Below are positions 1 through 64,000 of a stretch of 64,000 nucleotides of DNA, piece by piece (position 1 is the first letter of the stretch; each line of letters begins with the position of its first letter). A model generated the notes under the pieces. That model did no database searches. It was given only the letters and a program-made list of their open reading frames with translations, and was not told the origin of the DNA. Position numbers and translations under genes: made by a program. Source of the DNA: Mobula hypostoma (Eukaryota); assembly GCF_963921235.1 (NCBI RefSeq), contig NC_086124.1:24118001-24182000 (forward strand), written 5' to 3'.

Positions 1-335
1 GATGCAGGAAGATTGTTCCCGATGTTGGGGAAGTCCAGAACGAGGGGTCACAGTTTGAGGATAAAGGGGAAGCCTTTTAGGACCGAGATGAAGAAAAACT
101 TCTTCACACAGAGAGTGGTGAATCTGTGGAATTCTCTGCCACAGGAAACAGTTGAGGCCAGTTCATTGGCTATATTTAAGAGGGGGTTAGATATGGCCCT
201 TGTGGCTAAAGGGATCAGGGGGTATGGAGAGAAGGCAGGTACAAGGTTCTGAGTTGGATGATCAGCCATAATCATACTGAATGGTGCTGCAGGCTCGAAG
301 GGCTGAATGGCCTACTCCTGCACCTATTTTCTATG
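1..335 (+). mobile_element. CR1 LINE 3' end (end of ORF2 and 3' UTR)
   Basis: ORF 13-252 (RGHSLRIKG...FFTQRVVNLWNSLP) is the typical CR1 ORF2 C-terminus, followed by the ggcctactcctgcacct...ctatg tail. Confidence 0.9.
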
Positions 336-2940
336 AAAATGGTTATATGGAACCTTGGAGATTTTTGAATCCATCAGTTAGGCAATTCTCTTTCTTTTCT
401 CATGTTCACCACTCCTATTCCAGGCTACACTACTATTGCTTTATAGATAGCTCCTTGATACCAATGATTAGACAAATTGAGTACACTGCTATAGTTATAT
501 CTGATCACTTGCCCGTGAAACTGGACCTATGTTTTCCTTTAAACATTAGAGAACAGCCTCTGTGGCGACTTAATCCCCTTTTGCTTTCCAATGAGAAATG
601 TTATAATTATATATCGGCTAACATTGACACATTCTTCGAGACCAACAAAACTGAGTCGGTATCGTACTCTTTACTTTGGGAAACTTTAAAAGCTTACTTG
701 AGGGGTCAAATAATATCTTATACCTCACATGCCAATAAAGAGCATAGGAAGGAAATGCAAGTGTTATCGCAATCTATTTTGGACCTGGATAGGCAATATT
801 CTGAGGCACCCAGTGCGGAATTACATAAAAGCAGGGCTGATTTGCAAGCGAAGTTTAATCTTCTCTCTACAAACCTATCTGAACAATTAATTCTTAAGAG
901 ACGTGGCCTCTATTATGAATATGGTGACAGGGGGAGCCGGCTTATGGGAGAGTCAAGCTGCATCACGACTTATTCCCCAGATAAGAGACACGCGCCAAAG
1001 CTTGACAAGCAATCCAAAAGAGATTAATAACATCTTTGCAACTTTTTATTCCTCTCTGTATACCTCAGAGTTTCCATCAGATATAATGAATATGGAACAT
1101 TTTTTTGATAATTTGGAAATACCAAAGGAACCAGAGGAGGTGGAGAATTTAGATCGGGCTCTTGGGGCAGGAAGAGATTAATAATGCCATTATGGCTATG
1201 CAGAGTGGTAAGTCCCCAGGTCCTGATGGTTATCCAATAGAATTTTATAAGAAATTTAAGGATAAGCTCATACCGGTCCTTCTGGAAGTGTTTCAGGAAT
1301 CTTTGGAGAATGGTTCCTTACCCCCTACTCTTTCACAGGCATCTATTTCACTTCTTCTTAAAAAGGACAAGGACCCGACTCAATGTGGATCATATCGCCC
1401 CATCTCACTTTTGAATGTGGATGTGAAAATTTTGGCTAAAGTGCTTGCGCGCCGTTTAGAACGTCCCCTTCCCAAGATAATCTCAGATGATCAAACAGGT
1501 TTCATTAAAAATTGCCATTCTTTTTTTAATATCCGTCAACTGGCTGACGTGGTTTATTCGCCCAGTGATTCTCTGAGTCCGCAGGTTGTTATTTCCTTGG
1601 GCACGGAGAAGGCATTTGATAGAGTGAAGTGGGTATACTTGTTTAGTGTTTTGGAGAAACTTGGATTTGGCAGAATATTTGTAGCCTGCGTTAAGCTATT
1701 ATATCACTTGCCTTTAGCATATATACAGACAAATTATTCTCGATCTGACTATTCCCCATTAATACATGGCAGTCACCAAGGCTGCCCATTGTTCCCTCTT
1801 CTTTTTGCAATTGCAATTGAGCCTCTTTCTATTGCACTTTAAGTCAACTACATTATTTCAAGGTGTTAGGAGAGGGAACGTGGAACACCGTGTATCCCTA
1901 TATGCTGATGACCTCTTACTTTACGTTAGCGTCCCTGCAGGTAGCAGTCCTGCTATTGTGTCATTATTAGGTCAATTTGGAGCCTTCTATGACTATAAAC
2001 TGAACCTTCAAAAAAGCAAATGATTTCCCATTAATAACTTGGCCCTAGAGATCCGACAGGAATCTTTGCCTTTTCCTGTATCTCAAGATAGTTTTGTATA
2101 CCTAGGAATGCACATTACTTGCTCTTTTACATCTCTGTTTGAAGCTAATTACAGGTCTCAGGTTAGCCAAATGAAGGCTGATTTTGAAAGATGGCGCAGT
2201 TTACCCCTTACTATAGCTGGGAGAATTCAATCGGTGAAAATGACTATACTTCCCAGATTTCTTTATTTGTTCCAGTGCTTGCCAATTTTCTTATCTAAGT
2301 TATCCTTCAAATCGGTCAGCCAAAGTATAACCTCCTTTATTTGGGAAAATAAGGTCCCAAGGGTTAATGAGAGCACTCTCCAAAGAGGTCGTGACGTAAG
2401 TAGAATGGGTCTTTCTAGCTTTATTCATTATTACTGGGCATCAAACATTCAAAAGGTATTATTTTGGCTCCACCGGCCAGATATAAACTGGTGCCCACTT
2501 GGGACATGGTCTTGCCACTCCTCGTCTCTCCCAGCTTTAGTGCATTCTTCCTTACCATTGAAATCCTCTCAATTCACATCTAACTCAGTCATGCTCTCCA
2601 CCGTCAAAATTTTTAATCAATTTCGCTCCACTGTAAGTTCACATCAGCTTCAGTTTTGGGTCCCATTCATAGAAACCATCTACTTCTTCCCTCCACAATC
2701 AATTCATTTTTGCGACAATGGGGTTTGAACGGTCTTATGCGCATTAAGGATTTGTACACTGATAACATATTGATAGTTTTGATAACCTGTGCAGTAAATA
2801 TAGCCTTCCGCATAATCATTTTTTTAATACCTGCAGATTCGCCACTTTGTCAAGGAAAAATTTCCCTCTTTTCTTCGTCTACCACCTGCTATGTTGTGGG
2901 GAAAAACTCATTCTTAGCTTTAATAATAAAGGGCTGATCT
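336..2940 (+). mobile_element. Degenerate L1-clade LINE ORF2 (endonuclease end, RT)
   Basis: Frameshifted ORFs carry SDH..WRLN (APE end), KSPGPDGYPIEFYK, YRPISLLNVDVKILAKVLA, GCPL and LYADDLLLY. Confidence 0.9.
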
Positions 2941-2989
2941 CTGTACTATACTCTCAGCTGATGTCTTTGAGGCATCACTCTTGAAGATT

Positions 2990-3300
2990 CCTGAATGCTA
3001 AGGAGGCTCGTACCCATGATGGAACATGACTGAGTTCACAACTTTCTGCAGCTTCTTTCAACCCTTTGCGGTATCTACACCCCCTACCCCCATGTGCAGC
3101 CAGTTATACCTCTCCACGGTAAATCCGTAGAAATTTACGTGCATCTTTGACATACCAAATCTCCTCAAACTCATAATGAAATATAGTCACTGTCGTGCCT
3201 TTTTGTAACTGCCTCATGATGTAGGACCCAGGATAGATCCTCAGAGATATTGCCACCTGATAACTTGAAATTGCTCACTCCCTCCACTTCTGATTCCTCT
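2990..3300 (-). mobile_element. Rex/Babar- or L2-like LINE fragment
   Basis: The reverse strand resembles the FKFLGV.ISEDLSW region also seen in ORF 26976-27224. Confidence 0.55.
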
Positions 3301-3374
3301 TTGAGGACTGGTGCGTGTGTTCCCTTGATTTGCCCTCTCTGTCAGCCTATGCCACACAGCCTGCTTGAACATCG

Positions 3375-3880
3375 CTTTGAAAACAAAACTTTAATTCCAC
3401 TTCCCACTCCCATGCCATGGCCTCCTCTTCTTTCAAGATGAGGCCGCACTCAGGTTGGAGGAGTAACATCTTATATTCCACATGGGTAGCCTCCAACCTG
3501 ATTGCATGAACCTTGATTTCTTGAACTTCCAGTAATGCCCCCCCCCCCACTTCATCATTCCCCATTCCCTTTTCCCTCTCTCACCTTACCTGCACATCAC
3601 CTCCCTCTGGTGCTTCCCCCCTTTCTTTCTTCCATGCCCTTCTGTCCTTTCCTATCAGATTCCTCCTCCTCCAGTCCTGCACCTCTTTTCCCAATCAACT
3701 TCCCAGCTCCTTACTTCACCCCTCTCCACCTCCTAACTCTGACTCCTCAACTTGTTTCTCCAGTCCTGATGAATGGTCTCAGTCCGAAACGTCGTCTGTA
3801 CTCTTTTCCATAGATACTGCCTGGCCTGCTGAGCTCCTCCAGCACTTTGTGTGTGCTGCTTGGATTTCCAGCATCTGCAA
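3375..3880 (+). mobile_element. Penelope-like element 3' fragment with hammerhead motif
   Basis: Degenerate GIY-YIG end, pyrimidine tract, CTGATGA..GAAACGTC at 3766-3793, and the gctgcctggcctgctg tail shared with the other copies. Confidence 0.85.
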
Positions 3881-3907
3881 ATTTTTTTTTGTGAAAATAA
3901 ACTTTAC

Positions 3908-4159
3908 CCGTCAGAGCTTGAACAACCAGGTGAACGATCTCCATGGCATGTTATTAACATAGTGGGCAACATTTCTGATAACCTTTCGATTGCAGGTTCA
4001 GATCGTCCACGAAAGACTTCACAATTGGATTGATGGCCACAAACTTTCCTGTTGTATAATTAAAGCGAACGGCCGTTTCTCCATTGTAAGCAAACTGCAG
4101 GGTAGCCATTGAGAACTCTGAACCTTTACCAGAGAAAGTCACTTGACCGATGTGCATTC
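3908..4159 (-). pseudogene. MHC-fold peptide-groove-like exon (class I alpha2 / class II beta1-like) with two in-frame stops
   Basis: Acceptor ttcgcttgccag|GA at 4160/4159, donor G|GTAAAG at 3908/3907, 252 nt, phase 1-1. Translation GMHIGQVTF...QFAYNGETAVRFNYTTGKFVA...DDLN matches by eye the GSHxxQ, QFAYDG and VRFD..G.F.A motifs. TAA TAA at 3951-3956. Confidence 0.55.
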
Positions 4160-4369
4160 CTGGCAAGCGAATAATAATCGATCCGTTAACCATTTATGAG
4201 AGTGAAATGGCTCATTTTAAAACTTTAAAATTAATCAACCTGAAAGAACAAATTTGTCTCTCCCTTCTGTGGATACCTCACCATTCTGACGGCAACAGGT
4301 GCCACTCCTCCAGAGCCACCTCTCCCTCCCACCGTAAAACTCCAATAGCTGGGATTTGGTGGTGGTGCT

Positions 4370-5335
4370 GCTGACCCTTCACCCTCACTCTCTGCACCCA
4401 CCTCTTCCTCAGTTCGATGCCCACGTCCCCACCCATCTCTTCGCCCAAACCCCTCCTCGCCATCGAAGTGCCCTTCCCTCAACACCTCTCCCCACAGACA
4501 TCTCTCCTCACCGTCCACACCCAACTCTCCACCCACCCCCTCTCTCCCTACCCACCCTCAGTGACTACTTCCCTCCCCAAACATCCTTGGCAGTCCCTCC
4601 CCACCCACTCACCCATGGCCCCCTCCCAATCTCAGTGCCCTCTATCCTCCCCACTCTCTGCACCCCCACAACTCCACTCCTCAGCCTTCCGTCCCACACT
4701 TAGCACCCCTCTCCCTCCCCACACACCTTTGGCACCCTAATTCCTTCCCCACACAACCATCCCCAGTGACCCCTTCTCTTCCACCACCCCCTCAACAAGA
4801 CTCAATTCACCTTCACTCCCTCTCTACCTGCTCTCTCTCTCAGTGCCTCCTTCCCTTCCCGTGCCCATTCAATGCCCTCTCCCCTCTCCTTTGGAACACC
4901 CCCCATCCCATGGTGCCCACTCCACTACCCTCCATTGGCGCCCGCTCCTCCCCACCTTCCCTTGGCCGCTCCTCCCCACCTTCCCTTGGCACCCCCTCCC
5001 ACCTTCCATTGGCACCCTTCCCCTCAGCTCTCCACCCTCCTTTGGTGCTCACTCCCCACCCTGCCTCAATGTCACTCCCCTCTCCTCCCCACCCTCCATC
5101 GGTGGCCATTCCCCTCCCCTCTTAACTCTCCCTCAGTTCTCCTCCCCACCCTCCCTTGGTGCTACTCTCTCCACCTTCCTTCAGCGAGGTCTCCCTTTCC
5201 CTCCTGACCTTTACCTTCCCCTCCCTCCCTAGTTGCCCTCTTCCCTCTCTTGCCCACCCTCCCTCAGTGTCCCCACCCCCCTCTACCTCCCTACGGTCCA
5301 TCGGTGCCCCCTCCCATCCCTGGGGCGCTGCGCTC
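4370..5335. repeat. C/T-rich low-complexity tract with degenerate 22-24 bp repeats
   Basis: Nearly G-free on the + strand; cgctcctccccaccttcccttggc repeated around 4940-5030. Confidence 0.85.
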
Positions 5336-5670
5336 CTCACCCAGGGCAGTGGAGCCGTTGAGGAGGAGGAGGAAGGCGGCGAGCAGAGAGGGAGAGCGGC
5401 GTCGCCTCACGCCGGCCGGCGGCTCCTGAGACAGCGGGAGGAGCAGCTGGCTCACGGTTCGCGGAGACGGCATCATTCCCCACATCCCTTTCGCCGAAGG
5501 CTGAGGACCTGGTCACACAGCCTCTACGCGCGAAACCGATCGCCAGCCGGCAGGTCCCGTAACGGGAGGCGATCGATGTAGAAGTTTCCCCGGCTGAGTG
5601 GACGGCTGCTGCCACAGACAGGCGGGGCGAGGCGGGAGGGAACGCCTTCTGTTTCCATATGGCGCTTTAT
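5320..5670 (-). promoter_or_regulatory. CpG island / promoter
   Basis: High CpG density; GC box ggggcgaggcggg (~5625), YY1-like atggcg (~5660) and kB-like gaagtttcccc (5581-5591). Confidence 0.6.
5341..5485 (-). CDS. Candidate leader (signal peptide) exon of the MHC-like gene
   Basis: MWGMMPSPRTVSQLLLPLSQEPPAGVRRRRSPSLLAAFLLLLNGSTAL+G: basic stretch, hydrophobic core, phase-1 donor G|GTGAGG, inside a CpG island, and phase-compatible with exon 3908-4159. Confidence 0.55.
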
Positions 5671-5704
5671 TCTCAATGAGACTCAACAACAGTAGACGAA
5701 AGGT

Positions 5705-6345
5705 GATTGGGATACCAGCTGAGAGGAGCGTGGATGGGGTCGGGTAATAACAGGTGACGGGGTGGTAGGTGTGTGGGTGCGACACCAGGTGAGGGGGGAG
5801 GCAGGTGTGTGGGTGGAACACCAGGTGAGGGGGAGGTAGGTGTGTGGGTGAGATACCAGGTGAGGGGGAGGTAGGTGTGTGGGTGGGGCACCAGGTGACG
5901 GGGAGGTAGGTGTGTGGGTGGGATACCAGGGGAGGGGGAGGTAGGTTGGTGGGTGGGATACCAGGTGAGGGGGAGGTAGGTGTGTGGGTGGGATACCAGG
6001 TGAGCGGGAGGTAGGTGTGTGGGTGGGATACCAGGGGAGGGGGAGGTAGGTTGGTGGGTGGGATACCAGGTGAGGGGGAGGTAGGTGTGTGGGTGGGATA
6101 CCAGGTGAGCGGGAGGTAGGTGTGTGGGTGGGACACCAGCTGAGGCTGGGATGCCAGGTGAGAAGGGAGGTGGGTGGGTGTAATACCAGGCGAGGGGGAG
6201 GTGGAATGGGGGGAAAGCAGGTGAGGGGGAAGGTGAGTGGATGGGATACCAGTTGAGCAATAAGGTGGGTGATAGGGGGAGGGAGTATACCAGGTGAGAG
6301 GGACTGTGTTTGTGTGTGTGGAGGGGGGCTACCAGGTAAGAGGGG
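5705..6345 (+). repeat. G-rich minisatellite, ~35-bp unit
   Basis: Unit ataccaggtgagggggaggtaggtgtgtgggtggg, about 10-11 well-conserved copies at 5770-6140 with degenerate flanks. Confidence 0.9.
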
Positions 6346-6419
6346 ATAGCAGGTGTTTGGATGGTAGACAGGTGGGTAGTGGATGGGGATATGCCAGATG
6401 AAGGGGAAGGTGTGAGTTT

Positions 6420-6745
6420 GCTTCATTTTCCATTCCTATCAGATTCCTTCTTCTTCAGCCTTAACCTCTTCCACCAATCACCTTCCAGCTTCTTATCCCA
6501 AAACCTCAACCCATCCCACCCACCTTCCCCCTCTCCTGGTCTCACCTATCACCTGCAAGCATGTACACCTTCCCCTCCTCCCACCTTCTCATTCTGGCTT
6601 CCCCCACCCACCACCCCCCCCCACCTTCCTTTCCAGTTCTGATGAAGGTTCTCGGTGTGAGACATTGATTGTCCATTTCCCTCTCTAGACATTGCCTGAC
6701 CTGATGGGTTCCTCTGGCAGTTTGTGTGTCTTACATTTATGTAGC
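6420..6745 (+). mobile_element. Old Penelope-like 3' tail fragment
   Basis: ctgatgaaggttctcgg..gagac remnant and gcctgacctg tail. Confidence 0.65.
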
Positions 6746-6789
6746 ATCTTTGAAGACATTCCGTGTCAATTAAATGTGTCATCAAACGC

Positions 6790-7535
6790 TCAGGAGGCCG
6801 ATGGCACATCATGGCGATTCCTTTGCTTGCATCTTTGGAAACAGCTCTATTTCTTTCTTTTTTTTCCCTTTTCGGGGTTCTTTTGAAGATCCTGACCTGG
6901 AGTGACACGCTGACTTCGGTTCTTTGCGGGATTGGGACCCGCTCTTGGGGTCTCAGGACTGGCTGCTTTTTGATATGCCATGGACGCGGCCTGGAAGACT
7001 CGCGCACCTTTGGTGTGCCGGATTCCGGTGGCTCTGGAGGCAGGCGGATTCGAGGTCGGTGCCAGTGCCTGGTGTGTTGTGGGAGACGAAAGGACACAGA
7101 GCTCGGAAAAAGCAACGCAGCAGAATTTTAAGTCTGTTGTTTATTATACCTCCCCTCTCACTGTGAAATGGGGACATCTCTTTTTCCCTTATTAGGGAGA
7201 GAGAGAGAGAGAGAGAAAGAGCCCGTGGTATGTTGAATACCAGGTGAACGAGTAGTCTTTGGGGTACTGCAAGTCTTTGTCTTTATTGATGCTTTGCTGC
7301 ACACTTGAGTTCTTCGTGGGGGGTGCTGATGCTTTTTTACTGGTGGAGGAGAGGGGGGTTGTTGCCTTGCTGCTGCTTATGCGTGGGAGGGGTGAGCTGG
7401 GGGTGGGCTTTGGGGTTCCAATATTTAACCGTCATTCATTCTTTGGGGAACTCCTCTGTTTTCATGGATGTTTGCGAAGAAAGGGAGTTTCAGGGTATAT
7501 ATTGTATACATTCCTCTGACATTCAATGCACCTTT
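6790..7535 (+). mobile_element. Unclassified interspersed repeat ending in a LINE-like 3' tail
   Basis: Ends tcagggtatattgtatacattcctctgacatt; looks like a non-autonomous retroelement, family not established. Confidence 0.4.
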
Positions 7536-7799
7536 GAAATGTGACGTTGAGATGCCAATGGCAAAAGTTGCAAAGGTCAACAGATGTTTGAAGAAAGAGG
7601 TAACTAAGCTACTTAGAGGAGCAGAGTGGTGCAGATATTACGGGTGATAATTCTTAAGAGCTGCCGACAATGGACTGGGTGGCATAAGAAACCAGGGATG
7701 AGGTGACTACCTTCTCTGGAATCTCACTAGGCTGTGGCCTCAGCCTCCTTCTCTGTTTCTTGTACACTCACAACTGTGCGGCCACAGTCTGTGCTAATT

Positions 7800-8150
7800 C
7801 CATCTACAGGTTTGAGGAAGACACCATTGTAGTGGGCTGAACCTGAAAAAGCAATGAGGGGGAGGAGAGGAAGATACAAGAGAGCCTAGTGGCATGGAGT
7901 CGTGACGACAGCCTCTCCCTGACTGTCAGCAGAACAAAAGGCTTTGTCAGTAACATTAGGAAAGAGGCACATGTTCTTGTTTCCATCTTTGGTACTGAGG
8001 CTCAGAGGGTTAACAGCTTCCTGTTCCTAGGTGTGAACATCACTAATGTTCTATCCTTGTCCAACCACCTAAACACCAAGGCCAAGAGCACTCACCAATG
8101 CCTGTGTTTCCTCAGGAGGCTAAAGAAATCTAGCATGTCCCTTTTGAGTC
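7800..8150 (+). mobile_element. Rex/Babar-like RT fragment
   Basis: AWSRDDSLSLTVSRTK...FLFLGVNIT...CLCFLRRLKK in ORF 7889-8200. Confidence 0.7.
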
Positions 8151-8154
8151 TCTC

Positions 8155-8300
8155 CGAGGATCGTCACCTTATCATGGTGGGGAGGCTCGTGAGTTCCTGA
8201 GAGTGATGCCGCCTGGAGCTTAGGCCCTGGTAGGGTCACCCACGGTGGTAAGGTTAACGGAGAAGTTCCAGACAAAGAGCGATGCAACTAAGTCCTCAGT
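8155..8300 (+). mobile_element. RTE/Expander-like 5' end fragment
   Basis: cgtcaccttatcatggtgggg...ccctggtagggtcaccca..ggt...ccagacaaagagcg resembles Expander/RTE 5' UTRs as recalled, not searched. Confidence 0.5.
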
Positions 8301-8642
8301 TGTAGGGCTGGCGGAAGATAAAGACACATCACAATGACAGTGAGGGCCGGGGATGGCTGTAGCAGTGACGGGTCTCCAGTCGCCTTGCACTCCAGCCACT
8401 GGACCCTGACCTGAATCTGTCAATGACCGTGCACCAGCATCTCCACATCGAACAATGCCACGCATAGCTGTTCTCCATTAAGGGAATAACCCCTTTGGAG
8501 AGTGTTATACTCGACTCGAGTGACCGTTCTACCCTCATATGCAGCGGCACCAGAGAATGCCATCATGGCTTGATGGGGCAACGGCTCTGCACGTGACTGC
8601 ACGAAACTGTGGAGCCGCGGGCCACAACTCAGCACATCGCGG

Positions 8643-9580
8643 TGTGACGAGAATACACATAGATTAAGATGTTAGCTGTCCTGTGCTGGCACCAGTGGGA
8701 TCAGCAGTTGGTCTGCCACCTGTCTTCAGGAGAGAGAGAGATAAAGAAAACAATGGAGCAGCAGTTGGAGATGTTAATGAGGGGGCGGGAGAGAGTAACG
8801 GAAGGAGAGCTGTCAAGATCGGCTCCCCCTTTGAACCCTGAACTGTTTGAAGTGATGGACAGGCGATACCCCAGCAGGGGGATAAAAAGGGACAGGTTCA
8901 CTAAGGCAGGACACACACGACACCCGGAGGTAACAAGACCCTGGAAGCGGTGCGTCTCTCACAAGTCGGTGGGAAGTTTTGGACGTCTGATGGCGGGATC
9001 AAGCCATAGACGCTCAGGGTGGAAAGGCACAATCGGTGGGAACCTGGTGTGTGTCCACCCTTGCCTGGGTGCCAGGTTCACCGCAGGGAAACGATTCATA
9101 TCTGGAAACGGAGGGGTCACGGTCGGTGACCTCAGATGACATCACAAAGGACTCGCCCGAGAGCTGACTGCGAAGGTCTGTGTGGAAGCCGTTTTGAATA
9201 TTCATTCGTTTTGCTCTCTCTCTCCTTCCCCCCACTGTCCATCGCCACGGTAGCGATTACTGCGAACTGAACTGAACTAAATTGAACTGAACTTTGCGTC
9301 ACTTTGAAACTGGTCATTTACCCCTAGACAATGATAGAGCTTGATTGATCCTGTTATCTTAATTCTGTGTACATGTATATTTATCATTGCTGAACTGTTG
9401 CATTCATTATCCTTTTGATTAGAGTACTGTGTTGCTTGTTTCTTTAATAAAACTTTCTTAGTTCTAGTAATCCAGACTCCAACTGAGTGATCCATTTCTG
9501 CTGGTTTGGCAACCTAGTTACGGGGTACGTAACATAAGTGGGGTTCTCATCCACGATTTTGAACGCTAAATTTGGGACGG
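8643..9580 (+). mobile_element. Gypsy 5' LTR (8643-9534) + PBS + truncated leader
   Basis: TGTGACG...GTAACA termini, homologous in reverse to the LTRs at 15808/21296; PBS at 9539-9557; match to the internal region stops at 9580. Confidence 0.9.
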
Positions 9581-10188
9581 AGCTAGATAGGTACTGTCTG
9601 GTGTTCATTCGTGTTTGTTTTGTCTTGTCTTGTTCTCGCCTCCGTGGGGTAAGTCAGGCCATCTTGCCGTTGCCCCGTGGGGTGTCATGAGTCCCGCCCC
9701 TATGTCCTGTATCCAAGGAGGGGTCCCAGCTCTCTGTTCTGTGTGTGAGTCCCGGCCCTATGTCCTGTACCCAAGGAGGGGTTCCGGCTCTCTCTTCTGT
9801 GTATGTGTCTATGGTTCCATGTACCTGCTCTCCTGAGACCGAGGCTCTGTTTTCCATGTTCCTCCTCTCCCTCGCCCATGTCATGTCCATGCCTGGTTCT
9901 GGGGTGCGAGCCTGAGGCAAGACCCAGGTACTGGGTCCTTGCCCATTCTCGGGCTCGGAATCCATACCCTATCCTCTTCGTCTCCTCTAGTTCTGGGAGC
10001 CGATTCCGAGTCCAAGCCCAGACCCTTGGTCCCAGCCGAGTCGTAGTCCTGAGTCCTTGTCCAGTTCGCTGTTTCCTGCTCCTGCCTTGCTCTCCTGGTA
10101 TCCAACAATAAACTAAATCTAAGTAACCTCACAAGATGTGTCTTGCATTTGGGTCCACCCTTGCTGCCAATGGCCCGCCATTGTGACA
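9581..10188 (+). mobile_element. 3' part of a second, unrelated LTR
   Basis: Internal ~58-bp direct repeat (~9690-9805), aataaa, and the gcatttgggtcc...tgtgaca terminus. Confidence 0.6.
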
Positions 10189-10843
10189 ATAAGGCCATTG
10201 AATGGCCCTCTAGTCAGATGAGGTGGAATCTGGACCTCATAATCTCTCTGGTTGTTGCCTGCACTGTGCTTCTCTGTTACTGGAAGACCCTACTCTTCAT
10301 TGTATAATTGCTTTCCCCTTGTCCATCTCAGTGCGCTGATGTGATAAATGATTTGCTGGTGTGACATGCAAAAACCAAAATTTCCCACTGCTTTCAAGAT
10401 GTTTGAGGCCATCTTCAAAAGGCAATGCCTGAAAAGGGTGGCATCCGTCATGAAGGACCCCCATCACCCAGGATGTACCCTCTTCTCATTGCTACCATTG
10501 GACAGGAAGTACGTGGATCTGAAGGCACACGCTCAATGTTTTAAGAACAGCTTCTTCTCCCCCTCCACCACATTTCCAAATGGTCCCTAACCTTGTGAGT
10601 ACTATTTTGCTCCCTTTTCTCTCTACTTATTTATTTTTAATATATTGTAATTTATGTATTGTAATCTATAGCATTTTTTATGCATTGCAATGTTCTGCTG
10701 TTGCAAAACAATCGCTTTCACGACACATGTCAGTGATAATAAACCTGATTTTGTGCTTGGGGTCACATGACAATTTCAGTGTGGGAGAAACATGGACAAG
10801 CCACACAACATATTGCACACATTTCCAGTGAATGCTTGATATT

Positions 10844-11235
10844 CACTCAGGGGCCACTTTATTAGGTACTTTAATGCAAATATCTAATCAGCCCATCATT
10901 TGACAGCAGCTCAATGCATGTGTTTTTGTTCAGACCAAACATCAGAATGGGGGAAGAAATGTGATCTAAGTGACTTTGACTGTTGGTGCCAGATGGGGTG
11001 GTTTGAGTATCTCAGAAACTGCTGATCTCCTGGGATTTTCACATACAAGTCTCTAGAGTTTACAAAAAATGGTATGAGGAAGAAAAGTGGCAGTTCTGTG
11101 GGTGTAAACAATTTGTTAATGAGAGAGGTCAGAGGAGAACGGCCAGACTGGTTCATACTGACAGGAAGACAACAGTGAGTCAAATCACCACATATTAAAA
11201 CAGCAGTGTGCAAAAGAGCATCTTGAATGCACAGC
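10844..11235 (+). mobile_element. Tc1/mariner remnant
   Basis: TIR cactcag(t)ggccactttattaggtac and degenerate MGKKCDLSDF transposase start; a second copy lies at ~14623-14925. Confidence 0.75.
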
Positions 11236-11239
11236 ATGT

Positions 11240-11420
11240 GCACCTTGAAGTTTGTACGTTCTCCCTGTGACCATGTGGGTTTCCTCTGGGTGCTCTGGTT
11301 TCCTCCCACAGTCCCCAGACATACTGGTTGGTAGGTTAACTGGTCTTTGTAAATTGTCCTGTGATTAGGCTAGCATTAAAATGGGGTTTCTGGATGGCGC
11401 AGCTCAAAGGAGAAAAAGGG
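11240..11420 (+). mobile_element. V-SINE-like element
   Basis: gtttgtacgttctccctgtgacc..gggtttcctctgggtgctctggtttcctcccaca core. Confidence 0.7.
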
Positions 11421-12929
11421 TGTACTCTTAAATATTTATCACTAAATAAACAATAAACCTACACTTAACAATAATCAACCAATTTACCAATTTCGAAGTG
11501 GAAGAAAGATGGCAAGCCACACTATATATTACATAAATTTCCAGTTCCATCCTCCATAAATTTGCATATTTTAAATTCTGTGCATTCTTTGGGGAGATGA
11601 GGAACTTAACTCAGCTTTGGGGAAGTTTCACATGGGAGGTCTCGTGTTGGCTCTGTGCCCAAGACACAAAATTATATTCTGCAGCACACTGAAATGCACT
11701 GAACCTGACCTGGGGGATTTCTCAAGATAGTGTTCCTTTGTTCAACCAGGAAGTAGTCTCATTTAAATATCCTTACAACCAACTAGTCTGGATTATCCAC
11801 ATAACAATAATTTTTTGAGCGGAGAGCGGCAGTTAACTCAATAAAATCTGGTTTTTTTTCTATCATATGTCCCTTGTTCAAGGTTCAAAGTAGATGTATT
11901 ATTAAAGTACATATATGTCACCATATAGAACTCTGAGATTCATTTCCTTGTGGACATACGTACATAGTAAATCCAATGTGTCACCAGTGTTCCGGATTCT
12001 TCTCTGAGAACCCATGAGTCCAAAATTTAAGTGTAGAAAAGTAGCATCACATACTTATGTCCATTTGGGAGGGTAACCCCCAAAAGTTTATAAAACTGGA
12101 AAAATGGGAGCCCTATAAGGGTCTTGGCCCAAAACATCAACTCTTATTACTGTAGCCCCTGAGTTCTTCTGGCATTTTGTGTGTGTTACTCAAAAGTGGA
12201 AAATACTGGATTTTCCTCTGGCCAGGCTAAGGATTCAGTGTGACTCTGGTCTGACGTCCTGGGTAAAACACTAAGCAGAGAAAAGATTATGAGATGACTC
12301 ATGCATGAATATTATGAATAACAGGAAGGGTAAATGCAACAGATTTAAATAAAGTAGGAGGAACGTCTACTGAACTTCATTTGGAAGAGCCTTTCTGCCC
12401 CAGTGTTTCATGTGGTTTGGACTGGGTATTTCAAAGTTCAGATTTCAAAGTAAAGCTCACTATCAGAGTACACACGTCACCGTATACAACCCTGAGATTC
12501 TTTATCTGTGGGCATACTTCACTCTAACAGTCGTGAGCATACGGTGAGCTCGGATGCCAATTTCACTAGACTGCAGCTTGCAAGCATTTAGTGCGGGCGG
12601 GGCGCTCGAAAATGTGCAGCCCGTAGCATATGCTAGTTTTGCTACTAGGTTAGTCCGGCCCTTTGTGCACTCTCTCGTTGGAAACTCTCCTGAACAAATT
12701 TGACAAACTCTATCCCATCTCATCCTTTTACAGTATGGGAGTCCCAGTCAATATGTGCAAAGTTAAAACTATCTATATTATGTTTCTTGCAATAGCCTGT
12801 GACCTCTCTACAGATTTGTTCCTCTGCATCCCTCGGACTGTTGGGTGGTCTGTAATATAGTCCCATTATCGTGGTCAGACCTTTCTCATTTCTCAGTTCC
12901 ACCCACAACACCTCACCAGATGAGTTCTC

Positions 12930-13229
12930 CAGTGAAGCCAATCCCGAGACCGGCGAGTCGGCACCTGTCAGAGACTGCGCGTGCGCTCGTCATCCGGCCG
13001 CCCGCCGCTGATTGGCTGCCGCGGCTTCCCGCCAGAGACCCCCCCCGCCCTCTCTCCGGCGCGTGACTCCGCCGGCGGCCGGGCTGCTCCCTCGCTCTAT
13101 TCGGCGTTGAGGAGCGGAGGAGCGGGGCTGGGACTGGGGCTGGGGCGGTACGTTGGGCGGGGAGGTCGCCTCCTCCTGCCTCCTGCATCTTATCTCCAGC
13201 CGCTCTTTGCTTTTGGCACAGTCGCAACC
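12930..13229 (+). promoter_or_regulatory. CpG-island promoter, copy 1
   Basis: gccaat (~12937), CGTCA 12988-12992, CTGATTGGCT 13008-13017, NRF1-like tgcgcgtgcgc and GC boxes. Confidence 0.65.
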
Positions 13230-13305
13230 ATGGGTCGATATTGCACTGCCTGGGCGCTCCTCCTGCTCCTCGTCGCTCGTTCGGGGACCCACAGCTCGGC
13301 GGCCG
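13230..13305 (+). CDS. Signal-peptide exon, copy 1
   Basis: gcaaccATGG Kozak; MGRYCTAWALLLLLVARSGTHSSAA+G; phase-1 donor GTGAGT at 13306. Confidence 0.7.
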
Positions 13306-14622
13306 GTGAGTTGATTTCTGTCGCGGGGATCACCCTTCTTGCTGCAGACTGTGGGATCTTGTGGAGTTTACCGGACTTTTCTACCTTCTTCCCAATGGGA
13401 GGGGTGTGTGGCATCTCCAAGGGGCATAAATTCGGTGAAGGCAGATAGCCCTTTTTTCCAGTATAGGGGATTCAAGAACTAGAGGACAAAAGTTTAGCTA
13501 AGAGGGGAGAAATAGGAACCTGAGGGACTACTTTTCCACAGAAAATGTGGTTCATATTTGGAACCAGCTGCCAGAGTTTGGGATGGAATGGTTGAGGTAG
13601 GTATATTGACAATGTTGAAAATACGTCTGGACAGCTACATAGGCATAAGACACGGGAGCAGAATTAGGTCATTCAGTCCATCGAGACTGTTCCACCATCT
13701 ATTATTAGCTCTGTTATTTTCTGAACCCCATTCTCCTGTTTCCTCCCATAACATTTGATGCCCTTTCTGATGAAGAATCTATCAATCTCTGCTTTAAATA
13801 TACCCAATGACTATGCCACCACATCCAACTGTGGCAATGCATTCCATCAGCTGCAACATGTTCCAGCAAAAGAAACTTCTCCTCACCTCTGACTTAAAGC
13901 CTCCTATTCTGAGGTTGTGACCCCTGGTGCTATTGGAAACTCTCTCTCCACGGCCACTCTATCCTGCCCTTTCGATATTCCATAGGTTTCAATGAGAATC
14001 CCCACCCCAATCGTTCTTCTAAGCTCCAGGCCAAGAGCCATCAAATGCTACATGGATGGGAAAGGTTAACGGGGAGATGGAGCAAACATTACAAATTGGA
14101 TTAGCTTAGATGGAAACCTGGGTCAGCACAGACCAGTTGGGCAGAAGAACCTGTTGTCATACTGTATGACTCTATAATATTCTGAAAGATGAGGAAGGGA
14201 GAAGACAAGTTAGGTCTTCAGTGAAGCTTGGGACAAGCAGTTCGGTCATTTTGGGAGAGGCCGCTGTGAGAGTGGGTCCTTGTGTAGGCTTCAGCATGAA
14301 GAAGCTTAGTGCATGGCCCAGGTTCTTGGTGCGAGGGCAGGAACTTTAGAAAGAGAAGTCTCATTGATTGACCAATTGCAGGACGGAACAAAATAAATTA
14401 TTCCAAAACACTCAGCAAGTGAAATACATAACACAGTTGTTAAAAACAAGACCCTAAATAGTAGAGTGGCAATGTATGCATTTTGCTCTGGAAACACTGA
14501 CGTCATTTTGTTGTAGAATTGGATCTATTTTCTCAGACTTAAGTGCAGGACAAAATAAATGATTCCAAAGCACTCAACACTAACTTAGCTGATATGGTAG
14601 TTTTCTTATACAATGGGATCTT

Positions 14623-14925
14623 CAATGGCCACTTTATTAGGTACACCTGTTCATCTGCTTGTTAATGCATATATCTAATCAGCCAATCATGTGGCAGCAA
14701 CTCAGTGCCTAAAAGCATGCAGACATGGTCAAGAGGTTCAGTTGTTGTTCAGATCAAATATCAGAGTGGGGGAAGAAAAGTGATCTAAGTGGCTGTGACC
14801 CTGGAATGATTGTTCGTACCAGATGGGGTGGTTGAGTATTTCAGAAACTGCTGAGAGGTCAGAAAAGAATGGTTCAAACTGACAGGAAGGTAATAGTAAC
14901 TCAAATAACCATGTGTTACAAAGGT
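14623..14925 (+). mobile_element. Tc1/mariner remnant
   Basis: tggccactttattaggtacacctg TIR; homologous to the 10844 copy. Confidence 0.75.
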
Positions 14926-15807
14926 GATTGTCAGTGAAAGTGAAGGATAATCCAAAGAGCTTATACAGGTATATTAAGAGTAGAAGAATCGTCAGGGATA
15001 AAATTGGTCATCTTAAAGATCAGAGTGGTCGCCTATGTGCGGAACCAAAAGAAATGGAGAACTTAAATGGGTTTTTCCATCTGTATTTACTAAGGAAACT
15101 GGCATGAAGTCTATGGAATTAAGAGAAACAAGTAGTGAGATCATGAAAACTGTACAGATTGAAAAGGAGGAGGTGATTGCTCTCTTGAGGCAAATTAAAG
15201 TGGATAAATCCCCAGGACCTGACAGGGTATTCCCTCGGACCTTGAAGGAGACTAGTGTTGAAATTGCAGGGGCCCTGGCAGATGTATTTAAAATGTTGGT
15301 GTCTACGGGTGAGGTGCCAGAGGATTGGAGAGTGGCTCATGTTGTTACATTGTTTAAAAAAGGATCGAAAATTAGTCCAGGAAATTATAGGCCAGTAAAT
15401 TTGACGTTGGTAGTGGGTAAGTTATTGGAGGGAGTACTAAGAGACAGAATCTACAAGTATTTGGATAGACAGGGACTTATTTAGGGAGAGTCAACATGGC
15501 TTTGTGCATGGTAGGTCATGTTTGACCAATCTGTTGGAGTTTTTTGAGGAGGTTACCAGGAAAGTGGATGAAGGGAAGGCAGTGGATGGTGTCTACATGA
15601 ACTTCAGTAAGGCCTTTGACAAGGTCCCGCATGGGAGGTTAGTTAGGAAAATTCAGTCGCTAGGTATACATGGAGAGGTGGTAAATTGGATTAGACATTG
15701 TCTCAATGGAAGAAGCCAAAGAATGGTAGTAGAGAATTGCTTCTCAGAGTGGAGGCCTGTGACTAGTGGAGTGCCACAGGGATCAGTGCTGGGTCCATTG
15801 TTGTTTG

Positions 15808-18800
15808 TGTCACGTACCCCGTAACTGGGTTGCCAAACCAGAAGAAATGGACCACTTAGTTGGAGTCTGGATTACTGGAACTAAGAAAGTTTTATTAAAG
15901 AAATAAGTAACACAGTACTCTAATCGTAAGGATATAAATGCAACAGGTTAGCAATGATAAAACACACATGTACACAGAACTAGGATAATAGGAATCAATC
16001 AAGCTCTATCGCAGTCTAGGGGTAAAATGATGAGTCTCAAGTGACGCAGAGCTCAGTTCAGCTTAGTACAGTTCGCAGTAATCGTTGTTGTGCCGTTGGA
16101 GAGAGAGAGCGAATGATGATATGCAAATCGAATTCAGACAGACCTTGATGTTCCTCCGCAGTTAGCTTTTGGGCGAGCCCTTTTTAATGTCTTCTGAGGT
16201 CACCGACTGTGACCCCTCCATTCCGGATACGATCGTTCTTCCGCGGTGAACCCGGCACCCAGACAAGGGCGGACACACACACCAGGTTCCCGCCGATCAT
16301 ACCTTTTCACCCTGTGCGTCTATGGTCAGACCTGCGACCAGACCTCCAAAACGTCCACCAACTTGTGGGGGCACAGCGCACTTCTAGGGTCTTGTGATCT
16401 CGTGGTGTCTGTCTTGCCTTAGCAAACCTGTTCCTTTTATCCCCCTGCTGGGGTATCGCCTGTCCATCAAACTTCAAACAGTTCAGGTTCAAAGCAACCC
16501 GTCTTACAATACTCGGAGCTGTGTCTCTTTTCGTTAATCTCTCTCGTCTCTCATTAACATTTCCGAGTGCTGCTCCATTGGCTCACTTATCACTTCATTA
16601 GCATCAATCTTCTGATAACTTGGTCTTTCGTCACATCCCTATCCTTCAAAGGATTTTTACCGGGGTAAAAATTATAGGCATGAATACATTATTAGATACA
16701 CACAAATATACATGGTCATCAATTATTTGGCTAATACAGAGAACTTTAAGTTGTCAACACCTTGACAGACAGTCAGCAATCACATTTTCCGTTCCTTTTA
16801 TATGTTTTATTTTTATATCAAATTCCTGTAGCACCAGGCTCCAATTTAGCAATCTTTTGTTTTTATTTTTCATAGTGGCCAAAAACACTAATTGGTTGTG
16901 ATCAGTGTAAATGACCAGTGGTTTCTGTGCCGGGCAAATATAAACCTCAAAATGTTGTAATGCTAGTATGATGGCCAGTAACTCTTTCTCCACAGTGGAA
17001 TAATTTTTCTGATGGATATTAAATTTCTTAGAAAAATAAGCGACTGGGTGATCAACCCCCTCCTTGTCTGTCTTCAACAGCACCGCCCCGGCTGCTTCGT
17101 CGCTAGCATCTGTTGCTAGGGAGAAGGGTTTTGAAAAGTCAGGCGCATTCAGCACAAGATAGTGACACAAAATCGCCTTAAGACTCTCGAAGGCTTGTTG
17201 ACAAAGTCGTCCCACACAAACTTCGCATTCTTTGGCAAGAGCTTAGTAAGAGGGAGGGTAATATCCACAAAGTTGTTGCAAAACTTCCTATAGTACCCCA
17301 CCATCCCCAAGAACCTTCTCAGGGCTCTCTTGTCTGTCGGGGTGGGGACTTCCGAGATAGCCCGCACCTTAGCCTGCATCGGAGCCAGCTGCCCCTGTCC
17401 TACCACAAATCTCAGATAAGTGACCTTCGCATGGCCGAACTCACTTTTTGCGAGGTTTACTGTCAGGTTGGCTTCGGACAGCCGTTTAAACAGCTCCTCT
17501 ACTGCCACAATGTGCTCCTCCCACGTGTCACTCCAGACCACTAAATCATCAATATAGGCTTCTGTGTTCCTTAATCCCTTTATCACTGAATTAATCATCC
17601 TCTGGAAGGTCCCTGGGGCATTTTTCATGCCAAAAGGTAAAACATTATACTCATATAACCCGGATGGAGTGACAAATGCTGAGATTTCTCTAGCCCGGTC
17701 GGTTAAAGGAACACACCAGTACCCTTTCAGCAAATTGATCTTTGTGATGTACTTAGCTCTCCCCACTTTATCGATTTTCTGTAATCTGTACAGAATCGGA
17801 TGCTCTCATCAACTTTTGGGACAACCACACAGGGGGACGCCCATTCCGACTTGGATGGCCTAATAATATCTGTGGCTAGCATGTGCTCAATTTCTTTCTC
17901 CACTAGCTTGCCCTTCTCCAAGTTCATCCTACAGGGGTGTTGTTTAATAGGCTGGTCTGAGGTGACAACAACATCATGCACCATCCCTTTGCATCGCCTC
18001 GGGACATCGGGACATACATCGGCGTGCCGGTTAATTAGCTTTATCAATGGCCCGCTCCATTCGGGGGTTAGGTGAGAGACCTTATCAGCCAAATTAGCCA
18101 GAACAATAGAGTTCTCCAGTCGGGTCAGGACCATATTTATTTTTTCAAGATGGGTTTTCCCCGTATCATTCGACACCCCAGTCTCATTAATTTTCGTGAT
18201 AACACCAACTAGGTCTGCTTTCTGATCGTGGTAAATTTTAACATGTTAATGTGTACCAACTGTGTGGGTTTACGCCTGTCCGGTGTTTTGATAACATAAT
18301 TCAAAGGGTCTATCTTCTTAATTACCTTGTACGGACCGTGGAATCTCGCCTGGAGGGGGTTCGTTACCACTGGGAACAGAACTAAGACCTGATCGCCCAC
18401 TTGGAACACTTGTTCGAGGGCATGCCTATCATACCATTGTTTCATTTTAGTTTGGGAGTGTCGCAGATTTTCTTTGGCAAGGTCACAGATCCTTTCAAGC
18501 TTCTCACGAAATTTTAAAACATAATCAATCATATTAACTTGGACTGCCAGACTGGACCATTGCTCTTTTAGTAAGGTCAGTGGTCCTCTGGGCCGATGAC
18601 CGAAGACGAGCTCGAATGGGCTGAACCCCAATGACTCTTGAACCGTGTCCCTCACAGCAAATAACAAGAGGGGCAAAGCATCATCCCAGCCCCTAGCGTT
18701 CTCTTGACAGTAAATTTTAATCATTGTCTTTAATGTGGCGTGGAATCGTTCCAACGCCCCTTGGGACTCTGGGTGGTATGCGGAGGCCAAAATCTGCTTT

Positions 18801-21800
18801 GCTCCCATCTCATCTAACATCCATCAGAATGTGTGAGATGTGAAGACACTCCCCTGATCTGACTGGATTTCCCTGGGCAGCCCCACCGTAGTGAAAAATT
18901 TCACAAGCGCCTTTACCACTGCGGGAGCCTTGATGCTTGCCAGGGGCACCACCTCCTGAAACCTGGTGGTGGCGCACATCATAGTCATCACATACTCTCG
19001 CCCACTCGCAGTTCTGGGCAGGGGACCGACAAAATCCACAATTATTCGGGAAAAAGGTTCCCCGAAAGCGGGTATCAGCTGAAGGGGCGCTTTTGGCAGG
19101 ACTTGATTTGGCTTTCCTACCACCTGGCATAAATGGCATCGCCTACAATATACAACAATATCTTTCCTCATGTTCGGCCAGTAAAACTCTTTCATGATTC
19201 TGCCGACTGTTTTCCTCACCCCAAAATGTCCACCGAGGGGTATCTTGTGGGCCAGGTTAAAAATCTGGCCCCTATAAATTTTTGGCACCACCACCTGGTG
19301 TACAACCCCCCATTCCTCATCTGCGGGCACGGTATGTGGTCTCCATTTCCTCATTAGTACTCACTCCTTTACATAATAGCCCACTGGCTCCCTTTTTAAT
19401 TCTGCTTCAGAGAGAGCTGTCTCTGCCAAAACCATCAGCTCCTCGTCTCGCTCCTGTGCCTGTACAAATTCCTTCCTTGCTAATGATAAATCTACCTCAA
19501 CGTCCATTTCACTATGCCCCTTCTAACCCCTTCTGGTACAAGGCTGGTAAAAACGTCTCTGCTAAATCTACATTTGCTTCGCCAGGCTTTCTGGACATGC
19601 GCTGAGTCACTGCGCAAACGGGATAAACCTGTGAGTCCATGGGTGGGGCCTCAATCCTGGCAGGCTGGCTAGTCAATCTTACTGCTGGGTACACTTCTCT
19701 TCCAGCGAGGTCATTACCGAGTAAGACCTCCACGTCTTCCATCGGTAGTTCGGGCCTCACCCCGATCGTGACCAGTCTGGAGACCAAGTCGCTTTTTAGG
19801 TGTATCTGGTGCAAAGGTACTGCTTCAGTCCCTTTCCCAATGCCTTTGCCTCCCCAGTCTCTGAAACACTCCTTAAGATCAGTGACTGACAAGCTCCCGT
19901 GTCTCTCCAGATCCGCACTGGAACTGGGTTTGACCCCTCCTTCACCGACACCAATCTTGCCGAAGTAAACTTCTCACACCTTTCCTGAACTTTATCAGAC
20001 CTCTTCTCCCCTAGTGGTTTGTTTGCCGGTTCAATACAGCCAGTCGGAGTCATTTTTCCTTTCCCCATCTCCTTCTTTGGGGCGAAGCACCTGGACGCAA
20101 AGTGACCGGCTTTCCCACAATTATAGCATACGACCCCAGGAGACTTCCTACCAAACTGCTTCCTGTCTACTTTATCCTTCTCACTAGTCCCCGGCTTATT
20201 TTCTGACTTTTCTGGCAGACTCTCTCCGCCGTCCTGACTACCCTTCTGGTAGCCTTTACTCGGGGTAAGCTTCGTTTTATGTGTCAACGCGTACTCATCC
20301 GCTAACTTAGCAGTTGTGGCTAAGGTGCCTGCCTCTTTCTCGTCTAGGTAGGGTCTCATACCTTCAGGGACACAACCTTTAAACTACTCAATCAGGATTA
20401 GCTGTAGCAGTCTGTCATAATCCCCAATGACCCCTTTCGAGGCGCACCAACGCTCACAATATGTCTGCATCTCACGGACAAACTCTAAATATGTGCGGCC
20501 CCATTGCTTCCTCGCATTCCGGAACCTCTGCCGGTATACCTCCGGGACCAACTCATAAATCCTGAGTATGGCCTCTTTCACCACATCATACCTCTGGGCA
20601 TCTTCTGCGGACAAGGCCAAGTAAGCTTGTTCGGCTTTTCCTTTAAGTACACTCTGAAGCAAAACAGCCCGCTTATCCCTCGGCCAGTCCTGACTTGCAG
20701 CAACTTTTTCAAAATGGAGAAAGTACCGATCAACATCGGTCTCCTCAAATGGGGGAACCAGCCTAACTTCCTGGGTCGCCCTGAACCCTCCACCTTGGTT
20801 CGGCATGGGCCCCTGCGCTGCCGTCATCTTTAACGTCTCCAGCTCAAATTCCCTTTCCTTCTGTTTCTCTCTCGCTTCTCGTTCTAACTGCTTGTCCCTC
20901 TCGCTCTTCTCTGTCTTATGTTTTACCCGGAACTTGTGCTCGAGTCTCAATTTTTCAGTCTGCAGCTGTACCGCTTCTGCACCAGGTTTTCCCATAGATA
21001 CCACCTCCAGCTCCCCTTGGGGAAACACACCTTTAGATACATAATGCTCTACGATAGCACTGTGCATCTCCGCTCTCCTCATTGTCGACTTCCCCTTAAA
21101 AAGATTCAGCTGTTGGGCCACAGCTGCCAATTCTGATTTCCTGGCATCCTCTAATGCCTCCAAGGTTGGTGCCTTTAGAAATTCCTCAATCTCTATTTCT
21201 GCTGTTTGCCCTTTCTTTCTTTAGGGAATTTTAACCCAATCAATTTACCCCGTCCCAAATTTAGCGTTCAAAATCGCGGACGAGAACCCCACTTATGTTA
21301 CGTACCCCATAACTGGGTTGCCAAACCAGCAGAAATGGACCACTTAGTTGGAGTCTGGATTACTGGAACTAAGAAAGTTTTATTGAAGAAATGAGTAACA
21401 CAGTACTCTAATCGTAAGGATATAAATGCAACGGGTTAGCAATGATAAAACACACATGTACACAGAACTAGGATAATAGGAATCAATCAAGCTCTATCAC
21501 AGTCTAGGGGTAAAATGATCAGTCTTAAGTGACGCAGAGTTCAGTTCAGCTTAGTACAGTTCGCAGTAATTGCTGTTGTGCCGTTGGAGAGAGAGAGAGC
21601 GAATGATGATATGCAAATCGAATTCAGACAGACCTTGATGTTCCTCCGCAGTTAGCTTTCAGGCAAGCCCTTATTAATGTCTTCTGAGGTCACCGACTGT
21701 GACCCCTCTGTTCTGGATACGATCGTTCTTCCGCGGTGAACCCGGCACCCAGGCAAGGGCGGACATACACACCAGGTTCCCGCTGATCGTACCCTTTCAC

Positions 21801-22134
21801 CCTATGCGTCTATGGTCGGTCCCGCGACCAGACCTCCAAAACTCCCACTAACTTGTGGGGGCACACCGCACTTCCAGGGTCTTGTTATCTCATGATCTCG
21901 TGGTGTCTGTCTTGCCTTAGCGAACCTGTTCCTTTTATCCCCCTGCTGGGGTATTGCCTGTCCATCAAACTTCAAACAGTTCAGGTTCAAAGCAACCCGT
22001 CTGACAATACTCAGAACTGTGTATCTTTTCGTTAATCTCTCTCGTCTCTCATTAACATTTCCGAATGCTGCTCCATTGTCTCACTTATCTCTCTCATTAG
22101 CATCAATCTTCTGATAACTTGGTCTTTTGTCACA
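15808..22134 (-). mobile_element. Gmr1-type Ty3/Gypsy LTR retrotransposon, full structure, frameshifted
   Basis: LTRs 15808-16635 and 21296-22134; TSD TTTG (15804-15807 / 22135-22138); PBS 21273-21291; PPT next to 16636; order gag(SCAN-like, CYNCGKAGHFASRC) - PR(RDTGA) - INT(GHFG..C..CHLC, DFVGP, SDQGS, ERFH) - RT(YIDD) - RNase H(TDAS). Confidence 0.95.
21273..21291 (-). other. Primer binding site, tRNA-Pro-like
   Basis: TGGGGTTCTCGTCCGCGAT versus the canonical tRNA-Pro PBS TGGGGGCTCGTCCGGGAT, 4 nt from the 5' LTR. Confidence 0.7.
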
Positions 22135-22637
22135 TTTGTCATCTATATCAATGATCCGGATGATAATGTGGTAAATTGGATCAGCAAATTTGCTGATGAT
22201 ACAAAGATTGGAGGTGTAGTGGACAGTGAGGAAGGTTTTCAAAGCTTGTAGAGGGACTTGGACCAACTGGAAAAATGGGCTGAAAAATAGCAAATGGGGT
22301 TTAATACAGAGAAATGTGAGGTATTGCACTTTGGAAGGACAAACCAAGGTAGAACATACAGGGTAAATAGTAAGGCACTGAGGAATGCAGTAGAACAGAG
22401 GGATCTGGGAATACAGATACAAAATTCCCTAAAAGTGGCGTCACAGGTAGATAGGGTTGTAAAGAGAGCTTTTGGTACATTGGCCTTTATTAATCAAAGT
22501 ATTGAGTATGAGAGTTGGAATGTTATGATGAGGTTGTATAAGGCATTGGTGAGGCCGAATCTGGAGTATTGTGTTCAGTTTTGGTCACCAAATTACAGGA
22601 AGGATATTAAGAAGGTTGAAAGAGTGCAGAGAAGGTT

Positions 22638-25600
22638 TAGACAGTAGACAATAGGTGCAGAAGTAGACCATTCGGCCCTTCGAGCCTGCACCGCCATTCT
22701 GAGATCATGGCTGATCAGCTACGATCAATACCTGGTTCCTGCCTTGTCCCCATAACCCGTGATTCCCCTATCCATAAGGTACCTATCGAGCTCCTTCTTG
22801 AAAGCATCTAGAGAATTGGCCTCCACTGCCTTCTGAGGCAGCGCGTTCCACACCTCCACAACTCTCTGGGAGAAGAAGTCCCTCCTCAACTCTGTCCTAA
22901 ATGACCTACCCCTTGTTTTTAAACCATGCCCTCTGGTACTGGACTCTCCCAGCATCTGGAACATATTTCCTGCCTCTATCTTGTCCAATCCCTTAATAAT
23001 CTTATATGTCTCAATCAGATCCCCCCTCAATCTCCTTAATTCCAGCGTGTACAAGCCCAGTCTCTCTAACCTCTCTGCGTAAGACAGTCCGGACATCCCA
23101 GGAATTAACCTAGTGAACCTACGCTACACCTCCTCCACAGCCAGGATGTCCTTCCTTAACCCTGGAGACCAAAACTGCACACAATACTCCAGGTGTGGTC
23201 TCACCAGGGCCCTGTACAAATGCAAAAGAATTCCTTGCTTTTGTACTCAATTCCCTTTGTAATAAAGGCCAACATTCCATTAGCCTTCTTCACTGCCTGC
23301 TGCACTTGTTCATTCACCTTCAGAGACTGATGAACAAGTACTCCTAGATCTCTTTGTATTTCTCCCTTACCTAACTCCACACCGTTCAGATAATAATCTG
23401 CCTTCCTGTTCTTGCTCCCAAAGTGAATACCCTCACACTTATTCACATTAAATGCCATCTGCCAAGTTTCTGCCCATTCACCCAGCCTATCCAAGTCACC
23501 TTGAATTCTCCTAATATCCTCATCACATGTCACACTGCCACCCAGCTTAGTATCATCAGCAAATTTGCTGATGTTATTCACAATGCCTTCCTCTAAATCA
23601 TTGACGTAAATCGTAAACAGCTGTGGTCCCAATACCGAGCCCTATGGCAACCCACTAGTCATCACCTGCCATTCCGAGAAACACCCATTCACTGCTACCC
23701 TTTGCTTTCTATCTGCCAGCCAGTTTTCTATCCATGTCAATATCCTCCCCCCAATGCCATGAGCTCTGATTTTACCCACCAATCTCCTATGTGGTACCTT
23801 ATCAAATGCCTTCTGAAAGTCAAGGTACACCACATCCACTGGATCTCCCGCATCTATCTTCCTGGTTACATCCTTGAAAAACTCCAATAGATTAGTCAAG
23901 CATGATTTGCCCTTGGTAAATCCATGCTGGCTCGGCCCAATCCTATCACTGCTATCAAGATATGCTGCTATTTCATCTTTAATAATGGACTCTAGCATCT
24001 TCCCCACTACTGATGTTAAGCTAATAGTTCTCTGTTTTCTCCCTCCCTCCTTTCTTAAAAAGTGGGATAACATTAGCCATTCGCCAATCCTCAGGAACTG
24101 ATCCTGAATCTAAGGAACATTGGAAAATGATCACCAATGCTTCTGCAATTTCCAGAGTCAGCTCCTTTAGTACCCTAGGATGCAGACCATCTGGACCTGG
24201 GGATTTGTTAGCCTTCAGTCCCATCAGTCTACTCATCACCGTTTCCTTCCTAATGTCAATCTGTTTCAGTTCCTCTGTTACCCTATGTCCTTGGCCCATC
24301 CATACATCTGGGAGATTGCTTGTGTCTTCCCTAGTGAAGACAGATCCAAAGTACTTATTAAATTCGTCTGCCATTTCTCTGTTTCCCATAACAATTTCTT
24401 TCAATTCATTCTTCAAGGGCCCAACATTGTTCTTAACTATCTTCCTTCTCTTCACATAGCTAAAAAAAACTTTTGCTATCCCCCTTTATATTCCTAGCTA
24501 GCTTGCGTTCATACCTCATTTTTTCTCCCCGTATAGCCTTTTTAGTTAAGTTCTGTTGCTCCTTAAAAATTTCCCAATCATTCGTCTTCCCACTCATCTT
24601 AGCTCTGTTATACTTTTTTAATGCTATGCTATCTCTGACTTCCTTTGTCAACCACTGTGGCCACTTTCCCCCCTTTGAATCCTTCCTTCTCCAGGGGATG
24701 AACTGATTTTGCACCTTGTGCATTATTCCCAAGGATACCTGCCACAGCTGTTCCACTGTCTTTTCTGCTAGGATATCGGACCAGTCAACTTTGGCCGGCT
24801 CCTCCCTCATGGTTCCATAGTCTCCTTTGTTCATCTGCAATACTGACACTTCTGATCTGCCCTTATCCCTCTCAATTTGCAGATAAAAACTTATCATATT
24901 ATGGTCACTACCACCTAATGGCTCCTTTACTTCAAGATCACTTATCAAATCCTGTTCATTGCACAACACTAAATCCAGAATAGCCTTATCCCTGGTCGGC
25001 TCTCGTACAAGCTGCTCCAAAAATGCATCCCGTAGGCACTCTACAAACTCCCTATCCTGGGGTCCAGTTCCAACCTGATTTTCCCAGTTCACCTGCATGT
25101 TGAAATCCCCCATAACGACTGCGACATTTCCTTTGCCACATGCCATTGTTAACTCCCTATTCAACTTGCACCCAATATCCATGCTACTGTTTGGGGGCCT
25201 GTAGATAACACCTATTAGGGTCTTTTTGCCCTTACTGTTCCTCAGTTCTATCCACACTGACTATACTTCTCCTGATTCTATGTCCCCCCTTGCAAGGGAC
25301 TGAATCTCATTCCTCACCAACAGGGTCACCCCACCCCCTCTGCCCACATTTCTGTCCCTTCGATAGCACGTATACCCTTGTACATTCAATTCCCAGGTCT
25401 GATCTCCCTGTAGCCATATCTCCGTTATCCCAACAACATCATAGTTACCCATTTGCACCTGAGCTTCAAGCTCATCCACCTTATTTCTGACACTTCGCGT
25501 ATTCGGATATAGAATTTTTAACCCATTTCTCCTCTCTCTGTTTAAATCGCTACCTATCGTGCATAACCCAGCTCCCCGAACTCTCACCGGACTATACGCC

Positions 25601-25640
25601 CCTTGAATTTTGTTGTCCTCCTTAAATTTACTTACTCTTT
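22638..25640 (-). mobile_element. CR1 LINE with near-complete but broken ORF2 (APE endonuclease + RT)
   Basis: ORFs 25261-25587, 24460-25257, 24021-24455, 23642-24073, 23201-23632 and 22725-23096 give successive EN/RT motifs; (ctattgt)-type tail near 22640. Confidence 0.92.
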
Positions 25641-26499
25641 CTGCACATTTAACTCTATGGATGTTGCCGGGACTTGAGAAACTCAGTTACAGAGAAAGGT
25701 TGAATAGGTTAGGACTTTATTCCCTGGAATGTAGAAGAATGAGGGGAGATTTGATAGAGGTATATAAAATTATGATGGGTATAGATAGTGAATGCAAGCA
25801 GGCTTTTTCCACTGAGGCAAGGGGAGGAAAAAAACCAGAGGACATGGGTTAAGGGTGAGGGGGGAAAAGTTTAAAGGGAACATGGGGGGGTGTTTCTTCA
25901 CACACACAGTGGTGGGAGTATGGAATGAGCTGCCAGACAAGGTGGTAAATGCGGGTTCTTCTTTTAACATTTAAAAATAAATTGGACAGATACATGGATG
26001 GGAGGTGTATGGAGGGATATGGTCCGTGTGCAGGTCAGTGGGACTAGGCAGAAAATAGTTCGGCACAGCCAAAAAGGTTCTGTGCTGTAGTTTTTTCTAT
26101 GGTGTGCAGAAGATCATCTCTGAATGCTCAACACGTCAAAACTTAGAGTGGATGCGCTTTCGCAGCAGAAGATCATGAAGTTACAACAGTGGCCACTTTG
26201 TTAGACACAGTAGGTAAGTCCAGATGGAGTTGCTTTATTGGGTAATGGAACCAAGCAGGAAGTCTTCCACAGCACCGGTATCTTTTCCTGACTCAGTCTC
26301 AGATTGTAAAGGTGCGTCAAAATACCAGAGAGCAGGTACCCACCTGCTTCAGAGGAGTGACGGTAATACCAGTGGCCAAGAAGAGCAGGGTGATTTGACT
26401 CAACAACTAATGCCCAGTGGCACTTATATCTAATGTGTTGAGGTGTTTTGAGAGGTTAATGATGGCTAGAATCAATTCCTGCCTTAGCACCGATCTGGA

Positions 26500-27200
26500 C
26501 CTGCTGCAATTTACCTAATAAATGTACAGTGTTTGCAATATCACTGGCTCTCCACTTGGTCTTGGATCACCTGGACAATAGTAATACTTATCTCGGGCTG
26601 CTGTTTATTGACTACAGCTCAGCATTCAACACAATCATACCCTCGGTAGAAATCAACAAGCTCCAAACCCTGGGCCTCTGTATCTCCCTCTCCAGCTGGA
26701 TCCTTGACTTCCTCTCTGGGAGACCACAGTCTGTGCAGATTGAAAATTCCTCACTGACAATCAACACTGGCGCAACTCAAGAATGAGGGCTACTCCCTCT
26801 ACACTCACGATTGTGGGGCTAGGCACAGCTCAAACACCATCTATAAATTTGCCAACTATGACAGAACTATTGTTGGCAGAAATTCAGTTGTGACAGGGAG
26901 GCACAAAGGAGCGAAATAGGTCAGATGGGTGAGTGGTGTGGCAGCAACGACCTTGCAAGACGAAGGTTGGGGAAGTCAGGAGATGAGTTTTGTTGATGCT
27001 CCGCATGAAATAAAGGCGCTGTTGCGCCTTCTGATCAGGACGGAGGAGTTCAGGGACCAGGTGAGATCCTCAGAAATATGGACATCAAGGAATTTGAAGC
27101 TTGATACACGCTCCACTACAGCTCCGTTGATGTAGATGGGGACGTGAGCATGCCTGAAGTTCACAGTGATCTTGACTGGAGGGTGGTCACTGCACAAATC
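26500..27200. mobile_element. Rex/Babar-like RT fragments (+ at 26500-26945, - at 26960-27200)
   Basis: [15 protein letters not shown]...[13 protein letters not shown] on +; VERVSSFKFLDVHISEDLTW on -. Confidence 0.75.
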
Positions 27201-27599
27201 TTCCCGACCTTGCAGGGGTTTCACTCAAATATGCATGCCACAATTCCCGAATGAAGATTAAAAAGGTCGATCACTCCCAAGACGCTGAACAACAATAACT
27301 TTACCCAATCCTACGAACTCGGATAACTGTGGTAATGCCTTCACTCTCCGATACTGGACTGTCAGGGAAAAATAAACGTGCAACAAACAAAACTGGTGGT
27401 GTCTCCAAACATCCGACTGGCAACAACAACGTTGCACAAAAAATACAAAGGAGAACTGCGTCACAGTGGCGGGCTTTATTTAAATACCGTTTGGAACAGG
27501 CTATCATGTGACATAACATCACCCCACGGTCATGAGACAATTACATCGAGATAATGACATAATGTTCACAGATAATGACATCATGCTCACGAGATATGT

Positions 27600-28265
27600 A
27601 ACGAGGCATTTGCCAAGAAAGCTAAAAATAAGCCTGCTCGTGGTCTTATTGTTTCTCATATTTGTGAAATGATGGCAACATATGGAAAAGCTCACACAAT
27701 TGGTGATAGATTAATTAAGCCTGCTGTATTAGAAGTGCTCACCACTGTTCTCAAAATGATACCAGTTTTTTAAAATCAATTCCTCTGAGCAATAACACTG
27801 TGGCTCATCGTATTGATGAAATGAGTGAAGACATATCAACAAAAAAAATCAGAATATGAGATAGAACTGTGCGAAACAATGAGGCATTGCTGACAGTATA
27901 TACAGTATACGGTGTATCAAAAAGGGAGAAGTTTATGAAGAGACCCTCTTCTGTAAAAAGTTAAAAATATCAATGGAGAATCAATCTACGATTAGCTCAA
28001 AATGTATATTGAGGATAAAAGTATTCTGATTCGGAACATGATTTCTTCTCCCACAGACGGAGCACCATATATGATAGGTCGGCATGCAAGTTTTGGTGGC
28101 ATTAATGAAAAAAGAAATCCAAAGTCTGTTTAGATCACATTGAAATTGAAGCTGCTGTACTGTTTATGGGTACTGTGTAAGCTAGGTTGAAAGACAAAAA
28201 ATTGACAAGTATGGAAATGCTTTGGGAGGGGACAGTGTTGGACTAAGAACGGTTGGGAAACACTG
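27600..28265 (+). mobile_element. hAT Charlie/Buster transposase remnant
   Basis: Degenerate GKAHTIG..LIKPA and IPLSNNTVAHRIDEMSED; right TIR gggaaacactg at ~28255-28265. Confidence 0.65.
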
Positions 28266-28330
28266 ACCTGTACAAACGTCTGTCACCTGCCCTGTCTTAT
28301 TCTGCAATAGCAGATTAAGTATTGTGCAGT

Positions 28331-31300
28331 CAGGGCCGGATTAATCTCGTGCGGGGCTTGCAGCATATGTTATAAAGGGGCCCTAAATGTTAAAAATGCA
28401 CGTAAGTATTAAAACATAAATTATTTACTTGCATAGTAAAATAATTCAATTTTTTCATTTGCTATGCAGCCAGATAATACGACAAATGTCTGGCACTTCA
28501 GTAATAGTATTACTTACATGTTGGTATCAATTTCAAATGTCAAAAGTAACAAAACTACAATTTAAAAGTTAGATTTTCTAGAGTTAGCATGAGCAAATTT
28601 GTTGTTGATACTGGAAATGTCTGTTTCACGCAGAAGTTCATGTTCAATGCTCATTAGGGTGAGATTGATCAATCTGTTTTGACCCATGCTGCTCCTGAGT
28701 TCATTTTTAATCCTATTCACTTTTCATACGCGCGATTTTGCTTGTGTTTTCTTCAAGTTTGCTGTTGATGATCTTCACACTTGGTCAGATCCGTGGCTTT
28801 TTGCTCAATGTCTGAAAAAGTAGACCGCACAGCTTGAATATATCCATGCAAGGATTCATAGAGTGCACAAGCTGTGTTCAAATCTTGACCAGAAGATTGC
28901 AAAGAAGCACTGGTTATTTGAAAACACTGTGATACTTGATCCCACAATATGACCATTATTCCTGATTCCAACTTCATCACGGTTGAAAGTACCCCAGGAG
29001 CCTATTGTCAACACTCTGCCTTCTGATCATTGTTATTTGAAATGTCATCCAAGACTTGTTTTATTGCAGAAAAGCTGTGTAAAAGTGCTTTTGTTGCATC
29101 TGCACGAGCTCACCACCTGGTATCTGACATTCTTTTCACGATGGGCAAATGAGCACCACCATCAGATAATGCAGCAGAAAGGAGATCTCACTGAGAAGTA
29201 GAAACAGGAAAAAATGTGTACAGGCTTTCTACAAATTGAAAGTAAATTAATGCTTCTTGACAATATTCAGCAGCACATTTTCCAACCAAATTTAGTGAAT
29301 GTGCAAAACATGGAACGTAATCCGCAAACTCATTCAGCTCTTTAATTCTGCCACTATACTTGCCACTCATGTTGCTGGCATTGTCATAAGTTTGACTATG
29401 GCAGTCTTTAATATCAATGTCATTTTCCTTTAAAAAGTCAAGTAAACTTTGAGTGAGCTGTTCAGCACTATGACTATCCATATCCAAAAACTTCACAAAT
29501 CTTTCTACCGGTCCAGACGGCAAAACATAGCGCAAAGTCAATGTCAGCTGGTCCATATTTGATATATCTGGAGTAGAATCCAATGGAACTGAATAATACT
29601 TGTATTTCTTCACTTCACCGATAATGTGATCCAGAATACTGAATCCAATCAGACTGATGAATTCCTCACATGTTGTTTTAGAAAGGTATGATTTATGTCC
29701 CCTTCCTTGGTTTGCATGAGCATTTATATGCTCTGCCAGAAAAGGGTCAAACTTGGCCAGTAATTCTAACAACCCCAAGTAATTTCCATTATGAGGAGAA
29801 CCAATGAAATGAAAGGCTGCATTTTTCTAAAAACTTTACAACTTCAATTATTCGCTCTAGAAGTATGCGCCAATACTTTTGTTCAGTCTCCATTTCTTTC
29901 ACAAGGTGGGAATCGACACGCTTGGCTTTGTTTTTGTGCATCAACAGTGAAATTAAGGCTTGTCTATGTGAGGAATTTTCTTCATGTCGATGTAATAAAT
30001 TGCTTGCATTTTTCCAGTCATTAAACCCCTCTTCACTAAACTTTGATGAACATCCTGAAGTCATAACCTTGCATGGGAAACAGAATAGGCTTCCTTTGCT
30101 TTCTAAATAGCATAACCAATTTTTTGTATGTTTATGAACATAAGTAAAATAAGACTTCTGACAGTGCCGAGATTTCTTTTCATTGTCATACAATCGCATG
30201 GATGAAGCGAAGTCACTCTCAGCATGTTGGCATTCATCACTTCCCTTGGCTATTCAATACTCACGATCAGAATAATTTAGATTATATGGCCATTCACCAA
30301 TATCATTAGGGCATTCCATTCATCCCCCCCATCCCTCCCCACTGATCTCCCTCCTGGCATTTAGCCTTGTAAGCGGAACAAGTGCTACACATGCCCTTAC
30401 ACTTCCTTCCTCACTACCATTTTGGGCCCCAGACAATCCTTCCAGGTGAGGCGATACTTCACCTGTGAGTTGGCAGAGGTGATATATAGTGTCCAGTGCT
30501 CCCGATGTGGCCTTCTATATATTGGCGAGACCCAACGCAGACTGGGAGATCGTTTGGCTGAACACCTACACACTGTCTGCCAGAGTAAGCAGGATCTTCC
30601 AGTGGCCACACATTTTAATTCCACGTCCCATTCCCATTCTGATATGGCAATCCACGGCCGCCTCTACTGTAAAGATGAAGCCACACTCAGGTTGGAGGAA
30701 CAACACCTTATATTCCGTCTGGGTAGCCTCCAACCTGATGGCGTGAACATTGACTTCTCAAACTTCCGCTAATGCCCCACCTCCCGCTCATACCCCATCT
30801 GTTATTTATTTATTTATATACACACACTTCTTCTCTCTTTTTTTCGCCCTCTGTCCCTCTCACTATACCCCTTGCCCATCCTCTGTTTTTCCCCCACTCC
30901 CCCTTTTCTTTCTCCCTGGGCCTCCTGTCCCATGATCCTCTCATATCCCTTTTGCCAATCACCTGTCCAGCTCTTGGCTGCATCCCTCCCCCTCCTGTCA
31001 TCTGCTATCATTTCAGATCTCCCCCTCCCCCTCCCACTTTGAAATCTCTTACTAGCTCTTCTTTCAGTTAGGCTGACGAAGGGTCTTGGCCCAACACGTC
31101 AACTGTACCTCTTCTGAGAGATGCTGCCTGGCTTGCTGCGTTCACCAGCAACTTTTATGTGTGCTGCTCATTAGAGCACTCGTTCTCTTCACTTGTTCTT
31201 TCGCATTCAATGGATGCTGGCTGTTGCTGTATCATGCCTTCTGCCGCACTAGTACCAGTTGTTCCTAAATTTCCAGCATCAGCCGTTATAGCACCATCAC

Positions 31301-32166
31301 CATCTCCATGAACATCAAAATACTCTGTCAACTTAGCTGTTTTTGTTATCACAAGTTGGTCTCTTCTTTCTTTTTCTTCTTTTGCTTTACGTTTTGCACT
31401 TCCAGAAGCATGATAACATACAATATCTCTGGCTCTATTGCTCATTGCCATCTACATGAAGACAGCATTGCCAGATCGTCGTCATGTGGCGTGGATGAAA
31501 TCACAGAGAGTTGCATTACCAGTAGGTAAAAGGCCGTTTCTTTATTCGACAAAACTAGGTCACAGCAGGCAAAGACACCTGGCAGAACATGTCTAACCAT
31601 CTTGTGATTGAGGCTCGATATTTATTTGCTAAATACAAAGAACAGTTCATTGTTACAAGTATAGACAATTCTTTGAAGTTTACACATCTTTTGATTAAAT
31701 TCATTCTACCGGCACCAGCATGCCTAAGCTGGTATTCATGGCCTTTAGGAATGCAAGTTAAAATCCATAGTACATTATTTGGTATGTTACGTGCTACCAT
31801 AGAGGACAATTCATATTCAAAAAAAGCATAGATATGGTGTGTTTGCAACGAGCTGTAAACTTTGCATTCTTGTGCCAGAGATGCATTGTTACAAATGAAA
31901 CTGGGTTCACAGCTATTAGGAAATGCATTGTTCTCAACTCAGTCTACAGTACTCTGCAAAGAACAGAAGGCTGATGGCTGAAGTCATTTATTTAAGTGTA
32001 CATGAATCGTTTACCGAAAAATCTCTCTAACAGTCGTAAGAATACTGTGAGCTCAGATGCCAATTTCACCAGACTGCAGCTTGCAAGCATTTAGTGTGGG
32101 CAGGGCCCTCGAAAATGTGGGGCCCATAGAATATGCTACTTTTGCTAGTAGGTTAATCCAGCCCTG
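28331..32166 (-). mobile_element. hAT DNA transposon (TTF-type zinc finger / DUF4371 type), degenerate
   Basis: TIRs CAGGGCCGGATTAA / TTAATCCAGCCCTG; flanks tgtgcagt / tgcgcact (tgtgcact in the duplicate); WLCY..SKGSLFCFPC, DSTPDIS..DQL, YDNASNMSG and hATC remnants. Confidence 0.88.
30320..31165 (+). mobile_element. Penelope-like GIY-YIG 3' fragment inserted in the hAT
   Basis: ORF 30422-30772 VIYSVQCSRCGLLYIGETQRRLGDRLAEH...IFRLGSLQPDG; mutated hammerhead near 31070-31105. Confidence 0.9.
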
Positions 32167-32429
32167 TGCGCACTCTGTCGTTGGAAACTCTCCTAAACAA
32201 ATTTGACGAACTCTATCCCATCTCATCCTTTTACAGTATGGGAGTCCCAGTCAATATGTGCAAAGTTAAAACCATCTACATTATGTTTCTTGCAATAGCC
32301 TGTGATCTCTCTACAGATTTGTTCCTCTGCATCCCTCGGACTGTTGGGTGGTCTGTAATATTATTGTGGTCATACCTTTCTTATTTCTCAGTTCCACCCA
32401 TAACACCTCACTAGATGAGTTCTCTGGTG

Positions 32430-32733
32430 AAGCCAATCCGAGACCCGGCGAGTCGGCACCTGCCAGAGACTGCGCGCGCGCTCTCGTCATCCGGCCGCCC
32501 TCCACTGATTGGCTGCCGCGGCTTCCCGCCAGAGACACCCCCCCCGCCCCGCCCTCTCTCCGGCGCGTGACTCCGCCGGTGGCCGGGCCGCTCCCTCACT
32601 CTATTCGGCGTTGCCAGAAGTGGAGGAGTGAAGCTGGGGCTGGGACTAGGGCGGTACGGTGGGCGGGGAGAATGGCGGGGGTGTCGACGACTCCTGCCTC
32701 CAGCCGCTCTTTGCTTTTGGCTCAGTCGCAACC
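32430..32733 (+). promoter_or_regulatory. CpG-island promoter, copy 2
   Basis: gccaat, CGTCA 32485-32489, CTGATTGGCT from 32505 and GC boxes; paralogous to 12930-13229. Confidence 0.65.
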
Positions 32734-32809
32734 ATGGGTCGATATTGCACTGCCTGGGCGCTCCTCCTGCTCCTCGTCGCTCGTTTGGGGACTCACAGCT
32801 CGGCGGCCG
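32734..32809 (+). CDS. Signal-peptide exon, copy 2 (candidate exon 1 of the SRCR gene)
   Basis: gcaaccATGG; MGRYCTAWALLLLLVARLGTHSSAA+G; donor GTGAGT at 32810; phase matches the SRCR exons. Confidence 0.7.
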
Positions 32810-33815
32810 GTGAGTTGATTCCTGTCGCGGGGATCACTGCTGTTGCTGCAGATTGTAGGATCTTGCGGAGTTTGCATTGCTGGGGTCATCAACCTGGTCG
32901 GGGGTGAGCTATTACGGTTTGGATCTTGCTGGCCCCATACTATTTTGGGTCTTGTTGTTTAGGGGTTAAACTACTTGGTGAGACCACACTTGGAGTATTG
33001 TGTTCAGTTCTGGTCGCTTCATTACAGAGCCAAGTTTAATATCAGGATATTTAAATTGGGATGTGGAAGCTTTAGAGAGTATGCTGAGGAGGTTTACCAG
33101 GGTTAGAGAGCATGTCTTGTGAGTTGAGCATGCTCGGGATTTGCTCTTTGAAGCGAAGGAGCATGAGAGGTGACTTAACAAAGATGTACAAGATGAGAGG
33201 CATTGATAGGGTGGATAGTGGAAAGCTTTGTCCTAGGGTGGCAATAGCTAACATAAAGGGGCATAACTTTAAGTAGAGGAGGAATGTCAGAGGTAGTATA
33301 TTTAGGTGTGGAACCTGGCACTGCCAAGGTTGTCATGAAAGACATTTAGGAGACTCTTATAGGCACAGAGGTAACAGAATAATGGAGGCTTCTGTGTGAG
33401 GGAAGGGTTAGATTGATCAAAGGGTTGGCACAACAATATGGACCGAAGAGCTGGTACTGCAATCTACTGTTCTATGCACATGGTTGCTGGGATCTTGCTG
33501 TGGGCACGCAGGGATGGGGAGGGAGGAGTTGTGTAGTGGAATCTTGCTGTGCACTTGGGTGGGGGCTGTGCTATGGATTGAATGGGAATTTGTTTGATTG
33601 TGCCTTGCCCGTATTGCATGAACGCTTACCACGTGCAGACTGGATGGGGATTGTTGTAGTGTTACAGACTTGTACAACACACAACTGGACCCTTTTGCCC
33701 ACCATGTGTTTGCTGACGTTTTTGCCCATCTACGCTAATCCCACCCTTCTCCCCCCCCCACCCACAGACACACACATTAGGACCATATCCTGGTGTTAAA
33801 TGTACTTTGAATATA

Positions 33816-36800
33816 ATTACAAAATAGGCTGAAGGAACTAGAAAAAAAAACACTAATTGAATTTGGCACAGGATACATTAGAGGAAATTTTAAAAATTAG
33901 GAATGAAATGAATAGTTGGCTACGCAAGAAATTAGGAAAAATTTAATGTTTCTGAAACAGAGACATTATGAAAGTGGATCTAAGTCTATGAAAATACTGG
34001 CGTGGAAACAAAAAAAAATAGCAGAAAATACAATTCATAGAATTAGGGATCCAAGAACAAAAATTTAAAAAAAGCCAAGTGAAATTCAAGAAGCTTTTGA
34101 AGTGTTTTACAAAACTCTATATTCCAAAGTTCCAGGGAGAAGCACAATCCAAATTGACACCTTCCTGAATTCCCTGGAGTTACTCACTTTAAGCGAAGAA
34201 CAAAATAGAACGATGACTGCTGACAAAACTGAAGTTAGCAGGCTTAAATTAAGTAAGTCACCAGGATCAGATGGGTATACGGCAGAGTGGTAAAAAGAAT
34301 TTAAAAATGAGTTAATTCCTGTCTTACTCCCCACACTGAACTGGGCTCTAAAATAGGCACAAATGCCACCCAGCTGGAGGGAAATGATAATCTCAGCTAT
34401 ATCAAAAGAAGGCAAGGATAAAATGGAATGTGGGTCATTTAGACCAATATCCGTTCTGAATGTAGATCAGGGGTCAGCAACCTTTTTGCCTTTGTGGGCT
34501 GGATGGCGTATTAATGAGTGGACGGTGGGCCAGATAAATGACATAAAAAAAACTTGAAATATGGGAATTATCCATTTAAATACATCTAGTTATGTTTTGC
34601 CTCAAATTAGTGAATAACACATGCTAGAAAATCATTTGTGCTTAACCAAGGATGCCAATTAGTAATCAAAGAACTCAGTTTAGTTTTTCTGTCCCACCAT
34701 TGCTGGTGCCCCATCAGTTGTGATGCCAATTAGTTTCGACACATTAAGTTTAATTTCTGACATCATTTCCAGCAAAGCAAAAAATATCTGCCCCAGTAAC
34801 CGTGTCCTTCATAGGAATTAATTGAATAAACCCTTCAAAAATTTGAAAAGTTGAGGTCACTCCTCGCACAAACACTGCAAGTTGAGCAGTGTCTCTCAAG
34901 TCTGTACTCTCATCAAGCGCAATCGAAAAAAATGCAATTCGTTGCAGGCATCCCTTAAACAGCTTTTAACATCTGCTGACATTTCTTCAACTCGCCGTGT
35001 GATCGTTCTTGCTGACAGGCTGATAGATGCAAATAAAGATTTCTTTTCAGGACAAACAATATCCACCACTGCCCGCAAACATTCTTTGACAAACTCTTCA
35101 TTTGTAAAAGGCTTCATCTTTTCTGCAATAAGTTTTGAGACTTTGCAGCTGGCATGGGTATTTCCTTCGTTCTCACTGCTTTTTCAGCATTCAGCGTCTA
35201 CCTTCCTGCGTTTTGCCTTCATTGCCATTGGAATTTTCTTCTTTGATTTCATTTTGAAACGCGAGTTATTCAACAAGTATCGTAGCACATGTAAATATCT
35301 GGATATTTAGCGTGGATTTCTTGTTAAAACACAGTGACGTTGTTTCTGTTTACAATCTTGAATGATCCCATCTGAAAACCTGCGTGTGCATGGAGACTAT
35401 CTAATACATATTAATAAGGTAGTCTGCCTTCCCGTTATTCGTATATGCCAGTGTTTGGTTTGGAACAAAACGGAACCTGGGGCCAGTCATGTCCATCAGT
35501 GTGGTCGTGTGAAACATTCAGAATAAGGAAAAATCGCTCGTGGGCCGGATAAGCATAGTATCTCAATAGTTGCTCGCGGGCCGAATCTGTCCCGTGGGCC
35601 GTAGGTTGCCTACCCCGATGTAGATTATAGATTATTTACCTCCATCATGGCCAATCAATTAGAAGAGTTTCTACCCATACTGATACATAAGGATCAGACA
35701 GGTTTTTTGCAACAACGCTAAACGCAAGACAATGAATGAAGGACACTTCACATTATGGATCATATGCAAAGAATAAATTCGAAACCATAGTGATAAGCGT
35801 GGACGCTGAAAAGGCATTTGATTTGGTTAATTGGAATTTTCTGTACAGAGGTTTACATAGATTTAGTTTCCATTCTGCAATATTAAAACTATACAGGCAC
35901 TATATGACAATCCTACTGCTAGGATTAAAATTATTGGATATTTATCAAATAGTTTTATCCTAGAAAGGGGCACAGACAGGGTTGTGCATGGTCACTGCTA
36001 CCCTTTGCATTATATCTGAAACCATTAGCTCAATACATCAGACAAAATGATATCAGGGGAATTACTATTAAAGGGACAGAGCATAAATTGGCCTGTTAGC
36101 AGATGACATTTTGATCTATCTAGGGCAACCAACATGCTCTTTACCTAAATTGATGCAATCCTTTGAACAATATGGTCAATTATCAGGGTACAAGATCAAC
36201 ATAGATAAAACCCAATTACTTTTATATAACTATAGCCCACCAAGAGAAATTGAAAGTAGATATCCCTGGACATGGCAGACAAATTCTTTCAAATATTTGG
36301 GCATCATTATAAGATTTGGCAAAATTATCAGAATACAATTATCAGTTTATGTATAAAAATTAAGGAAGATATAACAAGATGGAACTTAATTCCTTATTTT
36401 TAGTCTCAGTTTAAGGATTGAATCTATTAAAATGAATATACTGCCCAGACTATTATATCTCTTTCTGACCCAACCAATAGAGATTAATCAAAATCAATTC
36501 AATGAATGGAATAAGATGTTATCAAGATATATATGGCAAGGTAAAAGGCCTAGAGTTCGTATCAAAACTTTGCAATTAGCCAAGGAAAAGGGGGGATGGG
36601 GCCTACCTTCTCTTAGAGATTATTATTTTGCCGCATAGTTGAGAGCCGTGATATGTTGGTGCAACCCATCATATGACGCTCAATGGAAAAACATTGAGGA
36701 GGGGTTACTTCCCATCCCCATGCAGGCAATTTTGGCTGATAGCAACCTACAAAGGTATACAAATACTATTGATAACCCATGGGTGAAATGGACTCTTAAA

Positions 36801-37942
36801 ATGTGGAAAACTATTATAAAAGAATAGAAACTAGAGGGAGATATTGCAATTCTTAAATGGTGTGCATATGACTTGGATTTTATGCCCAATAAACTGGATG
36901 CTAGGTTTAAGGACTGGACAGCTAAAAGAATAACAGTTCTTTGCAATGTAATGAAAGAAGGAACACTGTTCAGTTTTGAAATGTTTAAAGAGAAACACTT
37001 ACTAGAAAAACAAGACTTTTATCCGTATTTACAGATGTTAATAGGACGATTAAAAATGTAACCAAGGCAAGTACATGTTTGATAGAGCTATTTAGAAAGG
37101 AATATAATTCAGATAATGGTAGTAGAATCATTTCAAGCATGTACAAGGATTTGTCAAATTTTAAAACACATTCGACTTCATACATTAAAACAAGCTGGGA
37201 AAAGGAAGGAGGGATAATTATATCTGAGGAAGAATGGACAATAATATGGAGGTATCAATGGGAGTGTACCAGTTCACAGAAATGGAGGGAGTTCAGATGG
37301 AAAAATTTGATAAGATATTTTATTACACCCTCTCAGATATCCCATTATGATGGTAACCTCCCTGTTTGCTGGAGAAATTGTGGACATCAAAATGCAAACC
37401 ATTATCATATTTTCTGGGAGTGCCCCGTTATCAAAGACTATTGGAGTGGGATACACAATAGTATTTAAATGTTAAATACCCTTAGAAAGTAAGACCATAT
37501 ATTTTGGGTATATACCTCAAGAATAGTTGAAAAGAGATAAATGGTTATCACAGGAGAGCCCAACTTTAAACTCATGGATGGAAATTACAATGAACATTTA
37601 CAAAATGGAGAAGATAACAGCATCTGTTAGTCATCATTTGGAATAATTTGATTCATACTGGGGAAAAATGGTTTAACTAGATAACGCCTCATAGACCTGA
37701 TTTTATTCTCACAGATTAATGAATATGTTGTAAAAAAAATAAGATCACTCCCTACTTGTACATAGTTTTCTCCTTTTGCTTGTTCTTTCTTTCCTCTTTT
37801 CTGTAAGTGTATACCTCAGCTAAATATTATGTGGAGATTTGTGGCATATATGACTATATAATATATATGTACATTAACTGAAATACACCTTATGGTAATG
37901 TTTGTTTGATGATGAACTTCAATAAAAAATAAATTACAAAAG
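33816..37942 (+). mobile_element. 5'-truncated L1-clade LINE with 17-bp TSD
   Basis: TSD aatgtactttgaatata at 33799-33815 and 37943-37959; KSPGSDGY, FRPISVLNVD, DAEKAFD and MNILPRLLYLF; A-rich tail. Confidence 0.92.
34468..35617 (-). mobile_element. Internally deleted hAT (Buster/SPIN-like) inside the L1
   Basis: Perfect 8-bp TSD atgtagat (34460-34467 / 35618-35625) with central TA; TIRs caggggtcagcaacc / ggttgcctaccccg; KPFTNEEFVKECL..ISLSARTITRRVEEMS. Confidence 0.92.
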
Positions 37943-39714
37943 AATGTACTTTGAATATACTATACTTCTACACCTTGCCCATTTACGTGTCTGTCCAAAT
38001 ACCTTTTAAATGTAGTGATTGTGCCTGTTTTCACAGCCTCCGCTGACAGCTGATTCTAGATATCAACCATTCTTTATGTAAGAAAAAAAGTGTATCCCGT
38101 TGGATCCCCTTTAAAACTGCTTCCTTTCACCTGAAATCTGTGCCCTCTCTTTTTCATTGCTTATGGATTGGTTGGGATGTTGTTGTGTAACTGTTGAGTG
38201 AGATCTTGCCATGTACACAAGGTTGGATCATGTCACAGAGTGGGATAGTGTCTGTGCTTTGTGCATGTATATAGATGGGTGAGTTATTTCTAGCTGAGTC
38301 ATTAGACACACCTACATAAAGAATAGAATATTTTCTCAATATCCCAGGGCCAATGCTTAGCCCACTATCAACATCCAAAACATATGACTTTGGTCTCGAT
38401 TTCCAGCCTGTTCTCTATAACTCATGACTCTGTATAGATCTCAGACATGTATCTTCGTCTTAATTATATTCAATGGCCCGGGCTCCTTGGCTTTCTATGC
38501 CTTCTATTTTCACTTGCCTCATTCATGAGTTCAAGTCTTTTGTCTCATTCAATATGATGACTGATCAGTAAACGCTCAATAGGAAAACTAATCAGTTAAC
38601 TCCAAGACCTGGGCCTCAATACCCCCATGTGTAACACATCTATATGAAACGTTCCTGTAGAAAAGCAGCATGAATCATCAAAAACGCAAACAGGAGGAAA
38701 TCTGCAGATGCTGGAATTTCAAGCAATACACATAAAAACTGCTGGTGAACGCAGCAGGCCAGGCAACATCTCTAGAAAGAGGTACTGAGACCCTTCCTCA
38801 GGGTTTCGGGCTGAGACCCTTCCTCAGGACTAACTGAAAGAAGGGCTAGTAAGAGATTTGAAAGTGAGAGGGGGAGGGGGAGATCCAAAATGATAGGAGA
38901 AGACAGGAGGGGGAGGGATGGAGCCAAGAGCTGGACAGTTGATTGGCAAAAGGAATATGAGAAGATCATGGGACAGGAGGCCCAGGGAGAAGGAAAAGGG
39001 GGGGGCGGAACCCAGAGGATGGGCAAGGGGTATAGTGAGAGGGACAGTGGGAGAAAAAGGAGAGTGAGAGAAGGAATGTGTGTAAATAAATAACGGATGG
39101 GGTACGAGGGGGAGGTGGAGCATTAGCAGAAGTTTGAGAAGTCAATGTTCATGCCATCAGGTTGGAGGCTACCTAGACGGAATATAAGGTGTTGTTCCTC
39201 CAACCTGAGTGTGGCTTCATCTTCACAGTCGAGGAGGCCGTGGATAGACATATCAGAATGGGAATGGGACGTGGAATTATAGTAGAGGACGCCTTCCAGG
39301 TGAGGCACTTCACCTGTGAGTTGGCTGGGGTGATATACTGCGTCTGGTGCTCCCGATGTGGCCTTCTATATATTGGTGAGACCTGATGCAGACTGGGAGA
39401 TCGTTTCACTGAACACCTGCACTCTGTCTGCCAGAGAAAACAGGCTCTCCCAGTGGCCACACATTTTAATTCCACGTCCCATTTCCATTCTGGTATGTCT
39501 ATTCACGGCCTCCTCTACTGTAAAGATGAAGCCACACTCAGGTTGGAGGAACAACACCTTATATTCCGTCTGGGTAGCCTCCAACCTGATGGCCTGAACA
39601 TTGACTTCTCAAACTTCCGCTAATGCCCCACCTACCCCTTGTACCCCATCCGTTATTTATTTATATACACACATTCTTTTTCTCTCTCTCTCCCTCACTA
39701 TACCCTGTGACCAT

Positions 39715-39942
39715 TGTGGTAAACCATATATATGTTGTAACTGGATTAACTGACTGGACACGCCCCTCTGCTGACTGCCCCTGTGGCTCCTCCCACAGAT
39801 CCCTGAATAAAGGTGATTTTGCCTTGCCTCTCCCCCTCAGTCCGGGGGCAGACACTCAGCATGGAAGTCATATTTTACTCCAAATAAAAGTCTTTCAGTA
39901 TTTACCCTACATCAGTCTTTTGGAGTTATTGAAGGTGCTTCA
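39715..39942 (+). mobile_element. Solo LTR (228 bp) inside the Penelope arm
   Basis: TG...CA termini, TATA-like and AATAAA motifs, flanks accat / cccat; the Penelope sequence resumes on the far side. Confidence 0.75.
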
Positions 39943-40138
39943 CCCATCCTCTGGGCTTTTCCCCCCCTCCCCCCTTTCTTTTGCCCTGGGCCTCCTGTCC
40001 CATGATCCTCTCATATCCCTTTTGCCAATCAACTGTCCAGCTCTTGACTCCATCCCTCCCCCTCCTGTCTTCTCCTATCATTTTGGATCTCCCCCTTCCC
40101 CTCCCACTTTCAAATCTCTTACTAGCTCTTCTTTCAGT

Positions 40139-40176
40139 TAGTCCTGACGAAGGGTTTCGGCCCGAAACGTCGACTA
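40139..40176 (+). ncRNA. Minimal type I hammerhead ribozyme motif (Penelope-associated)
   Basis: TAGTC-CTGACGA-AGGGTTTCGGCCC-GAAA-CGTC-GACTA: helix I TAGTC/GACTA, intact core, predicted GUC cleavage after 40171. Confidence 0.75.
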
Positions 40177-41034
40177 TACCTCTTCCTAGAGATGCTGCCT
40201 GGCCTGCTGCGTTCACCAGCAACTTTTATGAATCATCAAAAACCCTCACTGTCCAGGTCATGCTCTTTTCTCGCTGCTGCCACGGGCAAAAGGTGCAGGG
40301 GCCTCAGGGCTTGCTCCACCAGGTTCAAGAACAGTTAGTACCTCTCAAAGATCAGGCTGTTGAACAAGAGGGGATAGCTACACTCATTTAAGGACCTCTG
40401 TTATATTGTTATTTCATGCTCATTATTTACTGCTATTTATTTGTATCTGCATTTGCAGGGTTTATTTACAGTTAACAGTTCCTGATGTTAGCAGTTGCTG
40501 TTCTATACATTTGCTAAGTATATCCGTAGATGAGCCACAGCAGCAAAAGATCATGAACATATACTCAGTGTCTATTTTAGTCGGTACAGGAGATGTGTAA
40601 TAAAGTGGCCACTGAGTGTGAGTTGGTGTTTGTGTCTGTTTGTGTTTAATGTCCATACTCAAGGTCTGCTCTCCAGTTGCACTGGAATTCCTCACTATTG
40701 ACCAAGACCTCCCTCTTGTCAACATCACGTGGTAAATGATGTACAAGAGGCACTCCATGTTAAAAATATTCACAATCTGAAGTAGCATGTCTTTTTCAGC
40801 CTAAGAAGACATACTCATAAAAACATTGGTATAATGAAAGTAATTCTAATATTCACAGTAGATTTATTATCACAGTGTATTTGCAGAAAACAATTCTGCA
40901 GGGTATAGCATTCTTATGCAGAAGTGACGCAGATTGCAAAGATCGCCCTGATCAAATGACTCAAAAATGGCTTTAAGTAAAAAAGTAACCGGAATCCAGG
41001 CACATATCCGATATGAACTGCAAAGTCTCCCAAA

Positions 41035-41101
41035 ATGAGTCTCCAATTGACCTTTGCAATATTGATCCCAAGACTCCTGCATTTCCCTCTGACAGCAGGT
41101 G
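41035..41101 (+). CDS. Weak third candidate leader exon
   Basis: caaaATG; MSLQLTFAILIPRLLHFPLTAG+G; phase-1 donor GTGAGG at 41102; TGACTCA at 40957-40963. Confidence 0.3.
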
Positions 41102-41875
41102 GTGAGGGGGAGAGGAAAACCAATCATACACCGGTAGGTTGAATCAAGGTTGAACATCTGCTCGTCCTCGATGCTCATCCTCATTGACTTCAACCTTGCT
41201 GAATGCTTCAACTGGAGAAAAGCAATGGAGTTAATCATGGGCTCGTACCCTTGATGCCTCAGTTGGAGAAAAGCAACAGTCTCGATCATGTTTCTAGGCC
41301 ACACACTGTTCCAAACCTCACTGAATTTCCTTGGAGACAGCAAAGCACCAGATTGCTCAACTAGTCTAAAAACACACCATCAAAATATAAATTACAGGTT
41401 CCAATGGCACGCCGATTAATAGTGGAACTTCACTTGGAAGATGAGGTAAAAGAAGCATATTTGTGAACTGTCAGCAGGACATTGTCGTTGTTCATGCTGT
41501 TCGCTGGGTCATCTTGTGTGAACTAAACTGAAATCATAACGTCACTTTTGTGAAGCACTTTATGATCCCTCTCGGGTTGTAAGAAATCTCCATTACAGCA
41601 CCAGCTGGCGAACTGGGTCTTCCTTTATTACTCAACTAGATTCAACTGCAAGTCTTAAAGGCAGATTAGCTTTGTTTGTCATGTGTACGTCGAACATACA
41701 GTTAAATGCGTCATTTCCATCAATGGCCAACACAGTCCAATGATGTGCTGGGGGGTGGTGGGGGTCACACTTCCTGAGGCAACAGCTTACTCACAATTTA
41801 CTAATCCTAACCCGTAGGTCTTTGAGACACAGCACAGCATTCAGGTACACCACAATAAACTGTTGGCTGTGTTTA

Positions 41876-44800
41876 TTTATTTTTTAAATTTTTTTTATTT
41901 TTATTTGGATAAGGAATTCAGAAGTATCATGAACTTTTTTCACATGTATAACCTTTCCCATTTTTTTTATATATGTGTAAAACTATAATTATTTATACAA
42001 TCCTAAGTACACATTAAGATGATATAAAAAGAAATGAGACACTTAAATACATAATTATGTGCAGTTGAGATTCTACTCTATTAGAATTAGGCTAAATAAT
42101 GATATTAGTTGTTAAGAAAAATAGTAGTAATAGTGGATTCATAATAATTTCCATATATCTCTTCTGGACCATTTCTTCTGGTCCAAAATGTTGTATGTAA
42201 GCCTATGTAACTACCATTGTAGGTGTTTATATCCTAACTTGTTCATGTTTGCTCCTACCCCCAAACATAATTATCTAATCCCTATGTACTTATTTACTTA
42301 ATTTTATCATTTTTTTTATCCCTTTCCCAAATCTTTTCCTTTCCTTGTGTTAATTCTCCATTTTCCAAAAAAAAGAAACGAAAACAAAAACAGTAAACAT
42401 TTAGACCAGGGGTGCTTACGTTAGCAATATTGCTGTGTTGATGAGAAGACCAGTATGAATCATTAGGAGAGTCATGTAAAGTCTGCTCGCTTTGGGGTTA
42501 TATATATTCAATCCATTTATTCCAAATTTGATAAAATTTTTCTTTTTAAATTCTCAGAGAGTAAGTCATCTTTTCCATTTTAAATATTTCCAAGATAATT
42601 TCGTGCCAGTCTTCTAATGTAGGTGGTATTGGATTTAGCCACTTTCTAGTGATTGATTTCTTACTTGCCGCTAAAAGGGCCTGTAGCAACTTTGATGTCT
42701 TTCTTCTGTTCAAGAAACAATACATGCCCCAAATAGAGCGTCTCAAAGTTCAAAGGTATCTGGGTCTTAAATACCTTAGCAAATGTTCTATGAATACCTT
42801 TCCAGTATAATTTTAGGGCTTCCCAGAAAATATGGAAATGATTTGCTTCCTTGGAGCCGCACCTTCTCCAACACGTCACGTTTGTGTCTTTTTATTTTTC
42901 CTGATATGGGGTCTTGAAGCATCTTATAATATTTTTCCAACAATGTTCTCTCCAAGTCAAAGAGTTAGTCGAAGACCACTGAAAGCTGCATATTTTCCCC
43001 CAAGCCTCCTCTGAAAGTACCAACCTCGCTTCTTTCTCCCACTTCTCTTTAATATACAATGTGTTTACATTTTTAGCATGGGAGAGTGCATTATATAATT
43101 GAGAAACTGATTTACTTGGTATTGAACTGTAAGCCGAATTCAGAATCTTGAAAAATTCTAATTCTACTGTTGATAAGTCTGTATATCTACAACTCTGGTT
43201 AACATAGTGTCGTACTTGAAGGTACCTAAAAAAAAAAATTGTGTTCTAGGCCATGGTTGTCCTGCAGGAATTGGAAACTTTGTAATACTCTTTTATGTAT
43301 AAATGAGAGGTAGGTTGTAAGACCTTTCTTTATCGATAGTTCAAATCTTTTATCTCCTCTGTTGGGAAGGAATTTGGTATCATATGCACACCATCTGAAA
43401 AGTTTTAACATGTCATTGATTCCACATGAATTAACCACCTTCTGCCATACTTTTAATGTAAGATTTAACCCGCTGTTTTTAAACTTTTCCAATTGGGCCA
43501 TCAATCCTTTGTCTGCTATTGAGGCCTGTAGAGGAAAACTGTCAACCAATCCAAATTCTATTCCCTTCCGTCTAGCCCTATATTCCCTATTACACCAATA
43601 TAACAGAGGGGTTATCTGTGAAGCATAAAAATAATTTCTCAAGCAAGGAAGTACCATAGCTCCTCCTTCCTCCCCTAACTGTAAGGTGTTATATCGAATT
43701 CTAGCTTTCTTTCCTTGTCAGATAAAGCGGGAAATCCATTTGTCCCATTCCCCTGAATTGATTATCATCCACCTCCACAGGTAAAGTCCGGAAAAGATAG
43801 AGCAACCGAGGGAGAATATTCATTTTTATGGTATTTATCCTTGAATTTAAATTTAAAAAGGGGATAAGATTCCATCTATGCATATCTGCTTTTATCTCTG
43901 AAATTATTGGCCCATAATTTACCTGTAACAGCATTGAAAGATCCTTCGGCAGGGTTATTCCTAAATATTTTAATGATTTAGCTTCCCACTTAAGGTCATA
44001 TGTATCCTGCAGGTTTTTGGATGGTGTATAATTTAGGGACATAACCTGCGTTTTCTTTACATTTGTTTTATAACCTGATATTTTCCCAAAGTCATCCAAC
44101 AGTGTAAACAATCCTATAAATGATTTTTCTGGTTCACTCAGATAGACTAAAACATCATCTGCAAATAACGCCACTTTCTGTTCAATCCCTACCACCTTGA
44201 TACCTTTTACAATTTCGCTCTGTCTTATTAGTTGGGCAAGCGGTCCAATGTATAGCGCAAAAAGGAGAGGAGAAATTGGGCATCCCTGTCTAGTGCCTCT
44301 CTCTAAAATAAAGGTGTCAGAGAGGTCCCCATTTATCTTAATTCGAGCTGTAGGGCTGTCATATAAAGTCTGGATTTCTTTAATAAACTTTTCTTGAAAG
44401 CTGAATCTTCCTAACACTCTGTATAAGAATGCCCAACTAACTGAATCAAAAGCTTTCTCAGCGTCTAATCCCACTACCATTGTCTCTGTCCCATTCTTAG
44501 TAACCTGTTCTAGTATGTGTAGAGTTCTCCTTATGTTGTCCTGTGTTTGTCTTTGTTGAATAAATCCAGTCTGGTCTAAGTGGATTAGGCCAGGTAAAAG
44601 CTTTTCCAATCTGCGCGCTAATATAGATGTAAATAATTTGTAATCTAAATTCAGAACGCTAACTGGCCGATAATTACCACATTCTAGTTTATCTTTACCC
44701 TCTTTAGGAATAACTGAAATAATCGCTTCTCTCCAGGAAGGTGGAGTTTCTCCTCTCTGCAAGATCCAATTAAAGGTGTTAAGTAGTAATGGGGCTAACT

Positions 44801-47720
44801 GTGACTTCAGCGATTTGCACCAGTCTGCGGTAAACCTATCAGAACCCGGAGACTTTCCAGCCTTTAATCAAGAGATGGCCACATTCAGTTCTTTGGCAGT
44901 TACTGGTTCTAATAGACTTTCATTTTGTAACTCTGTAAGCTTGGGTAGATCTAAAGATTTCAATAAAGTGTCCATATAGGGCTCATTGGAAGCCCGGGGT
45001 TGGGAGTACAGCTCTCCATAATATGTTTCAAAACTCTCTTGAATTTTCCCTATTGTACTCTCCACAAGCTTTGTCTTTGGATTCTTTATTTTATGAATTG
45101 TATTGTCTGCTTGTTGTTTTCATAACTTATATGCTAATAATCTAGCTGATTTACCTCCTACCGTATAATTCTTTTGTCTCAGGTAAAGAAAATTTCTGAG
45201 TTTTCAATGTATAAATATCATCAATTTCACTTTGCAATTTCTTAATTTCCTGTTTTAAATTAGAATTACTTTTTTTGCTATCTACAATTTGAAGTTGGTT
45301 TAATTTTCCTTGAAGGTCTGCTCATTTTTGTGCGTTGATTTTTTTCATGTGAGTGGTAATGGAAATAATTTTTCCTCTCAGTACAGCTTTCAATGTATCC
45401 CATAAGATAACTGGTGATGTTTCTCCTGTGTCATTAAGGTCTAGGTATTCTTTGATTTCTCCCCTTAATCTCTCCATTACTTTCAGGTTATTCAGTATAT
45501 GTGAATTTAACCTCCATAGTGTTTTCCTCATTTTCCTTTCCAGGATTAGAGACATACAGACTGGGCTATGATCCGACAGATCAATTGTTGCAATATTACA
45601 GTTTTTTATCCTGAGTCTATCTGTATTAAAGATAAAGAAATAGTCTATCCTTGAATAGGCTGAATGAGGGAAAGAGTAATGTGTATAATCTTTACTTGTG
45701 GGGTGTAATTCCCTCCACACATCTATAATTCCCAACTTCTCCATCAACAAATTCATTTTCCGAGTCAGAGGATTATTCTGAGTAACTATTCTTGAAGAAT
45801 CTAATGCAGGATTTAACCTAATATTAAAATCCCCTCCACAGATTACTATCCCTTGAGAACTGACCATTAGGTCAAAAATGTGTCTATAGAATGACCATTC
45901 ACAACCTGGTGGAGCATAAACATTCAGCAATGTTATTTCTGTACCTTCTATTCTTCCTGTAATTTTTACAAATCGTCCATCTTTGTCTTTAGTCACTGAA
46001 ATATGTTCATAATTAAGAGTACTTGATATTAAAGTAGCTACCCCTCTTTTGTGGCTCAATTTATATAATGAATAAAATACATGCATAAAGCCCATTCTTT
46101 TTAATTTTTCATGTTCAGATTGGCTCATATGTGTTTCCTGGAGGAAAGCTATTTGTGCCCTCTCTTTTTTCAATTTAGACATAATCTTATTTCTTTTAAT
46201 TGGATTCAAAACCCCATTAACATTATAGGAAATTATTTTTACCAGTTCAATTTGCATTTTTCTCTAGTAGAAAAAAAACTCTCCTTTACTAACCAAACAG
46301 TAAGCAATCCCTTCTCAACAGTAAACCAAAACATATAACCACACCCCAGACATTTTTGAACGTATAACATTTGAAAATTTTCCCCGACTTTCAACAGTGA
46401 GGCCTGAGCACCGACCCGCCTCAGTTCAGAGGGATAACCTCTATCTTCACCCTGTGTTAGAGGGCCCTCCACAGTGTGAATAATCATAGAGAATTTTCTC
46501 CTATTTATGACTCGACCATATTGCTATCATTCAAGTTATTCCGTCTAGTTTATTTTCAGTTACCAGCTTTCATTTTACCTTTAAGTCTGATTTACTCTTT
46601 TCAGTCATTTTTCTTAATTAATCTGTACTCTCTGTACATTCGCATCTGAATATTTGCAGCTTTTCCTTGTAGTTTGACACTGTGGTTCGTGTGGAGCGTT
46701 CTCGCCCACTAACTGGCACGACTTCTGCCGAATCCTCTCCAGTAGCGACTGCGGTTGGGTGGTAACTTTAATAGGTAGTGCCCGGTCTGCCAGGTCCGAC
46801 GTTGCCTCCTCCGTTGTACCATAAGTTTTTGTCCCTTCGTCATAAAAGACTGTCTACCGAGCTGGATACAGGGTCTGGATCTGATGTTGTTTTCCTTCAG
46901 GACTCTCCGTGTTTCTGCATATTCCTTCCGTCTGGCAAGGATCCTGGGTGCGTAATCGTGGTTTAAACTGATTTTACAGTTGCTCCACATGAAACCTTTC
47001 TTTTGCCATGCCCGTTTAAGCACCTCTTCCTTCGTTCTGTAACTGAGAAATCTGACTAGAATCGATCTGGGCTGGGCACCTGCTGGAGGCTGTGGTGCCA
47101 ACGCGCGGTGGGCCCTTTCTATCTGTAGGTCTTTTGCGTCCGGTATATCAAAGTTCTCTCTAAGCAGCTTCTCCACGAAGGGAATCATCAATCCGGGTTT
47201 ACCTTCAGTTCCTTCAGGAACTCCGTAGATCCTCACATTTTCCCTTCTTGAGCGGCCTTCTTGGTGTATTAGCTTGCACTGGAGCTGCTCTTGTAGCTTT
47301 AGTATTTCTGCTATCACTTCCTCTGCATTTTGTAGCTTCTCCTCAATTCCAACAATCCTCGCTTCGGCTTCATCTATCCTCGAATTAGTTTTTACTATTT
47401 CTCCTTTAATATCTTCCAGCTGTTTGTTGTTATCTTGTTGGAACTCGCGAATCTCTCTGAGATTCACCAATTCCTCCTCATATCTCCGTCCTGGCCTGCC
47501 GTGGGGGAGCTAGGCCCGTCGCCTTGCTGCGTCTCTTTGTGTTTATCAGCCTTCTGAGCGGACTTTTTAATCTTGTTCTTAGACATCATCCTTGCCCCTT
47601 TTATTAATATAGTTATACAATATTAAGTATTTGTCTAATTTCGATTTTGGGGCAGTTTACCTTTTTTGTCGAGAGACCTTTTCCTTACGCTGCCATTCCC
47701 TTGATGACCCGGAAGTCCCC
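41876..47720 (-). mobile_element. Full-length L1-clade LINE (ORF1 + ORF2, inactivated) with 17-bp TSD
   Basis: TSD actgttggctgtgttta at 41859-41875 and 47721-47737; 5' ggacttccgg; ORF1 GRSRRENVRIYGVPEG; EN 45322-46257; RT 43701-44762; poly(A) tail. Confidence 0.95.
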
Positions 47721-48176
47721 ACTGTTGGCTGTGTTTAAGGGAGATAGAATGTGGGTTGTCAATCCAGACGGTGTGGAACAGTAAAATCTGGATTAACAGC
47801 AGCATGGGTGGGGGTTTTGCGAGGTGGAAGGCAGGATGGAGTGAATGATGATCAGCTCGTGGACAGAGTTGTTTTTTGTGAGCATGCCACATGTGTGATT
47901 TAAAATGTAGAGAGTTAACAACAACATGAAGTCTATAATCTGCGCCTTGTAAGGCATGAAAATGCCCGACGCAGGCCTCTCATGGTCTGAGTCGACGTTC
48001 CCTCCCCCAAGTCGACATACTGGTTCAGGTTCTGACACTTGGAGACAGATAGAATCAGTGTCTGAGACTGAGGAAGTGACGCAGACCAGCAGCAAAAGAA
48101 AACTGAGTCCAGCTATTTGCTATAAATACACTAAGAAATGGTTTTCAGGGCTGTTTCAGGATTTAAGCTTCAGAAT

Positions 48177-48780
48177 GTTATTTATTTATTTATTGTGATA
48201 CAGCATGGAATAGATCCTTCTGGCCCTTTGATCTGCACCACCCAGCAGTTCCCAATTTAATATTAGCTTCATCACAAGACAATTTACGATGACCAATTAA
48301 CCTATCAATCGGTACATCTTTGGAATATGGGAGGAAACCCATGGGGCATGGGGAGAACATATAAACTCCTTACGGGCAGTGACAGGAATTGAACCCAAGT
48401 CGCCTGTACTATAAAGCATTGTGCTAACCACTACACTACTGTGCTACCCCCTCTTGATCTTTAACAGTTCAGACCAGGAATTTGGTAGGCATTTTCATGA
48501 ACTGTTTCCTCTCACAGACGGCATGGTAGTGTAACTCTTTACAGTGCCTGTGATTGGGGTTCAATTCCTGCTGCAGTCTTTATGGCATTTGTATGTTCTC
48601 CCTATGACCCCATGGGTTCGCTCCCACATTCCAAAGACATACATTAGGGTTAGTAAGTTGTGGGTTGGCGATGGAAGCGTGCTGACACATATGGCTGTCC
48701 AGCGCAATCCTCAGATTCTGGTAGTTAATACAAACGATGCACTTCACGATCTGTTTCAATATACATGTGACAAATAAAAC
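48177..48780. mobile_element. Two tRNA/V-SINE-like elements in opposite orientation
   Basis: Minus copy ~48177-48445; plus copy ~48520-48780 with ggggttcaattcc B-box-like motif and tttgtatgttctccc core. Confidence 0.6.
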
Positions 48781-50870
48781 TGATTTGCAATGAAATACAA
48801 AGCCTTTGAGTACAGTATTCACAACCTGTTTATATTCTGCATCCTAATGCAATGATACTAGCCCTGCTTTCTGCATTTTGCCCGATCATCAGCATCTCCT
48901 TCCTAACAATCTAACTGCCTGCTACTTTTGTTGTTTTAACACCTTTCATATCCTGAGTCCCTTTACTCTGTTTCCCATCTCCATGCTGAATTAGTGACAA
49001 CCCTCCCAAACAGCTCGAACAAACCAATGTGAGAGAATATTTGTCCATCTCGGGGTCATGTGCAATGTGCAGGTCACCCCTCCTCAATTTTGATTTCCAG
49101 CATCTGCAGATCTTTTTTCCTGTTTGTGAAATGAATGTGCTTCACTATGGCTGTTCCTTAGCAGCTTGGACTGAGAAAATGTAAAAAATATGACCATAAT
49201 AGTAAATAAGTAAAAAATACCGAAAAGATGTGGTGAGGAAGTGAGAGGTCCTTGAAATCTTGTCACAGGTTGTGGTAACAGTTCAGTGAAGGGGTAAGTG
49301 AAGTTGTGAGGTTATACCTTTTGGTTCAAGAGCCTTGTGCTTGAGGGGTAATTACTGTCCTGATCCTGATGGTATGAGTTTTGAGGGTGTTATACCTTCT
49401 TCCTGATGGCAGCAGCAAAAAGAGAGCATGACCTGAGTGATGGTTTGCCTGGTGAAGGATGCTGCTTTCTTGCGACAGCACACAGTATTGATGTGCTCAA
49501 TGCAGAAAACAGTTTTATTCCTGATGGACTTGGCCATATATACTGCTTTTTGTAGGAATTTCCCTTTAAGGATATTGGTGCTCCTTTCCAGAAGGTAATG
49601 CATTCGGTTATTATACGTTCCATCACACAAGGATGGAAATTCGTTCAAGTTTCAGATTTGATGCAAGGAATGCATCGGTCAGGACTGAATTCTTTGCAGG
49701 TAGAGGATCGAGGCAAGATTTGAGGGAAGTGTAACGCTCCGGTTCAGTCGGCGACGTAAGTCGAGGGAAGATAATCTCTGGCCCCGCCAAATGTGTGAAC
49801 TTTGAGTTGCAAAACCTCTTATTTGTGTGGATGCTGTGTGGTTTGTTCCCCTGTTACAAATCAGTACCACAGAATATTGGACTGTACACCATATACAATT
49901 AAATGATTTAGCTGTTTAATTCTTCATCGGACTAAAGTGTTAGTAAGGAAAAACAAAATGAAAAGAGCCCATTTTAATGAAACAGGCTAATGTGTGCAAG
50001 TTGCAGTTCACGGTTTCCCTTCTGCTGGTCCTCAGTCGATTTCTCTGGCCGTCATCGACTACTGGCCCCACTCCAAGGCCACTACTTTCTGGTGTCTACG
50101 AATTCTCCTTTCTGGCATCTTCTCTCTCCATCTTTTGCCGATAACAAAACCCAGATTACCTCGGTGGCAGCCATACAGCATGAAAATACACCTCCCGCAT
50201 TGGACGGCCAGCAACTCTAACCATAACCCAAACACTGCTTCTACAGAAAGACCATGACATTAGCAGTGAAACTTTTCCCAGGGTGTTACTCTTTCCCCTC
50301 CCTCCCCCCACCAAATTTAGTGAGGTCCTCATGACATTGAAATAATTTACCAGCCCTGTATGCAAAGAACAAAGTTCAACCCAGGTGTAAAAGGCAGTGA
50401 CATAGATCCTCTGAATGATCTCCTCACTGTCCCGTACAAGCTGAAGTTCTTGCAGCTGCTGCTCCCGATCCATAGCACAGTCTTGCAGTATCTGCAGCTG
50501 GATGCACCTCACGCACATGTAGTCTCCCATGGGGCTCCCAAGACACCAACATCAGGAGTGAATAACCCGCAAAGGCCTTTTAAACTATAGTAAGTATAAT
50601 TGACACAATAAGAGGAAAGAGAAACATAACAAACTCAAACAGACAAGTTACCCAGAGCCAGTGCCACTTCCGTGCCGATGACTCCTTTGAGCCAGTGCTT
50701 GACAATATACTTCCTCCTGCAGCCCGTCCCAACGATCAGCGCTGCAACAATGCTGGCTCCACTTCCGCAAGCATTCACATGCTGTGTTATGGCCAGGAGC
50801 CTGGAATTGAAGATGCCTGTAAGAGGAATTCTGAAAAATACAGTAATTTCTTCTTTGAATGTCATTCCAG

Positions 50871-51182
50871 AGCCCAATATAAGGCTGGTAGGCGGCAGCG
50901 ATCGTTGTTCAGGGAGAGTGGAGGTGTGGCACAGTGCACAGTGGGGAACGGTATGCGACGATGGATGGGACACTGACGACGCCAAGGTTGTCTGCAATGA
51001 GCTGGGCTGTCCCCCTGCCACAGCAGCAATACAGGGGGCACACTTCGGGCAAGGCAGCGGGAATATCTGGATGGATGATGTTGCGTGCAATGGAAATGAA
51101 TCCGCCCTTGACGAATGTTCCTTTGGAGGATGGGGGATTCATAACTGCGGTCACGGAGAGGATGCAGGAGTGAATTGTACAG
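50871..51182 (+). CDS. Group B SRCR domain exon A (DMBT1/CD163-like protein)
   Basis: ttccag|AG acceptor, G|GTCAGC donor, 312 nt, open frame, 8 Cys, [31 protein letters not shown]. Confidence 0.92.
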
Positions 51183-51600
51183 GTCAGCATAGAAGAAAGA
51201 ACCTCTTTGTTTCTGCTTTCTCTCTATTGGGATTAAGAAAGACTCTACTTTTATAATTATGCCAGCCACTCTTGTTGCTGTGGGTAAAACAATGAAAATT
51301 TATGTATTCATGCTTGACGTTGTTGAGGCAGGTACAACTTAATTAACATTTTTTCTGCATCACTTAAAATGTTGGAGTGTTTCATTTGGCAAATTTTGAT
51401 GTCCTAGTTGGTCGTGCATACGGGTGCTGATTCCAGCTTCATTTTGGATAAGACATAACACATCAGAGAATATAAGGATTGACTGGTAATTTATCTGTAT
51501 TCAGAACAGTGAATTGTAACTATTTATTAACGGCATTTCGTTAGTTTTCTGGGGTGGACGTAAGAACTCTATTACATAAACTACATGTAAACATTTAGGG

Positions 51601-52604
51601 CAGGGGCGGCCAACGTTCTGCATTCCATGCGTCAAATTTTTCACGCCCGAGTTCAGATGCGCCATACAACTCTTGTACCCTCATTCAATTCCTGTAAAAA
51701 TATGTTCCTATACACATCTTTAGCATTTTTACATGATATATTGATTTAATATAAAACAAGATAAAGATTACTTGCCTTAATGAGACTTTTAACAAACATA
51801 TTTTGTCTTCTTTTGATTTCTTCCTTTTTCTTAATCACATCGTCTTTCCGTAAATCAGACCTAAGCACGAGCTTCAGTTTTCCATCTATTTCAGTCTGAT
51901 GTTGTGTTTTATAGTGTCTATTGAGATCATGTCTTCTATTATGTGAGAAAGTGTTTTTGCAAACAATGCACAATGGTTTTCCTGACGGACCCGCTATAAA
52001 TAAAAACTCATTTTCCCTCTGTTCATTGAATTCACACTTACTATCACTTTCTGCTTTTCTTTTGCTCTGTGATGGGTCACTGAATGTAAAAACAAAGCTT
52101 AGTTTTTCGAAAAGTACAAAACTGCAAATGTTCACGATGGACGAACAAAGCATAACTCCCTAGCGCATGAGTGTCAATTGTAAACTGACTGACAGAAACC
52201 GGCGACCCACTGCTGGTGCAGACGCCTGGCGTCTCAGGTTCAAACAAGTAAGAAACATTTATTGAACAGTTATAGAACGACTGCAGAACAGAAGTCCTTC
52301 TTTTCTAGTTTGACTTATTGAACTTTTTTAAAAATTGAAAACAGATCAATGTGAAAGAAGATATCATTCGCCAAAAGATGTGCACAAAATAATAAAATCA
52401 CGAAACGTAATAACTAAGTTTTAGATTTCTTCTCAGTAAAACCCATTTCTAGATCTAAGCTTCTTGAATTCATGTTATAGATTTTTTTTTCTACAGGTCT
52501 GTTTTTAGTCAATACTTTTTGCATCAGTAGGCTTACTTTTTTATTATTATCATTGGGTGCAATGCACCACTTTTGGTGCATGCGCCATAGGTTGGCCATC
52601 CCTG
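51601..52604 (-). mobile_element. Non-autonomous hAT (Buster/SPIN-like) in the A-type intron
   Basis: TIRs caggggcggccaac / gttggccatccctg; flanks atttaggg / ctttaggc; N-terminal zinc finger KPLCIVC..RHYKTQH. Confidence 0.85.
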
Positions 52605-54497
52605 CTTTAGGCTGTTCTGCACAAGAACTCCCAAATCCCTTTGCATCTCAGATGTTTTGATTTTACTCTGCTTAGAAAATAGTGTGCCGAATTATTTCTA
52701 CTGATGAAGTGCAAGACCATGCATTTTCCAACATTGTATTTAATTTGCCTTTTCCATGCCAATACTCCCAAACTGTCTAAGTCCATCTGAATCTCTCTCT
52801 TTTGAGTTCTATTACCAACCTAATTTTCCCAATCTACCTGCATATTAAAATTTCCCCTTACTATCATAATATTTCCCATTTGGTACACCATTTCTATTTC
52901 TGTTTTATTCTGCACTCTACATTTCAGTTACTGTTCCGTGAGCTGCATCTACTGCCACAGGGTCCATTTCCATTGCAGTGTCCTTACTGAACTGACAAGG
53001 ATTCAACATCTTCCGATCCAATGTCATATCTTTCTCAGTATTTGATGCCATTCTCTAACAGCAGAGCGATGCCATGCACCCAGCCTATGTTCATACCCTT
53101 TGGATACAATGTACAATGGAAATTATGCTACCCACCAAACAGTCTTTCAGCAACGAAGTGGTGATGTCCACAAGATCGTATGTGACAATCTGTAAAAGCG
53201 CCGTGTTGTTGTGCTCAATAGATGTTGAGAACAGTATTGAACCCTTTTTGATTCTGCATCCCTCATCACTGATACTCGCTCTGCTGGTAGTTTTTTCTTG
53301 TTTTATCATCTGGCCAACTTTCCTACCAGACTGACTGCGTGCTGTCTTTTCTCTTTTACCATCCGCGCTGTCCTGACCCCATTCCCTTCGGTTTCCACCC
53401 CCTTGCAAAATTAGTTTGAACTCTCCCCAATAGCTCTAAGAAGCCAGTGAGCGAGAAGGTTGGTTCCCATCGGCTTCAGCTGCAACCCTTCCCTTCTTAC
53501 AGGTCATGCCTCCCCGAGAAGAGATCCGAATGATCCAAGAACCTGAAGCACTTCACTCCCTGCTGCAAATTGTCAGCCACGCATTTATCTGCCAAATCAT
53601 TCTGTTTCTACCATCCCTGGCACGTGACACAGGCAGTAATCCTGAATGTGTTGCGTCTCAGCATTCCGTCCAGCTCTTTAAGTCCTCATTGCGGAACCTC
53701 TTTGTACCAAGATTTCAGGCTGCTTTCCCTCCCACTGCTCAATGCTATGGACGCAATCCGAGTCCATAGCACCTGGGAGGGAGCAACAGACCATCCGTGT
53801 GTCCCGTTCACGTCAACAAACTTTTTTTTCGATTCCTCTGACTATTGAGCCTTCCATCTCAACCGCTCACGACTCTCCCTCTTTCCTTTCTGCAATCCAT
53901 GGTCAGTGCAACCCACCTGGTCTCCGTGACATTCTGCTGAGAGGTTATTTTAAAAAATAGTATCCAAAATAATACACTTAGTATTCAGGGAATTTACCCA
54001 AGAGCTGCTGTGAGCTAATTGCCTATTCACTGTCTAATTCCTTTCCTAACAGTCACTCATTTATTAGACTCCTGCAGCTCTGATGGATGATCTCCTCACT
54101 CTTCCGTGGAAGCCGAAGGTCTTGCAACCGCTGCTACCGATCCATCGCACGGTCTTGCAGTATCTGCAGCTGGACGCACCTCACATACATGTAGTTGCCT
54201 GTGAGGCTCCCAAGACAACATCTAACGTGAATAGCACGCAATTGCCTTCTAAACTACACTAAGTACCCTCCTCATGTTACCCAGTGCCAGTGCCTCTTCT
54301 GTGCTGAAGACTCCTTTGAGCCAATGCCTGACAATCCACTTTAACCACTGGCCTCTCCCAACAGTCAATGCTGCAACAATGGTGGCTCCTCTTGTGCAAA
54401 CATTCACATGCTGTGTAATGGATAGGAACGTGGAACTGAATATATCTGAAGCGAATCTCCAAAAAATACAGTAATTTCTCTTTCAATGTCATTCCAG

Positions 54498-54812
54498 TGC
54501 CTGAAGTAAGGCTGGTAGGCGGCAGCGATCGTTGTTCAGGGAGAGTGGAGGTGCGGTACAATGCACAGTGGGGAACGGTATGTGACGATGGATGGGGCAC
54601 TGAAGACGCCAAGGTTGTCTGCAATGAGTTGGGTTGTCCCTCTGCTGCAGCAGCAGTCTCGGGGGCACGGTTCGGGCAAGGCAGCGGAAATATCTGGATG
54701 GACGATGTTGCATGCAATGGAAATGAATCTGCCCTTTGGGAATGTTCCTTCCGAGGATGGGGGAGTCATAACTGCGGTCACGGAGAGGATGCAGGAGTGA
54801 TTTGTTCAAAAG
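54498..54812 (+). CDS. Group B SRCR domain exon B
   Basis: ttccag|TG acceptor, G|GTAGGC donor, 315 nt, open frame, 8 Cys. Confidence 0.92.
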
Positions 54813-57800
54813 GTAGGCATAGAACAAAGAACATCTTTGTTTCTGATTCCTGTCTATTGGGATTAACAAAGACTCTATATTAGTAGTTAGGCCAGCCACT
54901 CTGGTTGCCGTGGGTAAAACGATGAGAATTTTTGTGCTTATATTTGATGTTGTTGAGGCAGGCACAATTTAATTAACATTTGTTCTGCATTGCTTAAAGT
55001 GCTGGAGTGTTTCATTTGGCAAACTGTTATCTTATAGTTGGTCGTGCAGACTGGTGCTGATTCCAGATTCGTTTCGGGTTAGATGTATCAGATCATAAAG
55101 TATAAGGAATGTCCGGTAATAACTCTGTATGCAGTGAATTGTAACTATTTGTTAACGGCATTTCGTTAGCTTTCTGGGGTTCACATAGGAACTCCATTTC
55201 ATAAACTGCATATAAATCTTTAAGGTGCTCTGCAGAAGAACTTCCAAGTCCCTTTGCATCTCAGATGTTTGGATTTCACTCTTGTTGAGAAAATAGTTTG
55301 CAGAAGTATTTCCACCGATGAAGTGCAAGACCATGCATTCTCCAGCATTGTATTTAATTTGCCGCTTCAGTGCCCATTCTGCAAAACTATATAAGTCCTT
55401 CTGAATTCACACTCTTTTCAGTTCTATTTCCAACCTAATTTTCCCAATCTACCTGCATGTTAAAATTTCCCCGTAGTATCATAACATTTCCCTTTTGGTA
55501 GGCCATTTCTGTTTCTGTTGTATTCTGTAGCCTACATTCCAGTTACTGTTTGGAGAGCTGCAGAAACTGCCATCAGGGTCATTTTCTATTGCAGTTTTGT
55601 TACGCAATCGACAAGAATTCAACTTCGTACAATCCTATGTCACACTTTTCTCAGTAGTTGAGACCATTGTCTGACAGCAGAGCGATGCAGCCTATGTTTG
55701 TCCCCTTTCAATAAAATGTACAATGGAAATTCAGCTACCCAGCAAACAATCTTTCAGCAACAAATTGGTGATGTCCACAAGATCATACATGACAATTTGT
55801 AAAAGTACAGTAAGATCATCCAGCTTATTTCTTATGTTCTTTTCAATGAGATACAAGGCTGCTATAGTGCTTCCAAACTTTTTTTTATTCTGCATCCTAA
55901 TGCACAGATGATACTCACTCTGCTGGCTGAATTTTGTCCGATCATGTGGTTGCCCTTCCTAACAGTCTGACTGCCCGCTACTTTTGTTGTTTTAATACCT
56001 TTCGTATCCTGAGACCCTTCACGCAGTTCCTATCCCCATGCTAAATTACTTCTGACCCTCCCCAAGAGTTCTAACAAACCAGCCCGAGAGAATATTTGCC
56101 CAAGTGCAACCCCTCCCTTTTGTACAGGTCATCCCTCCTCTATTTGGATTTCCCGCATCTGCAGATTTTTTTTTCCTGTTTGTGAAATGAATGTGCTTGT
56201 CTATGGCCGTACCTTAGCAGCTTGAACTGAGAAAATATAAAAAATACGACCGTAATAGTAAATAAGTAATAAATACCAAAAAGATGTGGTGAGGAAGTGA
56301 GAGGTCCTTGAAATCTTGTCAAAGGTTGTGGCAACAGTTCAGTGAACGGGTAAGTGAAGTTGACTGGTTGTACCCTTTGGTTCAAGAGCCTTGTGCTTGA
56401 GGGGTAATTACTGTCCTGATCCTGATGGTATAAGTTTTGAGGGTCTTATACCTTCTGCCTGATGGCAGCAGCAAAAAGAGAGCATGACCTGGGTGATGGT
56501 TCGCCTGGCGAAGGATGCTGCTTTCTTGCGACATCACACAGTGTTGATGTGCTCAATGGAGAAAACAGTTTTATTCCTGATGGACTTGGCCATATATACT
56601 GCTTTTCGTAGGAATTTCCCTTTAAGGATATTGGTGCTCCTTACCTGAACGTAATGCATTCAGTTATTATACGTTCCACCACAAAAGGATAGAAATTCGT
56701 TCAAGTTTCAGATCTGATGCAAGGAATACATCGGTTGGGACTACATTCTTTGCAGGTAGAAGATTGAGGCAAGATTTGAGGGAAGTGTAACCCTCAGGTT
56801 CAGTCAGCGACGTAACTCGAGGTAAGATAATCTCTGGCCCCGCCTAATGTGTGAACTTTGAGGTGCAAAACCTCTTGTTTGAGTGGATGCTGTGTGGTTT
56901 GTTCCCCTGTTACAAATCAGTACCACAGAAGAATGGACTGTATACCATATGCAATTAAATGGTTTAGCTCTTTGATTCTTCATTGGACTAAAGTGTTAGT
57001 AAAGAAAAACAAAAAGAAAGGAGCCATTTTAATGAAACAGTCCAATGTGTGCAAGTTGGAGTTCACGGATTCCCTTCTGCTGGTCCTCCATCGATTTCTC
57101 TGTCCATCATCAACTACTGTCCCCACTCCAAGGCCACTACTTTCTGATGTCTACGAACTCTAATTTCTGGCATCTTCTCTCTCCATCTTTTGCCGACAAC
57201 AAAACCCAGATTACCTCGGTCGCAGGCACAGAGCATGAAAGTACACCTCCCGCATTGGACGGCCAGCAACTCTAACCATAACCCAAGCACTGCTTCTACA
57301 GAAAGACCATGACATTAGCAGTGAAACTTTTCCCAGGGTGTTACTCTTTCCCCACCCTCCCCCCACCAAATTTAGTGATGTCCTCATGACATTGAGATAA
57401 TTTACCAACCCTGCATGCAAAGAACAAAGTTCAACCCAGGTGTAAAAGGCAGTGACATAGATCCTCTGAATGATCTCCTCACTCTCCCGTACATGCTGAA
57501 GTTCTTGCAGCTGCTGCTCCCGATCCATAGCACAGTCTTGCAGTATCTGCAGCTGGATGCACCTCACGCACATGTAGTCTCCCATGGGGCTCCCAGGACT
57601 CCAACATTAGGAGTGAATAACCCGTAGAAGCCTTTTAAACTACACTAAGTATGCCTGACACAACAAGAGGAAAGAGAAACATAACGAACTCAAACAGACA
57701 AGTTACCCAGAGCCAGTGCCACTTCCGTGCCGACGACTCCTTTGAGCCAGTGCTTGACAATCTACTTCCTCCTGTAGCCCGTCCCAAAAATCAGCGCTCC

Positions 57801-57925
57801 AACAATGCTGGCTCCGCTTGTGCAAGCATTCACACGTTGTGTTATGGCCAGGAACATGGAATTGAACATACCTGTAAGCGAAACTCTGAAAAATACAGTA
57901 ATTTCTTCTTTGAATGTCATTCCAG

Positions 57926-58237
57926 AGCCCAATATCAGGCTGGTAGGCGGCAGCGATCGTTGTTCCGGGAGAGTGGAGGTGTGGCACAGTGCACAATGGG
58001 GAACGGTATGCGACGATGGATGGGACACTGATGACGCCAAGGTTATCTGCAGTCAGTTGGGCTGTCCCCCTGCCGCAGCAGCAATACAGGGGGCACACTT
58101 CGGGCAAGGCAGCGGGAATATCTGGATGGATGATGTTGCGTGCAATGGAAATGAATCCGCCCTTGAAGAATGTTCCTTTGGAGGATGGGGGAGTCATAAC
58201 TGCAATCACGGAGAGGATGCAGGAGTGAATTGTACAG
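57926..58237 (+). CDS. Group B SRCR domain exon A'
   Basis: 312 nt, phase 1-1, open frame, 13 nt differences from exon A. Confidence 0.92.
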
Positions 58238-58655
58238 GTCAGCATAGAAGAAAGAACCTCTTTGTTTCTGCTTTCTCTCTATTGCGATTAAGAAAGACTC
58301 TACTTTTATAATTATGCCAGCCACTCTAGTTGCTGTGGGTAAAACAATGAAAATGTATGTATTGATGCTTGACGTTGTTGAGGCAGGCGCAACTTAACTA
58401 ACATTTTTTCTGCGTCAGTTAAAATGCTGGAGTGTTGAATTTGGCAAATTTTGATGTCCTAGTTGGTCGTGCATACGGGTGCTGATTCCAGCTTCATATA
58501 GGATAAGACATATCACATCAGAGAATATAAGGATTGACTCGTAATTTATCTGTATTCAAAACAGTGAATTGTAACTATTTATTAACGGCATTTCGTTAGT
58601 TTTCTGGGGTGGACGTAAGAACTCTATTTCATAAACTACATATAAACCTTTAGGG

Positions 58656-59658
58656 CAGGGGCGGCCAACGTTCTACATTCCATGCGTCAAATTTTTCACG
58701 CCCGAGTTCAGATGCGCCATACAACTCTTGTACCCCCATTCAATTCCTTAAAAATATGTTCCTATACACATCTTTAGCATTTTTACATGATATATTGATT
58801 TAATATAAAACAAGATAAAGATTACTTGCCTTAATGAGACTTTTAGCAAACATATTTCGTCTTCTTTAGATTTCTTCCTTTTTCTTAATCACATAGTCTT
58901 TCCGTAAATCAGACCTAAGCACTAGCTTCAGTTTTCCATCTATTTCAGTCTGATGTTGTGTTTTATACTGTCTATTAAGATCATGTCTTCTATTATGTGA
59001 GAAAGTGTTTTCACAAACAAGGCACAATGGTTTTCCTGATGGACCCAGTATAAATAAAAACTCATTTTCGCTCTGTTCATTGAATTCACACTTACCATCA
59101 CTTTCTGCTTTTCTTTTGCTCTGTGATGGGTCACTGAATGTGAAAACAAAGCTTAGTCTTTCGAAAAGTACAAAACTGCAAATGTTCACAAAGGACGAAC
59201 AAAGCATAACTCCGTAGCACACGAGTGTCAATTGTAAAGTGACTGATAAAAACCGGCGACCCACCACTGGTGTAGGTGCCTGGCGTCTCAGGTTCAAACA
59301 AGTAAGAAACATTTATTGAACAGTTATAGAACGACTGCAGAACAGAAGTCCTTCTTTTCTAGTTTGACTTATTGAACTTTTTTAAAAATTGAAAACAGAT
59401 CAATGTGAAAGAAGATATCATTCGCCAAAAGATGTGCACAAAATAATAAAATCACGAAACGTAAGAACTAAGTTTTAGATTTCTTCTCAGTAAAACCCAT
59501 TTGTAGATCTAAGCTACTTGAATTCATGTTATAGATTTTTTTTTCTACAGAGCTGTTTTCAGTCAATACTTTTTGCATGAGTAGGCTTACTTTTTTAATA
59601 TTATCATTGGGTGCAATGCACCACGTTAGGTGCATGCGGCATAGGTTGGCCATCCCTG
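58656..59658 (-). mobile_element. Duplicate of the intronic hAT
   Basis: Same TIRs; flanks ctttaggg / ctttaggc. Confidence 0.85.
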
Positions 59659-59842
59659 CTTTAGGCTGTTCTGCACAAGAACTCCCAAGTCCCTTTGCAT
59701 CTCAGATGTTTTGATTTTCCTCTGTTCAGAAAATAGTCTGCAGAATTATTTCTACTGATGAATTGCAAGACCATGCATTTTCCAACATTGTATTTAATTT
59801 GCCGTTTCCATGCCCCTACTCCCAAACTGTCTAAATCCTTCT

Positions 59843-59964
59843 CTTTTTAACTCTTCCTTCAGTTGGTCCTGACGAAGGGTCTCGGCCTGAAACGTCGACT
59901 GTACCTCTTCCTGGAGATGCTGCCTGGCCTGCTGCGTTCACCAGCAACTTTGATGTGTGTTACT
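59843..59964 (+). mobile_element. 122-bp Penelope-like tail insertion with hammerhead motif and 11-bp TSD
   Basis: taaatccttct at 59832-59842 and 59965-59975; absent at the paralogous sites (~52780, ~63585); GGTC-CTGACGA-AGGGTCTCGGCCT-GAAA-CGTC-GACT. Confidence 0.88.
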
Positions 59965-61690
59965 TAAATCCTTCTGAATTCACTGTCTTTTGAGTTCTAT
60001 TACCAACCTAATTTTCGCAATCTACCTGCATATTAAAATTTCCCCTTACTGTCATAACATTTCCCATTTGATACACCATTTCTATTTCTGTTTTATTCTG
60101 CACTCTACATTTCATTTACTGTTCCGGGAGCTGCATCTACTGCCACAAGGTCCATTTCCATTGCAGTTTCCTTACTGAACTGACAAGGATTCAACATCTT
60201 CCCATCCAGTGTCAAATCTTTCTCAGTATTTGATGCCATTCTCTAACAACAGAGCGATGCCATGCACCCAGCCTATCTTCATACCCTTTCGATACAATGT
60301 AGAATGGAAATTCAGCTACCCACCAAACAATCTTTCAGCAACGAAGTGGTGATGTCCACAAGATCGTATGTGACAATCTGTAAAAGCGCCGTGTTGTTGT
60401 GCTCAATAGATGTTGAGAACAGTATTGTAACCCTTTTTGATTCTGCATCCCTCATCACTGATACTCGCTTTGCTGGTAGTTTTTTTTTGTTTTATCATCT
60501 GCCCACCTTTCCTACCAGACTGACTGCATGCTGTCTTTTCTCTTTTACCATCCGCGCTGACCTGACCCCATTCCCTTCGGTTTCCACCCCCTTGCAAAAT
60601 TAGTTTGAACCCTCCCCAGTAGCTCTAAGAAGCCAGTGAGCAAGCAGGTTGGTTCCCATCGGCTTCAGCTGCAACCCTTCCCTTCTTACAGGTCATGCCT
60701 CCCCGAGAAGAGATCCAAATGATCCAAGAACCTGAAGCACTTCACTCCCTGCTGCAAATTGTCAGCCACGCATTTATCTGCCACATCATTCTGTTTCTTC
60801 CGTCCCTGGCACGTGACATAGGCAGTAATCCTGAATGTGTTGCGTCTCAGCATTCGGTCCAGCTCTTTAAATCCTCATTGCGGAACCCTCTTTGTACCAA
60901 GATTTCAGGCTGCTTTCCCTCCCACTGCACAATGCTATGGACGTGATCCGAGTCCATAGCACCTGGGAGGGAGCAACAGACCATCCGTGTGTCCCGTTCA
61001 CGTCAACAAACTTTTTTTTCGATTCCTCTGACTATTGAGCCTTCCATCTCAACCGCTCATGACTCTCCCTCTTTCCTTTCTGCAATCCATGGTCAGTGCA
61101 ACCCACCTGGTCTCCGTGGCATTCTGCTGAGAGGTTATTTTTAAAAATAGGATCCAAAATAATACACTTAGTATTCAGGGAATTTACCCAAGAGCTGCTG
61201 TGAGCTAACTGCCTATTCACTGTCTAATTCCTTCCCTAAAAGTCACTCAGTTATCTGACTCTTGCAGCTCTGATGGATGATCTCCTCACTCTCCCGTGGA
61301 AGCCGAAGGTCTTGCAGCTGCTGCTCCCGATCCATAGCACGATCTTGCAGTATCTGCAGCTGGACGCACCTCACATACATGTAGTTGCCTGTGGGGCTCC
61401 CAAGACTTCAACATCTAACGTGAATAGCACGCAATTGCCTTCTAAACTGCACTAAGTACCCTCCTCATGTTACCCAGAGCCAGTGCCTCTTCTGTGCTGA
61501 AGACTCCTTTGAGCCAATGCCTGACAATCCACTTTAACCACTGGCCTCTCCCAACAGTCAATGCTGCAACAATGGTGGCTCCTCTTGTGCAAACATTCAC
61601 ATGCTGTGTAATGGATAGGAACTGGGAACTGAATATATCTGAAGCGAATCTCCAAAAAATACAGTAATTTCTCTTTCAATGTCATTCCAG

Positions 61691-62002
61691 AGCCCGAAAT
61701 AAGGCTGGTAGGCGGCAGCGATCGTTGTTCAGGGAGAGTGGAGGTGCGGTACAATGCACAGTGGGGAACGGTATGTGACGATGGATGGGGCACTGAAGAC
61801 GCCAAGGTTGTCTGCAATGAGTTGGGTTGTCCCTCTGCTGCAGCAGCAATATCGGGGGCACACTTCGGGCAAGGCAACGGGAATATCTGGATGGATGATG
61901 TTGCGTGCAATGGAAATGAATCCGCCCTTTGGGAATGTTCCTTCCGAGGATGGGGGAGTCATAACTGCGGTCACGGAGAGGATGCAGGAGTGAATTGTAG
62001 AG
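61691..62002 (+). CDS. Group B SRCR domain exon B' (A/B mosaic)
   Basis: 312 nt, phase 1-1, open frame, 8 Cys, A-type donor GTCAGC. Confidence 0.92.
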
Positions 62003-62420
62003 GTCAGCATAGAAGAAAGAACCTCTTTGTTTCTGCTTTCTCTCTTTTGCGATTAAGAAAGACTCTACTTTTATAATTATGCCAGCCACTCTTGTTGCTG
62101 TGGGTAAAACAATGAAAATGTATGTATTGATGCTTGACGTTGTTGAGGCAGGCACAACTTAATTAACATTTTTTCTGCGTCAGTTAAAATGCTGGAGTGT
62201 TTCATTTGGCAAATTTTGATGTCCTAGTTGGTCGTGCATACGGGTGCTGATTCCAGCTTCATTTTGGATAAGACATATCACATCAGAAAATATAAGGATT
62301 GACTGGTAATTTATCTGTATTCAAAACAGTGAATTGTAACTTTTTATTAACGGCATTTCATTAGTTTTCTGGGGTGGACGTAAGAACTCTATTTCATAAA
62401 CTACATATAAACCTTAAGGG

Positions 62421-63408
62421 CAGGGGCGGCCAACGTTCTACATTCCATGCGTCAAATATTTCACGCCCAAGTTCAGATGCGCCACACAACTCTTGTACCC
62501 CCATTCAATTCCTGTAAAAATATGTTCGTATACACATCATTAGCATTTTTACATGATATATTGATTTAATATAAAACAAAATAAAGATTACTTGCCTTAA
62601 TGAGACTTTTAGCAAACATATTTCGTCTTCTTTTGATTTCTTCCTTTTTCTTAACCACATCGTCTTTCCGTAAATCAGACCTAAGCACGAGCTTCAGTTT
62701 TCCAACTATTTCAGTCTGATGTTGTGTTTTATAGTGTCTATTAAGATCATGTCTTCGTTTTCACAAACAATGCACAATGGTTTTCCTGACGGACCCGCTA
62801 TAAATAAAAACTCATTTTCCTTCTGTTCCTTGAATTCACGCTTACTATCACATTCTGCTTTTGTTTTGCACTGTGATGGGTCACTGAATGGAAAAAGAAA
62901 GCTTAGTTTTTCGAAAAGTACAAAACTGCAAATGTTCACAAAGGACGAACAAAGCATGACTCCGTAGCACACGAGTGTCAATTGTAAACTGACTGAGAAA
63001 AACCTGCAACCCACCGCTGGTGCAGACGCCTGGCGCCTCAGGTTCAAACAAGTAAGAAAGATTTATTGAACAGTTATGGAACGACTGCAGATCAAAAGTC
63101 CTTCTTTTCTAGTTTGACTTATTGAACATTTTTAAAAATTGAAAACAGATCAATGTGAAAGAAGATATCATTCGCCAAAAGATCTGCACAAAATAATAAA
63201 ATCACGAAACATAATAACTAAGTTTTAGATTTCTTCTCAGTAAAACCCATTTCTAGATCTAAGCTACTTGAATTCATGTTATAAACTTTTTTTCCTGCAG
63301 ATCTGTTTTTAGTCAATACTTTTTGCATGAGTAGGCTTACTTTTTTATTATTATCATTGGGTGCAATGCACCACTTTTGGTGCATGCGCCATAGGTTGGC
63401 CATCCCTG
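62421..63408 (-). mobile_element. Third copy of the intronic hAT
   Basis: Same TIRs; flanks cttaaggg / ctttaggc. Confidence 0.85.
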
Positions 63409-64000
63409 CTTTAGGCTGTTCTGCACAAGAACTCTCAAGTCCCTTTGCATCTCAGATGTTTCGATTTTACTCTGTTTAGAAAATAGTCTGCAGAATTATT
63501 TCTACTGATGAAGTGCAAGACCATGCATTTTCCAACATGGTATTTAATTTGCCTTTTCCATGCCCATACTCCCAAACTGTCTAAGTCCATATGAATTCAC
63601 TCTCTTTTGAGTTCTATTACCAACCTAATTTTCCCAATCTACCTGCATATTAAAATTTCCCCTTACTATCATAACATTTCCCATTTGGTACACCATTTCT
63701 GTTTCTGTTTTATTCTGCACTCTACATTTCAGTTATTGTTCTGGGAGCTGCATCTACTGCCACAGGGTCCATTTCCATTGCAGTTTCCTTACTGAACTGA
63801 CAAGGATTCAACATCTTCCGATCCAATGTCATATCTTTCTCAGTATTTGATGCCATTCTCTAACAGCAGAGCGATCCCACGTCCCCAGCCTATGTTCATA
63901 CCCTTTGGATACAATGTACAATGGAAATTCAGCTACCCACCAAACAATCTTTCATTAACGAAGCGGTGATGTCCACAAGATCGTATGTGACAATCTGTAA

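What the first reader, a model, noticed from the sequence alone, without database searches (positions are those of the whole stretch)
3908..5485. Divergent MHC-fold gene: leader exon followed directly by a class I alpha2-like groove exon (class II-type layout, class I-type motifs)
Seen: a phase-1 leader exon (5341-5485) and a 252-nt phase-1/1 exon reading GMHIGQVTFSGKGSEFSMATLQFAYNGETAVRFNYTTGKFVAINPIVKSFVDDLNLQSK. By eye this aligns with class I alpha2 (GSHTIQRMY..QFAYDG) and class II beta1 (YN.EE.VRFDS..G.F.A....W N). It keeps the Q96, A117 and G120 equivalents used for beta2m contact in class I, but has T at the D122 position and lacks the groove Cys pair and conserved Trp residues. No alpha1 exon lies between the two exons, only a C/T tract. 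Established: class II-type chain organisation with class I interdomain motifs defines the W-category MHC described in cartilaginous fish. Inference: this may be a WB-like chain or another highly divergent MHC-like lineage. Its Ig/TM exons would lie left of the window.
Basis: partly seen in the sequence, partly recalled or inferred. Interest (0 to 1): 0.8.

Follow-up and report, generated by a model that had tools for sequence, protein, structure and literature searches.

The report
Broken W-category MHC beta gene
This is the start of a devil-ray gene from the known "W-category" MHC beta-chain family, but two small indels break its groove exon, so it is most likely a transcribed, decaying duplicate and not a new kind of MHC gene.

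Summary
The two exons are real. The leader (5485-5341, minus strand) is spliced directly to the next exon at 4159 in RNA contigs of four runs (GT..AG).

The family is the published W-category beta chain, WB_DS1-like lineage. The nearest non-ray relatives are sequences that Okamura et al. 2021 name great white shark and little skate WB_DS1-like. RefSeq already annotates the gene, as "class II beta chain-like" (XP_062891232, -234 and -235).

This copy is damaged. Compared with an expressed intact paralog, the 252-nt exon has +1 nt near 3994 and -7 nt at 3944/3945. About 50 nt are out of frame, with TAA TAA at 3956-3951. One RNA contig matches the broken sequence exactly, so it is not an assembly error.

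RefSeq keeps an open frame only by using a weak, copy-specific GT at 3982. That leaves 59 residues of beta1 without the long helix, and none of the three isoforms has a transmembrane region.

Best reading: a transcribed, decaying duplicate. The scan found W-category genes before on other DNA of this genome (s1-141866, s1-141920, s1-141797).

The parts
5486..5606 (-). 5' untranslated part of exon 1
   Evidence: RNA contigs in X3, X4 and X9 end at 5601-5606. They differ from the window at only 2 of about 267 positions over the leader and UTR. The X1 contig runs on past 5650.
5341..5485 (-). Leader (signal peptide) coding part of exon 1, phase 1 at its end
   Evidence: Translation. It is 49/49 identical to the RefSeq Mobula hypostoma WB_DS1-like products. 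The donor is CTGG|GTGAGG.
4160..5340 (-). Intron 1 (1181 nt, GT..AG), a degenerate purine-rich repeat on this strand
   Evidence: A joint 5340/4158 skipping 1181 nt is present in contigs of X1, X3, X4 and X9. RNA depth is zero across the intron apart from one low-depth X1 contig at 4807-4966.
3908..4159 (-). Beta1 (membrane-distal, groove) exon of 252 nt. The intact paralog's exon is 258 nt.
   Evidence: Contigs of the intact paralog align from 4158 to exactly 3908. The donor is ACGG|GTAAAG. Pfam MHC_II_beta matches the first 59 residues.
3945..3994 (-). Out-of-frame segment between a +1 insertion (about 3994) and a 7-nt deletion (between 3945 and 3944). It holds TAA TAA at 3956-3951.
   Evidence: Indels are listed, table 4. 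Applying them and the listed substitutions gives the RefSeq paralog's beta1 for 79 of its first 81 residues; the last two listed differences (LV for QA near the exon's end) were not recovered. The shifted frame still reads the ancestral helix (VIRNVAHYVNNMPW against LIRNVARYVNDMPF).
3981..3982 (-). GT used as the donor in the RefSeq models of this gene, so their exon ends at 3983. It is weak (AAAG|GTTATC) and specific to this copy.
   Evidence: P0034, P0020 and P0035 read ...LNLQSK then the beta2 domain. The intact paralog has C where the window has the G of this GT (3982, table 3). The X1 contig runs through this site unspliced (record 4).
3765..3897 (.). Interspersed repeat (SINE-like) just downstream of the beta1 donor
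   Evidence: Thousands of RNA contigs at 90-95% likeness, with summed depth up to about 1e5 (table 2).
281..2934 (+). LINE-type retrotransposon ORFs filling most of intron 2 inside the window (read by eye as endonuclease/reverse-transcriptase-like; no family search was run on them)
   Evidence: Long + strand ORFs. tblastn found no beta2 or TM exon anywhere in the window.

Best explanation
The stretch holds the promoter-proximal part, the leader exon and the beta1 (groove) exon of a W-category MHC beta-chain gene of the WB_DS1-like lineage. The genome is a devil ray, Mobula hypostoma or a very close relative. The gene is one of at least five recent paralogs on this chromosome. Transcription runs leftwards, and the leader is spliced directly to the beta1 exon, as in class II beta and WB genes. 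The Ig (beta2) exon lies beyond the left edge of the window.

This copy has a 1-nt insertion and a 7-nt deletion in the beta1 exon. These put the start of the long alpha-helix out of frame and create two stop codons. The full-length exon is still transcribed. The only open reading uses a weak GT created by a substitution in this copy. It yields a protein with the four beta1 strands and the first short helix, then beta2, then unrelated tails without a membrane anchor.

The most likely status is a transcribed, decaying duplicate (an expressed pseudogene), not a working groove-bearing chain.

Shown: family, exon structure, splice, indels, transcription. Inferred: loss of function.
For: **Family**
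- The 59-residue exon finds a 291-aa Mobula protein at 86% identity (E 1.6e-24), and shark proteins P0004 and P0005 at 41-43% (E about 5e-6), in 1.8 billion proteins.
- The beta2 of the thorny skate relative P0026 equals their little skate WB_DS1-like row.
- P0001 against P0013: 45% identity over 239 aa, E 1e-74.
- Q6, A32 and G35 are present. The LPNxDGTFQ motif has no Trp and lies in register with the shark WB_DS1-like sequence.
- The best solved-structure matches are MR1 and class I alpha2-alpha3 (E 9e-25), then class II beta (E 5e-20).
- The AF2 model of the intact paralog has four strands, two helices, an Ig domain and a TM helix. The top Foldseek hits are class II beta chains, E 1e-13.

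**Splice**
- A GT..AG joint 5340/4158 is present in four runs.

**Damage**
- Stops at 3956-3951. Indels relative to the expressed paralog.
- X1 record 4 is identical to the window over 3922-4055. It includes both indels and the stops, and it runs through the 3983 site.
- The RefSeq isoforms X1-X3 of this gene carry 59 beta1 residues and three different tails without a TM.
- The conserved GFYP motif reads GSYP in this copy's beta2.
Against: - The gene is transcribed and correctly spliced at intron 1. Its leader and beta2 reading frames are intact, and RefSeq models an open reading frame, so a short product cannot be excluded.
- The RNA data are assembled contigs, not reads. Use of the 3983 donor could not be counted, and a loose end there may be hidden among rows that were not shown.
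- The X1 contig joined to the leader differs from the window at five clustered sites (4061-4076). The broken exon seen in RNA may therefore be an allele, or another copy sharing the same indels.
- The exons to the left of the window could not be read here.
Confidence: 0.72

Rival explanations
1. The gene is functional in the short form that RefSeq models. In this reading it makes a secreted or otherwise anchorless chain with the beta1 sheet strands, no long helix and an intact Ig domain, and that chain has some new role.
For: - Three RefSeq isoforms share the 59-residue beta1 part joined to beta2.
- The leader and beta2 are open, and the locus is transcribed.
Against: - The donor GT is weak (GTTATC) and arose by a substitution in this copy only.
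- The only window-identical RNA contig reads straight through it into the stops.
- The three tails are unrelated to each other and to the family's CP/TM/CY region.
- The AF2 model and Pfam place the lost part in the long helix, which makes up half of the groove wall.
Confidence: 0.12
2. The frameshifts are assembly errors, and the gene is an intact WB_DS1-like gene.
For: A 1-nt indel is a common error type, and the net change (-6 nt) restores the frame.
Against: - An independent short-read RNA contig (X1 record 4, 134 nt, depth 31) is identical to the window across both indels.
- A second X1 contig shares the 7-nt deletion.
Confidence: 0.03
3. It is a conventional class II beta gene (classical or non-classical), or a lineage outside the W-category.
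For: - Pfam MHC_II_beta is the only groove model above its cutoff.
- RefSeq names the proteins class II beta-like.
- The top Foldseek hits are class II beta chains.
Against: - The nearest named relatives are published WB_DS1-like sequences.
- The family has G, not the Trp that is invariant in class II beta2, plus the class I-type Pro four residues before it.
- There is no beta1 Cys pair.
- The best sequence matches among solved structures are class I-type.
Confidence: 0.03

Closest known systems
W-category MHC beta chain, WB_DS1-like lineage (Okamura et al. 2021, PMC8713811; great white shark, catshark and little skate members)
   Same: - Leader, beta1, beta2 layout.
- Q6, A32, G35 in beta1, and no beta1 Cys pair in the shark or Mobula members.
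- LPNxDGTFQ in beta2, with P57 and G61 instead of Trp.
- 41-45% identity to the white shark member. The skate relative's beta2 is identical to the published little skate row over the 48 columns held.
   Different: - Position 37 is T here (V, T or A in the Mobula paralogs). Sharks and skates have E, and class I has D.
- This copy has a frameshifted beta1 exon and no TM exon in its annotated products.
- Its head-to-head neighbour is an SRCR gene, not an ordinary WA gene.
RefSeq Mobula hypostoma XP_062891232/234/235 ('DLA class II histocompatibility antigen, DR-1 beta chain-like' isoforms X1-X3)
   Same: These are the annotation of this very gene. The leader and the 59 beta1 residues are identical to the window.
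   Different: RefSeq names it class II and models a shortened beta1 exon. RNA contigs show the full 252-nt exon with its stops.
Paralog XP_062891129-132 (isoforms X1-X4; P0036, P0011, P0015, P0001)
   Same: The leader peptide is identical. Beta1 is 86% identical over the first 58 residues. The exon boundaries are the same, and the gene is expressed in X3, X4 and X9.
   Different: Its beta1 exon is intact at 258 nt, and it has TM and cytoplasmic regions. Of 14 listed substitutions against the window, 12 change the residue.
Banded houndshark WB_DS1_n2, called a possible pseudogene, with read-through fusion transcripts, in the same paper's supplement
   Same: It is a damaged but transcribed extra copy of a WB_DS1 gene.
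   Different: The species and the lesions differ, and details were not compared here.
Conventional MHC class II beta chains and class I heavy chains (alpha2-alpha3)
   Same: The fold matches: four strands plus helices, then a C1-set Ig domain. The exon layout is that of class II beta. The contact residues are class I-like.
   Different: It has no W61 and no beta1 disulfide, unlike class II. It has no alpha1 exon, unlike class I.

Membership tests
W-category beta chain (WB) | Class II-type chain layout: the leader exon is spliced directly to a single membrane-distal domain exon | tested here: met
   A GT..AG joint 5340/4158 is present in contigs of four RNA runs, and no exon lies in between.
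W-category beta chain (WB) | Class I-type beta1 residues Q6, A32 and G35 (numbering of Dataset S1) | tested here: met
   GMHIGQ... and ...QFAYNGE... are in register with the published WB_DS1 rows.
W-category beta chain (WB) | Acidic residue at beta1 position 37 (D in class I, E in shark and skate WB_DS1) | tested here: not met
   T in the window; V, T or A in Mobula paralogs P0001, P0015 and P0018; E in P0021, P0023, P0026 and sharks.
W-category beta chain (WB) | Beta2 without the class II-invariant W61 (mostly G61), and with P57 | tested here: met
   The RefSeq product of this gene reads LPNQDGTFQ, in the same alignment columns as white shark WB_DS1-like LPNTDGTFQ. The exon itself lies outside the window.
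W-category beta chain (WB) | The nearest relatives are sequences published as WB | tested here: met
W-category beta chain (WB) | Connecting peptide, TM and cytoplasmic region of the beta-chain type | tested here: not met
   Paralogs have it (VYGYVIGIIAGIIGIL...). The three RefSeq isoforms of this gene end in unrelated tails, and no TM exon lies in the window.
W-category beta chain (WB) | Head-to-head pairing with a WA gene | tested here: inconclusive
The divergent neighbour is a 2164-aa SRCR gene, with SRCR exons in the window. I did not test whether this neighbour's leader is WA-derived.
W-category beta chain (WB) | Forms a heterodimer with a WA chain | not testable with these tools
   No WA partner sequence was in hand, and the product is truncated.
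Conventional MHC class II beta | Invariant W61 in beta2 and the beta1 disulfide pair | tested here: not met
   G at that place. No Cys in the window's beta1 reading.
Conventional MHC class II beta | Pfam MHC_II_beta match above the gathering score | tested here: met
   22.0 bits against 20.9 for the 59 residues, covering profile positions 10-53 of 75 only. 24.3 bits for the intact paralog.
MHC class I heavy chain | An alpha1 exon between the leader and the alpha2-like exon | tested here: not met
   Direct leader-to-groove-exon junction. Pfam MHC_I reaches only E 0.13.

The most novel reading that the evidence does not exclude
The short, anchorless form is a real product: a secreted 'half-groove' W-category chain with the beta1 sheet strands and an Ig domain but no long helix and no membrane anchor. 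It would be made from a copy whose groove exon was remodelled by two indels and a newly created splice donor.
Probability: 0.08. Interest if true: 0.55.

Novelty: new member of a known kind. Interest (0 to 1): 0.22.

Why it matters
- It removes the suggestion of a new MHC lineage. The gene family was described in 2021, this gene is already in RefSeq under a class II name, and this copy is damaged.
- It is a case where an automatic gene model hides a frameshift behind an unsupported splice site.
- It adds one data point to a recent, locally expanded WB_DS1-like family in devil rays. In that family the groove exon is by far the most divergent part among copies.

Tried and rejected
- **Spurious matches.** phmmer of the 59 residues against solved structures gave only designed or bacterial beta-propeller repeats (Cake, PQQ). 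Each repeat scored about 2 bits, so these are not meaningful. The same kind of hits (P0002, P0003, P0006-P0010) appeared in the representative search.
- **No flanking DNA.** The look-up of encoding contigs returned gene spans but no DNA because the sample file is too large. It returned nothing for the shorter isoforms. The beta2 exon and the region left of the window therefore could not be read.
- **Run labels.** Both run searches listed no run on record as RNA. The runs nevertheless proved to hold spliced contigs.
- **Supplement limits.** Datasets S1 and S2 of the paper are stored cut at column 48, so positions 57 and 61 could not be read from them. I used the register with the published white shark sequence instead.
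- **No formal tree.** The word-based homology search from the white shark protein reached only DS1-like genes. No tree with WB_DS3 or WB_Nds5 was built, and I did not type sequences from the OCR text.
- **Literature.** No paper on Mobula MHC was found in the held library.
- **Other.** One mistyped literature query and one over-long supplement query failed. No complex prediction was attempted.

Full report
**1. What is in the sequence**

On the minus strand an ATG at 5485 opens a 145-nt coding stretch that ends at a GT donor (CTGG|GTGAGG) after 5341. An acceptor AG at 4161-4160 precedes an exon that starts at 4159.

That extent is right, since a good donor (ACGG|GTAAAG) follows 3908. But the frame is not open. 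After the 59 residues it runs into TAA TAA at 3956-3951.

The 1181-nt intron is a degenerate purine-rich repeat on this strand. tblastn with full-length relatives finds only these two exons in the 64-kb window, with no Ig or TM exon. Downstream lie an interspersed repeat (3765-3897) and LINE-type ORFs on the + strand (281-2934), which I read by eye and did not test with a family search.

**2. Is it more than chance?**

Yes. The 59 residues reach Pfam MHC_II_beta at E 1.9e-4, which is 22.0 bits against a cutoff of 20.9. They cover profile positions 10-53 of 75, that is the strands and the start of the helix. MHC_I reaches only E 0.13.

A full HMMER pass over 1.8 billion representatives gave three relevant hits:
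- a 291-aa protein at 86% identity (E 1.6e-24)
- two shark proteins at 41-43% identity (E about 5e-6)

The remaining hits are bacterial repeat proteins with per-repeat scores near zero, and I discard them.

**3. Which family?**

The 291-aa hit is RefSeq XP_062891132, Mobula hypostoma, "class II histocompatibility antigen, A beta chain-like". The shark hits fall in a cluster with XP_041035565 of the great white shark. That sequence is printed in the supplement of Okamura et al. [quoted passage not shown]

The beta2 of the thorny skate relative equals the paper's little skate WB_DS1-like row over the 48 columns held. The catshark relative sits on the 159-kb contig that the paper names. The intact Mobula paralog and the white shark WB_DS1-like protein are 45% identical over 239 residues (E 1e-74).

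The diagnostic residues the paper gives are present:
- Q6, A32 and G35 in the window's beta1, in the register of Dataset S1
- LPNQDGTFQ in the beta2 of this gene's RefSeq product, which means Pro four residues before a Gly where conventional class II beta has an invariant Trp

Among solved structures the best sequence matches are MR1 and class I alpha2-alpha3 (E 9e-25), followed by class II beta (E 5e-20). An AF2 model of the intact paralog has mean pLDDT 63, with the domains at 73-84. It shows four strands, a short and a long helix, a seven-strand Ig domain and a TM helix. Foldseek puts class II beta chains on top (E 1e-13).

So the layout is class II-type with class I-like contacts. That is the definition of the W-category, and the lineage is WB_DS1-like.

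**4. RNA evidence**

The four runs holding the leader are not on record as RNA. They contain spliced contigs and almost no intron signal, so they are RNA. All four carry a joint from 5340 to 4158 with GT..AG ends on the minus strand. The leader is therefore joined directly to the groove exon, and no alpha1-type exon intervenes.

In X3, X4 and X9 the contig over the groove exon differs from the window in three ways:
- one base fewer at 3994
- seven bases more after 3944
- 14-16 substitutions

Applying these changes gives a 258-nt exon. Its translation equals the RefSeq paralog's beta1 except for two residues near the exon's end, which were not among the listed differences. Those runs therefore show the intact paralog, laid on the window at 90% likeness.

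In X1, a 134-nt contig (record 4, depth 31) is identical to the window from 3922 to 4055. It includes both indels and the two stops, and it runs straight through the GT at 3982. A sister contig (record 5) shares the 7-nt deletion but has other 1-nt changes, and it is also broken.

The lesions are therefore real, not assembly errors, and the broken exon is transcribed in its full-length form.

One caveat applies. The X1 contig that joins the leader differs from the window at five clustered sites (4061-4076, reading EVAVCFD for ETAVRFN). The transcribed broken exon may thus be an allele of this gene, or another copy with the same indels.

**5. What the annotation does**

The window's own gene is RefSeq XP_062891232, -234 and -235 (isoforms X1-X3, 243, 235 and 228 aa). 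All three read the leader and the same 59 residues, then jump from 3983 to the beta2 exon.

The GT they use is weak (AAAG|GTTATC). Its G at 3982 is a C in the intact paralog, so the site is new in this copy.

After beta2 the three isoforms end in three unrelated tails with no hydrophobic anchor. The paralogs carry a conserved VYGYVIGIIAGIIGIL segment at that place. The conserved GFYP of beta2 reads GSYP in this copy.

The gene span is 31.5 kb. Unchecked scan notes place a beta2 exon followed by another beta1 exon, with no TM exon, 4-13 kb left of the window (s1-143382). They place a frameshifted beta1 relic 21 kb left (s1-144943). This fits a fragmentary duplicated array.

**6. Interpretation**

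The family call and the exon structure are shown. That this copy no longer makes a groove-bearing chain is inferred from four observations:
- the stops in the transcribed exon
- the non-conserved cryptic donor
- the loss of the long helix in the only open reading (the helix spans residues 106-134 of the model of the paralog)
- the missing anchor

I put 0.72 on [quoted passage not shown]. I put about 0.12 on a functional short form. An assembly error or a non-W class II gene each get a few percent.

**7. Novelty**

The W-category was described in 2021, and WB_DS1-like was already reported from a skate. A possibly pseudogenic, transcribed WB_DS1 copy was noted in the houndshark. This gene is in RefSeq under a class II name, and the scan has already followed up W-category genes 3.5-3.8 Mb away in this genome. 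No paper on Mobula MHC was found in the held library. This is a further, damaged member of a known kind.

Noticed in passing
window 12519-13445 (+), and exons at 50630-51253, 54440-54880, 57778-58308 and 61633-62073 (+): Head-to-head with the WB gene lies a large SRCR gene (2164 aa in RefSeq). A signal-peptide-like ORF sits near 13.2 kb, and four near-identical SRCR-domain exons lie in the window. A WA gene would be expected at this place. I did not test whether this leader is WA-derived.
   Followed up: partly
window 12519-13369 and 32022-32873: The promoter and leader region of the SRCR gene is duplicated at 88% identity 19.5 kb downstream. No second WB leader or beta1 copy accompanies it.
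   Followed up: partly
window 5705-6420: A minisatellite of about 35 bp, with 11-16 copies, lies directly upstream of the WB transcription start. It recalls the 36-base array next to an MHC control module noted elsewhere in this genome (s1-141964). The sequences were not compared.
   Followed up: no
outside the window: RefSeq XP_062891129-132 of Mobula hypostoma (P0036, P0011, P0015, P0001): One RefSeq gene has two alternative leader-plus-beta1 modules. Their leaders are identical and their beta1 parts are 75% identical. The modules start more than 10 kb apart. In the models their CP/TM/cytoplasmic parts are identical (62/62), while beta2 is only 81/94 identical. This may be read-through splicing in a tandem array of partial duplicates, or true alternative first-exon cassettes. 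The latter would be unusual for an MHC gene.
   Followed up: partly
window 3908-4159 against the RNA contigs of X3, X4 and X9: Of 14 listed substitutions between this exon and the intact paralog, 12 change the residue and 2 do not. Among the Mobula paralogs the leader is 100% identical, beta1 64-75% and beta2 86-90%. The groove exon diverges far faster than the rest. This fits either diversifying selection or relaxed constraint.
   Followed up: partly
window 3922-4158, run X1: X1 holds no contig of the intact paralog type, but it holds two different broken versions of the 3' half of the exon. X3, X4 and X9 hold only the intact type. This could reflect different animals (haplotypes or copy number) or different tissues. 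The samples are coded, so I could not tell.
   Followed up: no
window 3765-3897: A short interspersed repeat right after the beta1 donor is among the most abundant sequences in all four RNA runs, with summed contig depth up to about 1e5.
   Followed up: no
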